Of a stretch of DNA of 44,056 nucleotides, positions 1 to 44,056 are shown one piece after another. The stretch lies in the IMG/VR virus record IMGVR_UViG_3300024999_000022; one strand, 5' to 3'. Every line of letters begins with the position of its first letter. Position 1 is the first letter of the stretch. Made by a program: the position numbers and the translations under genes. The notes beneath the pieces are model-generated. The model was not told the DNA's origin. It did not search any database and was given only the letters and a program-made list of their open reading frames with translations. The stretch comes from a virus.

Positions 1-127
1 AAGATATCCAAAAAAACTTCCTAAGACAGTCTGTGAGACAAGCAACACAGGACGCGTTTGGAACTTATTCAGTTGAAGAGATTTATGGAGAAAAGAAACA
101 GGAAATTGCATCAAAAATAAAATCATC
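1..127. repeat. Terminal overlap copy 1, identical to 43930..44056; signature of a circular or circularly permuted genome of about 43,929 bp
   Basis: Bases 1-127 (aagatatccaaaaaaacttcc ... aaaataaaatcatc) recur exactly at 43930-44056. The repeat lies inside one CDS whose frame continues across the junction. Confidence 0.9.
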
Positions 128-503
128 ACTTATTGATGGTGTAGGAAAGGATGGATTTGATTTTTCTCAATTCACAATTAACGAAATTAGACTTCCAGAA
201 AACATCATGGTTTCTATAAACCAAAAGATTCAAGCTGGTCAAGACGCACTAAAAGCTGAACAGAAGTTGAAGCAAATTGAGGTAGAAGCCAACCAACGTA
301 TCGCTGAAGCTCGTGGAAATGCAGAAGCAAGAATTGCAAATGCCAAGGCAGAAGCTGAAGCAATTCGCATACAGGCAGAAGCAGTTCAAAGTCAAGGTGG
401 AGCAGATTACGTTCAACTAAAGGCTATTGAGCGTTGGGATGGAAAATTACCTACGCAGCAAATACCAGGATCAACAGTTCCTTTTGTTAATCTTACAAAA
501 TAA
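1..503 (+). CDS. SPFH/band-7 (prohibitin/HflC-like) membrane protein, C-terminal part; same gene as 43533..44056 (900 nt in total across the junction)
   Basis: Frame continuity with 43533 (both positions 0 mod 3 after adding 43929). Ala/Glu-rich coiled-coil tail EARGNAEARIANAKAEAEAIRIQAEA followed by YVQLKAIERWDGKLP, typical of SPFH C-termini. Stop TAA at 501-503. Confidence 0.8.
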   Translation, partial: DIQKNFLRQSVRQATQDAFGTYSVEEIYGEKKQEIASKIKSSLIDGVGKDGFDFSQFTINEIRLPENIMVSINQKIQAGQDALKAEQKLKQIEVEANQRIAEARGNAEARIANAKAEAEAIRIQAEAVQSQGGADYVQLKAIERWDGKLPTQQIPGSTVPFVNLTK

Positions 504-853
504 TGAACATAATACTTTCACTTCTACTATTTTTTATGCCAATGACTGAATACATAGTATCTGGAAGTGGAAGTATGAACCCTACTTTTAAAGGAGGAGA
601 GGTGGTTGAAACATACCACTCCTCTCCCAAAGTAGATGATATTATAGTGTTTGAGTGTGGTAACTTTAAAAAATGTCATTCAAAAGTTCTCATAAAAAGA
701 ATAAAAAAAATAGATAATTATTGCTATTTTGTTGAGGGTGATAATCAACCATCATCATGGGATAGTAACGACTACGGATGGTTATGTGGAAACGAAATAA
801 GGATACTGGGGGTAGTAAAAAACGTAAGACACGCACAGAGCGTCAAAAGTTGA
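503..853 (+). CDS. Compact signal peptidase I-like (S26/S24 Ser-Lys dyad) peptidase
   Basis: N-terminal hydrophobic anchor. SGSMNPTFKGGE (Ser box), VLIKRIKKI (Lys box) and EGDNQPSSWDS (GDN..S.DS box). TAATG overlap with the upstream SPFH gene. Confidence 0.65.
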   Translation: MNIILSLLLFFMPMTEYIVSGSGSMNPTFKGGEVVETYHSSPKVDDIIVFECGNFKKCHSKVLIKRIKKIDNYCYFVEGDNQPSSWDSNDYGWLCGNEIRILGVVKNVRHAQSVKS

Positions 854-1233
854 AAGATAAATGTTGGGAACTATGCTCACTTTATAATAGAATGAAAGAC
901 GCTGACTGGAGAGGTTATGTTGCCTGTGTTACTTGTGGAGTTGTAAAACACTACAAACAACAACAGGGAGGTCATTTTATTCCAGGTCGTACAAATGGTA
1001 TTCTGTTTGAAGATCAAGGTATACATGCTCAATGTTATTCTTGCAATATGATGAAGGGTGGAAATCCACGCAAGTATGATGCCTACATGAAGAAACGGTA
1101 TGGACAGCGAGTAATAAATAAACTCGATAAACTATCAGAATCAACCGTTCAACTTTCAGAAGACGATTTGCGTAAAAAAATAGAAGAATACAAGATAAAA
1201 ATTGAATCATTAGGTTCATTTTGTGAACAATAA
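778..1233 (+). CDS. ninG: NinG/Rap-family protein (lambda NinG-like)
   Basis: CVTCG..GGHFIPGR..ILFEDQGIHAQCYSCN..KGGN..KY parallels lambda NinG CISCG..AGHY..LRFNERNIHKQCVVCN..KSGN..Y. The 5' end overlaps 503..853 by 76 nt, so the true start may be later (in-frame TTG at 850). Confidence 0.7.
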   Translation: MVMWKRNKDTGGSKKRKTRTERQKLKDKCWELCSLYNRMKDADWRGYVACVTCGVVKHYKQQQGGHFIPGRTNGILFEDQGIHAQCYSCNMMKGGNPRKYDAYMKKRYGQRVINKLDKLSESTVQLSEDDLRKKIEEYKIKIESLGSFCEQ

Positions 1234-1236
1234 ATT

Positions 1237-1260
1237 ACAGCTCGAAAGGGCTGTTTTTTG
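1237..1260 (+). terminator. Rho-independent terminator closing the plus-strand arm
   Basis: acagctc-GAAA-gggctgt stem (7 bp including one G.U, GNRA loop) followed by a run of six T, 4 nt after the ninG stop. Confidence 0.75.
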
Positions 1261-1278
1261 TTGTCTAAATTTGAATAA

Positions 1279-1322
1279 CAAAAAACCCAACGGTTTCGCA
1301 TCGTTGAGAGGCGTGTTGGGTA
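1279..1322 (-). terminator. Rho-independent terminator closing the minus-strand arm
   Basis: Minus strand reads ACCCAAC-(21-nt loop)-GTTGGGT followed by TTTTTT. It is convergent with the 1237-1260 terminator. Confidence 0.6.
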
Positions 1323-1639
1323 TAGTTTATAAGCGATAGATTGAGGTCGCCATGCTCATCGAGTAATTTCGCATTGAAATCACATCCGCAGGAGAAGCTT
1401 TCTGCATTTAATCTACCTTCGCCAGCCTTTATCTTGCAAATAAAGTTTAATTCTGACTTATGCACGAGTTAAAACATAGTTTCTGTGCAATCCGCTATGA
1501 GTTGATAACCGTTGCAAGCTGTTATCTAGTGGGTGATTACTAGGTTCTGCCCCTAGACTTACTCCTTCACAGGGAGCAGTGCTACTGTTACACTATAAAC
1601 ACCAAATGGGGAGTACCCTCAGTACTCATGCTATGATTG
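1323..1639 (-). ncRNA. Candidate structured non-coding RNA of unknown family, between the tRNA and the terminator
   Basis: No credible ORF. Locally GC-elevated (27/60 G+C hand-counted for 1501-1560, against about 12/60 in typical coding lines). Several local hairpins on the minus strand: CTAGG-ggcagaa-CCTAG, GATAAC-n11-GTTATC, TGCAC-n19-GTGCA, GCAG-n10-CTGC. Confidence 0.3.
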
Positions 1640-1711
1640 TTGCAGACCTGGGAGTCGAACCCAGTACCTCGAGTTTATGAGACTCAAATGCAGCCGTTAC
1701 ACTTGTCTGCT
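1640..1711 (-). tRNA. tRNA with CAT anticodon (Met, or Ile2 if lysidinylated)
   Basis: Hand-folded cloverleaf on the minus strand: AGCAGAC AA GTGT AACGGCT GCAT T TGAGT CTCATAA ACTCG AGGTA CTGGG TTCGACT CCCAG GTCTGCA A. Canonical T-loop TTCGACT and a 7-nt anticodon loop with CAT. Positions 1:72 are an A.A mismatch and the D-stem has two G.U pairs. No encoded CCA. Confidence 0.65.
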
Positions 1712-1772
1712 ATAAGGGAGGCGACTTATTTGTCGTTATTCCTCCCTACCAAACTATAAAAATATAGAGGTC

Positions 1773-2126
1773 TTATTTATTCCAGCAATGCTTAGATGCT
1801 GTCCAAGGAAAACCATGATTGAAATTTTCAATAGCCCATTTTGTAGACCATTCAACATTTTCTCTATCTTTAGTTGATAAATTACCATGCTTTAGAATTT
1901 GGAAGACACCAGTAGCTGTACTGTGTGGATTTTTAGCAGTAGGAATCATTCTACTTTCACATCTTGCTATCTTAACCAATGTTTCTACTTCTGAGAACTT
2001 TTCTTCTGCTGCTACTCTTCTTATTGTTTCTTCTACTGTTTCTTGTTTGACTTCAACAGGTGTAACCTCTTGAATTGTCATTTCGGAGCTAACAACTTTT
2101 ACAGGAAAAGCAATTAACCCCAACAC
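1773..2126 (-). CDS. Lytic transglycosylase-like (SLT/Rpf-type) cell-wall hydrolase with N-terminal anchor
   Basis: IARCESRMIPTAKNPHSTATGVFQI matches the catalytic-Glu C-E-S ... G.FQI pattern of transglycosylase domains. GTG start; the upstream in-frame codons continue a hydrophobic helix (GTLLEIILVLGLIAFPV), so the start is uncertain. Confidence 0.6.
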   Translation of the reverse strand: MLGLIAFPVKVVSSEMTIQEVTPVEVKQETVEETIRRVAAEEKFSEVETLVKIARCESRMIPTAKNPHSTATGVFQILKHGNLSTKDRENVEWSTKWAIENFNHGFPWTASKHCWNK

Positions 2127-2170
2127 TAATATAATCTCTAGTAATGTACCTATAAGTTTATATTAAAAAA

Positions 2171-2359
2171 TTAATCTTTTAAATAAGTTACATTTATGTA
2201 CTTTGTAACCGCATTTAAAAGTGATATCACAATTGGAGCATATAAAAATGATTCATCTGCGATATATACTAACGCTAACCCTATTAATCCATTAGCTGTT
2301 TGCCAAAGGAATGTCTCGAATCTTTTACTTTTTATAAACTCAATTATTTTTTCTTTCAT
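2171..2359 (-). CDS. Small membrane protein, holin candidate
   Basis: 62 aa with two hydrophobic segments (GLIGLALVYIA, LYAPIVISLLNAV). Lies between two wall-hydrolase genes and overlaps the upstream gene's end by 4 nt. Confidence 0.35.
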   Translation of the reverse strand: MKEKIIEFIKSKRFETFLWQTANGLIGLALVYIADESFLYAPIVISLLNAVTKYINVTYLKD

Positions 2360-2805
2360 TTTCTTGTAATTTCTGCAAATCCTGTTATGTTTGGATAAGC
2401 ATCTTTTAGTAACTTAATTTTACCGTCTATCGGATCTGCTATAGTATATCCTTTTAGTCTTGAATAACTCATAGCTAGAACCCAGTGTTTCTTGTTATTT
2501 ACTTGCAATAGACATGCGTTATCCCTTGACGCTATTATTGATTGAATTTTTTTGTCATCACGTGTATAGTATCTATACACAAAATTCATATTCAATTCAG
2601 ACTGTCCAATAGAACTCCAATATAGTAGTCCAGTTTCAGTAAATTTTAAGTTTTTAGCCATCCATGCAGGATTTCTATATACTCCGTACCAAGATGACAA
2701 CATACTTAGTGCTGTTATTGTACATCCATAATTATAGACAGTTAATTTAGTATTACCAATAAATGTTCCAGCCCATCTTTTATCTTTTTGCGATAGTATT
2801 ACCAT
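2356..2805 (-). CDS. Papain-like (C39-like) cysteine peptidase, endolysin candidate
   Basis: QKDKRW ... YGCTITALSM (Cys box), KHWVLAM (His box), ADPIDG (Asp). Sits in a lysis-cassette context. Confidence 0.5.
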   Translation of the reverse strand: MVILSQKDKRWAGTFIGNTKLTVYNYGCTITALSMLSSWYGVYRNPAWMAKNLKFTETGLLYWSSIGQSELNMNFVYRYYTRDDKKIQSIIASRDNACLLQVNNKKHWVLAMSYSRLKGYTIADPIDGKIKLLKDAYPNITGFAEITRK

Positions 2806-2816
2806 ATTTTTTATTA

Positions 2817-3590
2817 TTATAAACTTACGTGTATATCCTTATGATCTTTTGTTCCGTCTAAACGAATTCTAGGAGACCCCAACTTGACAGGTCTTAGCAT
2901 CGCTGCTTCAGCATATGATTCATCATATTCCAAATAACTTCCAGAACCAACTAATAGCTGTCTTCTTTCTTCTACCTTGTTTGTTCTAACATTAAACTCT
3001 CTAGAAAGAATAGGTACAGCAGAAAGCTGATGAGTATGCGCTCCAACGTAAAAATCTGCGTTAGATAACATATTAGTCATATTTTCTATCCTGTTTATCT
3101 TAGAACCAACAGAACCCCCTCCACCACTAGTATGATGAAAATATCCTACATACTGCTGTCTAAATCTTTTGTTATCTGGTCTCTTGTTTACTTTAAAGTT
3201 TATTGCACACGATATTTGACAATAAGGTATTCCTATTGCTAAACAGAAAGCATCCATCATTGAAAAATTAGCAAAATCTTCAAGCCTATTCTCGTGATTA
3301 CCACGAATAGCTGCTATTATTTGATCCTTGTGTGGTTTAAATATCTCAACAGCACGATTGAATTCTCCATCAGTTTGTTCAAATGGGGATGTTTTGCTAA
3401 ATCTTGTTGCGCAATTAAAGATATCTCCAACTAGAACTATTCTAGCTTCTGGATGGTTTTTAACCCATTCTAAATTAGCCCTAAGAAGTAATTCTGACTT
3501 TTTAGTAAAAGCTTTGTCTCCTAAATGTAAATCAGAGATTGGAATTACATAGCCATTTTCTTGTTCAATTTCACAAACAAGTGATTTCAT
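2817..3590 (-). CDS. Calcineurin-like metallophosphoesterase
   Basis: ISDLHLGD, LVGDIFN, RGNHEN and GAHTHQ motifs in canonical order. Confidence 0.75.
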   Translation of the reverse strand: MKSLVCEIEQENGYVIPISDLHLGDKAFTKKSELLLRANLEWVKNHPEARIVLVGDIFNCATRFSKTSPFEQTDGEFNRAVEIFKPHKDQIIAAIRGNHENRLEDFANFSMMDAFCLAIGIPYCQISCAINFKVNKRPDNKRFRQQYVGYFHHTSGGGGSVGSKINRIENMTNMLSNADFYVGAHTHQLSAVPILSREFNVRTNKVEERRQLLVGSGSYLEYDESYAEAAMLRPVKLGSPRIRLDGTKDHKDIHVSL

Positions 3591-3744
3591 ATGTTGTTTA
3601 TTAATACTTATATATTACTTATAACACATCAAATACCTAAAAGCAAATGTAATGGTGAGCTTTTTAGAGAAGCTCGTAACTCTTTTGCGGATGTTATACA
3701 CCCACTCATTGTGCATTTTTTGCCCTAACTTGTAGGCACACAGC

Positions 3745-3975
3745 CTATTGGCGGAGTAATGCGGACTCATTTTTTAAACTGTCTTTTTGTTCTTTGAGAT
3801 GATACTCACAGATACCAGACGTGTGTTGGAATAGACCACTATTTTGTTTAATAGCACATTCTTTTCTTTCACACGCTTGACAAGCCCAATTTTGATCTGC
3901 ATTTCCTACAAGCTTACACCCAATAACTCTTACTGGAGGACACCAAGCACACACTACTACGTATAAATCACTCAT
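3745..3975 (-). CDS. Small Cys-rich protein (third gene of the SD-bearing cassette)
   Basis: 76 aa with CAWC, CQAC and further Cys/His residues. AAGGAGGT lies 4-5 nt upstream of the ATG. ATGA overlap with the upstream gene. Confidence 0.6.
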   Translation of the reverse strand: MSDLYVVVCAWCPPVRVIGCKLVGNADQNWACQACERKECAIKQNSGLFQHTSGICEYHLKEQKDSLKNESALLRQ

Positions 3976-4241
3976 GTTGACCTCCTTTTCTTAGCTGGAT
4001 AATCTCGCACGTCTTCGTATTCCTTCTTCTTAATAGGTGATTTCCACTTCTCTTTTAATGGAAGTTTAGTTGAGCAACCTAGCGAAAGTAATGCTTGGCA
4101 CGTTAGCTTACCACAATCTGGCAATCTAATAACCTCTCCACAGTGTCCACATCGTAGCGTTTGAATTGGATGAAGATACTTACTATCTCCCAAATAACCA
4201 GCTACATCATAGCCATCTTGTTTCCAAAAATGTAGATTCAT
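3972..4241 (-). CDS. Small Cys-rich protein (second gene of the cassette) with basic tail
   Basis: 89 aa, CGHCGEVIRLPDCGKLTC. AAGGAGGT SD upstream. ATGA overlaps at both ends. Confidence 0.6.
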   Translation of the reverse strand: MNLHFWKQDGYDVAGYLGDSKYLHPIQTLRCGHCGEVIRLPDCGKLTCQALLSLGCSTKLPLKEKWKSPIKKKEYEDVRDYPAKKRRST

Positions 4242-4426
4242 TGCCTACCTCCTTTGCAATAAACAACTATCACCTTAACAAGTTCATATTCTGGAAACCA
4301 TGGACTATATTTAGCGTTTTTTGACCAATTATCTGCTACACCATTGTTAATGTAACCAGCAAAGCAAGGCGTATTGTTATTTATACATGCCCTATTATTG
4401 CAAACGCAAATCATGGGTCTTGACAT
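4238..4426 (-). CDS. Small Cys-rich protein (first gene of the cassette); start placed at the internal ATG preceded by an SD
   Basis: MSRPMICVCNNRACINNNTPC. aaaAAGGAGGTGtgct lies directly before the ATG at 4426. The ORF-track start at 4486 lacks such a signal. Confidence 0.55.
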   Translation of the reverse strand: MSRPMICVCNNRACINNNTPCFAGYINNGVADNWSKNAKYSPWFPEYELVKVIVVYCKGGRQ

Positions 4427-4555
4427 AGCACACCTCCTTTTTTGATTATTCACGCCTGCACTCTTCGCGCGCTTACCTGAACCCATCGAGTCTTCGGACT
4501 AGCAAGAAATGCAGGATAGAATAATCAAGTTTTTAACGTACTTAACCATATATTA

Positions 4556-4584
4556 AGTATATCATACTGATATCAAAAAGTCAA
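4556..4584 (-). promoter_or_regulatory. Sigma70-like promoter of the early-promoter family, on the minus strand, driving the Cys-rich cassette
   Basis: Minus strand reads TTGACT-17 nt-TATACT followed by TAATATATGG. The extended -10 is identical to the promoter at 32451-32479. Confidence 0.6.
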
Positions 4585-4928
4585 GGCTTTCTTATCCACT
4601 CTTTTACAGCCCAAATACCACCAGATATTATACTTACAGTTGTTATAAAAACAGCTAAACCTATTCCAAGTTTTTTACCAACTCTCCATGCAGTCTTAAA
4701 ATCGGTAACATCAGTATTTAAATCTATTAAACTAGCCATTTGTACACTTATTTTAGCTAGTTTTTCAGCCATTTCATGATCATGTATCTTTCTTGTTTCA
4801 CGATAAGCTAAACGTTCTTCTTCTTGAAGTTGCTGTGCTATTCTGTGGTCATTAAATTCAGTTCTTACAATATGAACTTCTTTTTTTATATCAGCTATTT
4901 CTTTTTCATTAACCTTAACATGTTCCAT
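4581..4928 (-). CDS. Tail-anchored coiled-coil membrane protein, unknown function
   Basis: 115 aa. Charged helical N-terminal two-thirds, then a C-terminal hydrophobic segment GIGLAVFITTVSIISGGIWAV. Confidence 0.5.
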   Translation of the reverse strand: MEHVKVNEKEIADIKKEVHIVRTEFNDHRIAQQLQEEERLAYRETRKIHDHEMAEKLAKISVQMASLIDLNTDVTDFKTAWRVGKKLGIGLAVFITTVSIISGGIWAVKEWIRKP

Positions 4929-4947
4929 TAGTTTGCACTTTAATTAA

Positions 4948-5589
4948 TTAAACCTCATAAAATATAAAATCTAAGCTAAAATTTAAGCTAGCACTTGCAC
5001 CAGAAAGAGAAGTAACTCTAAATAAATATTTTGCATTAGGCGCTAAAATCCATTCATTAGAAGCTCTATCAGCTCCACCAGCTTTAGATGTAGCAGAAGC
5101 TGAGCCAGACCTTTTCATACATAAAGAAGAACCATCAGCAGTAATAGTTGGAGCTTTAAAAATAGTGGTTAGCGGAGTATTAGCGCTGGTGTCATTTCTG
5201 TTCATTATTGCTAATGGAGTACCATTTGCTGAAGTTGTTGTTGATTTAAAAAAATCAATCTGCATTGCGATATCTCCTTCTGTTTCCCATACCAAATGCA
5301 CTGATTTAGAACCAGTAACAATTAGGTAATTAATTACTGCGTTATTGACTATAGCTGTATTAATTTCACAAAAACTAAATAACAGCCCGTCATGATTTTT
5401 AGAATGTACAAACTCAATATTTTTTCTAGCTCCTGAATTAACTGGGTTAACTAATAGTTGTGTTTCTTCAGTTGCAGTATTAATTTGAACTCCATCATTA
5501 AAGACTGATATTCTTTTAACACCTTTTCCATCAGCATAATTTAGATGTTCAGCTCGTTCTATATCCGAGATTGATGTTGCGTTAGACAT
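4948..5589 (-). CDS. Hypothetical structural-module protein
   Basis: 213-aa ORF tightly packed in the tail-gene run. Ser/Thr/Asn-rich, beta-like composition. Confidence 0.5.
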   Translation of the reverse strand: MSNATSISDIERAEHLNYADGKGVKRISVFNDGVQINTATEETQLLVNPVNSGARKNIEFVHSKNHDGLLFSFCEINTAIVNNAVINYLIVTGSKSVHLVWETEGDIAMQIDFFKSTTTSANGTPLAIMNRNDTSANTPLTTIFKAPTITADGSSLCMKRSGSASATSKAGGADRASNEWILAPNAKYLFRVTSLSGASASLNFSLDFIFYEV

Positions 5590-5594
5590 ATTGT

Positions 5595-8300
5595 TTATTC
5601 TTTAGGTTCATAAATTTTTCTAAACTCTCTAACTTCTCCAAGTCTTATTAACATATCCTCTAATAGTTGACGTGTTTCTTTATCCTTAAATGCTGCTTGT
5701 GCTTCTATATCAATTTGTTGAGGTTTTGTTCCAGTTGTTAATGATAACATCTTAGAAAGACCTTTTAGATCTCCACCAAATAATTTATCAAGATAAGAAA
5801 CTCCTCTGGATGTAAATAATGAACGAGCAATAAGCAATCTTTCTGGATCAGCAACATAACTAGTTCGTTTACCAACCTCTTTTAATGTACCATCTTGTTG
5901 CTTCTTAAGAATTGGCTTATCAACTTCATTAATATTAAGAATACTCTTCAATATCTCTGGAGCATTTTTATATTCACGTGCATCGTAAACATCTTTCAAG
6001 TCACGCTTCCTAAATGAATCCTTTCCTATCCCTAACTCTATGGGAAGTTTTAATGCTGGATTCATCATACTAATAGTATTAAATATCTTATTTTTACTAA
6101 ATAAGTTTGCAAAAGCTTCGATAGGTGTACCAAAGTTTGAGATATATTGCTTAAGTCCTTCTGGAGAATCTTTTAGTTTAATAGCAAATGAATCAGAAAT
6201 GTAATCTGGTAGATTTTTTCTTTCTTCTGGAGTAGCCTTGTCTCCAGTATTTTCTACGAACTTAATAATCTGATTTATTCTTTCTGGACTCTCGCCCATT
6301 GTTTTCAATTGAAGTTCTATATTTTTACGCGTAAAAGAATAGAATGGAATTATTCTTCGCATTATTTGACTTTCAAATGCAGTAAGAGAACGATAATCAA
6401 AACCCGCTCTTTCAGCTAGCTTAAGAGCTTCATCTATTGTTTTTCCTTTATTTAACGCTCCTAAATAAGCAGTTGCTTTTTGCTGATGCTCTATAAATTG
6501 ACCAGTCGTCCTTGCAAGTTTAAATGCAGTGCTATCTTCTCCAACTAGTGGTACAATATTTCCCTTTTGAAAACCTAATGTTTTCTTTAAAGATTCCTTA
6601 CTGAAAGCTTTTTCTTGTGATGCCAACATCTTACCTGCATCTGCAGCATCGCCAAAATCTGTATGATAAAAAGTATCACCAGCAAATCTCTCATCGAAAG
6701 CTTTGAACAATTCTTTTTTATTGAATGTTTTTCCAGCTAATTCTATTTTTCCACTCCATGGTGTTCCTTTTGCTATATTTAAAGCTAATCCCTGTGCGTT
6801 TGCTATTGTTTTTGGGTTCAAAGCTTCAACACCAATTGTTTCAAAGTTTTGAACAGCTCCAGATACAAAGTTTCTAACATGAAAAGGTAAAAATAAACCA
6901 GTAACTGAACGTTTAAATAAACTTGTCATAGCGTCAAAGCCAGTTGCTTTAGCTAACATGTTTATAGTCTGAAATTCTGGTCTAATAAGATCGTTAAAAA
7001 GTTTTGCGTCCCATTCTCCAACATATCCAACTGGTTTTCCAAAACCACCCTTTTCTCTTAATATTTTTAGTCCAGCAGCCTTAGCTTCTGACTCGCTAGC
7101 AAATGAATCTAGCGGTTTCCCATATTTTTCAACAAAATCAGTTAAAAACTTTCTTGATTCAGTGTCAGAAATTATTTGTGATTCTCTAGTAAAGAACGCT
7201 TTTCTTGGATCTAATTCTATGTTTTCTACTTTTAATATATTTTTAAATTGTTTTCTCCAACCCTCGCTACCTACTTGTATTCCAGATTTATTCATTTCTA
7301 TAATAAATTTATCCGTTACATTTTTCTGTAGAAATGGCATATATACAGCATACGGATCTTCTAAACCAGCATCTTTAGCAAATTTTTGAGAACGCTCCTG
7401 TTGAAGTTTGAAATATTTCTGTTCTTCTGGAGATTTGAATTTAATATCTAATTTAGATGATAATTCTTTATCTATCTTTTCTATTTCAGAAAAATTTCCA
7501 GATTCTTGTGCTCTTTTAGTCATAGCAGTAGCCGCATCTCTTCCTCCAACTTTTTCACCTAAAAGAAATTCTGCTTGTTTACCAAGCGCAGCCTTAAGAC
7601 CAACTTCTAATCGTTGTTCTTGTGTTAGACCATCTACTCCTAAGTCTGTCAGTTGATCACTAGCTGCTTGAGCTATTTTTCTAGCTTTAGTACTCATAAA
7701 ACTTAGCACATCAGTTTTAGCTCCTTCTGATGATTTATATCCAGCGACAAAAGCTCTCCCGAAAGAATCCTGTAAAGCTTTCCCAGTCATTTCAAGTCCT
7801 TGTCCTAACTCTGGCGAAATCTTTGACACACCTTTTAGTCCAGCCCTTGTACCAATTTTTACACCAGCCGTAATTCCCTTGGCTAAAGCTCCACCAAAAT
7901 ATGTACTCGGATCTAAAAGAACATCCCCAAGAAAACCAATTCCAGACTGAGCAATTTTATTTTTTATTCCTAATTTTTTTGCAACATCCTTAAATCCTCT
8001 ACGTTCTACTTCATAATCTGTTCCAGTTATAGCAGAACCTATTCCAGTCGCAATATCTTTTCCATATTCTTTTATTCCAGCTCCAACACCTTTTTTCATT
8101 CCAGTGAGTAGAGCTTCTGCAGGATTAAAAGCACCAAGACCTTTTCCTATGCGCTGAAGAAATCCGAGTTTATTGTCTTGTCCAGTTATTTTATCAACTT
8201 CTTGCTGATATCCCTTAGACGAGGCAAAAGACGCTAATCCTTCTGAGGAAGAAAGTGATGGTGTCGATGTACTAGTTGTTCCGTAAATTTTAAAAGCCAT
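5595..8300 (-). CDS. Large virion-associated protein (internal/ejection or tail-hub candidate)
   Basis: 901-aa ORF, the largest in the structural module. Ser/Thr-rich N-terminus (GTTSTSTPSLSSSEG) followed by Gly-rich amphipathic repeats. Confidence 0.45.
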   Translation of the reverse strand: MAFKIYGTTSTSTPSLSSSEGLASFASSKGYQQEVDKITGQDNKLGFLQRIGKGLGAFNPAEALLTGMKKGVGAGIKEYGKDIATGIGSAITGTDYEVERRGFKDVAKKLGIKNKIAQSGIGFLGDVLLDPSTYFGGALAKGITAGVKIGTRAGLKGVSKISPELGQGLEMTGKALQDSFGRAFVAGYKSSEGAKTDVLSFMSTKARKIAQAASDQLTDLGVDGLTQEQRLEVGLKAALGKQAEFLLGEKVGGRDAATAMTKRAQESGNFSEIEKIDKELSSKLDIKFKSPEEQKYFKLQQERSQKFAKDAGLEDPYAVYMPFLQKNVTDKFIIEMNKSGIQVGSEGWRKQFKNILKVENIELDPRKAFFTRESQIISDTESRKFLTDFVEKYGKPLDSFASESEAKAAGLKILREKGGFGKPVGYVGEWDAKLFNDLIRPEFQTINMLAKATGFDAMTSLFKRSVTGLFLPFHVRNFVSGAVQNFETIGVEALNPKTIANAQGLALNIAKGTPWSGKIELAGKTFNKKELFKAFDERFAGDTFYHTDFGDAADAGKMLASQEKAFSKESLKKTLGFQKGNIVPLVGEDSTAFKLARTTGQFIEHQQKATAYLGALNKGKTIDEALKLAERAGFDYRSLTAFESQIMRRIIPFYSFTRKNIELQLKTMGESPERINQIIKFVENTGDKATPEERKNLPDYISDSFAIKLKDSPEGLKQYISNFGTPIEAFANLFSKNKIFNTISMMNPALKLPIELGIGKDSFRKRDLKDVYDAREYKNAPEILKSILNINEVDKPILKKQQDGTLKEVGKRTSYVADPERLLIARSLFTSRGVSYLDKLFGGDLKGLSKMLSLTTGTKPQQIDIEAQAAFKDKETRQLLEDMLIRLGEVREFRKIYEPKE

Positions 8301-8311
8301 TTATTTTTTTA

Positions 8312-9427
8312 TTAGAAGAAAAGTCTTTTATTTTGGTCGTTACTTCCACTATTAGAAAATAAGAAATCATAAATTGAACTTGCAAATCCACCTCCAGTAT
8401 TTTGAGGTATTGAATTTAAAACAGTAGAGCGTATTTCTTGCGAACTAACCATAGGAAATTGTGATGATAATTTGGAAATAGCTTCGTCAGCATTTTCAGA
8501 AGTTAAATCTCCAGCATCAATATTTTTAGATATTTCATCATATACAGCATTTCTTTGACTAGTTTCATCACCTCCTTGAATTATATTATAATTTTCTTGG
8601 AAAGAAGCACCCGGGTCTAGTCTAACCTTTGGATTTATCTTTTTTAATTCGAGAAGTTCCGCTGAGGTTATTTGTTTGTCCGTACCTTTAGCTGAAGCCA
8701 TCTTCATTTCCTGTGTAGTTTTTGCTATTTGTAACTTAGCAGCTTGAAGTTTCAAGTCTGATTCTTCTATTGTTCGTTTATATGCTTCCTTATTTGCCTT
8801 CTTAAGTCTTTTCTCCATATCTTTTGTAGAACCGCTTGTTTTAAGACCAAGAGCCATTAGAGATGTTTTTAATGCATCTTTTTTAGTATCATTTGCTAAT
8901 TTAGTTTCATATTCACCTAATTTTGAAGTAACAGATTCAAATGAATCTCCAAATGTTATTCCTGCTTTAGGATATTTAACCATTAATTCACGTTTCTGGT
9001 TTACTTCTTGCTCTCTTATTCCATAACGTGCAGCAAGTTCAAGATTTGCAGCTTGAATTGCTTGTTGTTTAACATTAGCAGTGTCGGCAAGAGCCTGTAG
9101 TTTATTTGACGCAATGTTTTGTGCTTGAGCTTGTTCTCCACGAATAACTCCTAACGCTTGTGGAAGATTTTCAATAGCCGTATTTTGATTCATCGCTGCT
9201 GTTTTTGCTGCAGTCAATTCATTTAGTGTTTTAGTATAATCAGTCTGAAGACCAGGTAACCCAAGTTCATTTGATATTTGTGTGCGAATTCCTAAAAGGT
9301 CTCCTGGAGCTGCTGCTGGAGCTGTTGTAGCTTGAGCAATATTAGCCGAAGAATAAACCTGTTGAGGAGTTACAGTTAGCGGTTGAGCTGGTGCTAGTGC
9401 TGAATTAAGAGATATTTGTTCTGCCAT
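8312..9427 (-). CDS. Coiled-coil structural-module protein
   Basis: 371 aa. Ala/Gln-rich N-terminal half with heptad-like runs (QAQAQNIASNKLQALADTANVKQQAIQAANLELAA). Confidence 0.45.
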   Translation of the reverse strand: MAEQISLNSALAPAQPLTVTPQQVYSSANIAQATTAPAAAPGDLLGIRTQISNELGLPGLQTDYTKTLNELTAAKTAAMNQNTAIENLPQALGVIRGEQAQAQNIASNKLQALADTANVKQQAIQAANLELAARYGIREQEVNQKRELMVKYPKAGITFGDSFESVTSKLGEYETKLANDTKKDALKTSLMALGLKTSGSTKDMEKRLKKANKEAYKRTIEESDLKLQAAKLQIAKTTQEMKMASAKGTDKQITSAELLELKKINPKVRLDPGASFQENYNIIQGGDETSQRNAVYDEISKNIDAGDLTSENADEAISKLSSQFPMVSSQEIRSTVLNSIPQNTGGGFASSIYDFLFSNSGSNDQNKRLFF

Positions 9428-9440
9428 AGTTTTTGTTTAA

Positions 9441-9836
9441 TTATAATTTTGCTTTGTCAATAAATATAAAGTACTTTAGATTAATTATTCTTGAAGCTCC
9501 AGTTGGACTTTCATAATCTATTCTTATTTTTATTTTTGTATCATCAGATCTTACTCCAATCCTAATAAAATCATCAATAGCGTTATATTCTTGCCATGGC
9601 ATAACAGCATATGTTCCATCATTATATACATCAAGTAGTACCTTAACTATTGGTGTATACGGTAACCCATGATTTCCAGATAATGTTGTTATAAATCCAG
9701 AATTTATTGATCCGCTGTATGTTTCTGCGAAAGTACCTTTTAAGTTTTGATACTTACTTGTTATAACACAATCTATGTCGTTACAAGTTTTTACATCAAA
9801 ATCATCATATGAAACTCTTATTCCATAGTTACTCAT
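9441..9836 (-). CDS. Tail/fibre-associated protein, one copy of a roughly 125-aa repeated domain
   Basis: The N-terminus NYGIRVSYDDFDVKTCNDIDCVITSKY is paralogous to both halves of 9829..10587. Confidence 0.5.
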   Translation of the reverse strand: MSNYGIRVSYDDFDVKTCNDIDCVITSKYQNLKGTFAETYSGSINSGFITTLSGNHGLPYTPIVKVLLDVYNDGTYAVMPWQEYNAIDDFIRIGVRSDDTKIKIRIDYESPTGASRIINLKYFIFIDKAKL

Positions 9837-10587
9837 TTAGTTTGTCTTTAAAAATAATATAATATTCAGTATCTCCAGTTGATGATATCATTATTAAGTT
9901 TGTTAATGTTATATATCCACCTTTTTGATATTGAATATAATTATCTCCGCTGCTCTTGGTATAATGCATGAAGTTTGGGATGTAACCAAGATTATGTAAA
10001 ACAATTATATCTTCTCCATCCGTATTTAATACTGTATCTTTTTTATGTATTATTTGATTAAAAAATGAACTAGAAAAAGAACAGTCAACATCTAAACAAG
10101 TTTTTACATCATTTCCATCCTTGCTTGCTCTTATACCATAATTATTTGATGAGTTACCTATTGAAGTTGTTGTGTTTATATTTCTTTCTGAGACAGTCCT
10201 AAAGTCATCTAGGAAAATATACACTGTAAAATATACGGTATCTCCAGCTGTTATATTACCTAAATCAAATACTGGTATTATATCTATTTCTAATTTATCA
10301 GAATAGTTTCTTGTTTGTAATTCATCTTCATTACCATCCTCAAATAAAAAACTCTCACTAAGTCCCCTTGTAGTATTACCATTATATTCTACTATGTATG
10401 GAGCAAAAAACCCTAAATCATGATCTATTGTTACAGTATTTGTTCCACTAGCAGGCATTATTCCAGTAATAGAATATGTGTTAAATATTTTTAATGTTTG
10501 AAATGCACTTGAAAACACCTTTAATCTGTCAGCAGAATCTTTAACATTATATCCATTTTGACTTACTGCTATTCCTAAATTACCCAT
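9829..10587 (-). CDS. Tail/fibre-associated protein, two tandem copies of the same domain
   Basis: NLGIAVSQNGYNVKDSADRLKVFSSAF (N-terminal half) and NYGIRASKDGNDVKTCLDVDCSFSSSF (C-terminal half). Confidence 0.5.
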   Translation of the reverse strand: MGNLGIAVSQNGYNVKDSADRLKVFSSAFQTLKIFNTYSITGIMPASGTNTVTIDHDLGFFAPYIVEYNGNTTRGLSESFLFEDGNEDELQTRNYSDKLEIDIIPVFDLGNITAGDTVYFTVYIFLDDFRTVSERNINTTTSIGNSSNNYGIRASKDGNDVKTCLDVDCSFSSSFFNQIIHKKDTVLNTDGEDIIVLHNLGYIPNFMHYTKSSGDNYIQYQKGGYITLTNLIMISSTGDTEYYIIFKDKLNE

Positions 10588-10775
10588 TAAAATAATCCCT
10601 CTCCAAAACCAATAAGAACCCTATCAGTTCCAGATTCGTCACTAATTATCATTGCTCCTCGTTCCATTCTCAAACTACCATCTCCAATAGAAAGTCTTTT
10701 AACATTGTTAAGAATTTCTCCTGTTCCAGCAGCATCTAGTGTTGGTTGTGATGGTTGATTATCTATAAGTCCCAT
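10587..10775 (-). CDS. Small structural-module protein
   Basis: 62-aa ORF with start/stop overlaps to both neighbours (translationally coupled). Confidence 0.4.
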   Translation of the reverse strand: MGLIDNQPSQPTLDAAGTGEILNNVKRLSIGDGSLRMERGAMIISDESGTDRVLIGFGEGLF

Positions 10776-12031
10776 TAGTTTGTTTTTATTCTTTTAATAA
10801 CTATGTTATTTGAACCGCTTGGAGTCAAGGTTATTCTTCCTTGAAAGAAGTTTACTTGTCCAAGTCCTCCATCAAAGTACACTTTCTTTTTTATAGTATC
10901 AGTAATTGTAGTTTGTGATGAATATCCTCCATTATCAATATTTGTTGAAATACCTACTGTTCCGCCAGATCCAATTGAATGATAATCTACAAAAATATTG
11001 TCTCCAGTGTCTGCTTCTGGAGTGTCTATTGTAGCTGTGGCATAAGAAGTTCCTATTTTATCAATATTTGTTCCATTAGAAACTAACAGTTGTCCTCCAG
11101 TAGAACGAATTGATTTAATGGTTCCTTGAGTTGCAGTGTATTCTTGTACTACTGCATATGGATAACTATCACTTTCTCTATGAATTGAGAAAATTTTAGT
11201 ACCAGTAGCAAATAGTGGTCTTCCACTATGTACAGTTGAATTCTGATCACTTTGTACAGTATCTACGTCTTTAAGTTTAAAGAATCTTTTAGCTGAAGAA
11301 CCTGCCCAATAATATAACCAACCATCATCTCCACACTGAACAAACGTAATTCCATCTGCAGGTATTACACAATTAACTCCATTTTCTGGAATATCATCTT
11401 CTACTGTCCATGATGGAGAGTATGTGTCCCAAAGAAAGACCTTACAAGATTTTACCTTAGTGCCTATGGTTGTCCAAACAAGCAGGTCATAGCCAGAAGA
11501 TGATAATGCTGTTATATTGTATTGTGGAAGAATATCTAATGCATTATCTGAAAATGAATTTGTATTATCTACCGATGCTACATATTTTCCATCACCAATA
11601 AATAGTGAAAGATTAAGTTCGCACATCGGTTTATATATTGAACCATTAGTAAATGTTGCAAAAGAATCTGCCCATGTTGCTACAAGGTTAAATCTTCCTA
11701 ACTTCGTAGACGTAGCGTAATAAATATATCCATTAAAATATATACAACCAGCATGAGCACCATTTGCGTTTGTGTTGACTAGGGTATATGCTGCATCTGC
11801 TACTGCCCTCTTCCAAGTTTTTCCAGACGTTGTTGAGAAAAAATAAATATTACCAGCTGTGTCTTCTGCTTGAATACATGGTTCATTTGGTGTTGTTGAT
11901 TCACTTATAAGTTCTAACTGACATTGAGCTTCTCCTATTGATGTGTGTACATCTAAATTAACAAGATTATCGAATCCGTTTTGTTCATTTTTACTACGCT
12001 GTATTCCATTGTAGAATTTATCGTATATCAT
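10775..12031 (-). CDS. Beta-rich tail-associated protein
   Basis: 418-aa ORF in the tail-gene run, rich in Gly/Ser/Thr/Tyr. No catalytic motif recognised. Confidence 0.45.
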   Translation of the reverse strand: MIYDKFYNGIQRSKNEQNGFDNLVNLDVHTSIGEAQCQLELISESTTPNEPCIQAEDTAGNIYFFSTTSGKTWKRAVADAAYTLVNTNANGAHAGCIYFNGYIYYATSTKLGRFNLVATWADSFATFTNGSIYKPMCELNLSLFIGDGKYVASVDNTNSFSDNALDILPQYNITALSSSGYDLLVWTTIGTKVKSCKVFLWDTYSPSWTVEDDIPENGVNCVIPADGITFVQCGDDGWLYYWAGSSAKRFFKLKDVDTVQSDQNSTVHSGRPLFATGTKIFSIHRESDSYPYAVVQEYTATQGTIKSIRSTGGQLLVSNGTNIDKIGTSYATATIDTPEADTGDNIFVDYHSIGSGGTVGISTNIDNGGYSSQTTITDTIKKKVYFDGGLGQVNFFQGRITLTPSGSNNIVIKRIKTN

Positions 12032-12098
12032 TTATTTTTTCTTTAATATTGCCATTTCTTTACCTATTTAGATGTTTATTTACCCTTCTATTTAGTTT

Positions 12099-13469
12099 TT
12101 ATAGTTCTGCGTCTGCTGTCCAGTGAAATGCTATCGACCTAGCAGTTGTTGCTGTTCCATCAGCGCCTGCTGCTTGAAAACCAGTAGCACCTATAAGAGA
12201 TAACGATTGATTTTTCTCACCAGACGGCATTGTAACTTTGTCGATAGTTCCAGCTGTTGCATAAGCGTGAACAGTAGGCGTTGTTCTTTTTTTAGTTGCG
12301 AAATGCACAATAATTCCTTGCGTATATGCAGCACTATTTAAACCATCAACATAAAAACTTGTTTGACCAACTGTTGTGTTAGTCCCAGGGTTTACATCTA
12401 CATTATAACTTTTTTCAAAATACCTCTGACACGCTCTCAATTCTTCTTCATAACTCTTAGGTTGAAAGGGAAGAGCAACATCTCCTGCACAGAGTTGGAC
12501 TTGAGCGATGTCTATGTTTCCTGCACCCACAAAGGTTTCGGCGGTTACGGAGGTTTGGACGTAGGTATTTCCGAAAGTAGTTCCCCACATATAATAAATG
12601 TCGAGTTCAAGATAATCATCTCCAGCAGTTCCAAAAGTTTTCCCAACTAAAGTATTTGTCGTAAATGTGGCAGTATATTTTGTCCAAGTCGAAGTGAGTG
12701 TAATTGGCGTTCCAAGAATAATTTCTGCTGTTGTAGGACTCCCACCTGTTCCATAATTTTGTCTTAAATTAGGAGTGATTCTTTTATTAGCGATGTCGCT
12801 TCTGGCGTAAAAGGAAACAGTAACTTTTTTCCCATTTCCGCAAAGATTTCTTGTTCCGTTTTCTATAGGTTGTGAATAATTACCTCTAGAATTGATTCCT
12901 AAGGAAGTCCCTGCTCCGTTAGTTGTTAGGCGTAAGAAATAAAAAGAATTTGCAATATCACCTGAAGTCTGCAGTTGCCTTGACATTGATAGGGTTGGCA
13001 ATGTCCCACTGTCTTTTGAAATATAACTTTTCCATCTATCCGCTAAAAACTGAACAGTTACATCTGCCAAAGCAACACTTGTTCCTCTCTGCCATACATC
13101 AAAGTTACCATTCATAATAGCTTGGCGAGCCATACCGTATTGAGTGATATTTGCGTCTGCACTAGCGTCAACTTTAGAGCCTGTTGAAAGGGTCTTATTC
13201 GTCAGCGTATCAGTCGTTGCTTTTCCCACTAAAGTATCTGTCGCATCTGGCAAAGTCAAAACCTTATCTGAAGCAATAGCTGAAGGAGCTGTGATAGTGA
13301 TTTTATTTGTTCCGTTGTCTGTGTCTTCTGCCAGGTCAAGAGAAGCAGGGGCAGAGGCGGAGGCGTTTGTAATTTTATCTGTCTTTCCATAAAGCTCAGT
13401 AAAATTAGCCTCTATTTTTGTTAAACTTGTATCTCCTGCCTCTGTTGGCAGGATATCTTGTTGTGCCAT
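12099..13469 (-). CDS. Tail fibre / receptor-binding protein candidate
   Basis: N-terminal ILPTEAGDTSLTKIEANFTELY and LTLPDATDTLVGKATTDTLTNKTL, which are fibre-type repeat motifs, followed by a variable beta-rich C-terminal half. Confidence 0.55.
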   Translation of the reverse strand: MAQQDILPTEAGDTSLTKIEANFTELYGKTDKITNASASAPASLDLAEDTDNGTNKITITAPSAIASDKVLTLPDATDTLVGKATTDTLTNKTLSTGSKVDASADANITQYGMARQAIMNGNFDVWQRGTSVALADVTVQFLADRWKSYISKDSGTLPTLSMSRQLQTSGDIANSFYFLRLTTNGAGTSLGINSRGNYSQPIENGTRNLCGNGKKVTVSFYARSDIANKRITPNLRQNYGTGGSPTTAEIILGTPITLTSTWTKYTATFTTNTLVGKTFGTAGDDYLELDIYYMWGTTFGNTYVQTSVTAETFVGAGNIDIAQVQLCAGDVALPFQPKSYEEELRACQRYFEKSYNVDVNPGTNTTVGQTSFYVDGLNSAAYTQGIIVHFATKKRTTPTVHAYATAGTIDKVTMPSGEKNQSLSLIGATGFQAAGADGTATTARSIAFHWTADAEL

Positions 13470-13471
13470 AT

Positions 13472-14134
13472 TTAGTTCCAGTCAGTCGTCGGTTTTGTTC
13501 TTTCCGACCAACCACTTGTTGGTTTAATTCTATTAATAAATGTTGTTTCTGGCTTAGTTCGTTCTTGCCATGATGATGTTTGAACCCATGGATTTACTAA
13601 CCATGGATAAAACGTGCTACTCCATGGATGTATATCATAACTCCATAAAACTTGTTCTCTTGTTTTCCATTTTTCAATTGGTTGAATTCTAATTTCCCAA
13701 AGCAATCCTATTTTAGAAGGTGGTATTAATTCAATTGTAAAACTTTCAGTATTTGGAAACACAGTAAAATCATATTCTATTGAAGGATTCTGTGCTAATA
13801 AAGTCAAACTTTCTGTTGATACTAAAATAGTATTTCCAGAACCTTCAGTAATTGTTGGACTCTGTAATGAAATTATGACAGACTCAACTGTTGTGTCAAA
13901 AGAAACTCCTAATCCTTCCGTGATTGTTGGATCTTGAATAGCTATCGTTAAAGTATCTTCAGTGGAGTTAAATGTAACACCCTGTCCTTCAATAACAATA
14001 GGATCTTCAACTGACGTTGAGATACTCATTGAATCTGAACCATTACTTAAAACCAACCAAGGAAAATTCGTAGACAACCATGGTTGATAATTAGCTCCCC
14101 ACAAATATTCCAGTTCTACTACAACGTCTGTCAT
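13472..14134 (-). CDS. Trp-rich repeat protein of the tail module
   Basis: Three internal repeats of about 22 aa (DPIVIEGQGVTFNSTEDTLTIA / DPTITEGLGVSFDTTVESVIIS / SPTITEGSGNTILVSTESLTLL), flanked by W-rich PWL motifs. Confidence 0.45.
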   Translation of the reverse strand: MTDVVVELEYLWGANYQPWLSTNFPWLVLSNGSDSMSISTSVEDPIVIEGQGVTFNSTEDTLTIAIQDPTITEGLGVSFDTTVESVIISLQSPTITEGSGNTILVSTESLTLLAQNPSIEYDFTVFPNTESFTIELIPPSKIGLLWEIRIQPIEKWKTREQVLWSYDIHPWSSTFYPWLVNPWVQTSSWQERTKPETTFINRIKPTSGWSERTKPTTDWN

Positions 14135-14550
14135 TAGTTTGTATTAATAATTCCTTCAGCAGCCCAGTTTATTACAAAGTCTCCAGCGCTTGAACTCTTA
14201 TCTTCAGTAAAATCTATATATGCGATTAGTGGTGAAGTTCCAGCAACTCCAGTATCCTTGTAGATAACTGCATAACGTGCTGTGATTGTTGAACTTGCCC
14301 AAGTAACATTGTCAGCATCAAAAACTCCTTCATTATCAGTATCATCCTGTGTAACGGTAGGATTAGCTATGGTAGCTCCTCCTGCTGTATATCCAGTTCC
14401 AACTACTTCATTTGTTAAATCGTCTAAGAAAAGATGAGTATCAATATTTGGGGTATAAGTGCTTGTCAATAATGCAACCTTAATTGTATCAGAAGATAAA
14501 TCAATACTTCCTTTTAATGCTTCCAGTTTAAATTTGTTATAAATTGCCAT
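14134..14550 (-). CDS. Conserved-looking virion protein of unknown function
   Basis: 138-aa ORF. VGTGYTAGGATIANPTVTQDD ... FDADNVTW ... ARYAVIYKDTG pattern. ATGA-type coupling to its neighbours. Confidence 0.4.
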   Translation of the reverse strand: MAIYNKFKLEALKGSIDLSSDTIKVALLTSTYTPNIDTHLFLDDLTNEVVGTGYTAGGATIANPTVTQDDTDNEGVFDADNVTWASSTITARYAVIYKDTGVAGTSPLIAYIDFTEDKSSSAGDFVINWAAEGIINTN

Positions 14551-14552
14551 AA

Positions 14553-15269
14553 TTAGTAGCCATATTCAGATTCAAATCCTGCATCATATGTTCCAACGAT
14601 GTAGTCCCTGTCCTGGTCTTTAGTGTTATAAAATTCTTTCATACGATTAACAATGTCTTGTGTGTTATTTTCCATCCTATCTCTTTTTCCAACGTTTCCT
14701 TCAATCTCTAGATATTTTTCAAAATAATCCTTAGCTGCACCATAACATAATCCCTTTTGATAAGCTTCTGCGAATACTGGCTCATCAGTTGCTGCAGAAA
14801 GTTCCGTTACCTCCTTAGCAAACCAAATTTTTAATCCTCCAGATACATTGGTTGATGGTACTGGATATAGGAAAATTGAATTATCCATTAAATCTCCATT
14901 TGGTTTATCTGTTGTAAAGTTTTGCAAATTACTTGTAGCATCTGTTGCAGTACCTATTTCACTATGGTCAAGTTTTGATACTTTATACCAATTAGTTCCA
15001 TCATATGTTACTTCTATATCTTTTATTTTTAGGATATCTGAAGGAAGAACATATTCTTGTTGATTAGCAACTAAGTCTGTTGTTGCATAATCTCCTTGGA
15101 AATCCCAGTCGTCTTGAGCTGCTAAAATTTCTCCAACAAATAAATGATAATACATATTCAAGGATGCATCTAAATCAGCATCTGAAAATGTGTTTGTATT
15201 TGTGTTTGTTATAAATCGTGTATAGTTCCTTAAGCCGGAACTTTTTGAGGCATTATGTAAAATCACCAC
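14553..15269 (-). CDS. Head-tail joining / structural protein candidate
   Basis: 238-aa ORF at the boundary between the head-proximal genes and the tail genes. Confidence 0.35.
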   Translation of the reverse strand: MVILHNASKSSGLRNYTRFITNTNTNTFSDADLDASLNMYYHLFVGEILAAQDDWDFQGDYATTDLVANQQEYVLPSDILKIKDIEVTYDGTNWYKVSKLDHSEIGTATDATSNLQNFTTDKPNGDLMDNSIFLYPVPSTNVSGGLKIWFAKEVTELSAATDEPVFAEAYQKGLCYGAAKDYFEKYLEIEGNVGKRDRMENNTQDIVNRMKEFYNTKDQDRDYIVGTYDAGFESEYGY

Positions 15270-15601
15270 TTGTTCATCTCAGCTCCAATCAAGGATTCCT
15301 TCCTCCGAAGTTCTCTTGCTTGTGCGTCGAGTTTTAAATATGTATAAATTTTGTCTATTCTTGAAAGGTTATGTGGATTTCCTAGCATTACATCTAGCTC
15401 CATCAAATCTCTTCCTGCTAGCAACTGTGCAATTTCTGTTATCTTATCCATGATTCCATAATTGAACATTTGCTCTTTCAAACCAAGAAAATCAGCTATC
15501 TCTAGATTCTCCATGGTCAATCCTACATCCTGCATTTCTGTGGGAATTGATTGAATCTTATCTGATCCTTGTACTTCTTGTACTGGTTGTAATACTTCCA
15601 T
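15263..15601 (-). CDS. Hypothetical structural-module protein
   Basis: 112-aa ORF overlapping both neighbours by a few nt. Confidence 0.4.
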   Translation of the reverse strand: MEVLQPVQEVQGSDKIQSIPTEMQDVGLTMENLEIADFLGLKEQMFNYGIMDKITEIAQLLAGRDLMELDVMLGNPHNLSRIDKIYTYLKLDAQARELRRKESLIGAEMNKW

Positions 15602-16395
15602 TAGCTTATAATTTCCTTAGAAAACCAAATTTGTCTAGTGTGTGGATCATATCCCCACTTGTCAATAAATCTCTTTCTATTTTCAACCTCTATTGCTCTT
15701 GATTCAATATCAAAATTAGAGTCTTGTTCCGTGAATCTTGTTGAACCTTCACGATGCCAATACCATGACTTTGCGCTCATTATTAATTTTTTATTAAAAT
15801 TGTCTCTCATTCTTAAGAATAAATCAATATCTTCATGTCCTCCTCGTACAAATCTTTCATCAAATAATCCCACTTCCTTAAGGATACTTTTTTTACTCAT
15901 CCATAATCCACCATCTTGCATTTGTTCACCAATAAGTCCTCCTTCTGTTATTTTTGTTTCTGATAAATCTGAAAGATGAATTCCATCTATCATTCTTAAT
16001 TTACTGTGACAAATTCCAGTAACTCCAACATTTTCGTATTTAGTAAATGGTTCTATCATTGCTTCTTGCCAACCATTATAAACTTCAATATCATTATTTG
16101 CGCATACTATATATCCATCATTTTTACCAAGTTTAGAAATGGCTTTCTTGATACCCTTGTTACATGTTTTTGCAAATCCTAAGTTTTCTTTATTTTCTAT
16201 ATATATATCAACTATATCCTTTAAGAATGAAGCATCCATTGGACTAGCATCATTAACAGCTATTATTTCTGTATCTTTTGAATTATTTCTAAAACTTATT
16301 ATAGCTTCTATTGTTAATTCTCTTAGAAGATTATTAATGATGTATACTGGAATTACGATATAGGTTTTCATGCTTTTTTTTAAGTTTATTTTCAA
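15601..16395 (-). CDS. Family-2 glycosyltransferase
   Basis: YIVIPVYIINNLLRELTIEAIISFRNNSKDTEIIAVNDASP (GT2 N-terminal signature) and CANNDIEV (DxD-like). The start may be the internal Met (MKTYIV) because of overlap with 16334..17551. Confidence 0.7.
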   Translation of the reverse strand: MKINLKKSMKTYIVIPVYIINNLLRELTIEAIISFRNNSKDTEIIAVNDASPMDASFLKDIVDIYIENKENLGFAKTCNKGIKKAISKLGKNDGYIVCANNDIEVYNGWQEAMIEPFTKYENVGVTGICHSKLRMIDGIHLSDLSETKITEGGLIGEQMQDGGLWMSKKSILKEVGLFDERFVRGGHEDIDLFLRMRDNFNKKLIMSAKSWYWHREGSTRFTEQDSNFDIESRAIEVENRKRFIDKWGYDPHTRQIWFSKEIIS

Positions 16396-17551
16396 GTTCT
16401 AAATTATAAATTAAACCATCACTCATTGAACCAGAAATCTTTCTGTAGAAATATAAAACTTCTTTTATTCTCTTTATTGTTGCACCAGTTTCTGCTGCTC
16501 TTATCCAAAAATCCCAATCCTCTAATCCACTATTGAATGTTTCATCATATCCACCTATTTTCTCCCATAAGTCCTTCTTAAAAGCTGAACATGCAATGAG
16601 TTTATTTCCATTTAGTATCATCTCTAATGTTATATCCTCTGCCCAATCACTCTTGGATGAGCTTTCTCCAAATTCTGAATGATCAGTGGTTACAATATCG
16701 TAATGATCTAGCTCGTAAACAACTTTTTCTAGATATGTTTTTTCTAATATATCATCAACATCTAATGGTAATATGTATTTTCCTTTAGCCCTTCTTATTC
16801 CATCATTTCTTGCTGCAGATAAATTAGGTATATTAGAGATAACTACCTCAAAATTTCTATATGTTTGTTCCTGTATGCTCTGTAAGCATTGTGGAAGAAA
16901 TCGTTCATATTCTCCCCATACTGGTATAACTATACTTACTATTGGATCTTCAACTCCAATATTTGAAAATGTAGTACTTGAAAATTGATATGAATAAATT
17001 TTTTCTCCATTCCAATTACCTCCAAGTCTATGATTTGGCATAAAAAAGTAACTTGGTAATATATCTATTTTGTACTGTGTTTTTTCGTATATATCTGTAA
17101 GATATTTATTTCCACAATCTATCCATGGTTCTCCAATATAGTCCTTAGATAATAATCCATCAATAACTTCTTTTAAAAACTTATTTCCTTTAATTGCTCC
17201 AACTATAGGAGTCAATCTTCCAGGATAATGTACCTCGTTTTCGTAGCAAGTGAATGCTTCTCTATCTATTAATTCATCAATTGGATTTACACATTTACTA
17301 TCTGCTGGAAGAGCTATTCCTCCCATATCATAAACTGCTTCATATCTAACTATGTCAGCAACACCATGATATTTTTTTTCCTCCATTAACTTATTAATGT
17401 GTTTTCTATTTTTAAATGGATAGTTTTTTACTAAAAAGTTATCCCAAAGAATATATTTCCATTCTGGATGAGCATTTTTCCATGTATTCATCCATTCTGT
17501 TGGTGGTTCTTTATCTCCAACCCAAACTTGATGTATTATTTTTTCAATCAT
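16334..17551 (-). CDS. Two-domain glycosyltransferase: GT32-type sugar-binding (DXD-region) domain plus GT2 domain
   Basis: N-terminal half: IIHQVWVGDKEPP..W..AHPEWKYILWDN ... ADIVRYEAVYDMGGIALPADS. C-terminal half: VSIVIPVWGEYERFLPQCLQSIQEQTYRNFEVVIS ... ILPLDVDDIL. Confidence 0.7.
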   Translation of the reverse strand: MIEKIIHQVWVGDKEPPTEWMNTWKNAHPEWKYILWDNFLVKNYPFKNRKHINKLMEEKKYHGVADIVRYEAVYDMGGIALPADSKCVNPIDELIDREAFTCYENEVHYPGRLTPIVGAIKGNKFLKEVIDGLLSKDYIGEPWIDCGNKYLTDIYEKTQYKIDILPSYFFMPNHRLGGNWNGEKIYSYQFSSTTFSNIGVEDPIVSIVIPVWGEYERFLPQCLQSIQEQTYRNFEVVISNIPNLSAARNDGIRRAKGKYILPLDVDDILEKTYLEKVVYELDHYDIVTTDHSEFGESSSKSDWAEDITLEMILNGNKLIACSAFKKDLWEKIGGYDETFNSGLEDWDFWIRAAETGATIKRIKEVLYFYRKISGSMSDGLIYNLELENKLKKKHENLYRNSSIHH

Positions 17552-18063
17552 TTACCTATTGCCATTGCCCCACAAAACCTCATTCCTTCCTTTTCTGGAT
17601 ATCCATTAGGATTTACAAAGCAACACTTTATATTCATTACCTCACAAATAAGGTATATATTTTGAGCTACAAATCCAGCATCTAAGTATGGCATAAAATT
17701 TATTTCGTTTGGAGACTTATACGCTTGCATATTAGCATAAAACAATATTACCCTATCTGCTTTTTCTATCCATCCACGTCCTCCAACTAAGTTTTCAATT
17801 CCATCTTTAGTTTCAACCATTTCAATTGCTTTACGATTGCAAGAACTTGGTGCTAACATTCCGGATCTTAAGATGGTTTTCATCTCATCGTCACTAACGT
17901 TTTTGGTATAGATTCTTCTACTCCTTCGTTGTGACATGATCTTTAATAATCTATCTAAATCTTCGTTGTCATATTTTCCAAATTCAATATCTGCTATTTC
18001 TCCAGATAAAAGTTTTTTCTTTCTATCTTGATGTGCTAAATATCTACATTGAAAATTATCCAT
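17548..18063 (-). CDS. Nitroreductase-fold protein
   Basis: RRSRRIYTKNVSDDEMKTILRSGMLAPSSCNRKAIEMV matches the RRS.R.F ... APS..N signature. Confidence 0.6.
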   Translation of the reverse strand: MDNFQCRYLAHQDRKKKLLSGEIADIEFGKYDNEDLDRLLKIMSQRRSRRIYTKNVSDDEMKTILRSGMLAPSSCNRKAIEMVETKDGIENLVGGRGWIEKADRVILFYANMQAYKSPNEINFMPYLDAGFVAQNIYLICEVMNIKCCFVNPNGYPEKEGMRFCGAMAIGK

Positions 18064-18328
18064 TTTGATGAGTTCTTAAATGAGAAGCTAAACCTATTCT
18101 GCTTTTACAAACTTTTCCACATATTGCACATATATCATTTCCTTCTATCTCATTTACTACTTCCTTTTTTATCTCATCTTTTTCTTTTTCATTAGATAAT
18201 GATCCTACTGGTTCTATTTCTCTATTTTCTATAGCTACTCTTGCTGCATCGAAATCGAAGTCAACAATATCACCAACTTGATAACCCTCTCCCCATCTTC
18301 CTGCTGGTGCTGATAAAATTTTATACAT
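18056..18328 (-). CDS. Small protein with C-terminal C2H2-type zinc finger
   Basis: CAICGKVCKSRIGLASHLRTH at the C-terminus. Overlaps both neighbours. Confidence 0.5.
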   Translation of the reverse strand: MYKILSAPAGRWGEGYQVGDIVDFDFDAARVAIENREIEPVGSLSNEKEKDEIKKEVVNEIEGNDICAICGKVCKSRIGLASHLRTHQNG

Positions 18329-18331
18329 AAT

Positions 18332-20617
18332 TTATTTTAGGACTTTGTCCCAGTTTTTAGTTATTAATTTCCAATTAAATGTTTCTTTAGCCCACTCTTC
18401 TTCAACGGTTGAGTTCTTAAATGATGAAAACTTTATAGTATTAAGATATTTTCCAACATTTTCCGTATCTCCAAAAGTATTTTCTGTTTTCCATTTTTCA
18501 CCAGAAGTATGTAGAACATCTCCAAAATTTACTATTTCTTTTAAAGCTGCAAAATCAGATGTTATACAGTGGCATCCTGCTGCTTGAGCCTTTGATGCAC
18601 TTATGCAGTGAATCTCATAGAATTGCGTCGGATAAAGAAATATTCCTGCTTCAAGATATTTTTTAGCTATAGCTTTATGAGAAATCATTATTCCTCCTTC
18701 AGCTCTACCTTCTTCTACAAGTTTTTGGAATCTTGCATTTTGTTTTTCATAGAAAGACATTAATTCTTTATTGTCTTTATGCCAAGCTAGAAAGTTTCCC
18801 CAACCATAATACCAAGCTAATTTCCATGGTTTTTCTGGTTGTTCTTCAATGAGTTTTTCAAAGATATCAAGTGTAGCGTCAATGTGTCTATCTGGACTAG
18901 AAGTATTAAGAACGAGATATGGATTTCTTTCAATTTTTTCATTAAAAAGTGATACATCTATTCCATTTGGAATAATTGAAAACTTTTCATCTAGTACATT
19001 TGGAAACAAATCTCTATGAGCTTTTGTTTTAACCATTATGCTGTGAAATTTCTCAACTCTATCTGGTGTTAATTCTCCTTCTGGAAGTACATCATGTAAG
19101 TCTAATAGTATCTTTTTAGCGTTTAACTTAAAGTCTACTGGCTTAGGATGTCTCCACAAAATAATGACGTCTTGTTTATCTCTAATATTGAATTCCCAAT
19201 AAGGTTTATACATAACCCCATCGTATTCTTTTGCTGAATGTCCACAGTTATTATAAACTGTAACATTCCATCCAAGTTTGGATAATCCTTTAGATAGGTT
19301 TATTACTGCTTCTTCACTTCCACCAACTCCATCTTTTTCTGCTACTTCTGGATTCCATATTTTATCAGTATAAGAACAGTAGTAAACTAGATCTTTTCCA
19401 GATGTTTCAGTTTTTACAAATTTTAAGTTCTTAAATATACAGAATTTAGGATGTGATTGAAACTTGAAATTATCACATAATATCTTAAGTTTGTCAATAT
19501 CTTTAACTAACTCAGCATCTTTTATGAATTGATTTACAGCTTCTTCTATTTCTTGTTCCTTATTTAAAAGCTCTTCATACTCCTTTATATTTTCATTATC
19601 TGGATAAATCTTCTTACATCTTTTAAGAACTTCTATGGCGTTTTTAAATTCTTTCATTTGAAAATAAATATTAGCCAATACCATCATTGGATTAAAATCA
19701 TAATCTCTAGGATTATACACAATAATAGATCGTTCTGGAATTTGTTTCTTGAGTCCTTCTAGTATAAAGTCCCTAGCTCTTTCTAGGTGTTTTGTTTTAG
19801 AAAGAAGTTCTCCAAGCTTAAGATATGCGTCTGGATAATTAGGTCTAATTGATAGTGCTTTTAAATAGTCATCTTCTGATTGTGATATATCACCAATCCT
19901 AAGATAAGCTATAAAAATTTCCTCTTCTGAATTAGAAACTGTTACGAATTTCTTTAAATATTCAATAGCTTCTTTATCCTTACCTTCTCCTAAAAGAGCA
20001 TTAGCTACTAACCATTCACCTCTTGGATCTCCTGGATGTTTTTCCATGAAAATACGAGCTATTTCAATATTTCTTTCACTAGCTTTTTCTGCACGTTTTT
20101 CATTTGTTAAGTGCATTACTTCTATTTCATCAGTAAACATACTATTCAACTCTCTAAGTGGTGAAAAATCTTCGTGTATTTCTCCAACCCACTCAACAAC
20201 TCCTCTTTTTACTAAGCGAGTTTTAAGATGTTTTACTGTGCATTTTTTTTGTGAATCAAAATCATAAAGATAATTCATCACAATAGCGTCCATTCCATCT
20301 TTTTCAGATTTCGCTACTAGTGGTTTTAGTAATTCTGCACCACGAATAACATCGTCTGCATCACACCAAAATATGTAATCTCCAGTTGTTTGTTTAAATG
20401 AAAAGTTTCTTGCTTTAGAAAAATCATTTTCCCAGTTAAAGAACGATTCAACACCTCCATATTTTGATATAACTTTTGAAACCTCTTTGTTAGGTTTTTC
20501 TCCAGCCTGTGTTATGCAAATCTCATCTACATTATTAGATAAATATTTTAAACATCTGTCTAAAAGTTTAGCTTCTTCATTAGATGGTTTTACAATCATT
20601 GCTAATGATAATTTCAT
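18332..20617 (-). CDS. Three-part glycosyltransferase: GT2 domain, TPR-like repeats, GT1/GT4-like domain
   Basis: N-terminus: LAMIVKPSNEE..LDRCL ... FSKARNFSF ... IFWCDADDVI. Middle: repeated A..YL..G helical pairs (TPR-like). C-terminus: GGSEEAVINLSKGLSKLGWNVTVY and YPTQFYEIHCISASKAQAAGCHCITSD (E-x7-E-like). Confidence 0.7.
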   Translation of the reverse strand: MKLSLAMIVKPSNEEAKLLDRCLKYLSNNVDEICITQAGEKPNKEVSKVISKYGGVESFFNWENDFSKARNFSFKQTTGDYIFWCDADDVIRGAELLKPLVAKSEKDGMDAIVMNYLYDFDSQKKCTVKHLKTRLVKRGVVEWVGEIHEDFSPLRELNSMFTDEIEVMHLTNEKRAEKASERNIEIARIFMEKHPGDPRGEWLVANALLGEGKDKEAIEYLKKFVTVSNSEEEIFIAYLRIGDISQSEDDYLKALSIRPNYPDAYLKLGELLSKTKHLERARDFILEGLKKQIPERSIIVYNPRDYDFNPMMVLANIYFQMKEFKNAIEVLKRCKKIYPDNENIKEYEELLNKEQEIEEAVNQFIKDAELVKDIDKLKILCDNFKFQSHPKFCIFKNLKFVKTETSGKDLVYYCSYTDKIWNPEVAEKDGVGGSEEAVINLSKGLSKLGWNVTVYNNCGHSAKEYDGVMYKPYWEFNIRDKQDVIILWRHPKPVDFKLNAKKILLDLHDVLPEGELTPDRVEKFHSIMVKTKAHRDLFPNVLDEKFSIIPNGIDVSLFNEKIERNPYLVLNTSSPDRHIDATLDIFEKLIEEQPEKPWKLAWYYGWGNFLAWHKDNKELMSFYEKQNARFQKLVEEGRAEGGIMISHKAIAKKYLEAGIFLYPTQFYEIHCISASKAQAAGCHCITSDFAALKEIVNFGDVLHTSGEKWKTENTFGDTENVGKYLNTIKFSSFKNSTVEEEWAKETFNWKLITKNWDKVLK

Positions 20618-20820
20618 ATTGTAATATCAAGAAATATATTTATTAATAGTCCGTGAAATCTTAGTCCATACAATGTTTTATACTCTCCGATATATTTCAA
20701 TGAGGTTGATGTATGTACATACTTTCCATTCTTAGTAGGAACACGGTATTTTACAATGTTTATTTTTGGTATAAAACAAGATTTAAAACTTCTTTTATAG
20801 CAATTTAACGATAATTTCAT
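20614..20820 (-). CDS. Small basic ORF (possibly real; translationally coupled)
   Basis: Its stop overlaps the start of 18332..20617 in an ATGA. It shares its first five codons (MKLSL) and 16 of 17 nt around the start with that gene. Confidence 0.3.
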   Translation of the reverse strand: MKLSLNCYKRSFKSCFIPKINIVKYRVPTKNGKYVHTSTSLKYIGEYKTLYGLRFHGLLINIFLDITI

Positions 20821-20821
20821 A

Positions 20822-21112
20822 TTAGTATGTTTGTGGTATAAGAAATTGAGGAAATCTTCTTGCTAACCATAAGTCTTCACCTTTCAGTTCTAGGAATCTT
20901 GGTTCTCCTATAGAGCCATCTAAAGAATTCCATAGTCCTTCTGAGAAACGAAATGTTCCTCTCATCTTACCATCCTTGGTTGAAGCTAATTCAGTGTTTG
21001 TTAATTTTCCTCTTTTTTCTTTTATAGAATTTAAAAGTAGTTTGTATTCTTCTTGGTGGTTCTTGATATAATTTTCTATTACATCTGTTATGAATTCTTG
21101 TCTATGCGTCAT
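20822..21112 (-). CDS. Hypothetical protein downstream of the chaperonin
   Basis: 96-aa ORF overlapping the chaperonin's 3' end by 11 nt. No GroES-like signature seen. Confidence 0.45.
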   Translation of the reverse strand: MTHRQEFITDVIENYIKNHQEEYKLLLNSIKEKRGKLTNTELASTKDGKMRGTFRFSEGLWNSLDGSIGEPRFLELKGEDLWLARRFPQFLIPQTY

Positions 21113-22487
21113 TTCTTTGTATGAGTGCTGCCTCAGCTGTCAAGATTGATGTAGCTGTGGACACCGCATTAGTTAATGCCGCTTTAATCACTTTAACAGA
21201 ATCTTTTACATTATCAAGATTTCCAAGTTCTGATACACTTTTAACTCCACTATTTATCTTGATCTGTTCCATTGGAGACTGACATGCTATTTTCATTATC
21301 CTTTCTCCTTCATTCTTTGGAGTTCTAAACAAACTTTCTGCAATTAATGACAATTTGAATCCAGCTCCAGTAACAAATCCTCCATCATAAGCCGATTTAG
21401 CTGCGTTAATAGCGTCTTCTACCTTTAAAACTATCTCTTGTCTTTCTACATCTGTTGGTTTGCCAACATGGACTATCCCAATTCCTCCAGATAAAAACGA
21501 AATTCTCTTTTTAAGTAACTCCTTGTTAAATTTTGATTCTTCTTTATCTAGTTTAGTTGAGAGTTTTTCTATATAATCTTTTACATTTCCATTTCCACCA
21601 ATCAATGTTGTGTTTTCTTTATCAATAACAACTTTACCAGCTCTATTCCCAAATGCTTCAAGATCTTCAATATTAGTATCTAAATTTTTAACAGCTGCTA
21701 CTTTAAATGTACCTTTCATTTTAAACTGAGTAATCAATGTGAGTGCGGTTTTATCCCACTGTGGTGCTATAACTACTGCTTCCATATCTCCATTTCCAGC
21801 TAATACTTGCAATTTTTTAGCTAAATCCTCAGCTTCAAATTTTTCTTTAAATATAATCAATGGAATATCAAAGTATTGTTCACTGTCATCACTATAAAGT
21901 GCAACATTTTGTGAGCTAAATTGAATACCTTCAACTAATTCACTTTCTAACACATCCTTTTCTGTTTCTTCAATAATAATATTTGCATTTTCTCCAAGTT
22001 TTTCATGAATATATGCAATAATTTTACCAATTTTTGGATCTAAACTTGAAGTTGTTGCTATTTTTTCAATATCTTTCGATGATTTTACTTTAGTAGCATC
22101 TTTTTTAAGCTGCTCCAAAACTAAATCTAATGAATATTGAATTTGTGCTCTTAATTCTCTAGGTGCTACAAGTTGAGTATCACTAATTAGTTCATTTAGT
22201 AGAGATTGTAATATAACCAAGGTAGTGGTAGTGCCATCTCCAGCTACATTATTTGTTTTAGATGCACATTGTTTAGCCAACATAATTCCAGCTTGCTCAA
22301 TTTCATCCTTAACCTCAACTGCTCTTGCTATACTTACACCATCATTTATAATATCTGTCAAGTTTCCGTTATAAATAAGAACATTACGTCCATCTTTACC
22401 CATAGATACTTTAACTACATCGCAGCATTTATCTATTCCTTCCTTAATTTTTTGTCTGGCATCATTGCCAAAAAGTATTTCTTTCAT
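21102..22487 (-). CDS. groEL: GroEL/Cpn60-family chaperonin, shortened (461 aa)
   Basis: ILFGNDARQKIKEGIDKCCDVVKVSMGKDGRNVLI ... INDGVSIARAVE ... NNVAGDGTTTTLVILQSLL parallels E. coli GroEL [35 protein letters not shown] ... DGVSVAREIE ... AGDGTTTATVLAQAI. VAAVKN matches GroEL VAAVKAPGFGD. Confidence 0.85.
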   Translation of the reverse strand: MKEILFGNDARQKIKEGIDKCCDVVKVSMGKDGRNVLIYNGNLTDIINDGVSIARAVEVKDEIEQAGIMLAKQCASKTNNVAGDGTTTTLVILQSLLNELISDTQLVAPRELRAQIQYSLDLVLEQLKKDATKVKSSKDIEKIATTSSLDPKIGKIIAYIHEKLGENANIIIEETEKDVLESELVEGIQFSSQNVALYSDDSEQYFDIPLIIFKEKFEAEDLAKKLQVLAGNGDMEAVVIAPQWDKTALTLITQFKMKGTFKVAAVKNLDTNIEDLEAFGNRAGKVVIDKENTTLIGGNGNVKDYIEKLSTKLDKEESKFNKELLKKRISFLSGGIGIVHVGKPTDVERQEIVLKVEDAINAAKSAYDGGFVTGAGFKLSLIAESLFRTPKNEGERIMKIACQSPMEQIKINSGVKSVSELGNLDNVKDSVKVIKAALTNAVSTATSILTAEAALIQRNDA

Positions 22488-22581
22488 GTTGTTGTCCCAG
22501 AAGTCTGCAGGCTTAACGACTAATTAGACCTGCAAACCCCTGGGGTCGTTAATTTAACTAATACAGGGGGATTGAAAGCTA

Positions 22582-23502
22582 TTACGCTTTCTTAAATCCA
22601 GTTGCAAAGAAGTTAGTATCTTGATTCCTTGTTTCCAAAGTCATTTTACCAACGATTGCTCGTGGATCACTATCTCCAGTTCTTGCGAGACCTGCGTCTA
22701 CGTAAGGTTTCTTGAGATAAGCTACTTTAAGTTTCTCGGGGTTAATTCCAAGAATTCTTGCAGTAGCATCAGCAGCTACTTGAACGTATCGGTGTACATG
22801 TACACGTACTTTTCCAAGCCCAGTTTCAACAACATCAACAACTCTTACGATTTCTTTGATGTTCAAACCAGTATTAACAACATTTGTTTTGTTGGTAAAG
22901 CTGTCAATCTGATCACGTAGGTAAGAACCTACATAGATATCAGTTGCAACATCACCATTGGTGTTGTCATATTGATTCTTCATCAAACCAGTAAGGATTG
23001 ATGCTGAGAATACAGTTCCAGATGTATGAGCTGTTGTATTAGCTGCCTTCGAGATAGACATGATAATACCACCCATACGTGGAGCTGTTCCTGAAGCGCC
23101 TGATACCAAAGAACCTCTTACCAAATCGTACTCAACTGAATTCATCCAGTTTTTCATTGCTTTGGTAGTTTGTCTTGCGAGTTCATTGTCGCCATGATAA
23201 TGTTCAATTTCTTGCTGTGTTCGAGAAACCTCAAACGGATAAGCGCAAATTTGAACCAAGTTGGTCAGACGGGCTGGAGTTGTCAAAGTTTTGTTTGTGT
23301 ACGCACCTGCTTCATTGGATGCCAATGAGCTAACGCTGTCCAAAGTATCAGTCAACACATTGTGAACTGTTTGGATAGCAGATGTTTTACCAAGAGTATT
23401 GTGGATAAGATCTTCCGTTGCCGTAAGAATCTCAACCATTCCCAATACATCTTCTTTGATGGATACGTCACCATAACTACGAAGAATTAAATCTTCTGCC
23501 AT
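22582..23502 (-). CDS. Major capsid protein (probable HK97 fold)
   Basis: 306 aa, directly after the scaffold gene in terL-portal-scaffold-capsid order. By recollection, sequence pattern resembles SU10/DUF5309-type podoviral capsid proteins. Confidence 0.7.
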   Translation of the reverse strand: MAEDLILRSYGDVSIKEDVLGMVEILTATEDLIHNTLGKTSAIQTVHNVLTDTLDSVSSLASNEAGAYTNKTLTTPARLTNLVQICAYPFEVSRTQQEIEHYHGDNELARQTTKAMKNWMNSVEYDLVRGSLVSGASGTAPRMGGIIMSISKAANTTAHTSGTVFSASILTGLMKNQYDNTNGDVATDIYVGSYLRDQIDSFTNKTNVVNTGLNIKEIVRVVDVVETGLGKVRVHVHRYVQVAADATARILGINPEKLKVAYLKKPYVDAGLARTGDSDPRAIVGKMTLETRNQDTNFFATGFKKA

Positions 23503-23514
23503 AATGATATTGGT

Positions 23515-24123
23515 CTATTTTCCCAAACCAAGCATTTCTGTTACCATAGCTTCTTGCGCTGCCGCATTACCACTTCTGGCTTGATCTATAAGACCCTTGA
23601 TTTTTGAATTGTCGACCGGTTTAACTCTATTTCTAGAGCTTACTCCAATCTCTCTTTCTTTTTCCTGTTCTTCTCTACTTAGAACCAAGGGCTTCACTTT
23701 TTCCCATGCTTGAGCTAGGGACACACCAGAACCTTCAGCCAATGGCTTAATGTATTCTTCAAAGTGTGCTTTTGCCTCGGGTGATTCCATTAGAAACTCA
23801 ATTTTGTCAAGTTTTTCTGTTGTCTCCCGTGACATGTCTTCCGACTTTCGTGGAGCTGGTTTCCTTGCGGAAACTGCTGGTTCTACTTTCTTCCCAACAA
23901 AAGAACTAAGGTTCTTATAATGTTTTTCGTAATCTTCAATTGTCTCGAACTTTCGTCCTGCAATTTCAGATACTTTGGTAAGAAATTCTTGAGTAGCATC
24001 AACATCCTTAGTCGCTCCTACCGAGGTTTCATCTTGCTGTTCTTTGTCCTCTTCGAGTTCAAAGTCGTCGTCAAGAATCTCATCGTCGGTGTCGGATTCT
24101 AAGGGTTTGTTTACTTCAGTCAT
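23515..24123 (-). CDS. Scaffolding protein
   Basis: 202 aa with a strongly acidic N-terminus (DDEILDDDFELEEDKEQQDE) and helical character, positioned between portal and capsid genes. Confidence 0.6.
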   Translation of the reverse strand: MTEVNKPLESDTDDEILDDDFELEEDKEQQDETSVGATKDVDATQEFLTKVSEIAGRKFETIEDYEKHYKNLSSFVGKKVEPAVSARKPAPRKSEDMSRETTEKLDKIEFLMESPEAKAHFEEYIKPLAEGSGVSLAQAWEKVKPLVLSREEQEKEREIGVSSRNRVKPVDNSKIKGLIDQARSGNAAAQEAMVTEMLGLGK

Positions 24124-24229
24124 TTTTTATTCAGAGATTTATATACTTCACTTATTCGACATTTAGCTTTCGCCATTAAGTTACTTCGTATATTCTAATT
24201 AATTATTTAAAGCGCATAGCGCTAGAAAT

Positions 24230-24475
24230 CTATTCTAAATTACGAATTATTTCATCGTAATCTGATTCTTCCAATTCTTTCAAGTCTTCTTTCGTTACAT
24301 CAAATAAGTCACTAATCCAATCTTCCAATATAAGAAGTGCTTCTTTTTTCGCAAGAAAATCCTTTTCATCTCTTGCATTACGAATATCAGAAATAAGCTT
24401 CATCCTTTCTACGAGCAATTTAATTGCTGCACGATTATCTTCATTTGATAAAAATCGTTCTATTTTATACTTCAT
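24230..24475 (-). CDS. Small acidic helical protein
   Basis: 81-aa ORF immediately after the portal gene. Confidence 0.45.
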   Translation of the reverse strand: MKYKIERFLSNEDNRAAIKLLVERMKLISDIRNARDEKDFLAKKEALLILEDWISDLFDVTKEDLKELEESDYDEIIRNLE

Positions 24476-24478
24476 ATT

Positions 24479-26305
24479 TTATACAACAGGTCTTGAACCT
24501 GGAGTAGGATTAAGAATTGCTTCATTATTCCCAGGAGCTTGAATTCCTGGTATTTCTGTATTAGCCATTTGTTCTTGTCTAGCCTGTGCTGTTCCTAGGT
24601 CTTCTGGAGCTTGTATAAATCTATTTCCATCTAGTCCGAGAGAATCCATAATTTCTTTCATTACTTCATCAACATCAAGTTTAGAACCTGGGAATTGAGC
24701 CATGATACCAAGAGCTTGAGTCATTGATTGAACAATTAATGCAGGGTTAAGTTCTTCATCTCCAATAGCTATGTCAATATCGTAATCAGTATTAAATGCA
24801 TTATCTGTTATTGCTAGATATCTATCACCGCCCATTGTCTTAAACTCTTCTTTCATTCTATCTATTTCTGCCTCCATTTCACCTGGCATTAGAATAAGCC
24901 CAGAATTTATTGCATCGTTAGCTTTCTGATAAACTGCATTTTTAATATATTTATCTTCTTGTAATTCAAAATCTTTTGAGTTTCCAGTTATTCGTATAAT
25001 ATCTCCTGGACGAATTACCTTATTTATCAGTGGAATAAGTTTCTTTTCTAACATTTCCTTAATTGAAAGTCCAACATTTTCCTGAACTAAGTTGAATCCA
25101 ATCTTAGAACCACGCTCTTGAATTAGCGAGTTTGTAGCTGGAGTAGATGCTGATATATTTGAATTATCAAATGAACCAGTTACCTTAGTAGCCCAGTCCT
25201 TTGCGAATTCTTCATCCTTATAAGAAGATGGATCTACAGAACCAGAATCAATTCTATCAAATTCATCTCTAGCTCCTTTAAGCTTAATAACCGATGTAGA
25301 GAACAACTTACTCACCTGTTGTGGTGAAACGCCACCACGAGCCTTCCAGAGACCTGTCTGAGCAATTCTAGCTGTGTTTCTTCGTATGTTTACAGTTTCG
25401 TTAATCTGAGCTTGAAGTGAGAACAACATTTCTGCTACTCCACGTCCAGCAAGTCTATTCCAAATATCCTTAAATTTAAAAATTGTATAAGGATGATCTT
25501 TAACTTCTTTTATTAAATGGCATACTGGAACTTTATCTTTAAGACCAGATGCTACTATTAAACCATAAACATATTCTCCATCATCTGATTCTTTTCCAGT
25601 TAATAGGCATTTTTCCATCCAACCATATCGTTCATAAACATCAACCATTGGAATCTCTGAAACTATACTTCCTCTTGAGGCAATATCAAATCCACTTCTA
25701 TCAATAACCTCTGAACCATAAACATCCCCTACATTTGCCCATTTTCCAATCTTTCCTTCATCTTTAAATTCTGGTAGGAATAGAACATTTCGTTCTATAA
25801 TTGGTGTTTCATCTAAATTATTAGCAGATGGATCAGCAATAATATTTAAACAATCAATTACTCTTGCTTTAATTTCTCTGCCTTCTTTCCATGTTTTAAC
25901 ATAACAAGTCCCATCAATGGACATCATCCTAATAACGGTATTGATAAGTTTCCCAAATTTAATTCTATCAAGATAGTATTTTAAAACATATCTAAACATA
26001 GAAGCAATTCCATGAGAATCATAATTCTTAGCTTTAACTTTGATATCGTTTGTATCTATATCAATATTTTTAACAATGTCTTCAACTATCCACTCTGTTA
26101 GTGGAACAAATAGTTTCTTTCTTCCTGTAACTGGGTCTTTTTCAACATCAAAAACTCCAAAATAATTCTTTCTAGCTTTCTTAATAACGTTTTTCATCAT
26201 GAAAGAGTATCTATCAGTAACACTGACTTCTCCTTCTTCCCAATTTGTAACTTCATTTTGGAGAAGTGCTATAGCCTTACTCTCCTGGTCGTTTGGTTCG
26301 TACAT
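24479..26305 (-). CDS. Portal protein
   Basis: 608 aa, positioned between terL and scaffold. Size and order are typical of portals. Confidence 0.7.
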   Translation of the reverse strand: MYEPNDQESKAIALLQNEVTNWEEGEVSVTDRYSFMMKNVIKKARKNYFGVFDVEKDPVTGRKKLFVPLTEWIVEDIVKNIDIDTNDIKVKAKNYDSHGIASMFRYVLKYYLDRIKFGKLINTVIRMMSIDGTCYVKTWKEGREIKARVIDCLNIIADPSANNLDETPIIERNVLFLPEFKDEGKIGKWANVGDVYGSEVIDRSGFDIASRGSIVSEIPMVDVYERYGWMEKCLLTGKESDDGEYVYGLIVASGLKDKVPVCHLIKEVKDHPYTIFKFKDIWNRLAGRGVAEMLFSLQAQINETVNIRRNTARIAQTGLWKARGGVSPQQVSKLFSTSVIKLKGARDEFDRIDSGSVDPSSYKDEEFAKDWATKVTGSFDNSNISASTPATNSLIQERGSKIGFNLVQENVGLSIKEMLEKKLIPLINKVIRPGDIIRITGNSKDFELQEDKYIKNAVYQKANDAINSGLILMPGEMEAEIDRMKEEFKTMGGDRYLAITDNAFNTDYDIDIAIGDEELNPALIVQSMTQALGIMAQFPGSKLDVDEVMKEIMDSLGLDGNRFIQAPEDLGTAQARQEQMANTEIPGIQAPGNNEAILNPTPGSRPVV

Positions 26306-26480
26306 TTCTATATTGTTAGTTTATTCTTAAAAAAATACCATTTTCCTTTACTTGTGATATGAATATCAAAAAATATAAGACGTATCATTATATTTTTATT
26401 ATAATATGAATAAATAAATAACTTAAACAAGATGTGATATATCTTATTCTTAAATGATAGTTTTTTAAAATATTCGCTCA

Positions 26481-27773
26481 TTAGTATTCAATATTAAATT
26501 CTTCAAATTCTTCTTCTTTTGTTTGTATTTGGCTTCCTTCTGCGTAATATTTTAACATATCTGCAGCATGATTTGTCCAATCTTTCTTTTCTTTATCTTT
26601 AAATTCTCCTCTTTTCTCATCCCATTCTTTCTGATACTGAGAAATTGCATCTATAAACTGAGAACAATTGTCTTCATCTATGTACAACTGAGGAAATATC
26701 ATTCTAACAGCGTTAATTCCATCTTGAAAACTCTGTCTTTCTACTATTTCTCCTCTTAATCCAAGAGAATCAGCTGTTTCTAAACGAGTTTTCCCATTAG
26801 ATTCTCTTACTGCAAAATCATGTGGAAACAGATGAGCTTCGTAAACGTAAGGTTTATCAAATAAAACTCTTGCATAATGATCCATTCCTTGCCCAGAATT
26901 CTCATAATAATCTATCATTCTTCTCTCATTTCCTACGTGTTGGAAGAATCCTATAGCTGTGGAGTCATTCATTCCCCAGTCCCATGCTGTAGTCACAGTC
27001 AAAACTGGCTCATGAGGCACATTCTTTATTCTTTTCTCTTTATAAGCTCTAGCTAATTCTTCTCCATAATAAGAACCCTTTAGACTAGATTCAAAACTAC
27101 ATTCAAATTCTTGGTTATATTCGTCTTCTGTCATATTCTGACGTGCCTGTATTAAAAATTCCTCACTTAATATTCCTGTTTCAGATGCACCAAGCTTGAC
27201 ACGAAGCCAACTCTGTTCTATAATGTCTCTTTCTTCTTGCGTCTTAGCCAACCACTTCTCTTCTGGAAATCCACAATACTTGAAAAGTCTATAAAAGTCA
27301 TTCTTACCCTTAGGTGTTCCAATCCATATAGCAAATCCATTGTGGTCAGCTAGAGCTGGGAGGATAATTTCCGAATAAATATTCGATGGCTGTTGGGAGT
27401 ATTCGTCAAAAACAACTCCCCAGAGTCCGATTCCTCGAAGAGAGTCTGGATTATCCGCTCCGTAGAGGGTAATTCTGCTTCCATTTGGGAAATCACATCT
27501 AAGTTCTGCTTCGTTAAATTTGGTATGTGGGATGTTTTGTGCATACTTCTTTAGAATATCCCAGGCTACATTCTTAGCTTGACGATAAGTTGGCGCTATA
27601 TAGGCGTATCTTTGGTCTTTTTCTTGATTCCTAAAACATTCTCTAATTAGGTGGTTTAAAGAAGCTACAGTCTTTCCACACCGTCTGTGCAGAACCAAAA
27701 CTATTCTTTTCTTTAAACTGGTATGAAAGGTGGTTGCCCAATCTCTTTTCTTGTAAGGTATCTTTATATCCAT
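26481..27773 (-). CDS. terL: Terminase large subunit
   Basis: Walker A VLHRRCGKTV and Walker B GVVFDEY. C-terminal nuclease-like acidic motifs (AWDWGMNDSTA, HAADMLKY). Confidence 0.85.
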   Translation of the reverse strand: MDIKIPYKKRDWATTFHTSLKKRIVLVLHRRCGKTVASLNHLIRECFRNQEKDQRYAYIAPTYRQAKNVAWDILKKYAQNIPHTKFNEAELRCDFPNGSRITLYGADNPDSLRGIGLWGVVFDEYSQQPSNIYSEIILPALADHNGFAIWIGTPKGKNDFYRLFKYCGFPEEKWLAKTQEERDIIEQSWLRVKLGASETGILSEEFLIQARQNMTEDEYNQEFECSFESSLKGSYYGEELARAYKEKRIKNVPHEPVLTVTTAWDWGMNDSTAIGFFQHVGNERRMIDYYENSGQGMDHYARVLFDKPYVYEAHLFPHDFAVRESNGKTRLETADSLGLRGEIVERQSFQDGINAVRMIFPQLYIDEDNCSQFIDAISQYQKEWDEKRGEFKDKEKKDWTNHAADMLKYYAEGSQIQTKEEEFEEFNIEY

Positions 27774-27778
27774 TTCGT

Positions 27779-27946
27779 TTAACTCAATGTTATATCCATT
27801 TCAGTGTTCTGATATGCTCTCAGCGCTTCAGAATTGAGCTGTATGAGGTTTTTATGCTTAATGTGTAGTTCTTTGCCTATTGTCTTTTCTTTATACCCAA
27901 AAACTTAACTTTTTACTCCCAGTTGGACATAGGTTAGATTATACAT
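27779..27946 (-). pseudogene. HTH-like ORF interrupted by an in-frame TAA, 5 nt upstream of terL (pseudogene, or coincidence)
   Basis: Minus-strand reading: MYNLTYVQLGVKS-TAA-VFGYKEKTIGKELHIKHKNLIQLNSEALRAYQNTEMDITLS-TAA. The 41 codons after the stop have no start codon of their own until near the end. Confidence 0.3.
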
Positions 27947-28154
27947 TTACAGCACAACGCTCGCCTCCCCCTCCCCCCTTCTTGCTTCTTGTGTGTGTTG
28001 TGTGTTGTAACACTCTTTTATGTGTGTAATGTTTTTAAGGCTTACATAAGCCACTTGGTGTGTTGTGTGTGTGTTCTATTCTAATGTCGCACATTATCTA
28101 TTGTCCGACATTGTTTTGTTGTATGTGTTCTTTGTGCTTTACTTAAGCCCTTAG

Positions 28155-28505
28155 TTACTCTTCCCACTTAACAACCATACTGTTGTTCTCTGTTGGTCTA
28201 CCATTTAACAGGTTCTGAAGCTTCTTCAGTTTGTCTACGCTTTCAACGTGATCACGATAAGTACCTTTTAGTTTCTTAGCCTTGATTTGCTCAATACTAT
28301 CTGCTATAATGTCATCTAGTTGATCTGTAAAACTCTTAATCTCGCTTATGTAGGCTTTGTTTTGTGTTACACGCTTCTGTTGTGTTCTTGCTGTATGCTT
28401 ACTGTAACCTACCTGCTTCATTGCTTGGGTGATGTTTGGTAGTTCATTATTATTTATTTGTTCTATAACCTTTTGGGCTACTGCTTTAGCGTTGCTGTTT
28501 CTCAT
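28155..28505 (-). CDS. terS: Terminase small subunit candidate (HTH protein)
   Basis: 116 aa at the head of the late arm upstream of terL. HTH-like ITQAMKQVGYSKHTARTQ, followed by a coiled-coil tail. Confidence 0.6.
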   Translation of the reverse strand: MRNSNAKAVAQKVIEQINNNELPNITQAMKQVGYSKHTARTQQKRVTQNKAYISEIKSFTDQLDDIIADSIEQIKAKKLKGTYRDHVESVDKLKKLQNLLNGRPTENNSMVVKWEE

Positions 28506-28543
28506 ATTGTTTTTTTATTCTCTATATGTCAATTATACTTAAA

Positions 28544-28557
28544 CCCCAGAAATGCTG
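28544..28557 (+). promoter_or_regulatory. TATACTTAAACCCC motif, copy 1 (extended -10-like element without a good -35)
   Basis: Shares TATACTTAA with all the early promoters. The same 15-mer TTATACTTAAACCCC recurs at 28761-28775. Confidence 0.3.
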
Positions 28558-28761
28558 TATTGGTTTGTATTAACTGTTATTTGGTGTTTACAGTCTTTTG
28601 TGTTATAATATAGGGGTTTAAATTGAGTTGTAAGGTGTTTTAAGTTTTAAGTTGATACTCATACACCATTAAAGTGGTGCAATGTTGTTAGTGTTGTGTT
28701 TTGTGTGTTTGGTGTGGTTTAAATATATCTTTATATATATGTTCTTTACCTATATACTTAT

Positions 28762-28775
28762 TATACTTAAACCCC
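28762..28775 (+). promoter_or_regulatory. TATACTTAAACCCC motif, copy 2
   Basis: See copy 1. An additional overlapping TATACT precedes it at 28753-28758. Confidence 0.3.
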
Positions 28776-28804
28776 CGACTGTGGATAACTTTTTATTTAA
28801 ACGC

Positions 28805-28833
28805 TTGACAAGTTTTTATCTATATGCTATTAT
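28805..28833 (+). promoter_or_regulatory. Sigma70-like promoter opening the early arm
   Basis: TTGACA-17 nt-TATTAT. Confidence 0.6.
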
Positions 28834-28899
28834 TGATGTGTAAGTTAATAATAATCTAGTTAAACCGCCAACAGGCGCAAACACTAGACAAAAAACAAA

Positions 28900-29034
28900 A
28901 TGAGAATAAAAACGTGGCGCGAGCTACAACAAAAGGAACGGGCAGAGTATGTTTATTTAACTTGGTTGCTAATTGCTCTAATGGCAATAGGTATACTGGG
29001 GAAAAGTGAAGTTTTATCTTTAATCAATAACTAG
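28900..29034 (+). CDS. 44-aa membrane miniprotein (below the ORF-track cutoff)
   Basis: MRIKTWRELQQKERAEYVYLTWLLIALMAIGILGKSEVLSLINN, with one hydrophobic helix. It is the first ORF after the early promoter and leader. Confidence 0.35.
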   Translation: MRIKTWRELQQKERAEYVYLTWLLIALMAIGILGKSEVLSLINN

Positions 29035-29065
29035 CGTAACGCCTTTAGGCTAACCGCTTAAACTT

Positions 29066-30424
29066 ATGGAAAACAAAACTTGTTCAAATTGTAATGGAAC
29101 TTTTGAGGTTGATGATATGGTGGTTCACAATGAAGATATATATTGTGAAGATTGTTTTAATTATTTATTTACTACCTGCAGTATCTGCAATCAAACAATC
29201 TCAAACGATGAGTCGCACTATATTGATGATGAGATGTTTTGCGATAGTTGTTTTGATAAAAACTATTATGCTTGTGATGATTGTGGGGATATTGTTAAGC
29301 TAGAAAATACTAACGAAGTAACAAACGAAAAACTTGTTTGTAATAGTTGTTTTGATAATTACCGAGAATGTGGCTCGTGTGGAGATTGGTTTGATTATAA
29401 CGATAGTGGCGGTTATTGTGAAGATTGCGACCAGTATTATTGTTGTGATTATTGCCACTCTTGTGATTGTGGCACTAGTAATGATAATGAAAGAAAGATT
29501 AATTTAACTCCCATCACTGGCAGTGATTTTGGCGAAATTGTTAAAATTGATACGCTAGTAGGTGTTGAAATAGAGTCGGAAGATGGTAATTTTGAAATTG
29601 CACAAGAAAAATTACTAGATTGTTGCGGTTATAGTCCCGATGGTTCGCTTGATAATGGTATGGAAGTACAAACACCACCAGCCAGCTTAAACGAATTAGA
29701 AAGAATAATTAATCATACTTGTAAAGTTCTTACTGATAATGAATTTGTTGTAAATAGTTCTTGTGGGTTGCATATTCACATCAACGCCAACAACAGCAGC
29801 TGGAAACAGGTTAGGAATTTTCTTTTAACTTATCTAATGTTTGAAGATGTTATCTATTCATTTTTGCCACCATCTAGAAAAAATGGAACTTACAGCAAAC
29901 CGCTTACTAATGATTTTAGTCAATTAAAACTTTTAAAGATTTCAAGTTTTAATGATTTTGAGGCGTATTGGTATGGCTCGGTTGCTGATAATATTGCTGA
30001 TTTTTCTTACCGCGAAGCGTCTAAAATATGTAACCCATATCAAAACGTGGAAGAATTTATGTCTGCCAGGGAAAAACTAGAAAAAGAATGGAATAAAAAG
30101 CGAGGCAAAGACTACCGCAAAGATTTAAAAAAGGATAAGTGGAATAATTCCAGATACTACGGGGTTAATTTGCATAGCTTCTTTTTTCGTGGTACTGTGG
30201 AACTTAGACACCATAGCGGTACACTAAATCCCATTAAGATACTAAATTGGATTCAATTCAATCTAGAACTTTTTAACAGATCTAAGCAACTAAATAGATC
30301 TTTACTTTTAAAAGCTAAGCAAGGAACTGGCAGAGATGCAATTGAGGCTATGTTTAATACTTTACATTTAAGTAATAAAGAGTATTTCTTGGCTAGATTT
30401 GACTTTCTAAACAGAATAAGATAA
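29066..30424 (+). CDS. Amidoligase (GS-like COOH-NH2 ligase, Pfam Amidoligase_2 type) with four N-terminal zinc-ribbon units
   Basis: VGVEIESEDG, DGSLDNGMEVQTPP, SSCGLHIHINA, YYGVNLHSFFFRGTVELRHHSGTLNP. The N-terminal 135 aa contain eight CxxC pairs. Confidence 0.75.
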   Translation: MENKTCSNCNGTFEVDDMVVHNEDIYCEDCFNYLFTTCSICNQTISNDESHYIDDEMFCDSCFDKNYYACDDCGDIVKLENTNEVTNEKLVCNSCFDNYRECGSCGDWFDYNDSGGYCEDCDQYYCCDYCHSCDCGTSNDNERKINLTPITGSDFGEIVKIDTLVGVEIESEDGNFEIAQEKLLDCCGYSPDGSLDNGMEVQTPPASLNELERIINHTCKVLTDNEFVVNSSCGLHIHINANNSSWKQVRNFLLTYLMFEDVIYSFLPPSRKNGTYSKPLTNDFSQLKLLKISSFNDFEAYWYGSVADNIADFSYREASKICNPYQNVEEFMSAREKLEKEWNKKRGKDYRKDLKKDKWNNSRYYGVNLHSFFFRGTVELRHHSGTLNPIKILNWIQFNLELFNRSKQLNRSLLLKAKQGTGRDAIEAMFNTLHLSNKEYFLARFDFLNRIR

Positions 30425-30456
30425 AAATAAGAATAATTAACCTAAAAAATAATTTT

Positions 30457-31386
30457 ATGTGTGGACTATTTGGCTATATAACTAATAAAGATACTATTTT
30501 AACCGCAGAACAGCGCAAAAAAAGAACTAGAATTGCTATTGCGCTAGGTATTTCAATGGAAACAAGGGGAGAAGATAGCACTGGTATATCTTTGATTGGT
30601 AAGAAGTATGATATACTTAAAGCAATCAAGCCAGCGAGTAAATTTTTGCCAAAGATTAAAAATTCTTTTAATTTCAAACATAATTTACTAATTGGACACA
30701 CTAGATTTGCGACTATTGGAGCTATTACTAATCGCAACGCCCACCCATTTTTAATCAATAACATAATAGGAGCACACAACGGATCAGTAGATAACTATTT
30801 AACCTTTGACCATAAAGGAGAAGTCGACAGCGAGGTTATTTTTGCAGAACTAGGTAAGCAGAATAACGACTATAAAAATGTGTTAAAGCGTCTAAGTGGT
30901 TCGTTTGCCTTAACTTGGTACAATGTAGGAATTGAAAAGCTTTTTATTGCTAGAAACACTAACCCACTTGCTACCGCCTATATTAAGGAAATAGATACTA
31001 TTTTCTGGTGTAGTGAAGCTGAATACTTAAAGCCAATAATATCTACACAATTTGACCTCAAAAAGGTTAAAATTGACTATCCGTTAGCTGATTATGTGTA
31101 TGAAATTGATTTTAGTTTAAAGATAACAAAGAAAAAAATATCTTTTGCTGCTAGAGCTTACGCTGGAAATTACTACAACAACGGGCACTATAACGATTAT
31201 GATTTCAAAGAAGAAGAGTTAAGCGGTGTTGATGATTTTGAATATTGTGCTTACTGTGGAGAGCCTATCAACGAAGACGAAACTAATTTTTTCAGTGATG
31301 AGCTTGATTGCTATTTTTGCCCATTTTGTGCTGAAGCTGCAAGTTATGATGGTGCTAATGTAGTTCCTATAATTCTAAATAAATAA
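30457..31386 (+). CDS. Class II (Ntn) glutamine-amidotransferase-like protein with C-terminal zinc ribbon
   Basis: N-terminal MCGLFGY (nucleophile Cys2), GHTRFATIG, NAHPF, AHNGSVDN. C-terminal CAYCG ... CYFCPFC. Confidence 0.75.
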   Translation: MCGLFGYITNKDTILTAEQRKKRTRIAIALGISMETRGEDSTGISLIGKKYDILKAIKPASKFLPKIKNSFNFKHNLLIGHTRFATIGAITNRNAHPFLINNIIGAHNGSVDNYLTFDHKGEVDSEVIFAELGKQNNDYKNVLKRLSGSFALTWYNVGIEKLFIARNTNPLATAYIKEIDTIFWCSEAEYLKPIISTQFDLKKVKIDYPLADYVYEIDFSLKITKKKISFAARAYAGNYYNNGHYNDYDFKEEELSGVDDFEYCAYCGEPINEDETNFFSDELDCYFCPFCAEAASYDGANVVPIILNK

Positions 31387-31390
31387 ATAT

Positions 31391-31540
31391 ATGAAGCGAC
31401 AAGCTATTTTAAGCCTTAAAAGGTTTAAAGAATGGAAAAAGAAATGCAGTATTGATTTTTTAGAAGCTAATAAGCGCAGTATAAACAGCATAGAGCGCCA
31501 ACTAGAGAATGAGCTAATCAATATAATAACAAAAATATGA
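31391..31540 (+). CDS. 49-aa basic helical miniprotein
   Basis: MKRQAILSLKRFKEWKKKCSIDFLEANKRSINSIERQLENELINIITKI. Begins 5 nt after the previous stop. Confidence 0.35.
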   Translation: MKRQAILSLKRFKEWKKKCSIDFLEANKRSINSIERQLENELINIITKI

Positions 31541-31665
31541 GTATTGAAGACTACATCTTGGAGATGTCAACTATGGGAACGATGACAGACTAACTATCTT
31601 TTAGCACTTGCAAGCGATTGTGAGTGCTATAAAGGTCGCTAGAATAATTTTAAAACTATAACAAT

Positions 31666-31869
31666 ATGGAATTGATGATATCAGCACTAAACCTACAACT
31701 TAAGAGCGTAGAAAATCAATATCTCCCCTATAATTTTGAGTACAAGATTATGCGAAATACCGTCTTAGAAATAGCTACTGCTCTATTGATGTGTGATATA
31801 ACTTCTTCAGACGCTCGCATACTTAAAAAATTTATTACAGACAATCCAATATCAATATTTGAAGATTAA
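31666..31869 (+). CDS. Hypothetical small protein
   Basis: 67-aa ORF with no recognised motif. Confidence 0.4.
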   Translation: MELMISALNLQLKSVENQYLPYNFEYKIMRNTVLEIATALLMCDITSSDARILKKFITDNPISIFED

Positions 31870-31876
31870 CTAGTAT

Positions 31877-31905
31877 TTGACAACTAGCTTTTAATCTGAT
31901 ATACT
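31877..31905 (+). promoter_or_regulatory. Early-family promoter
   Basis: TTGACA-17 nt-TATACT followed by TAATATAC. Confidence 0.6.
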
Positions 31906-31963
31906 TAATATACAACCTAATAACTTAACACGTTAAACCCCGAAAGGGCAACTAACGCCAACA

Positions 31964-31989
31964 GGATCACTAACAAAGTGGTCTTTTTG
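31964..31989 (+). terminator. Intrinsic terminator about 60-80 nt downstream of the 31877 promoter
   Basis: GGATCAC-TAACAAA-GTGGTCT hairpin (6-7 bp with G.U pairs) followed by TTTTT. Confidence 0.5.
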
Positions 31990-32112
31990 GCTTTCCTATT
32001 TATGATCTATGTTAACATTGATTTGAACTAGTTAACATAAAACCAAGAACTTGACACGCAATTAGAGTCCAGGACTCCGAACATTTTTTATTCAAATTTT
32101 AAATTTACTGGA

Positions 32113-32150
32113 CTGTCTTTACGTATAATGTAAGACAGCAAATTTTCTAT
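32113..32150 (+). terminator. Terminator-like hairpin
   Basis: CTGTCTT(T)AC-gtataat-GTAAGACAG (9 bp, one bulged T) followed by the T-rich caaattttctattttta. Confidence 0.4.
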
Positions 32151-32190
32151 TTTTATGATTTTTTAAAAACCAAAAACATTGGTCGGGTTT

Positions 32191-32445
32191 TTATTTTAGC
32201 ATTTTATTATCTTTTAGTACAGCATACAGTTGTTCTGCTAAAGCATCCACCATTGTTTCGTTTAACTGACTATTGAGTTGATGTATAATTTCGTGAAAGA
32301 GTGTGGCTTCTTGTTGACTAACCTCTATTTTATTTGATATCCAAATTTCATTTTTATCTCGTCTTAATTGTCCACATTCGTCAATTTCCTTTATAATAAC
32401 CTTTATTTTGTGTCCTCCGATAGTTAGGTTATTTGGTATTTTCAT
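32191..32445 (-). CDS. Small HExxH protein (ImmA/IrrE-like metallopeptidase motif)
   Basis: EIWISNKIEVSQQEATLFHEIIHQL. Start placed at the ATG (MKIPNN), 12 nt inside the TTG start used by the ORF track. Confidence 0.45.
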   Translation of the reverse strand: MKIPNNLTIGGHKIKVIIKEIDECGQLRRDKNEIWISNKIEVSQQEATLFHEIIHQLNSQLNETMVDALAEQLYAVLKDNKMLK

Positions 32446-32450
32446 AATAC

Positions 32451-32479
32451 TTGACAAGATTAAAATTTAGGAGTATACT
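32451..32479 (+). promoter_or_regulatory. Early-family promoter for the second amidoligase pair
   Basis: TTGACA-17 nt-TATACT followed by TAATATATGG. Confidence 0.6.
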
Positions 32480-32500
32480 TAATATATGGGGTAGAGTAAA
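32472..32500 (-). promoter_or_regulatory. Candidate divergent promoter for the HExxH gene, sharing the palindromic AGTATACT core
   Basis: Minus strand reads TTTACT-17 nt-TATACT. Its -10 overlaps the plus-strand -10 because AGTATACT is self-complementary. Confidence 0.35.
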
Positions 32501-32599
32501 CTCAATTATTTATTTGGAGCATATTACTCAATTCCTTAGATACGGACTGATGTACTCGCATAGCGGTATAATGGTTCTATAACAATTAATAAAATAAAT

Positions 32600-33574
32600 A
32601 TGAACAATTTTTATGATACTTTTAAGCTAGGTATAGAGGTAGAGGGAGAATTCTTTTCTGATTGTCCAGAAATTGGATTATCCCATTGGACAGTTGATGA
32701 AGATGGATCTATGGATGAAATTGGATTTAAAAATCTAGATACATTTTGCTGGGAACTTCAAAGTAAAGTAATAAAAAGTGAAGAGGATGAAAAAGAAACA
32801 CTTAATGATTTGTTAAAATTATTAAAAGTTAAATCTGGATTTGGAAGGGAAATAATTGCTACAAGAAACAATTCTTGTGGAACACATATTCATTTCAGCT
32901 TCAAAAAAGTAAGCGACCACCTACTTTATCTTTTCGATACTATTGAATTTGAAAAATACTTCTTTAAAAGATATTTATCATTTTTTAAGAATCAAAAATT
33001 CATTTCTAGGCTTGAAAATAAGTATTGTCGTGCTTTTGCTAGTAGAGAAAGTGGTAAATTTAACTTCTCACTATTAGATATTGAAAATAAGAAAAAAAAT
33101 AGAGATAAATATTTTTGGCTCAACGTTAGATCTATTTCACAAGGTACTGGTATTGAAATTAGGGTATTCCCACACATGCAAACAATATCTGGAATAAAAG
33201 AAGTGATTGAGTTTACTAAATCTGTTGTTAATGGATTTTATAATCTAAAGACAACACCTAAAAAACTTAAACTTATAAATTTTTTCTTTAACAATATTTA
33301 CAACAAAAGATTTGATGAGAAAAAACTTTCAGATCAAAAGCAAATAATATTCAAAGGTCTAGATATTAGAGATTCTTCTGATATTTCTGGAGATGTTATG
33401 ATTATGCTATCTAAATGGGCTATTAAAGCCCCTAAAACAATAGCTCCTACTAGAAGACAACGTAGACGAGAGCTATCAATTGAGACACATGATAGTGGAT
33501 ACAGCGTGGAATATATGGCTAATAATATTATAGGTCAATTTAACACTCCAACACGTCTTAGAGCACCATTTTAA
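32600..33574 (+). CDS. Second amidoligase (Amidoligase_2 type), no zinc ribbons, basic C-terminal tail
   Basis: LGIEVEGEFF, VDEDGSMDE, NSCGTHIHFSF, GTGIEIRVFPH. Tail APTRRQRRRE. Confidence 0.7.
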   Translation: MNNFYDTFKLGIEVEGEFFSDCPEIGLSHWTVDEDGSMDEIGFKNLDTFCWELQSKVIKSEEDEKETLNDLLKLLKVKSGFGREIIATRNNSCGTHIHFSFKKVSDHLLYLFDTIEFEKYFFKRYLSFFKNQKFISRLENKYCRAFASRESGKFNFSLLDIENKKKNRDKYFWLNVRSISQGTGIEIRVFPHMQTISGIKEVIEFTKSVVNGFYNLKTTPKKLKLINFFFNNIYNKRFDEKKLSDQKQIIFKGLDIRDSSDISGDVMIMLSKWAIKAPKTIAPTRRQRRRELSIETHDSGYSVEYMANNIIGQFNTPTRLRAPF

Positions 33575-33592
33575 TTAATAAAAAATAACTAA

Positions 33593-34348
33593 ATGTGTGA
33601 AATTCTAACATTAAAATACAACAAAAAGGGTATTAAGTTTGAACTAGAAGCAATAGAAACTGCTTTAAAGAACAATCCAGATGGTGCAGGATATGCTATT
33701 TTAAAGAAAAATAGAGATTCTTGGGAGCTAGTGGAAGAAATAAAATTTCACTTATCTCCTTCTAGAAAATCATTTGGTCGTACTGATGATTATGGATGGA
33801 AAATGTCAGAAGAGTATCAAAATTTTCTAAACTATTATCCAGAACAAGAATACGATTCACAGTATGTTTCTCTTGAAAAATTAGATAATCGTTATCAAAA
33901 AATTGCAGATGATTTCTATGAAAAACAAGCTGAATTGAAACCTGGACAAATAATGATAATGCACTTTCGTCTAGCTACTAGTGGATTTTCAGCTCAATCT
34001 GCTCAACCCATCTTAAATGGAAACTATCTCGTTATTCACAATGGAATCTTTAACTTAGATTCTATTCCTGGAGAAAGTGATACACTGTCATTTACAAGAT
34101 TGATAAATTCCAAATTAAAGGCATCAAATGTAAAAACTGTTTCTCAAGAACGTAAAATGTTAGAAGAGTGTCTGTCTAGTGCTGGTGGATATTGGTCTGT
34201 GTATATTTATTCTTGGAAAACAAAACAACTGCATTACTTCAAAAGCGAATTAGCTAGATTTAATGTTTCACAAGATGGTTTAATGTACTCCACAAGTGAA
34301 TATCGTTTTCCTCCAACACATCGTACAGCAGAAAGTCATCTTTTATAG
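33593..34348 (+). CDS. Second class II (Ntn) amidotransferase-like protein
   Basis: MCEILT (Cys2), NPDGAGYA, MHFRLATSG, SAQPIL, VIHNGIFN. Confidence 0.7.
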   Translation: MCEILTLKYNKKGIKFELEAIETALKNNPDGAGYAILKKNRDSWELVEEIKFHLSPSRKSFGRTDDYGWKMSEEYQNFLNYYPEQEYDSQYVSLEKLDNRYQKIADDFYEKQAELKPGQIMIMHFRLATSGFSAQSAQPILNGNYLVIHNGIFNLDSIPGESDTLSFTRLINSKLKASNVKTVSQERKMLEECLSSAGGYWSVYIYSWKTKQLHYFKSELARFNVSQDGLMYSTSEYRFPPTHRTAESHLL

Positions 34349-34603
34349 ATGTACTTTAATATTATACTCTTTTCTATCTCTGTATTCCTCGGCTTTACCG
34401 TTATTCCATTGAGAAATTGGTCTAATATATCCAACAACTCTACTAAAAACCTCACATAACTGAAAATTACGAAGAACTGGATCTACAAGATAACAATTTC
34501 TACATTTTATGTAAGTTTTATCTTGAACTCTATAGGGAACAAATTCTTCTCCTCGCTTAAGGTTTCTTTTGCAGTCGTGGCAAATGTATTTCATGCATTT
34601 CAT
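34343..34603 (-). CDS. Stand-alone NrdD C-terminal-like miniprotein (zinc ribbon plus glycyl-radical loop motif)
   Basis: CHDC ... CRNC, then VFSRVVGYIRPISQWNNGKAEEYRDRKEY. This resembles the conserved C-terminus of class III ribonucleotide reductases (R..GY..P...WN.GK..E...R). Confidence 0.6.
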   Translation of the reverse strand: MKCMKYICHDCKRNLKRGEEFVPYRVQDKTYIKCRNCYLVDPVLRNFQLCEVFSRVVGYIRPISQWNNGKAEEYRDRKEYNIKVHL

Positions 34604-34617
34604 AGTTGTAATACGGC

Positions 34618-34637
34618 AAAAAACCTACAAGGGTAGG
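34618..34637 (-). terminator. Short terminator-like hairpin inside the 5' leader of the NrdD-like gene
   Basis: Minus strand reads CCTAC-CCTT-GTAGG followed by TTTTTT, 14 nt before the ATG at 34603. Confidence 0.4.
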
Positions 34638-34726
34638 AAAAAGCCATTTAAAGTGTGCTGAGGTATTATCATCAGTCAATGTGCCGTTACTTTTTTAATT
34701 GTTCTCCTTTCAGAGTGTACATCTAT

Positions 34727-34755
34727 ATTATAGCATACAAATAACCAAAAAGCAA
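34727..34755 (-). promoter_or_regulatory. Candidate promoter for the NrdD-like gene
   Basis: Minus strand reads TTGCTT-17 nt-TATAAT. It is divergent from the plus promoter at 34769. Confidence 0.45.
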
Positions 34756-34768
34756 ATCCATCGCCAAA

Positions 34769-34797
34769 TTGACTTTTTATTATAGGTATGCTATACT
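34769..34797 (+). promoter_or_regulatory. Early-family promoter
   Basis: TTGACT-17 nt-TATACT followed by TAAATTAT. Confidence 0.6.
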
Positions 34798-34823
34798 TAA
34801 ATTATAACCAATAAATTAAAAAT

Positions 34824-35132
34824 ATGAATCATAAACAAAGAGATGAATCAATCAGAAAACACTTTGACGAAATAATGCAAATTTGCTCTTCTAAGGGCAT
34901 TGAATACGCAAATGATGACTTAGATGCTAATAAGAACTTTAAAGCTGTAGGAGAGGAATTAGGGCTAGATCCTAAGGCTATACTGTGGGTGTACAAACAA
35001 AAACATAACAGATCAATCGCCCAATTTATTAAATCTGGCAAAACACACTCAAACGAAACAATACAGTCTAGAATCTATGATGAGATACTTTATGACTTCA
35101 TACTACTAACTTTAATTGAAGATGAACAATAG
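34824..35132 (+). CDS. All-alpha MazG/DUF1599-like NTP-pyrophosphohydrolase-fold protein (tentative)
   Basis: KAVGEELGLD (EExG-like) and RIYDEILYDFILL (E..D-like) with helical character. Assignment is from motif recollection only. Confidence 0.35.
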   Translation: MNHKQRDESIRKHFDEIMQICSSKGIEYANDDLDANKNFKAVGEELGLDPKAILWVYKQKHNRSIAQFIKSGKTHSNETIQSRIYDEILYDFILLTLIEDEQ

Positions 35133-35134
35133 AT

Positions 35135-35163
35135 TTGCTTTCTGGTTATTATTGTGATATACT
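35135..35163 (+). promoter_or_regulatory. Early-family promoter (weaker -35)
   Basis: TTGCTT-17 nt-TATACT followed by TAAAATAT. Confidence 0.5.
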
Positions 35164-35376
35164 TAAAATATGGTAGTGACTAACTGAGAATACAGAGTTT
35201 TTCTGTGTTCCAATGTTCGCCCCTAACAGCTTAACTATACCGAACAATAAACTAAACACCACACTGGAGTTGTACCCAGTACAAGACAGTACAACGGAGA
35301 TGGATGGCAGGTTCGGGTTGAAAGAATGGAAGGGGTAAAGAGTGAACTAGCTAACTAGTATACTACTTAAAATAAT

Positions 35377-35784
35377 ATGGCTACATTAAGCATTAATTTA
35401 TGGAAAACAAATGAAACAATTCTGGAAGAATACACTGTTTACAAAAACAATCAGATTAAGCCCAGAAACACACCTTTGGTTAATAAAAAAAAGAAAAAAG
35501 GGAGAAAGCATAGCAAGAACATTAGAAGAAATATTGCAAGAATATCGGAAAAAAATAAATACGTAAAATATTTAGAAAGTAAACATTGGGAGGATAAAAG
35601 AAAAGAATTTTATACATTTTTAAAAAAATCTGGATTACCAATGAAATGTGATCTATGTGGAAGCAGGAAAAGATTAAATATTCATCATATGACTTATGAT
35701 AATATTGGATGTGAAGATATGCATGACTTACAATTATTATGTCAGATGTGTCACATGGAAGAGCATAATATAATTGTTCCCTAA
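35377..35784 (+). CDS. HNH-type nuclease with basic N-terminal region
   Basis: CDLCGSRKRLNIHHMTY ... LQLLCQMCHMEEHN. Confidence 0.6.
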   Translation: MATLSINLWKTNETILEEYTVYKNNQIKPRNTPLVNKKKKKGRKHSKNIRRNIARISEKNKYVKYLESKHWEDKRKEFYTFLKKSGLPMKCDLCGSRKRLNIHHMTYDNIGCEDMHDLQLLCQMCHMEEHNIIVP

Positions 35785-35823
35785 ACAAAGGTGGGATAGC
35801 ATTAAATAATTAAGAATAAAACT

Positions 35824-36081
35824 ATGATTTCAAAAATAGAAAGCGAGTTTGACGAGTTTTGGGGGAAGGAAAAGACAACAACATGTGGCGAAAGAGAAAA
35901 AATAAACATCAAACAATTCTACCGAGGAAAGATAATTGAGATGCTGGAGGAGCTGAAAATGGAAGACCCTGGACATCACGAATTTCATTTCTGCAAATTA
36001 TGCAAATATACCACTTGCACTTGCGAACATCACCAAGCAGTCCAAGAAATTAACGATAAAATAAACAAATTAAACAAGTAA
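35824..36081 (+). CDS. Small Cys/His-rich protein
   Basis: 85 aa, HHEFHFCKLCKYTTCTCEHH. Confidence 0.45.
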   Translation: MISKIESEFDEFWGKEKTTTCGEREKINIKQFYRGKIIEMLEELKMEDPGHHEFHFCKLCKYTTCTCEHHQAVQEINDKINKLNK

Positions 36082-36088
36082 CAATTAT

Positions 36089-36247
36089 ATGGAAATAATG
36101 GATTTAGAGTATATAACTGTTTGCCAAGAGTGCGGTTGTGTTTTCGATTTTACTCTAGCTATTAAATTTGAAGTCAAGAGAAACGGAAATCAAATAACAG
36201 TATGTCCAGCATGTAAGCACGAATATGAACTTCCAAAAACTAAATAA
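36089..36247 (+). CDS. 52-aa zinc-ribbon miniprotein
   Basis: MEIMDLEYITVCQECGCVF ... VCPACKHEYELPKTK. Hand-translated, below the ORF-track cutoff. Confidence 0.45.
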   Translation: MEIMDLEYITVCQECGCVFDFTLAIKFEVKRNGNQITVCPACKHEYELPKTK

Positions 36248-36254
36248 TCAACTC

Positions 36255-36290
36255 CCCATATCTTATGGGATAAGTGGAAATAAATATATG
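36255..36290 (+). repeat. Intercistronic element copy 1 (hairpin plus TAAGTGGAAATAAATATATG)
   Basis: CCCATA-tct-TATGGG hairpin, then the conserved 20-mer ending in the start codon. Confidence 0.6.
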
Positions 36291-36452
36291 ACTAAAAGAG
36301 AAAGAATTGAATACTATGAAGACAGGATAGATGAACTTTCACATATGGTTGATAGGCAAGAATTTCAGTTGATACACCAAAAAGAGGAAATATTCCACAA
36401 TAAAAACATGGTCAAGCTTCTTAAAAAACAACTTAGCCAAATAAACCCTTAA
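36288..36452 (+). CDS. 54-aa helical miniprotein (start moved to the Met preceded by the repeat element)
   Basis: MTKRERIEYYEDRIDELSHMVDRQEF. The ORF-track start at 36225 overlaps the previous gene. Confidence 0.45.
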   Translation: MTKRERIEYYEDRIDELSHMVDRQEFQLIHQKEEIFHNKNMVKLLKKQLSQINP

Positions 36453-36475
36453 TTCTAAGTGGAAATAAATATATG
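36446..36475 (+). repeat. Intercistronic element copy 2
   Basis: CCCTTAATTCTAAGTGGAAATAAATATATG. Confidence 0.6.
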
Positions 36476-36625
36476 AATGAAAAAAGAAATTGCTTGGAAT
36501 GTGATAAAGAAATGACATCAGAACAGATAGTTGGATATAAATATGCCTGCTCCGAAGAATGTAAAGACGAATGGGATTATACCTGTGAAGATATTGCAAG
36601 AATTGAAAAAAAATTATGCAAATAA
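36473..36625 (+). CDS. 50-aa Cys-rich miniprotein
   Basis: MNEKRNCLECDKEM ... YACSEECKDEWDYTCEDIARIEKKLCK. Confidence 0.45.
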   Translation: MNEKRNCLECDKEMTSEQIVGYKYACSEECKDEWDYTCEDIARIEKKLCK

Positions 36626-36626
36626 C

Positions 36627-36655
36627 CCCTTAATTCTAAGTGGAAATAAAATATG
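36627..36655 (+). repeat. Intercistronic element copy 3
   Basis: CCCTTAATTCTAAGTGGAAATAAAATATG. Confidence 0.6.
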
Positions 36656-36745
36656 AAATGGCATCAAATAATAATTTATGGTTTCGGATTAGCTTACATA
36701 GGGCGATTGATAGCATTCTTCATCAAAGGTTTTATGGGCTGGTAA
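36653..36745 (+). CDS. 30-aa hydrophobic miniprotein
   Basis: MKWHQIIIYGFGLAYIGRLIAFFIKGFMGW. Confidence 0.35.
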   Translation: MKWHQIIIYGFGLAYIGRLIAFFIKGFMGW

Positions 36746-36765
36746 TTAACTAACATATAATAGAT

Positions 36766-36936
36766 ATGACGCAAGAACAAATAGAAAAGCTACTAGATTA
36801 TGATGGCTGGATTGCATATCAAAAGGGGTCAAGAAAGTTCAAGGAAGCTGTGGAACTAGGATTGAAACTGCAAATGATTCAGGTCAATCACTTATTAAAG
36901 AAACTGGATAGTCGCTTAAATAACATAAAGATATAA
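36766..36936 (+). CDS. 56-aa helical miniprotein
   Basis: MTQEQIEKLLDYDGWIAYQKGSRKFKEAVELGLKLQMIQVNHLLKKLDSRLNNIKI. Confidence 0.4.
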   Translation: MTQEQIEKLLDYDGWIAYQKGSRKFKEAVELGLKLQMIQVNHLLKKLDSRLNNIKI

Positions 36937-36938
36937 AT

Positions 36939-37487
36939 ATGGAAAACACCTGCAAACACCTCTGGGATAGTGAAGAATTTAATCCAAAGTGTCATCAATG
37001 TGGACTTTTGATGAGAGATGACACCCCAAAACCTCTCAATGATACCAAAGACGAGTGGGCTGAACCAAAATACATACAACAATTTGATTTGTTATCACTA
37101 AAACTAGGTCTTGATGGATACCAAATGGATGAACTAAGACATCTTTTTCGCCAAACAATCCAAAAGGAAAGAGAGGCGTGGGAGAAGGAACAACCACAAT
37201 CAGACGAAGGAATTGAGAAGATATTTAAGGAAATAGGTAATTCAGACACTAGAAGTGCAAAAATTTTACTAGGGAGATTCGGACAAGAACAATACAAAGC
37301 AGGAGGCAATGAAGCATATCAAAGCGGATGGAATGATGGAAAGCTTTATGGAGAAATAATCGCAAAAAAAGCCAAAGCCGACCTCATCAAATCAATTACT
37401 GAATGGATTGAAAAAAAATGGGAAAATCAGGCTGGTCCTATGATAAACAAAGAATCACTTTTATTATTTTTAAAGGGACTGAAATAA
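36939..37487 (+). CDS. Hypothetical protein
   Basis: 182-aa ORF with N-terminal CKH ... CHQC. Confidence 0.5.
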   Translation: MENTCKHLWDSEEFNPKCHQCGLLMRDDTPKPLNDTKDEWAEPKYIQQFDLLSLKLGLDGYQMDELRHLFRQTIQKEREAWEKEQPQSDEGIEKIFKEIGNSDTRSAKILLGRFGQEQYKAGGNEAYQSGWNDGKLYGEIIAKKAKADLIKSITEWIEKKWENQAGPMINKESLLLFLKGLK

Positions 37488-37497
37488 ATATAAAACT

Positions 37498-38394
37498 ATG
37501 AAATTTATAAAATATGAAAAAATTCACAGACTAGGAAAAGAGGAAACAAATGGTATTTTGATAGGAAATTGCTTTATACAAGAAAAAATAGATGGTGCTA
37601 ATACTCAAATATGGATGGAAGATGGAGAAATTAGATGTGGATCTAGAAACAACATTTTAGAATCTGGTTTTAATGGATTTGTTGATTATGTCAACGAACA
37701 CGAAGGAATAAAAAGACTATTAACTGAAAATCCAGAATGGAGACTGTACGGAGAATGGTTAGTAAGACATACTGTTCAATACAACGAAACTGCCTACAAA
37801 CAATTCTATCTCTTTGACATACTAGTAGGAGATAAGTTTCTAACAACTGATGAAGTTTACGCTCATGCAATTGAGTACGATATCAAAACTCCAAAGCTCT
37901 TTGGATATATTGAAAATCCAACAATAGAACAACTACAAGAGTTTGTAGGTAAATCAGATTTAGGAGAATATGGAGAAGGAATAGTGATTAAAAACTTTGA
38001 CTTTGTAAACCAATTTTATAGATGTGATTATGCTAAACTTGTTACTGAAAAATTCAAGGAAACAAACTCCTTAGTTTTTGGAGGAAATAATAAACATTCA
38101 GAATCATATTGGGAAATGTATATTGTTAACCAATTCATAACGTTAGAAAGAATTAAGAAGATAATGCATAAAATACAGCCGCTAATAGAGAAGAAATTAG
38201 ACTTTGAGCATACTCCTCGTATAGCTGGAACTGTTCTAAATGACATGATAACAGAGGAAGCATGGACTATTTTTAATAAAGTACCATCAGTTAACAATAA
38301 ACTGTTAAAAAACTTAGCAAGTAGAAAAATTATCCAAATATATCATGATATACTAAATAATAACATCAGCGTTGCTGACCAAAAAAATGAGTAG
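37498..38394 (+). CDS. ATP-dependent RNA ligase (Rnl2-like nucleotidyltransferase)
   Basis: Motif I EKIDGAN (KxDG). YGEWL, EGIVIKN and AKLVTEKFKE follow in ligase motif order. N-terminal KYEKIHRL resembles the T4 Rnl2 N-terminus. Confidence 0.7.
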   Translation: MKFIKYEKIHRLGKEETNGILIGNCFIQEKIDGANTQIWMEDGEIRCGSRNNILESGFNGFVDYVNEHEGIKRLLTENPEWRLYGEWLVRHTVQYNETAYKQFYLFDILVGDKFLTTDEVYAHAIEYDIKTPKLFGYIENPTIEQLQEFVGKSDLGEYGEGIVIKNFDFVNQFYRCDYAKLVTEKFKETNSLVFGGNNKHSESYWEMYIVNQFITLERIKKIMHKIQPLIEKKLDFEHTPRIAGTVLNDMITEEAWTIFNKVPSVNNKLLKNLASRKIIQIYHDILNNNISVADQKNE

Positions 38395-38962
38395 CACAAA
38401 TAGAAGCAATGCCAGAGAGGATCATGTAGCCGATTATTATGTAACACCAATAAATTGTATTAGAGATTTTTTCACAGCATGGAAAGAGGATGTGGAAGAT
38501 GAGTTGGGGGGGGTGTGGCTTGATCCATGTGCTGGAGGAGATAAGAATCACCATATGTCATATCCAGAATTTATATCTAATGAATTAGGGATTAAAACAA
38601 AAACTATTGATATTAGAGAAGATTCATTAGCTGAAATAAAAGCAGATTTTCTAGAGATGAAATTTCAAAACAAATACGATGTGGTTATAACTAATCCTCC
38701 ATTTAATAAGGCAGTTGAAATTATAGAAAAGGCACTAGATGTATGTAAAGATGGCGGATATGTTGTTATGCTACTTAGACTTAATTTCTTTGGAGGAAAG
38801 TTAAGGCAAGAATTTTGGGATAAACAGATGCCAACCAACGCCTACATACACAGGAGAAGAATGAGCTTTCTGGATAATGGTGGAACAGATTCAATAGAAT
38901 ATATGCATGCAGTTTGGAAAAAGGGTGAATATCCTAAATTTACAAAGATTAGAATAATATAA
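38387..38962 (+). CDS. NPPF-motif N6-adenine (or N4-cytosine) methyltransferase, orphan
   Basis: YYVTP, LDPCAGG (motif I) and VITNPPF (motif IV). An alternative TTG start at 38372 is possible. Confidence 0.7.
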   Translation: MSSTNRSNAREDHVADYYVTPINCIRDFFTAWKEDVEDELGGVWLDPCAGGDKNHHMSYPEFISNELGIKTKTIDIREDSLAEIKADFLEMKFQNKYDVVITNPPFNKAVEIIEKALDVCKDGGYVVMLLRLNFFGGKLRQEFWDKQMPTNAYIHRRRMSFLDNGGTDSIEYMHAVWKKGEYPKFTKIRII

Positions 38963-38982
38963 TAATATAAACGTACACGATT

Positions 38983-39123
38983 ATGAAAAAAGGACACTGT
39001 GATAAATGTTTTGTTAATTTAGATAAAGAAGAACATAAAGAGTGGTGTCCATATCATAAAAAGGATACCACTGTAGATTCTATTAGGGAAATGTTTGGAA
39101 TGGATAATGAACCACAATTATGA
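38983..39123 (+). CDS. 46-aa Cys/His miniprotein
   Basis: MKKGHCDKCFVNLDKEEHKEWCPYHKK. ATGA overlap with the next gene. Confidence 0.4.
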   Translation: MKKGHCDKCFVNLDKEEHKEWCPYHKKDTTVDSIREMFGMDNEPQL

Positions 39124-39626
39124 AAAAAATTTATAAAAGAAATTGTCCATCATGTGGAAAAGAATTATTTTACGCTGATAATTCTAGTCTATGTCACTCT
39201 GAAAAGTTTAATCGTAAGTGTCATGTTAGTTGTGGAAAAGTTAGATATATTATAGATAAAAATGGTTGCTGGAATTTTCAAGGATCAATTAGCCGTACAG
39301 GATATGGGATGGCTAAAAAGAAGGGTATTAAGGCTACAACTGCACATAGAATTGCATATATTGAGAAATATGGGGAGTTAGATGATAATATTCAATTGGA
39401 TCATCTTTGTAGAAATAGGAAATGCTGTAATCCTGATCATCTTGAGCCAGTTACTAGAGAAGTAAATGTTCAGAGAGGGAATAGCACTAAACTAAAAACA
39501 GAAGAAGTTCTAGAAATAAGAAAAATAGGATCATCAATTAATCAGAGAAAAGTAGCAAAGATATACAATGTTAGTCAAACATTAATTTGGAGGATATTAC
39601 ATAAATTAGTATGGAAAAACATATGA
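39120..39626 (+). CDS. Free-standing HNH homing endonuclease (HNH_3-like) with C-terminal HTH
   Basis: GCWNFQGSISRTGYG ... AHRIAYIEKYG ... LDHLCRNRKCCNPDHLEPVT..VNVQRG. Confidence 0.75.
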   Translation: MKKIYKRNCPSCGKELFYADNSSLCHSEKFNRKCHVSCGKVRYIIDKNGCWNFQGSISRTGYGMAKKKGIKATTAHRIAYIEKYGELDDNIQLDHLCRNRKCCNPDHLEPVTREVNVQRGNSTKLKTEEVLEIRKIGSSINQRKVAKIYNVSQTLIWRILHKLVWKNI

Positions 39627-40054
39627 GAAAAATAGTTATGTTAACTGGATTACCAGCGGCAGGTAAAACTACTTTCGCAAAAAAACTTGTCTTAAAGGGA
39701 TATAAAAATATATGTAAAGATGATTTAAGGAATATGCTTGATTTTGGTTATTATTCTAATGATAATGAAAGAATTTTACTAGAGTGTAGAAATCAATTGA
39801 TAGAATATTTGATGGATGAGAGAAAAAATATTGTATTGTCTGATTGTAATTTTAACCCATACCACGAAAAAACAATTAGAAAAATTATAGAACAACATAA
39901 TTATTTTGAAGGATTTGGTAAAAATAGATATAAACTTGAAGTAAAACTTATTAATACACCATTGAAAGAGTGCATACTAAGAGATAGTCTAAGACTTAAT
40001 CCTGTTGGTAAAGAAGTAATAACAAAAATGTATGAGCAATATTTATCTAATTAG
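39611..40054 (+). CDS. pnk: Polynucleotide 5'-kinase (T4 Pnk kinase-domain homologue, stand-alone)
   Basis: IVMLTGLPAAGKTTFAKK (P-loop), ICKDDLRNM and IVLSDCNFNP parallel T4 Pnk ILTIGCPGSGKSTWA, INRDDYRQS and VIISDTNLNP. The start may be the Met at 39623 (ATGA overlap with the HNH stop). Confidence 0.8.
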   Translation: MEKHMRKIVMLTGLPAAGKTTFAKKLVLKGYKNICKDDLRNMLDFGYYSNDNERILLECRNQLIEYLMDERKNIVLSDCNFNPYHEKTIRKIIEQHNYFEGFGKNRYKLEVKLINTPLKECILRDSLRLNPVGKEVITKMYEQYLSN

Positions 40055-40508
40055 TGATACCCACTTTTTCCATTCTAGGATGAAAGAATACGAAAATGAT
40101 GAAGAAAGAGAAGATAAACTTCTAAAAAATTGGAAGGAAATTATCAAAAATGATGATATGGTTATACATTTAGGAGATTTTTGTTTTGGAGGAAGCACAA
40201 AAATGAAGGAATTAGTTTCTACTCTTCCAGGCAGAAAGATACTAGTTTTGGGTAATCATGATAATAAACCTCCATTGTGGTATATGGAAAGAGGATTTGA
40301 TTTTGCTTGTTACGAGTTTACTTGGAGAAATTTTATTTTTACACACAAACCAATAGAAAATACTAACGGAAAAATAAACGTACACGGACATCTACATCAA
40401 TTAAATAGTCACCATATTGAAGAATATCCTTGGTACAATAGTGAAAACTATTTTTTAGTATCAATGAAAGATAACAACTATAAACCTATTAACGTAAGCA
40501 CATTATGA
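40032..40508 (+). CDS. Small metallophosphoesterase (candidate RNA 2',3'/3'-phosphatase partner)
   Basis: ISDTHFFH, HLGDF, LGNHDN, VHGHLH. Confidence 0.7.
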   Translation: MSNIYLISDTHFFHSRMKEYENDEEREDKLLKNWKEIIKNDDMVIHLGDFCFGGSTKMKELVSTLPGRKILVLGNHDNKPPLWYMERGFDFACYEFTWRNFIFTHKPIENTNGKINVHGHLHQLNSHHIEEYPWYNSENYFLVSMKDNNYKPINVSTL

Positions 40509-40720
40509 ATGGAAAATGTTATGAATGTCAACTAAAAGAAAGAAAACATGAAATTGGAAAAAATAAAAAAGCATTTGATGATGCTATGATGGGAAATACG
40601 GTATGTCAAGGGATATGTGATTCATGTAATAAACTGGTGTTTATTTTACCAGAAAGAGACATGGATATAGCCATAAGAGCTTCGAATAATAAATTTATAC
40701 ATCCACTAGAATGGGATTAA
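40505..40720 (+). CDS. Small Cys-rich protein
   Basis: 71 aa, CYEC ... CQGICDSC. Confidence 0.45.
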   Translation: MNGKCYECQLKERKHEIGKNKKAFDDAMMGNTVCQGICDSCNKLVFILPERDMDIAIRASNNKFIHPLEWD

Positions 40721-40983
40721 ATAATGTAGCACAACTAAATAAAATAATAAAGCATTTTGAAGATCCACGTGAAATGGTTGTATATATTTTAGCTGAAAAA
40801 GATGTATCAAAACAACAAATGCTTTTTGGTTATTATAGAAGAAAGCTTTCAAATGAGCAAATAAGATATATTCGTGATCACCTTTCTCCTATTTTAAGAA
40901 TTGCTAAAAAAGAGTTTGGTGGTAAAGTTTCAACATGGATGGATGATATAGAGGATAAGCCAACACAAGCGGAATTGCTATAG
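40711..40983 (+). CDS. Hypothetical protein
   Basis: 90-aa ORF overlapping the upstream gene by 10 nt. Confidence 0.45.
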   Translation: MGLNNVAQLNKIIKHFEDPREMVVYILAEKDVSKQQMLFGYYRRKLSNEQIRYIRDHLSPILRIAKKEFGGKVSTWMDDIEDKPTQAELL

Positions 40984-40985
40984 AT

Positions 40986-41014
40986 TTGACTTTCTACAAT
41001 CAGTATGATATAAT
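40986..41014 (+). promoter_or_regulatory. Early-family promoter variant
   Basis: TTGACT-17 nt-TATAAT followed by TAATATATAAG. Confidence 0.6.
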
Positions 41015-41043
41015 TAATATATAAGTAAGTAATATAAAAGTAT

Positions 41044-41226
41044 ATGAAATGTAGTCCAGAAACAAATGGGGATAAGGAGGATATTGCAAACTATTGTAAT
41101 TCATCATGTAAGCACTTTGAAAAGTGTTCAGAACCAAAGGAATTAAACGAAAAAGCATGTATTAATTTTTTAAACCACGTTTATGGTATAAAATATAATA
41201 GATATGGAAAACTTATTCAGTGTTAG
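41044..41226 (+). CDS. Small Cys-rich protein
   Basis: 60-aa ORF, first after the 40986 promoter. Confidence 0.4.
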   Translation: MKCSPETNGDKEDIANYCNSSCKHFEKCSEPKELNEKACINFLNHVYGIKYNRYGKLIQC

Positions 41227-41884
41227 TGATTTAATAGATCAAAAAATATTAGAACAAGAACATGAAACAAAAGAAATTACATCATGGCATATTTCAAAAG
41301 TTGGAAGCTGTCTCACAGGTTTGTATCTCGAACGACTTGGTGCAACGCCAGAGAAGCCGTTTGATTCAAGAACACTCAGAGTTTTTGAAGTCGGAAAAAT
41401 GTTTGAATCTTGGGTTATTGAGACGATTAAGGATACTAAAGGATATGTCTTTGAAGAACAAGTAAGAGTAGAAGATAAAGACCTAAATGTTAGTGGCTAC
41501 GCAGATTTAGTTGTTACTCTTCCAAATGGAGAAAAAGAAGTCATAGAGCTTAAATCTCAACACTCTAGAGCTTTCTGGTATATGGAGAAGAGTGGGAAAC
41601 CAAGTAGGCAACATCAAATGCAGTTGTGGATATATCTATATCTTTTAAATATAAAAACTGGAAAACTGGTATATTTATCGAAAGATGATCTTGCCACTGC
41701 TGAATTTATTGTAGAGTTAGGAGATGAAGAGCTAAAAGCTGAAACGCTTGGTCGATTAGCAATTCTAAATGAGTCTTGGGAGAAAAAAATTCCTCCAAGA
41801 CCAAATGAAGACAAGGATGCTTGGGAAAATAAATACTGTCGTTTCCATAAGCAATGTAAAAATCAAGATAATTATTTAAGTTAA
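41204..41884 (+). CDS. PD-(D/E)xK nuclease, Cas4/RecB-like exonuclease
   Basis: GYADLVV ... EVIELKS (D ... ExK core), QMQLWIYLY, an N-terminal Cys (VGSCLTG) and a C-terminal YCRFHKQC. Confidence 0.6.
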   Translation: MENLFSVSDLIDQKILEQEHETKEITSWHISKVGSCLTGLYLERLGATPEKPFDSRTLRVFEVGKMFESWVIETIKDTKGYVFEEQVRVEDKDLNVSGYADLVVTLPNGEKEVIELKSQHSRAFWYMEKSGKPSRQHQMQLWIYLYLLNIKTGKLVYLSKDDLATAEFIVELGDEELKAETLGRLAILNESWEKKIPPRPNEDKDAWENKYCRFHKQCKNQDNYLS

Positions 41885-41888
41885 ATAA

Positions 41889-42095
41889 ATGGTAATATTG
41901 TTAACTATTCTTTGCTTAATTTCAATTGGAATAGCATTTGGATATAGACGGCTTTTAGAACAAGAAGAAGACGAATTGAGATATTGGAAAAATGAATACT
42001 ATTTAGCCAGTAAGCGTGTTATGGAAATAATCCAACATGCTGAAAACGATGTAAAAATTAAGAAACAAATTAATGAAAATTGTCAAAAAGGTTAA
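41889..42095 (+). CDS. Small membrane-anchored protein
   Basis: MVILLTILCLISIGIAFGY N-terminal helix. Confidence 0.4.
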   Translation: MVILLTILCLISIGIAFGYRRLLEQEEDELRYWKNEYYLASKRVMEIIQHAENDVKIKKQINENCQKG

Positions 42096-42492
42096 TGTTG
42101 GAGGAGAATGGGCAAAGGTTAAAGAAGACATTACTAATGAGGGTTCTATCACAATTCTAGACGCTGGACAAATGATTCCAGGAGAGTTTGGTGATAGACA
42201 CGTATTTAAAATTCGCACAAAAAATGGGGAAAAGATTTTTTCAGTCAACCAAACATCATTGAACAATTTAGTTGATGCATATGGAGATGATTCTGATGGT
42301 TGGGTATTAAGAAATGCAAAGACATATGTAATAAAGCAGAAAGTTGGAGACAAATTAAGAGATGTCGCATACTTGTGTGGAACTGATTATTATATGGATG
42401 ATGAAGGAGCTTTTGTTAAGGGTGTTCAAAAAGAACCACTACCAACAATTCAGATTAATGATGAAGTAGAATTATCAGACGTTCCATTCTAA
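42073..42492 (+). CDS. SSB-like protein (candidate ssDNA-binding protein)
   Basis: 139 aa ending in the acidic tip ...NDEVELSDVPF, which resembles the bacterial SSB DDDIPF tail. Sits in a recombination-gene context. Confidence 0.45.
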   Translation: MKIVKKVNVGGEWAKVKEDITNEGSITILDAGQMIPGEFGDRHVFKIRTKNGEKIFSVNQTSLNNLVDAYGDDSDGWVLRNAKTYVIKQKVGDKLRDVAYLCGTDYYMDDEGAFVKGVQKEPLPTIQINDEVELSDVPF

Positions 42493-42887
42493 TGCACAAA
42501 TTTATAGGAAAAATTAATAGTGGAACTTTTATACCAGAAAGTCAAGAAAAATATCACTTATGGTTGAGTTCCCTTGAGGGTAAGGATGTAGAATTAACAG
42601 TAAATAGATTAACTCGTGAACGCACTAACCAACAGAATAGACTTCTTTGGTTCTATATAAGACTTATAAGTGCGGAAACTGGTTATACTGAAGATGAGGT
42701 TTTAGACTTAATGAAGTCAATATTTCTTAAAGAGTTCAAAGATGTGGGACATAAAAGATATACAGTCGTAAAGTCGACTTCTAGCCTAACAACTGTTGAA
42801 TTCTCTAGATTTATTGAACAAGTTAAGGAGTGGGCAGCTAAAGAAATTTCTCTTTACTTACCAGAACCAGAACAATTAAAATTATAG
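42492..42887 (+). CDS. ninB: NinB/Orf-family recombination mediator
   Basis: RERTNQQNRLLWFYIRLIS ... VKSTSSLTTVEFSRFIEQVKEWAAKE parallels lambda NinB ERNRSLDQNRKLWACLGDVS ... GQSTSRMRVGEFAELLELIQAFGTE. Confidence 0.7.
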   Translation: MHKFIGKINSGTFIPESQEKYHLWLSSLEGKDVELTVNRLTRERTNQQNRLLWFYIRLISAETGYTEDEVLDLMKSIFLKEFKDVGHKRYTVVKSTSSLTTVEFSRFIEQVKEWAAKEISLYLPEPEQLKL

Positions 42888-42890
42888 CTT

Positions 42891-43379
42891 ATGCAAAAAT
42901 TTAAAAGTGGAGATAGGGTGCGAATACTAAGCGATGGAGGTATACTATGTGCAAAAGTTGGTGATATAGTTCATGTTGATTCCGTTAATGAAGATGGAGA
43001 AATTAACGAAATACTAGAATTTGGATGTGGGTATATCTATCTAAATGAATGGTATGAAAAAGTTGATACTATGAATGTTGTATCTGGAAAGGAATGCTTA
43101 GCAACATCAATAACTTCCAATTTAGTAAAGAATGGTTACAATTATAACAGTCACTCTAAAAAAGAATTAACAAGTAAACCTAAAAACATTATGTCAATTA
43201 TCACAAATGCATTTAAAAGCAAGGAAAATAAAGCACTAGAGTCACTTGGATTAGGATCAACAGAGGAACTAAATTCAGATGGTAGAGCAGAATTTATTAA
43301 CTTTTTGTTTTCTACAATGACAAAAGAAAGAACTGATTTTCTTAAGAAAATTGTAGAGATTAAAAAAGAAAAAGAATAA
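42891..43379 (+). CDS. Hypothetical protein
   Basis: 162-aa ORF. Confidence 0.5.
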   Translation: MQKFKSGDRVRILSDGGILCAKVGDIVHVDSVNEDGEINEILEFGCGYIYLNEWYEKVDTMNVVSGKECLATSITSNLVKNGYNYNSHSKKELTSKPKNIMSIITNAFKSKENKALESLGLGSTEELNSDGRAEFINFLFSTMTKERTDFLKKIVEIKKEKE

Positions 43380-43380
43380 T

Positions 43381-43536
43381 ATGGTATTTGGAGAAATTAT
43401 AGTCCTGTTATTGATTTGTTTGGCAGTATTTTTCATTGGAAACACATTTGGAGAAATTATTGTGGCAAAATTAATAAGAGACTATCAAGATAAAAAAGAG
43501 TTAAATAATAAAAAAATTAATAAAATACTTAAATGA
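43381..43536 (+). CDS. 51-aa membrane miniprotein coupled to the SPFH gene
   Basis: MVFGEIIVLLLICLAVFFIGNTFGEIIVAKLI. ATGA overlap with the SPFH start. Confidence 0.4.
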   Translation: MVFGEIIVLLLICLAVFFIGNTFGEIIVAKLIRDYQDKKELNNKKINKILK

Positions 43537-44056
43537 AGAATAAAAAAGGAAATGGACTCATTGGAGGAATTATACTTTTTGCAATCCTAATTGTTGGAAT
43601 TGTAGCTGCTACAAAAGTATACTCAATTAGTCCAGGAAATGTAGGTGTTCTTATTTATAAGGGTGGACAAAGTACTAAGGGAGTTTCAGATACGCCACTA
43701 ACACCTGGATGGGGATTTAGAAAATTATTCGTAGAAGATGTTAAAGAATATCCAACGTTCTTACAGACTGCTATCTGGACTAAGAGTTCACAAGAAGGTT
43801 CTAAAGATGATGAAAGTATCACTGCTAACTCAAAAGAAGGTGTTCCAGTAAATATGGACGTTTCACTTTCATACACACTAGATGGATCAAAAGTTCCAGA
43901 TTTGTATGTTAAATATCGTTCAAGCATTAAAGATATCCAAAAAAACTTCCTAAGACAGTCTGTGAGACAAGCAACACAGGACGCGTTTGGAACTTATTCA
44001 GTTGAAGAGATTTATGGAGAAAAGAAACAGGAAATTGCATCAAAAATAAAATCATC
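43533..44056 (+). CDS. SPFH/band-7 protein, N-terminal part (open at the window end; continues at 128..503 after the overlap)
   Basis: MKNKKGNGLIGGIILFAILIVGIVAA membrane anchor, then SPGNVGVLIYKGG ... GWGFRKLFVEDVKEYP ... ANSKEGVPVNMDVSLSY. No stop before the window end. Confidence 0.8.
   Translation, partial: MKNKKGNGLIGGIILFAILIVGIVAATKVYSISPGNVGVLIYKGGQSTKGVSDTPLTPGWGFRKLFVEDVKEYPTFLQTAIWTKSSQEGSKDDESITANSKEGVPVNMDVSLSYTLDGSKVPDLYVKYRSSIKDIQKNFLRQSVRQATQDAFGTYSVEEIYGEKKQEIASKIKS
43930..44056. repeat. Terminal overlap copy 2 (identical to 1..127)
   Basis: Exact 127-nt identity with the window start. Confidence 0.9.

Follow-up and report, generated by a model that had tools for sequence, protein, structure and literature searches.

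Two divergent amidoligase–class II glutaminase gene pairs in a complete 44-kb phage genome

Gene pairs and their genomic setting

The window, i.e., the whole stretch of 44,056 nucleotides that was analyzed, is a complete 44-kb phage genome whose capsid, portal, and adaptor are SU10/phiEco32-like. It contains two gene pairs, each consisting of a ligase gene followed by a partner gene (Table 1). The open reading frames were reproduced with exactly the coordinates given in the preliminary description, and all motifs quoted there are found in the translations. The stop codon of P1 is followed by the start codon of P2 after 32 nt, and that of P3 by the start codon of P4 after 18 nt.

Table 1 Features of the two gene pairs
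Feature	Position	Strand	Description
Promoter match 5′ of pair 1	28805..28833	+	sigma-70-like, TTGACA-17-TATTAT with TG, 11/12; consensus match only
P1, type A ligase, 452 aa	29066..30424	+	N-terminal LIM-like zinc-ribbon array and Amidoligase_2 (GS/GCS2-fold) catalytic domain
P1 ribbon array, residues 1–135	29066..29470	+	four CxxC-x(12-18)-CxxC units, LIM-like tandem
P2, type A partner, 309 aa	30457..31386	+	stand-alone class II (Ntn) glutaminase-type domain, Met-Cys start
P2 C-terminal zinc-ribbon unit	about 31246–31329	+	Cys264/267/285/288/291
Promoter match 5′ of pair 2	32451..32479	+	sigma-70-like, TTGACA-17-TATACT, 11/12; consensus match only
P3, type B ligase, 324 aa	32600..33574	+	Amidoligase_2 catalytic domain, no zinc ribbons, basic C-terminal tail
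P4, type B partner, 251 aa	33593..34348	+	divergent stand-alone class II Ntn glutaminase-type domain, Met-Cys start

Each pair had been assigned a strong promoter of its own. Both matches lie at sensible intergenic sites, the second one overlapping the start of a minus-strand HExxH ORF (32191–32457). However, a third, equally good promoter-like site occurs at 31877, and the region holds 33 such sites versus 37.6 in shuffles, which is not above expectation for a consensus that may not be that of the host. The pairs had also been regarded as the first genes of the early arm. By position, this applies here and in L004 (a near-identical relative), L009, and L010, but it is not a conserved trait: the pair lies in the middle of the arm in L015 and just 5′ of the terminase in L007.

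The ligases P1 and P3

P1 and P3 are Amidoligase_2 (glutamine synthetase [GS]–fold) ligases. Pfam assigns both to this family as anticipated (P1, 1.1e-25; P3, 1.6e-5 and 25.4 bits at a cutoff of 22), and P3 also matches PHROG amidoligase families. The AlphaFold model of P1 (mean pLDDT 86.4) is matched by Foldseek to YbdK/GCS2, glutamine synthetases, GmaS, and GCL. YbdK (1r8g, prob 1.0) is the best structural match of the catalytic domain; the TM-scores are only about 0.3, and the domain has no sequence-level match to solved structures, family profiles included. The ligase is also much smaller than GS and gives no sign of a dodecameric assembly.

The invariant residues of the P1 family are E168, E170, D192, S194, E200, H236, H238, R271, E379, R381, and H383; those of the P3 family are GxExExE, D35, S37, GTHxH, YxWLN, and GxExR. 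The sets of Glu, His, and Arg residues, including the Glu and His previously proposed as metal ligands, are thus retained throughout the homologs. We take the E-x-E, H-x-H, and E-x-R motifs to resemble the metal and ATP ligands of GS. The basic tail of P3 comprises residues 271–324 and has a pI of 10.9.

The partners P2 and P4

P2 and P4 are stand-alone class II Ntn glutaminase-type domains that start with Met-Cys and contain no acceptor or synthase domain. The GATase-type Pfam matches expected for them were obtained for P2 (GATase_6, 1.8e-13, plus GATase_4 and GATase_7), which also matches the NCBIfam model of the GlmS N-terminal half with residues 1–252 (2e-20). The alignment of P2 with GlmS from the PDB spans RGxDS, HTRxAT, NAHP, and HNG. 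Its best full-domain matches are the true amidotransferases GlmS, PurF, and AsnB; the NCBIfam model of EgtC is matched weakly (7e-4, far under the model cutoff). For P4, the GATase_6 match (4.6e-5) stays with 23.9 bits below the cutoff of 27. This is offset because three further lines agree on an Ntn glutaminase domain: the P4 family profile (1.1e-5 against the GlmS glutaminase domain), the family members (8/11 match GATase_6), and the AlphaFold model (pTM 0.76; Foldseek match to the GlmS glutaminase domain with E=7.5e-8 and a TM of about 0.55). The model also matches the Ntn domains of PurF and EgtC (4zfl/4zfj). An insert at residues about 55–115 is variable and of low confidence.

Invariant are C2, R37, G38, H81, T82, R83, N108, G109, D124, C264, C267, and C291 in P2 and C2, DGAG, H124, F125, R126, T129, H149, N150, G151, S162, D163, and T164 in P4. 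Hence, both partners retain the Cys1 nucleophile (the Cys2 to which the preliminary description had pointed), the oxyanion hole formed by Asn-Gly, and the Arg/Asp pair whose counterparts in GlmS bind glutamine by its α-carboxylate and α-amino group.

The zinc-ribbon array

The ribbon units of P1 begin at residues 6, 38, 70, and 102, and the array is strongly acidic (net charge −26, pI 4.1). Foldseek matches it to the LIM domains of LMO2, LMO4, and PINCH, and the ribbon family profile matches LIM proteins of the PDB with an E of about 9e-5. Between near-identical phages, the array is hypervariable, with 69 of the 105 mismatches to L004 located within nt 1–600 of the gene. A ligase that carries ribbon units tends to be paired with a GATase that carries them as well (46/13/13/29; odds ratio 7.9, p=4e-6 in a Fisher test uncorrected for shared ancestry); in 11 pairs checked singly (six type A and five type B), such units are present on both partners or on neither. 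Among Pfam-recognized catalytic domains, the array is fused only to amide-bond ligases, namely Amidoligase_2 (36/95 proteins) and COOH-NH2_lig (2/95). It is also found on a protein with M20/M42-like peptidase motifs, recognized by eye and not by a profile test, and on unknown domains adjoining a RimK-like ligase.

Two lineages of pairs

The two pairs had been described as a tandem, duplicated module. P1 and P3 match each other in BLASTP with E=0.01 and P2 and P4 with 3e-4, i.e., pair 1 and pair 2 are similar at the motif level only. The type A (P1/P2) and type B (P3/P4) lineages occur singly elsewhere, and acidic LIM-like zinc-ribbon units are present on both partners of type A and on none of type B. 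The pairs are thus two anciently diverged lineages that co-occur, as opposed to a recent duplication. Two divergent pairs in one genome were found in one other lineage only. This co-occurrence is new, as are the two-gene minimal form, the zinc-ribbon tag common to both partners, and the hypervariable stretch of the P1 ribbon array.

Gene order and distribution

Both ligase–partner pairings of the preliminary description are supported. A survey of 184 fetched loci yielded 101 ligases with an adjacent GATase. The GATase lies immediately downstream on the same strand in 101/101 pairs; the gap between the two genes has a median of 2 nt and is ≤5 nt in 58 pairs, and 93 of these GATases start with MC. 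Such gene order and short gaps are typical of subunits of one enzyme. Related ligases in cellular genomes have a GATase partner in 13/80 cases; therefore, the pair is a feature of mobile elements and not a borrowed host pathway. In Bacillus and Clostridium phages, the ligase is paired with a γ-glutamyl cyclotransferase instead, and large clusters hold both.

The arrangement is less unusual than first thought, with P2-like GATases occurring in 342 deposited phage genomes. In LUZ24/PaP3- and phiEco32-like podoviruses, the ligase–GATase pair forms the center of a larger cluster, for which the role of a "peptidoglycan modification cassette" was hypothesized (PMC5498523). Its carriers include PaP3, LUZ24, tf, UFV-P2, phiEco32-like phages (Bas89), RIO-1, 7-11, and Klebsiella Citrovirus (Iyer et al. 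2009 as cited; Duhaime et al. 2017, PMC5498523). According to citing papers, the computational work of 2009 took the GATase for a thiol peptidase. The window shares with these phages the Amidoligase_2 gene followed by a class II GATase gene, the location in the non-structural arm of a podovirus genome of approximately 45–77 kb, and the SU10/phiEco32-like structural proteins; the PaP3 GATase, too, has a Cys-rich ribbon end. In contrast, genes for the COOH-NH2 ligase, the RimK-like ATP-grasp protein, and GGCT are missing from the window, whose GATases have 251 and 309 aa compared with 417–672 aa and which contains two divergent pairs instead of one. The four-unit LIM-like array of P1 is absent from the ligases of PaP3, Bas89, and Klebsiella phages.

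The pair is common in phages and was noted previously. As the preliminary description held, the substrate is biochemically undefined, which papers of 2021 and 2023 still state, and no experimental function of the pair was found in the literature. None of the three roles suggested initially (amide-bond formation and trimming on a host target, anti-defense, or synthesis of a small amide metabolite) is favored by window-specific features.

Proposed function

We propose, with a probability of roughly 0.4, that each pair forms a two-subunit glutamine-dependent amide-forming enzyme that acts on a peptide-like target. Herein, the GS-fold ligase encoded upstream would use ATP to activate a carboxylate as acyl-phosphate, and the Ntn (Cys1) subunit encoded downstream, present in matching amounts, would bind the glutaminyl or γ-glutamyl moiety and give nitrogen from glutamine, so that the target carboxylate becomes amidated. 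The fold and intact motifs of the ligase, the GATase-only partner with its retained catalytic residues, the amidotransferase matches of P2, the coupling in 101/101 pairs, and the shared ribbons support this reading. The folds, catalytic residues, gene order, tight coupling, ribbon tag, and two lineages are seen in the data, whereas complex formation, ammonia transfer, and substrate identity are inferred. Against the reading stand the thiol-peptidase interpretation of 2009 and the lack of any GATase–ligase fusion, which would have supported it, among 110 GATases. Comparable two-protein or two-domain enzymes are MurT/GatD and AsnB/LtsA, where the ATP-dependent ligase provides an activated stem-peptide carboxylate and the co-transcribed glutaminase the ammonia (PMC3267633). 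The parallel is a mechanistic analogy: MurT resembles Mur ligases and GatD belongs to the class I (triad) GATases, whereas the window combines a GS-fold ligase with a class II Ntn glutaminase, and no homology to either system was detected.

The target would probably be a cytoplasmic peptide-like molecule, for instance the stem peptide of a cell-wall precursor or a host protein. This is supported by the fusion of ribbon arrays to amide-bond ligases and by the cassette hypothesized for the SU10/phiEco32-like kin. Two different specificities are most likely because the pairs are old, distinct lineages; in pair 1, the acidic ribbon units of both subunits may serve as a common docking or targeting tag. 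Pupylation (PafA/Dop/Pup) offers a conceptual likeness to a ligase and glutamine amidohydrolase that jointly modify proteins, as GS-fold ligases herein join a γ-carboxylate to protein lysines after deamidation. However, the deamidase of the window would have an Ntn and not a GS fold, PafA and Dop are absent from the list of the P1 fold search, and no conserved small tag protein adjoins the pairs, with neighboring small ORFs conserved only in L004.

A close rival, possible though somewhat doubtful, is the addition and removal of γ-glutamyl groups. The ligase would attach the γ-carboxylate of glutamate to the amine of a peptide, protein, or small molecule, and the partner would be an EgtC-like γ-glutamyl-amide hydrolase, acting as an eraser or releasing a transient protecting or carrier group. 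EgtA/EgtC and PuuA/PuuD, with their established γ-glutamyl ligase/hydrolase biochemistry, are the precedents; these systems, like GmaS with N-methylglutamate synthase, combine a GS-superfamily γ-glutamyl ligase with a stand-alone hydrolase of class II GATase fold. All close structural relatives of P1 (YbdK/GCS2, GS, γ-glutamylmethylamide synthetase, and glutamate-cysteine ligases) activate the γ-carboxylate of glutamate, and together with the P4–EgtC match and the cyclotransferase pairing, they favor γ-glutamyl chemistry over simple ammonia delivery. The weak EgtC match of P2 points the same way, marginal as it is, and the retained Arg/Asp pair suits a free γ-glutamyl moiety equally well. Yet a writer and an eraser that are co-translated equally would be futile unless pathway enzymes act in between, and neither ATP-grasp, COOH-NH2 ligase, GGCT, nor another intermediate candidate was found in the window, which also lacks EgtB/D/E-type enzymes. 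Furthermore, the best full-domain matches of P2 are amidotransferases, EgtA and EgtC carry no zinc-ribbon tags, and the setting is a phage.

It is unlikely that the pairs serve auxiliary metabolism by making or recycling glutamine or a small metabolite of the amide or γ-glutamyl type, thereby boosting the nitrogen or amino-acid supply of a metabolically poor (possibly CPR) host. The closest full-length relatives indeed come from a groundwater sample and from contigs that binning assigned to CPR/DPANN MAGs, the type B proteins contain no macromolecule-binding domain, and several genome papers label such genes AMGs, but these claims rest on annotation. Ribbon arrays on both type A partners, one of them hypervariable, are difficult to square with a small-molecule enzyme of housekeeping type; a GS and a glutaminase that work on free Glu/Gln would waste ATP in a cycle, and the rare pairing in cellular genomes marks a mobile-element feature.

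DNA base hypermodification, in which the pair would add or amidate an amino-acid-derived side chain, e.g., of 5-hmdU-type bases, is already disfavored and very improbable: Lee et al. 2021 place amidoligase and glutamine amidotransferase domains of unknown function beside genes for the hypermodification of thymidine in contigs from viral metagenomes, but the complete genome contains no DNA polymerase of the phage's own, nearly all its ORFs of at least 75 aa gave no Pfam match to dUMP/dCMP hydroxymethylase, 5-HMUDK, aGPT-Pplase, TET/JBP, or DpdA, in line with the absence of such genes noted earlier, and the charge of the ribbon arrays, which does not identify their target, argues against nucleic-acid binding, with DNA binding being unlikely because the arrays are strongly acidic.

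The ligase-amidotransferase pairs

The window carries a phage module that is widespread and already described, but without characterized function; the variant found here is reduced, doubled, and ribbon-tagged. Each pair consists of an Amidoligase_2-type ligase and a class II, Ntn-type glutamine amidotransferase (GATase) partner: P1 and P2 form pair 1 (type A), and P3 and P4 form pair 2 (type B). All four open reading frames (ORFs) are present on the plus strand as proposed in the preliminary description, with intergenic gaps of 32 nt (P1-P2) and 18 nt (P3-P4). The assignment of P1 and P3 as amidoligases holds, since with 91.3 and 25.4 bits, respectively, they exceed the Pfam Amidoligase_2 (PF12224) cutoff of 22, and both also match PHROG amidoligase families. 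For the partners, too, the PHROG assignments are in line with those of Pfam. In the AlphaFold model of P1 (pLDDT 86.4), the catalytic domain is predicted to adopt a GS/GCS2-type fold. Herein, the C-terminal domain matches YbdK/GCS2 in Foldseek with a probability of 1.0, and the model also matches GS, GmaS (γ-glutamylmethylamide synthetase), and glutamate-cysteine ligases at low TM-scores of about 0.3. By sequence, no relative of the ligase with a solved structure was found, family profiles included, and the literature searched contains no report of an assayed activity for any Amidoligase_2 family member. The homolog search with P3 returned a single match. The E-x-E, H-x-H, and E-x-R set is invariant in 25 sequences of the P1 family and six of the P3 family.

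The partner P2 begins with MCGLFGY and has a class II amidotransferase domain as claimed, with 51.1 bits for GATase_6 against a cutoff of 27. Over its residues 1-252, it aligns with positions 1-257 of the NCBIfam model for GlmS, and it is alignable with GlmS residues 22-105, by which the RGxDS, HTRxAT, NAHP, and HNG motifs are covered. For P4, which begins with MCEILT, the same claim failed at the level of the single sequence (23.9 bits against 27 for GATase_6) and gained support at the level of family profile and model, both of which match GlmS. Because of its score below the Pfam cutoff, P4 was examined further. In an alignment with 10 database homologs, M1-C2, DGAG, HFRxAT, HNG, and SDT are invariant; eight of these 11 family members match GATase_6, and the family profile finds the glutaminase domain of GlmS (1.1e-5). 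The AlphaFold model of P4 (pTM 0.76) matches the Ntn domains of GlmS, PurF, and EgtC (E = 7.5e-8, TM about 0.55) and points to an Ntn αββα fold.

C2, the N-terminal nucleophile position, is invariant in both partner families. The same applies to R83, N108-G109, and D124 of P2 and to R126, N150-G151, and D163 of P4, which align to GlmS/GFAT motifs; their GlmS counterparts are presumably the glutamine-binding R73 and D123 and the oxyanion hole N98-G99. All four families keep their catalytic residues without exception, and the literature searched assigns no characterized function to the four-gene arrangement; none of the observations that the preliminary description had named as speaking against its assignment, among them loss of Cys2 or of the Glu/His ligands in homologs, was made. 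The GATase polypeptide contains no acceptor domain, and given the strict adjacency of the genes, the upstream ligase is the sole candidate acceptor in trans.

Coordinates of features in the window
Feature	Coordinates	Strand	Remarks
GT2	15601-16395	-	among virion genes
GT2 with DXD region	16334-17551	-	among virion genes
Nitroreductase-like gene	17548-18063	-	
GT2+TPR+GT4	18332-20617	-	761 aa; among virion genes
Cpn60/TCP-1-like	21102-22487	-	461 aa; 4.6e-17, first ~190 residues only; adjoins capsid genes
TATACTTAAACCCC, exact 14-mer	28534-28547, 28762-28775	+	divergent intergenic region between terminase and pair 1
TATACTTAAACCCC, 2-mismatch copy	28714-28727	-	
Small ORFs (rejected as Pup-like tags)	28900-29034, 31391-31540, 31666-31869		
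P1	29066-30424	+	452 aa; Amidoligase_2, 1.1e-25
P2	30457-31386	+	309 aa; GATase_6, 1.8e-13, plus GATase_4 and GATase_7
HExxH ORF	32191-32457	-	88 aa; between the pairs; PHROG metalloprotease family, 4e-4; phrog_1233, 2e-13
P3	32600-33574	+	324 aa; Amidoligase_2, 25.4 bits
P4	33593-34348	+	251 aa; GATase_6, 23.9 bits
NrdD-like ORF	34343-34603	-	86 aa; convergent with P4; Pfam NRDD, 3.7e-10
RNA ligase	37498-38394	+	PF09414, 6e-25
PSTK/PNK-like P-loop kinase and metallophosphatase	39611-40054, 40032-40508	+	

Gene order and pair lineages

For a survey of gene order, 168 further loci were fetched via the family alignments, and all their ORFs were scanned with custom profiles; a pair was counted if the GATase lay at most 1.5 kb from the ligase on the same strand. 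In all 101 paired ligases, the GATase follows immediately downstream, with a median gap of 2 nt (≤5 nt in 58/101), and 93 of the 101 partner GATases have an MC start. Ligases are paired in 70 of 87 cases in IMG/VR loci versus 13 of 80 in contigs of cellular genomes. Two full pairs per locus occur only in the window, in its near-identical relative L004, and in a further contig, L015. Fusion of GATase and ligase does not occur in the survey, and the C-terminal extensions of long GATases are unlike ligases. Megablast against deposited phages gave no close relatives and single-protein scans of IMG/VR with P1 and P3 gave no matches; relatives were found instead via a large protein database and alignments.

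The description of the module as a tandem duplicate has to be revised. P1 and P3 (BLASTP E = 0.01), as well as P2 and P4 (3e-4), resemble each other in their catalytic motifs only, and recent tandem duplication was rejected on the basis of this motif-level similarity. Judged by sequence, the two pairs are two old lineages; the pair thus comes in two or more such lineages, and these can coexist in one genome. Either type is also found singly on other phage-sized contigs, type A on three (L009, L010, and L014) and type B on four (L005, L006, L007, and L008). L015 is the second, independent genome with two pairs, both of type A and with ligases that are 35% identical. Its locus (1358-9377) lies on a contig assigned by binning to a MAG of Candidatus Dojkabacteria, with a RimK-like match just downstream; its second GATase was called without an MC start, so that the start of this gene call may be wrong.

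The zinc-ribbon tag

Type A ligases carry three to five N-terminal ribbon units, i.e., LIM-like CxxC-x(12-18)-CxxC segments in tandem array, and type A GATases carry one such unit at the C terminus (6/6 pairs). Type B pairs bear ribbon units on neither protein (5/5). In the survey, ribbon-bearing ligases tend to have ribbon-bearing partners (46/13/13/29, odds ratio 7.9, p = 4e-6, shared ancestry ignored). P1 alone stays below the cutoff of Pfam LIM (E = 0.015), the P1-family profile matches CRP1 and PINCH at about 9e-5, and the N-terminal 135 residues of P1 match the tandem LIM domains of LMO2, LMO4, and PINCH in Foldseek. These residues have a net charge of -26 and a pI of 4.1; over 71 arrays, the mean charge is -16, and 67 of the 71 are negative. 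DNA or RNA binding by such strongly acidic arrays is therefore unlikely. The acidic LIM-like tag shared by both type A subunits argues for a macromolecular target and offers a handle for pull-down.

An exhaustive array-only search yielded 1,105 cluster representatives, the best 95 of which were examined. Among these 95, Pfam LIM is matched by 41, and catalytic domains known to Pfam are limited to Amidoligase_2 (36) and phiEco32-type COOH-NH2_lig (2). About 38 of them combine an unrecognized N-terminal domain of ~300 aa with a C-terminal array. No more than two to three of these are COOH-NH2 ligases, and for the others neither Pfam nor PHROGs gives a match; such N-terminal domains may represent novel families of enzymes that belong to peptide-modification systems of phages. 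In L016 (242-7777 of a contig from JGI 3300051198), three paralogs of 511, 355, and 422 aa have an unrecognized N-terminal domain in common and end in six, one, and two ribbon units, respectively. The next gene encodes a ribbon-bearing protein with M20/M42-like peptidase motifs, as judged by eye, and is followed by a RimK-like ATP-grasp gene. Given the fusion of the array to ligases and the L016 context, the ribbon behaves as a tag common to enzymes of phage peptide-ligase neighborhoods. Prokaryotic LIM-type domains were reportedly tied to peptide interaction by Burroughs, Iyer and Aravind in 2011.

The array is also where the window departs most from L004, a groundwater contig that contains all four genes and is 99.2% identical over 12.6 kb. 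The P1 gene accounts for 79 of the 105 nucleotide differences and its first 600 nt (29066-29665 vs 1223-1822 of L004) for 69. Correspondingly, 28 of the 33 amino-acid changes in P1 fall in residues 1-155, with the Cys ligands being kept. Codons 1-160 show a dS of about 0.30 and a dN/dS of 0.29 in a near-identical background, and the P1 array, by this sequence comparison, looks like a recombination patch or a hypervariable region.

Relation to known phage cassettes

The window has the central feature of a known phage cassette, an Amidoligase_2 gene directly followed by a GATase-II gene, which occurs twice here and once in the reference phages. In the fuller cluster, which is present in PaP3 and in LUZ24-like, phiEco32-like, and Klebsiella Citrovirus phages, Amidoligase_2 and a long GATase are joined by a COOH-NH2 ligase, a RimK-like ATP-grasp protein, and GGCT. 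In the complete genome of the window, COOH-NH2 ligase, RimK-like ATP-grasp, and γ-glutamyl cyclotransferase were not detected by Pfam, PHROGs, or custom searches. The window is a reduced variant of the cassette, not a full member. In Bacillus and Clostridium phages, the ligase is partnered with GGCT instead of a GATase. The cluster was named "peptidoglycan modification cassette" with a hypothesized block of superinfection (Duhaime et al. 2017, PMC5498523), and amidoligase and GATase domains were noted near thymidine-hypermodification genes with no assigned function (Lee et al. 2021); elsewhere in the literature, an AMG label was given to these genes from annotation alone. An experimental function of the ligase-GATase pair was not found in the literature searched, and neither was an anti-defense or counter-defense role; PADLOC gave no meaningful match to a defense system.

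A P2-like GATase is encoded in 342 deposited phage genomes, among them those of therapy-relevant phages of Pseudomonas, Klebsiella, and E. coli. The module is among the most widespread conserved phage enzyme pairs without an experimental function found in the literature, and the proposals found for its role are computational, going back to 2009. Because the two-gene core stands alone here, unaccompanied by the cassette's three further enzymes, it provides a minimal system for reconstitution. The cultured relatives PaP3, LUZ24, and Bas87-93 of the BASEL collection are a better experimental entry than this uncultured phage.

Proposed reaction and alternatives

The reading preferred here, with a probability of roughly 0.4, is that each pair is a glutamine-dependent amidation enzyme for a peptide-like carboxylate. 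We infer that ligase and GATase form one enzyme, which would consist of a GS-fold ligase, its active site intact, and a stand-alone Ntn glutaminase-type subunit; the pairs show strict gene order and a spacing that resembles translational coupling, and in type A, the ribbon tag is found on both subunits. The Ntn subunit keeps the residues predicted to bind a free glutaminyl or γ-glutamyl moiety. MurT/GatD follows an analogous reaction logic with unrelated folds.

A close rival, rather unlikely in itself, is a sequence of γ-glutamyl ligation and subsequent hydrolysis of the γ-glutamyl amide, as in EgtA/EgtC. It draws support from the structural neighbors of the ligase, from the match to EgtC, and from the association with GGCT. 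Amidation is preferred since an acceptor domain is lacking in the partner itself, since its best matches are true amidotransferases, and since cotranslation at equal levels suits enzyme subunits better than a writer-eraser pair. A role in small-molecule metabolism is improbable; the tag common to both type A subunits points toward a macromolecule. Similarly doubtful, taken as a whole, is a pupylation-like system encoded by the phage, in which the ribbon unit would be a docking tag for the marking of host proteins. Herein, the tag would gather ligases, Ntn hydrolases, peptidases, and enzymes of other kinds, as yet unnamed, on a basic host macromolecule or on each other, a glutamyl or amide mark on host proteins would be written and edited, the targeting domain would diversify through recombination in an arms race, and each of the two pairs of the window would hit a different target. 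ORFs for a Pup-like tag near pair 1 and between the pairs were rejected, as they are conserved only in the near-identical L004. DNA modification is highly improbable: the enzymes of the thymidine-hypermodification clusters (Lee et al. 2021) were not detected in the window. No dUMP hydroxymethylase or aGPT-Pplase, in agreement with the preliminary description, and no TET/JBP or 5-HMUDK is recognizable by Pfam among ORFs of at least 75 aa genome-wide, although very divergent versions could escape such a scan.

Genomic context

The two ends of the window (1-~130 and 43930-44056) share 100 bases or more, and a Band_7/SPFH gene runs across the junction; the genome, of about 43.9 kb, is therefore complete and circular (or terminally redundant). 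Genes for an SU10-type major capsid protein (1.4e-47), the adaptor, the portal, and both terminase subunits, large and small, lie on the minus-strand arm (about 1.7-28.5 kb), together with genes for three glycosyltransferases, a nitroreductase-like and a Cpn60-like protein, and lysis-type enzymes. The plus-strand arm opens with both pairs and continues with RNA ligase, adenine methyltransferase, HNH, PSTK/PNK-like kinase, and metallophosphatase, and further with a Cas4-like nuclease, NinB, Band_7, S24/S26 peptidase, and NinG. No DNA polymerase was seen in the genome. Because the nearest full-length ligase relatives lie on Dojkabacteria, Paceibacterota, and Pacearchaeota MAG contigs, a CPR-type host is plausible.

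The three glycosyltransferases may serve virion or cell-surface glycosylation, and the Cpn60-like protein may be a phage GroEL-like chaperonin or a fragment thereof. The genes for RNA ligase, kinase, and metallophosphatase are near one another and resemble a set for tRNA/RNA repair directed against anticodon nucleases of the host; in L014, RtcB is encoded a few genes downstream of the pair. The HExxH ORF resembles an ImmA/IrrE-type metalloprotease, either a short one or a fragment. It was rejected as a component of the system, as it is otherwise found only in L004. The NrdD-like ORF joins a CxxC...CxxC ribbon to a C-terminal glycyl-radical segment of NrdD (NCBIfam NrdD models, motif RVVGYIRP) and is kept directly after the P4 homolog in L004 and in L005 (65% identity). 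By analogy with GrcA/YfiD for pyruvate formate-lyase, it may be a free-standing glycyl-radical domain that serves as a "spare part." In the intergenic region between terminase and pair 1, TATACTTAAACCCC has three matches at up to two mismatches, a number reached in 0 of 100 shuffles, and the related TATACTTAATATA comes after the -10 boxes at 31900 and 32474. Both may represent a regulatory or promoter-associated motif of the phage.
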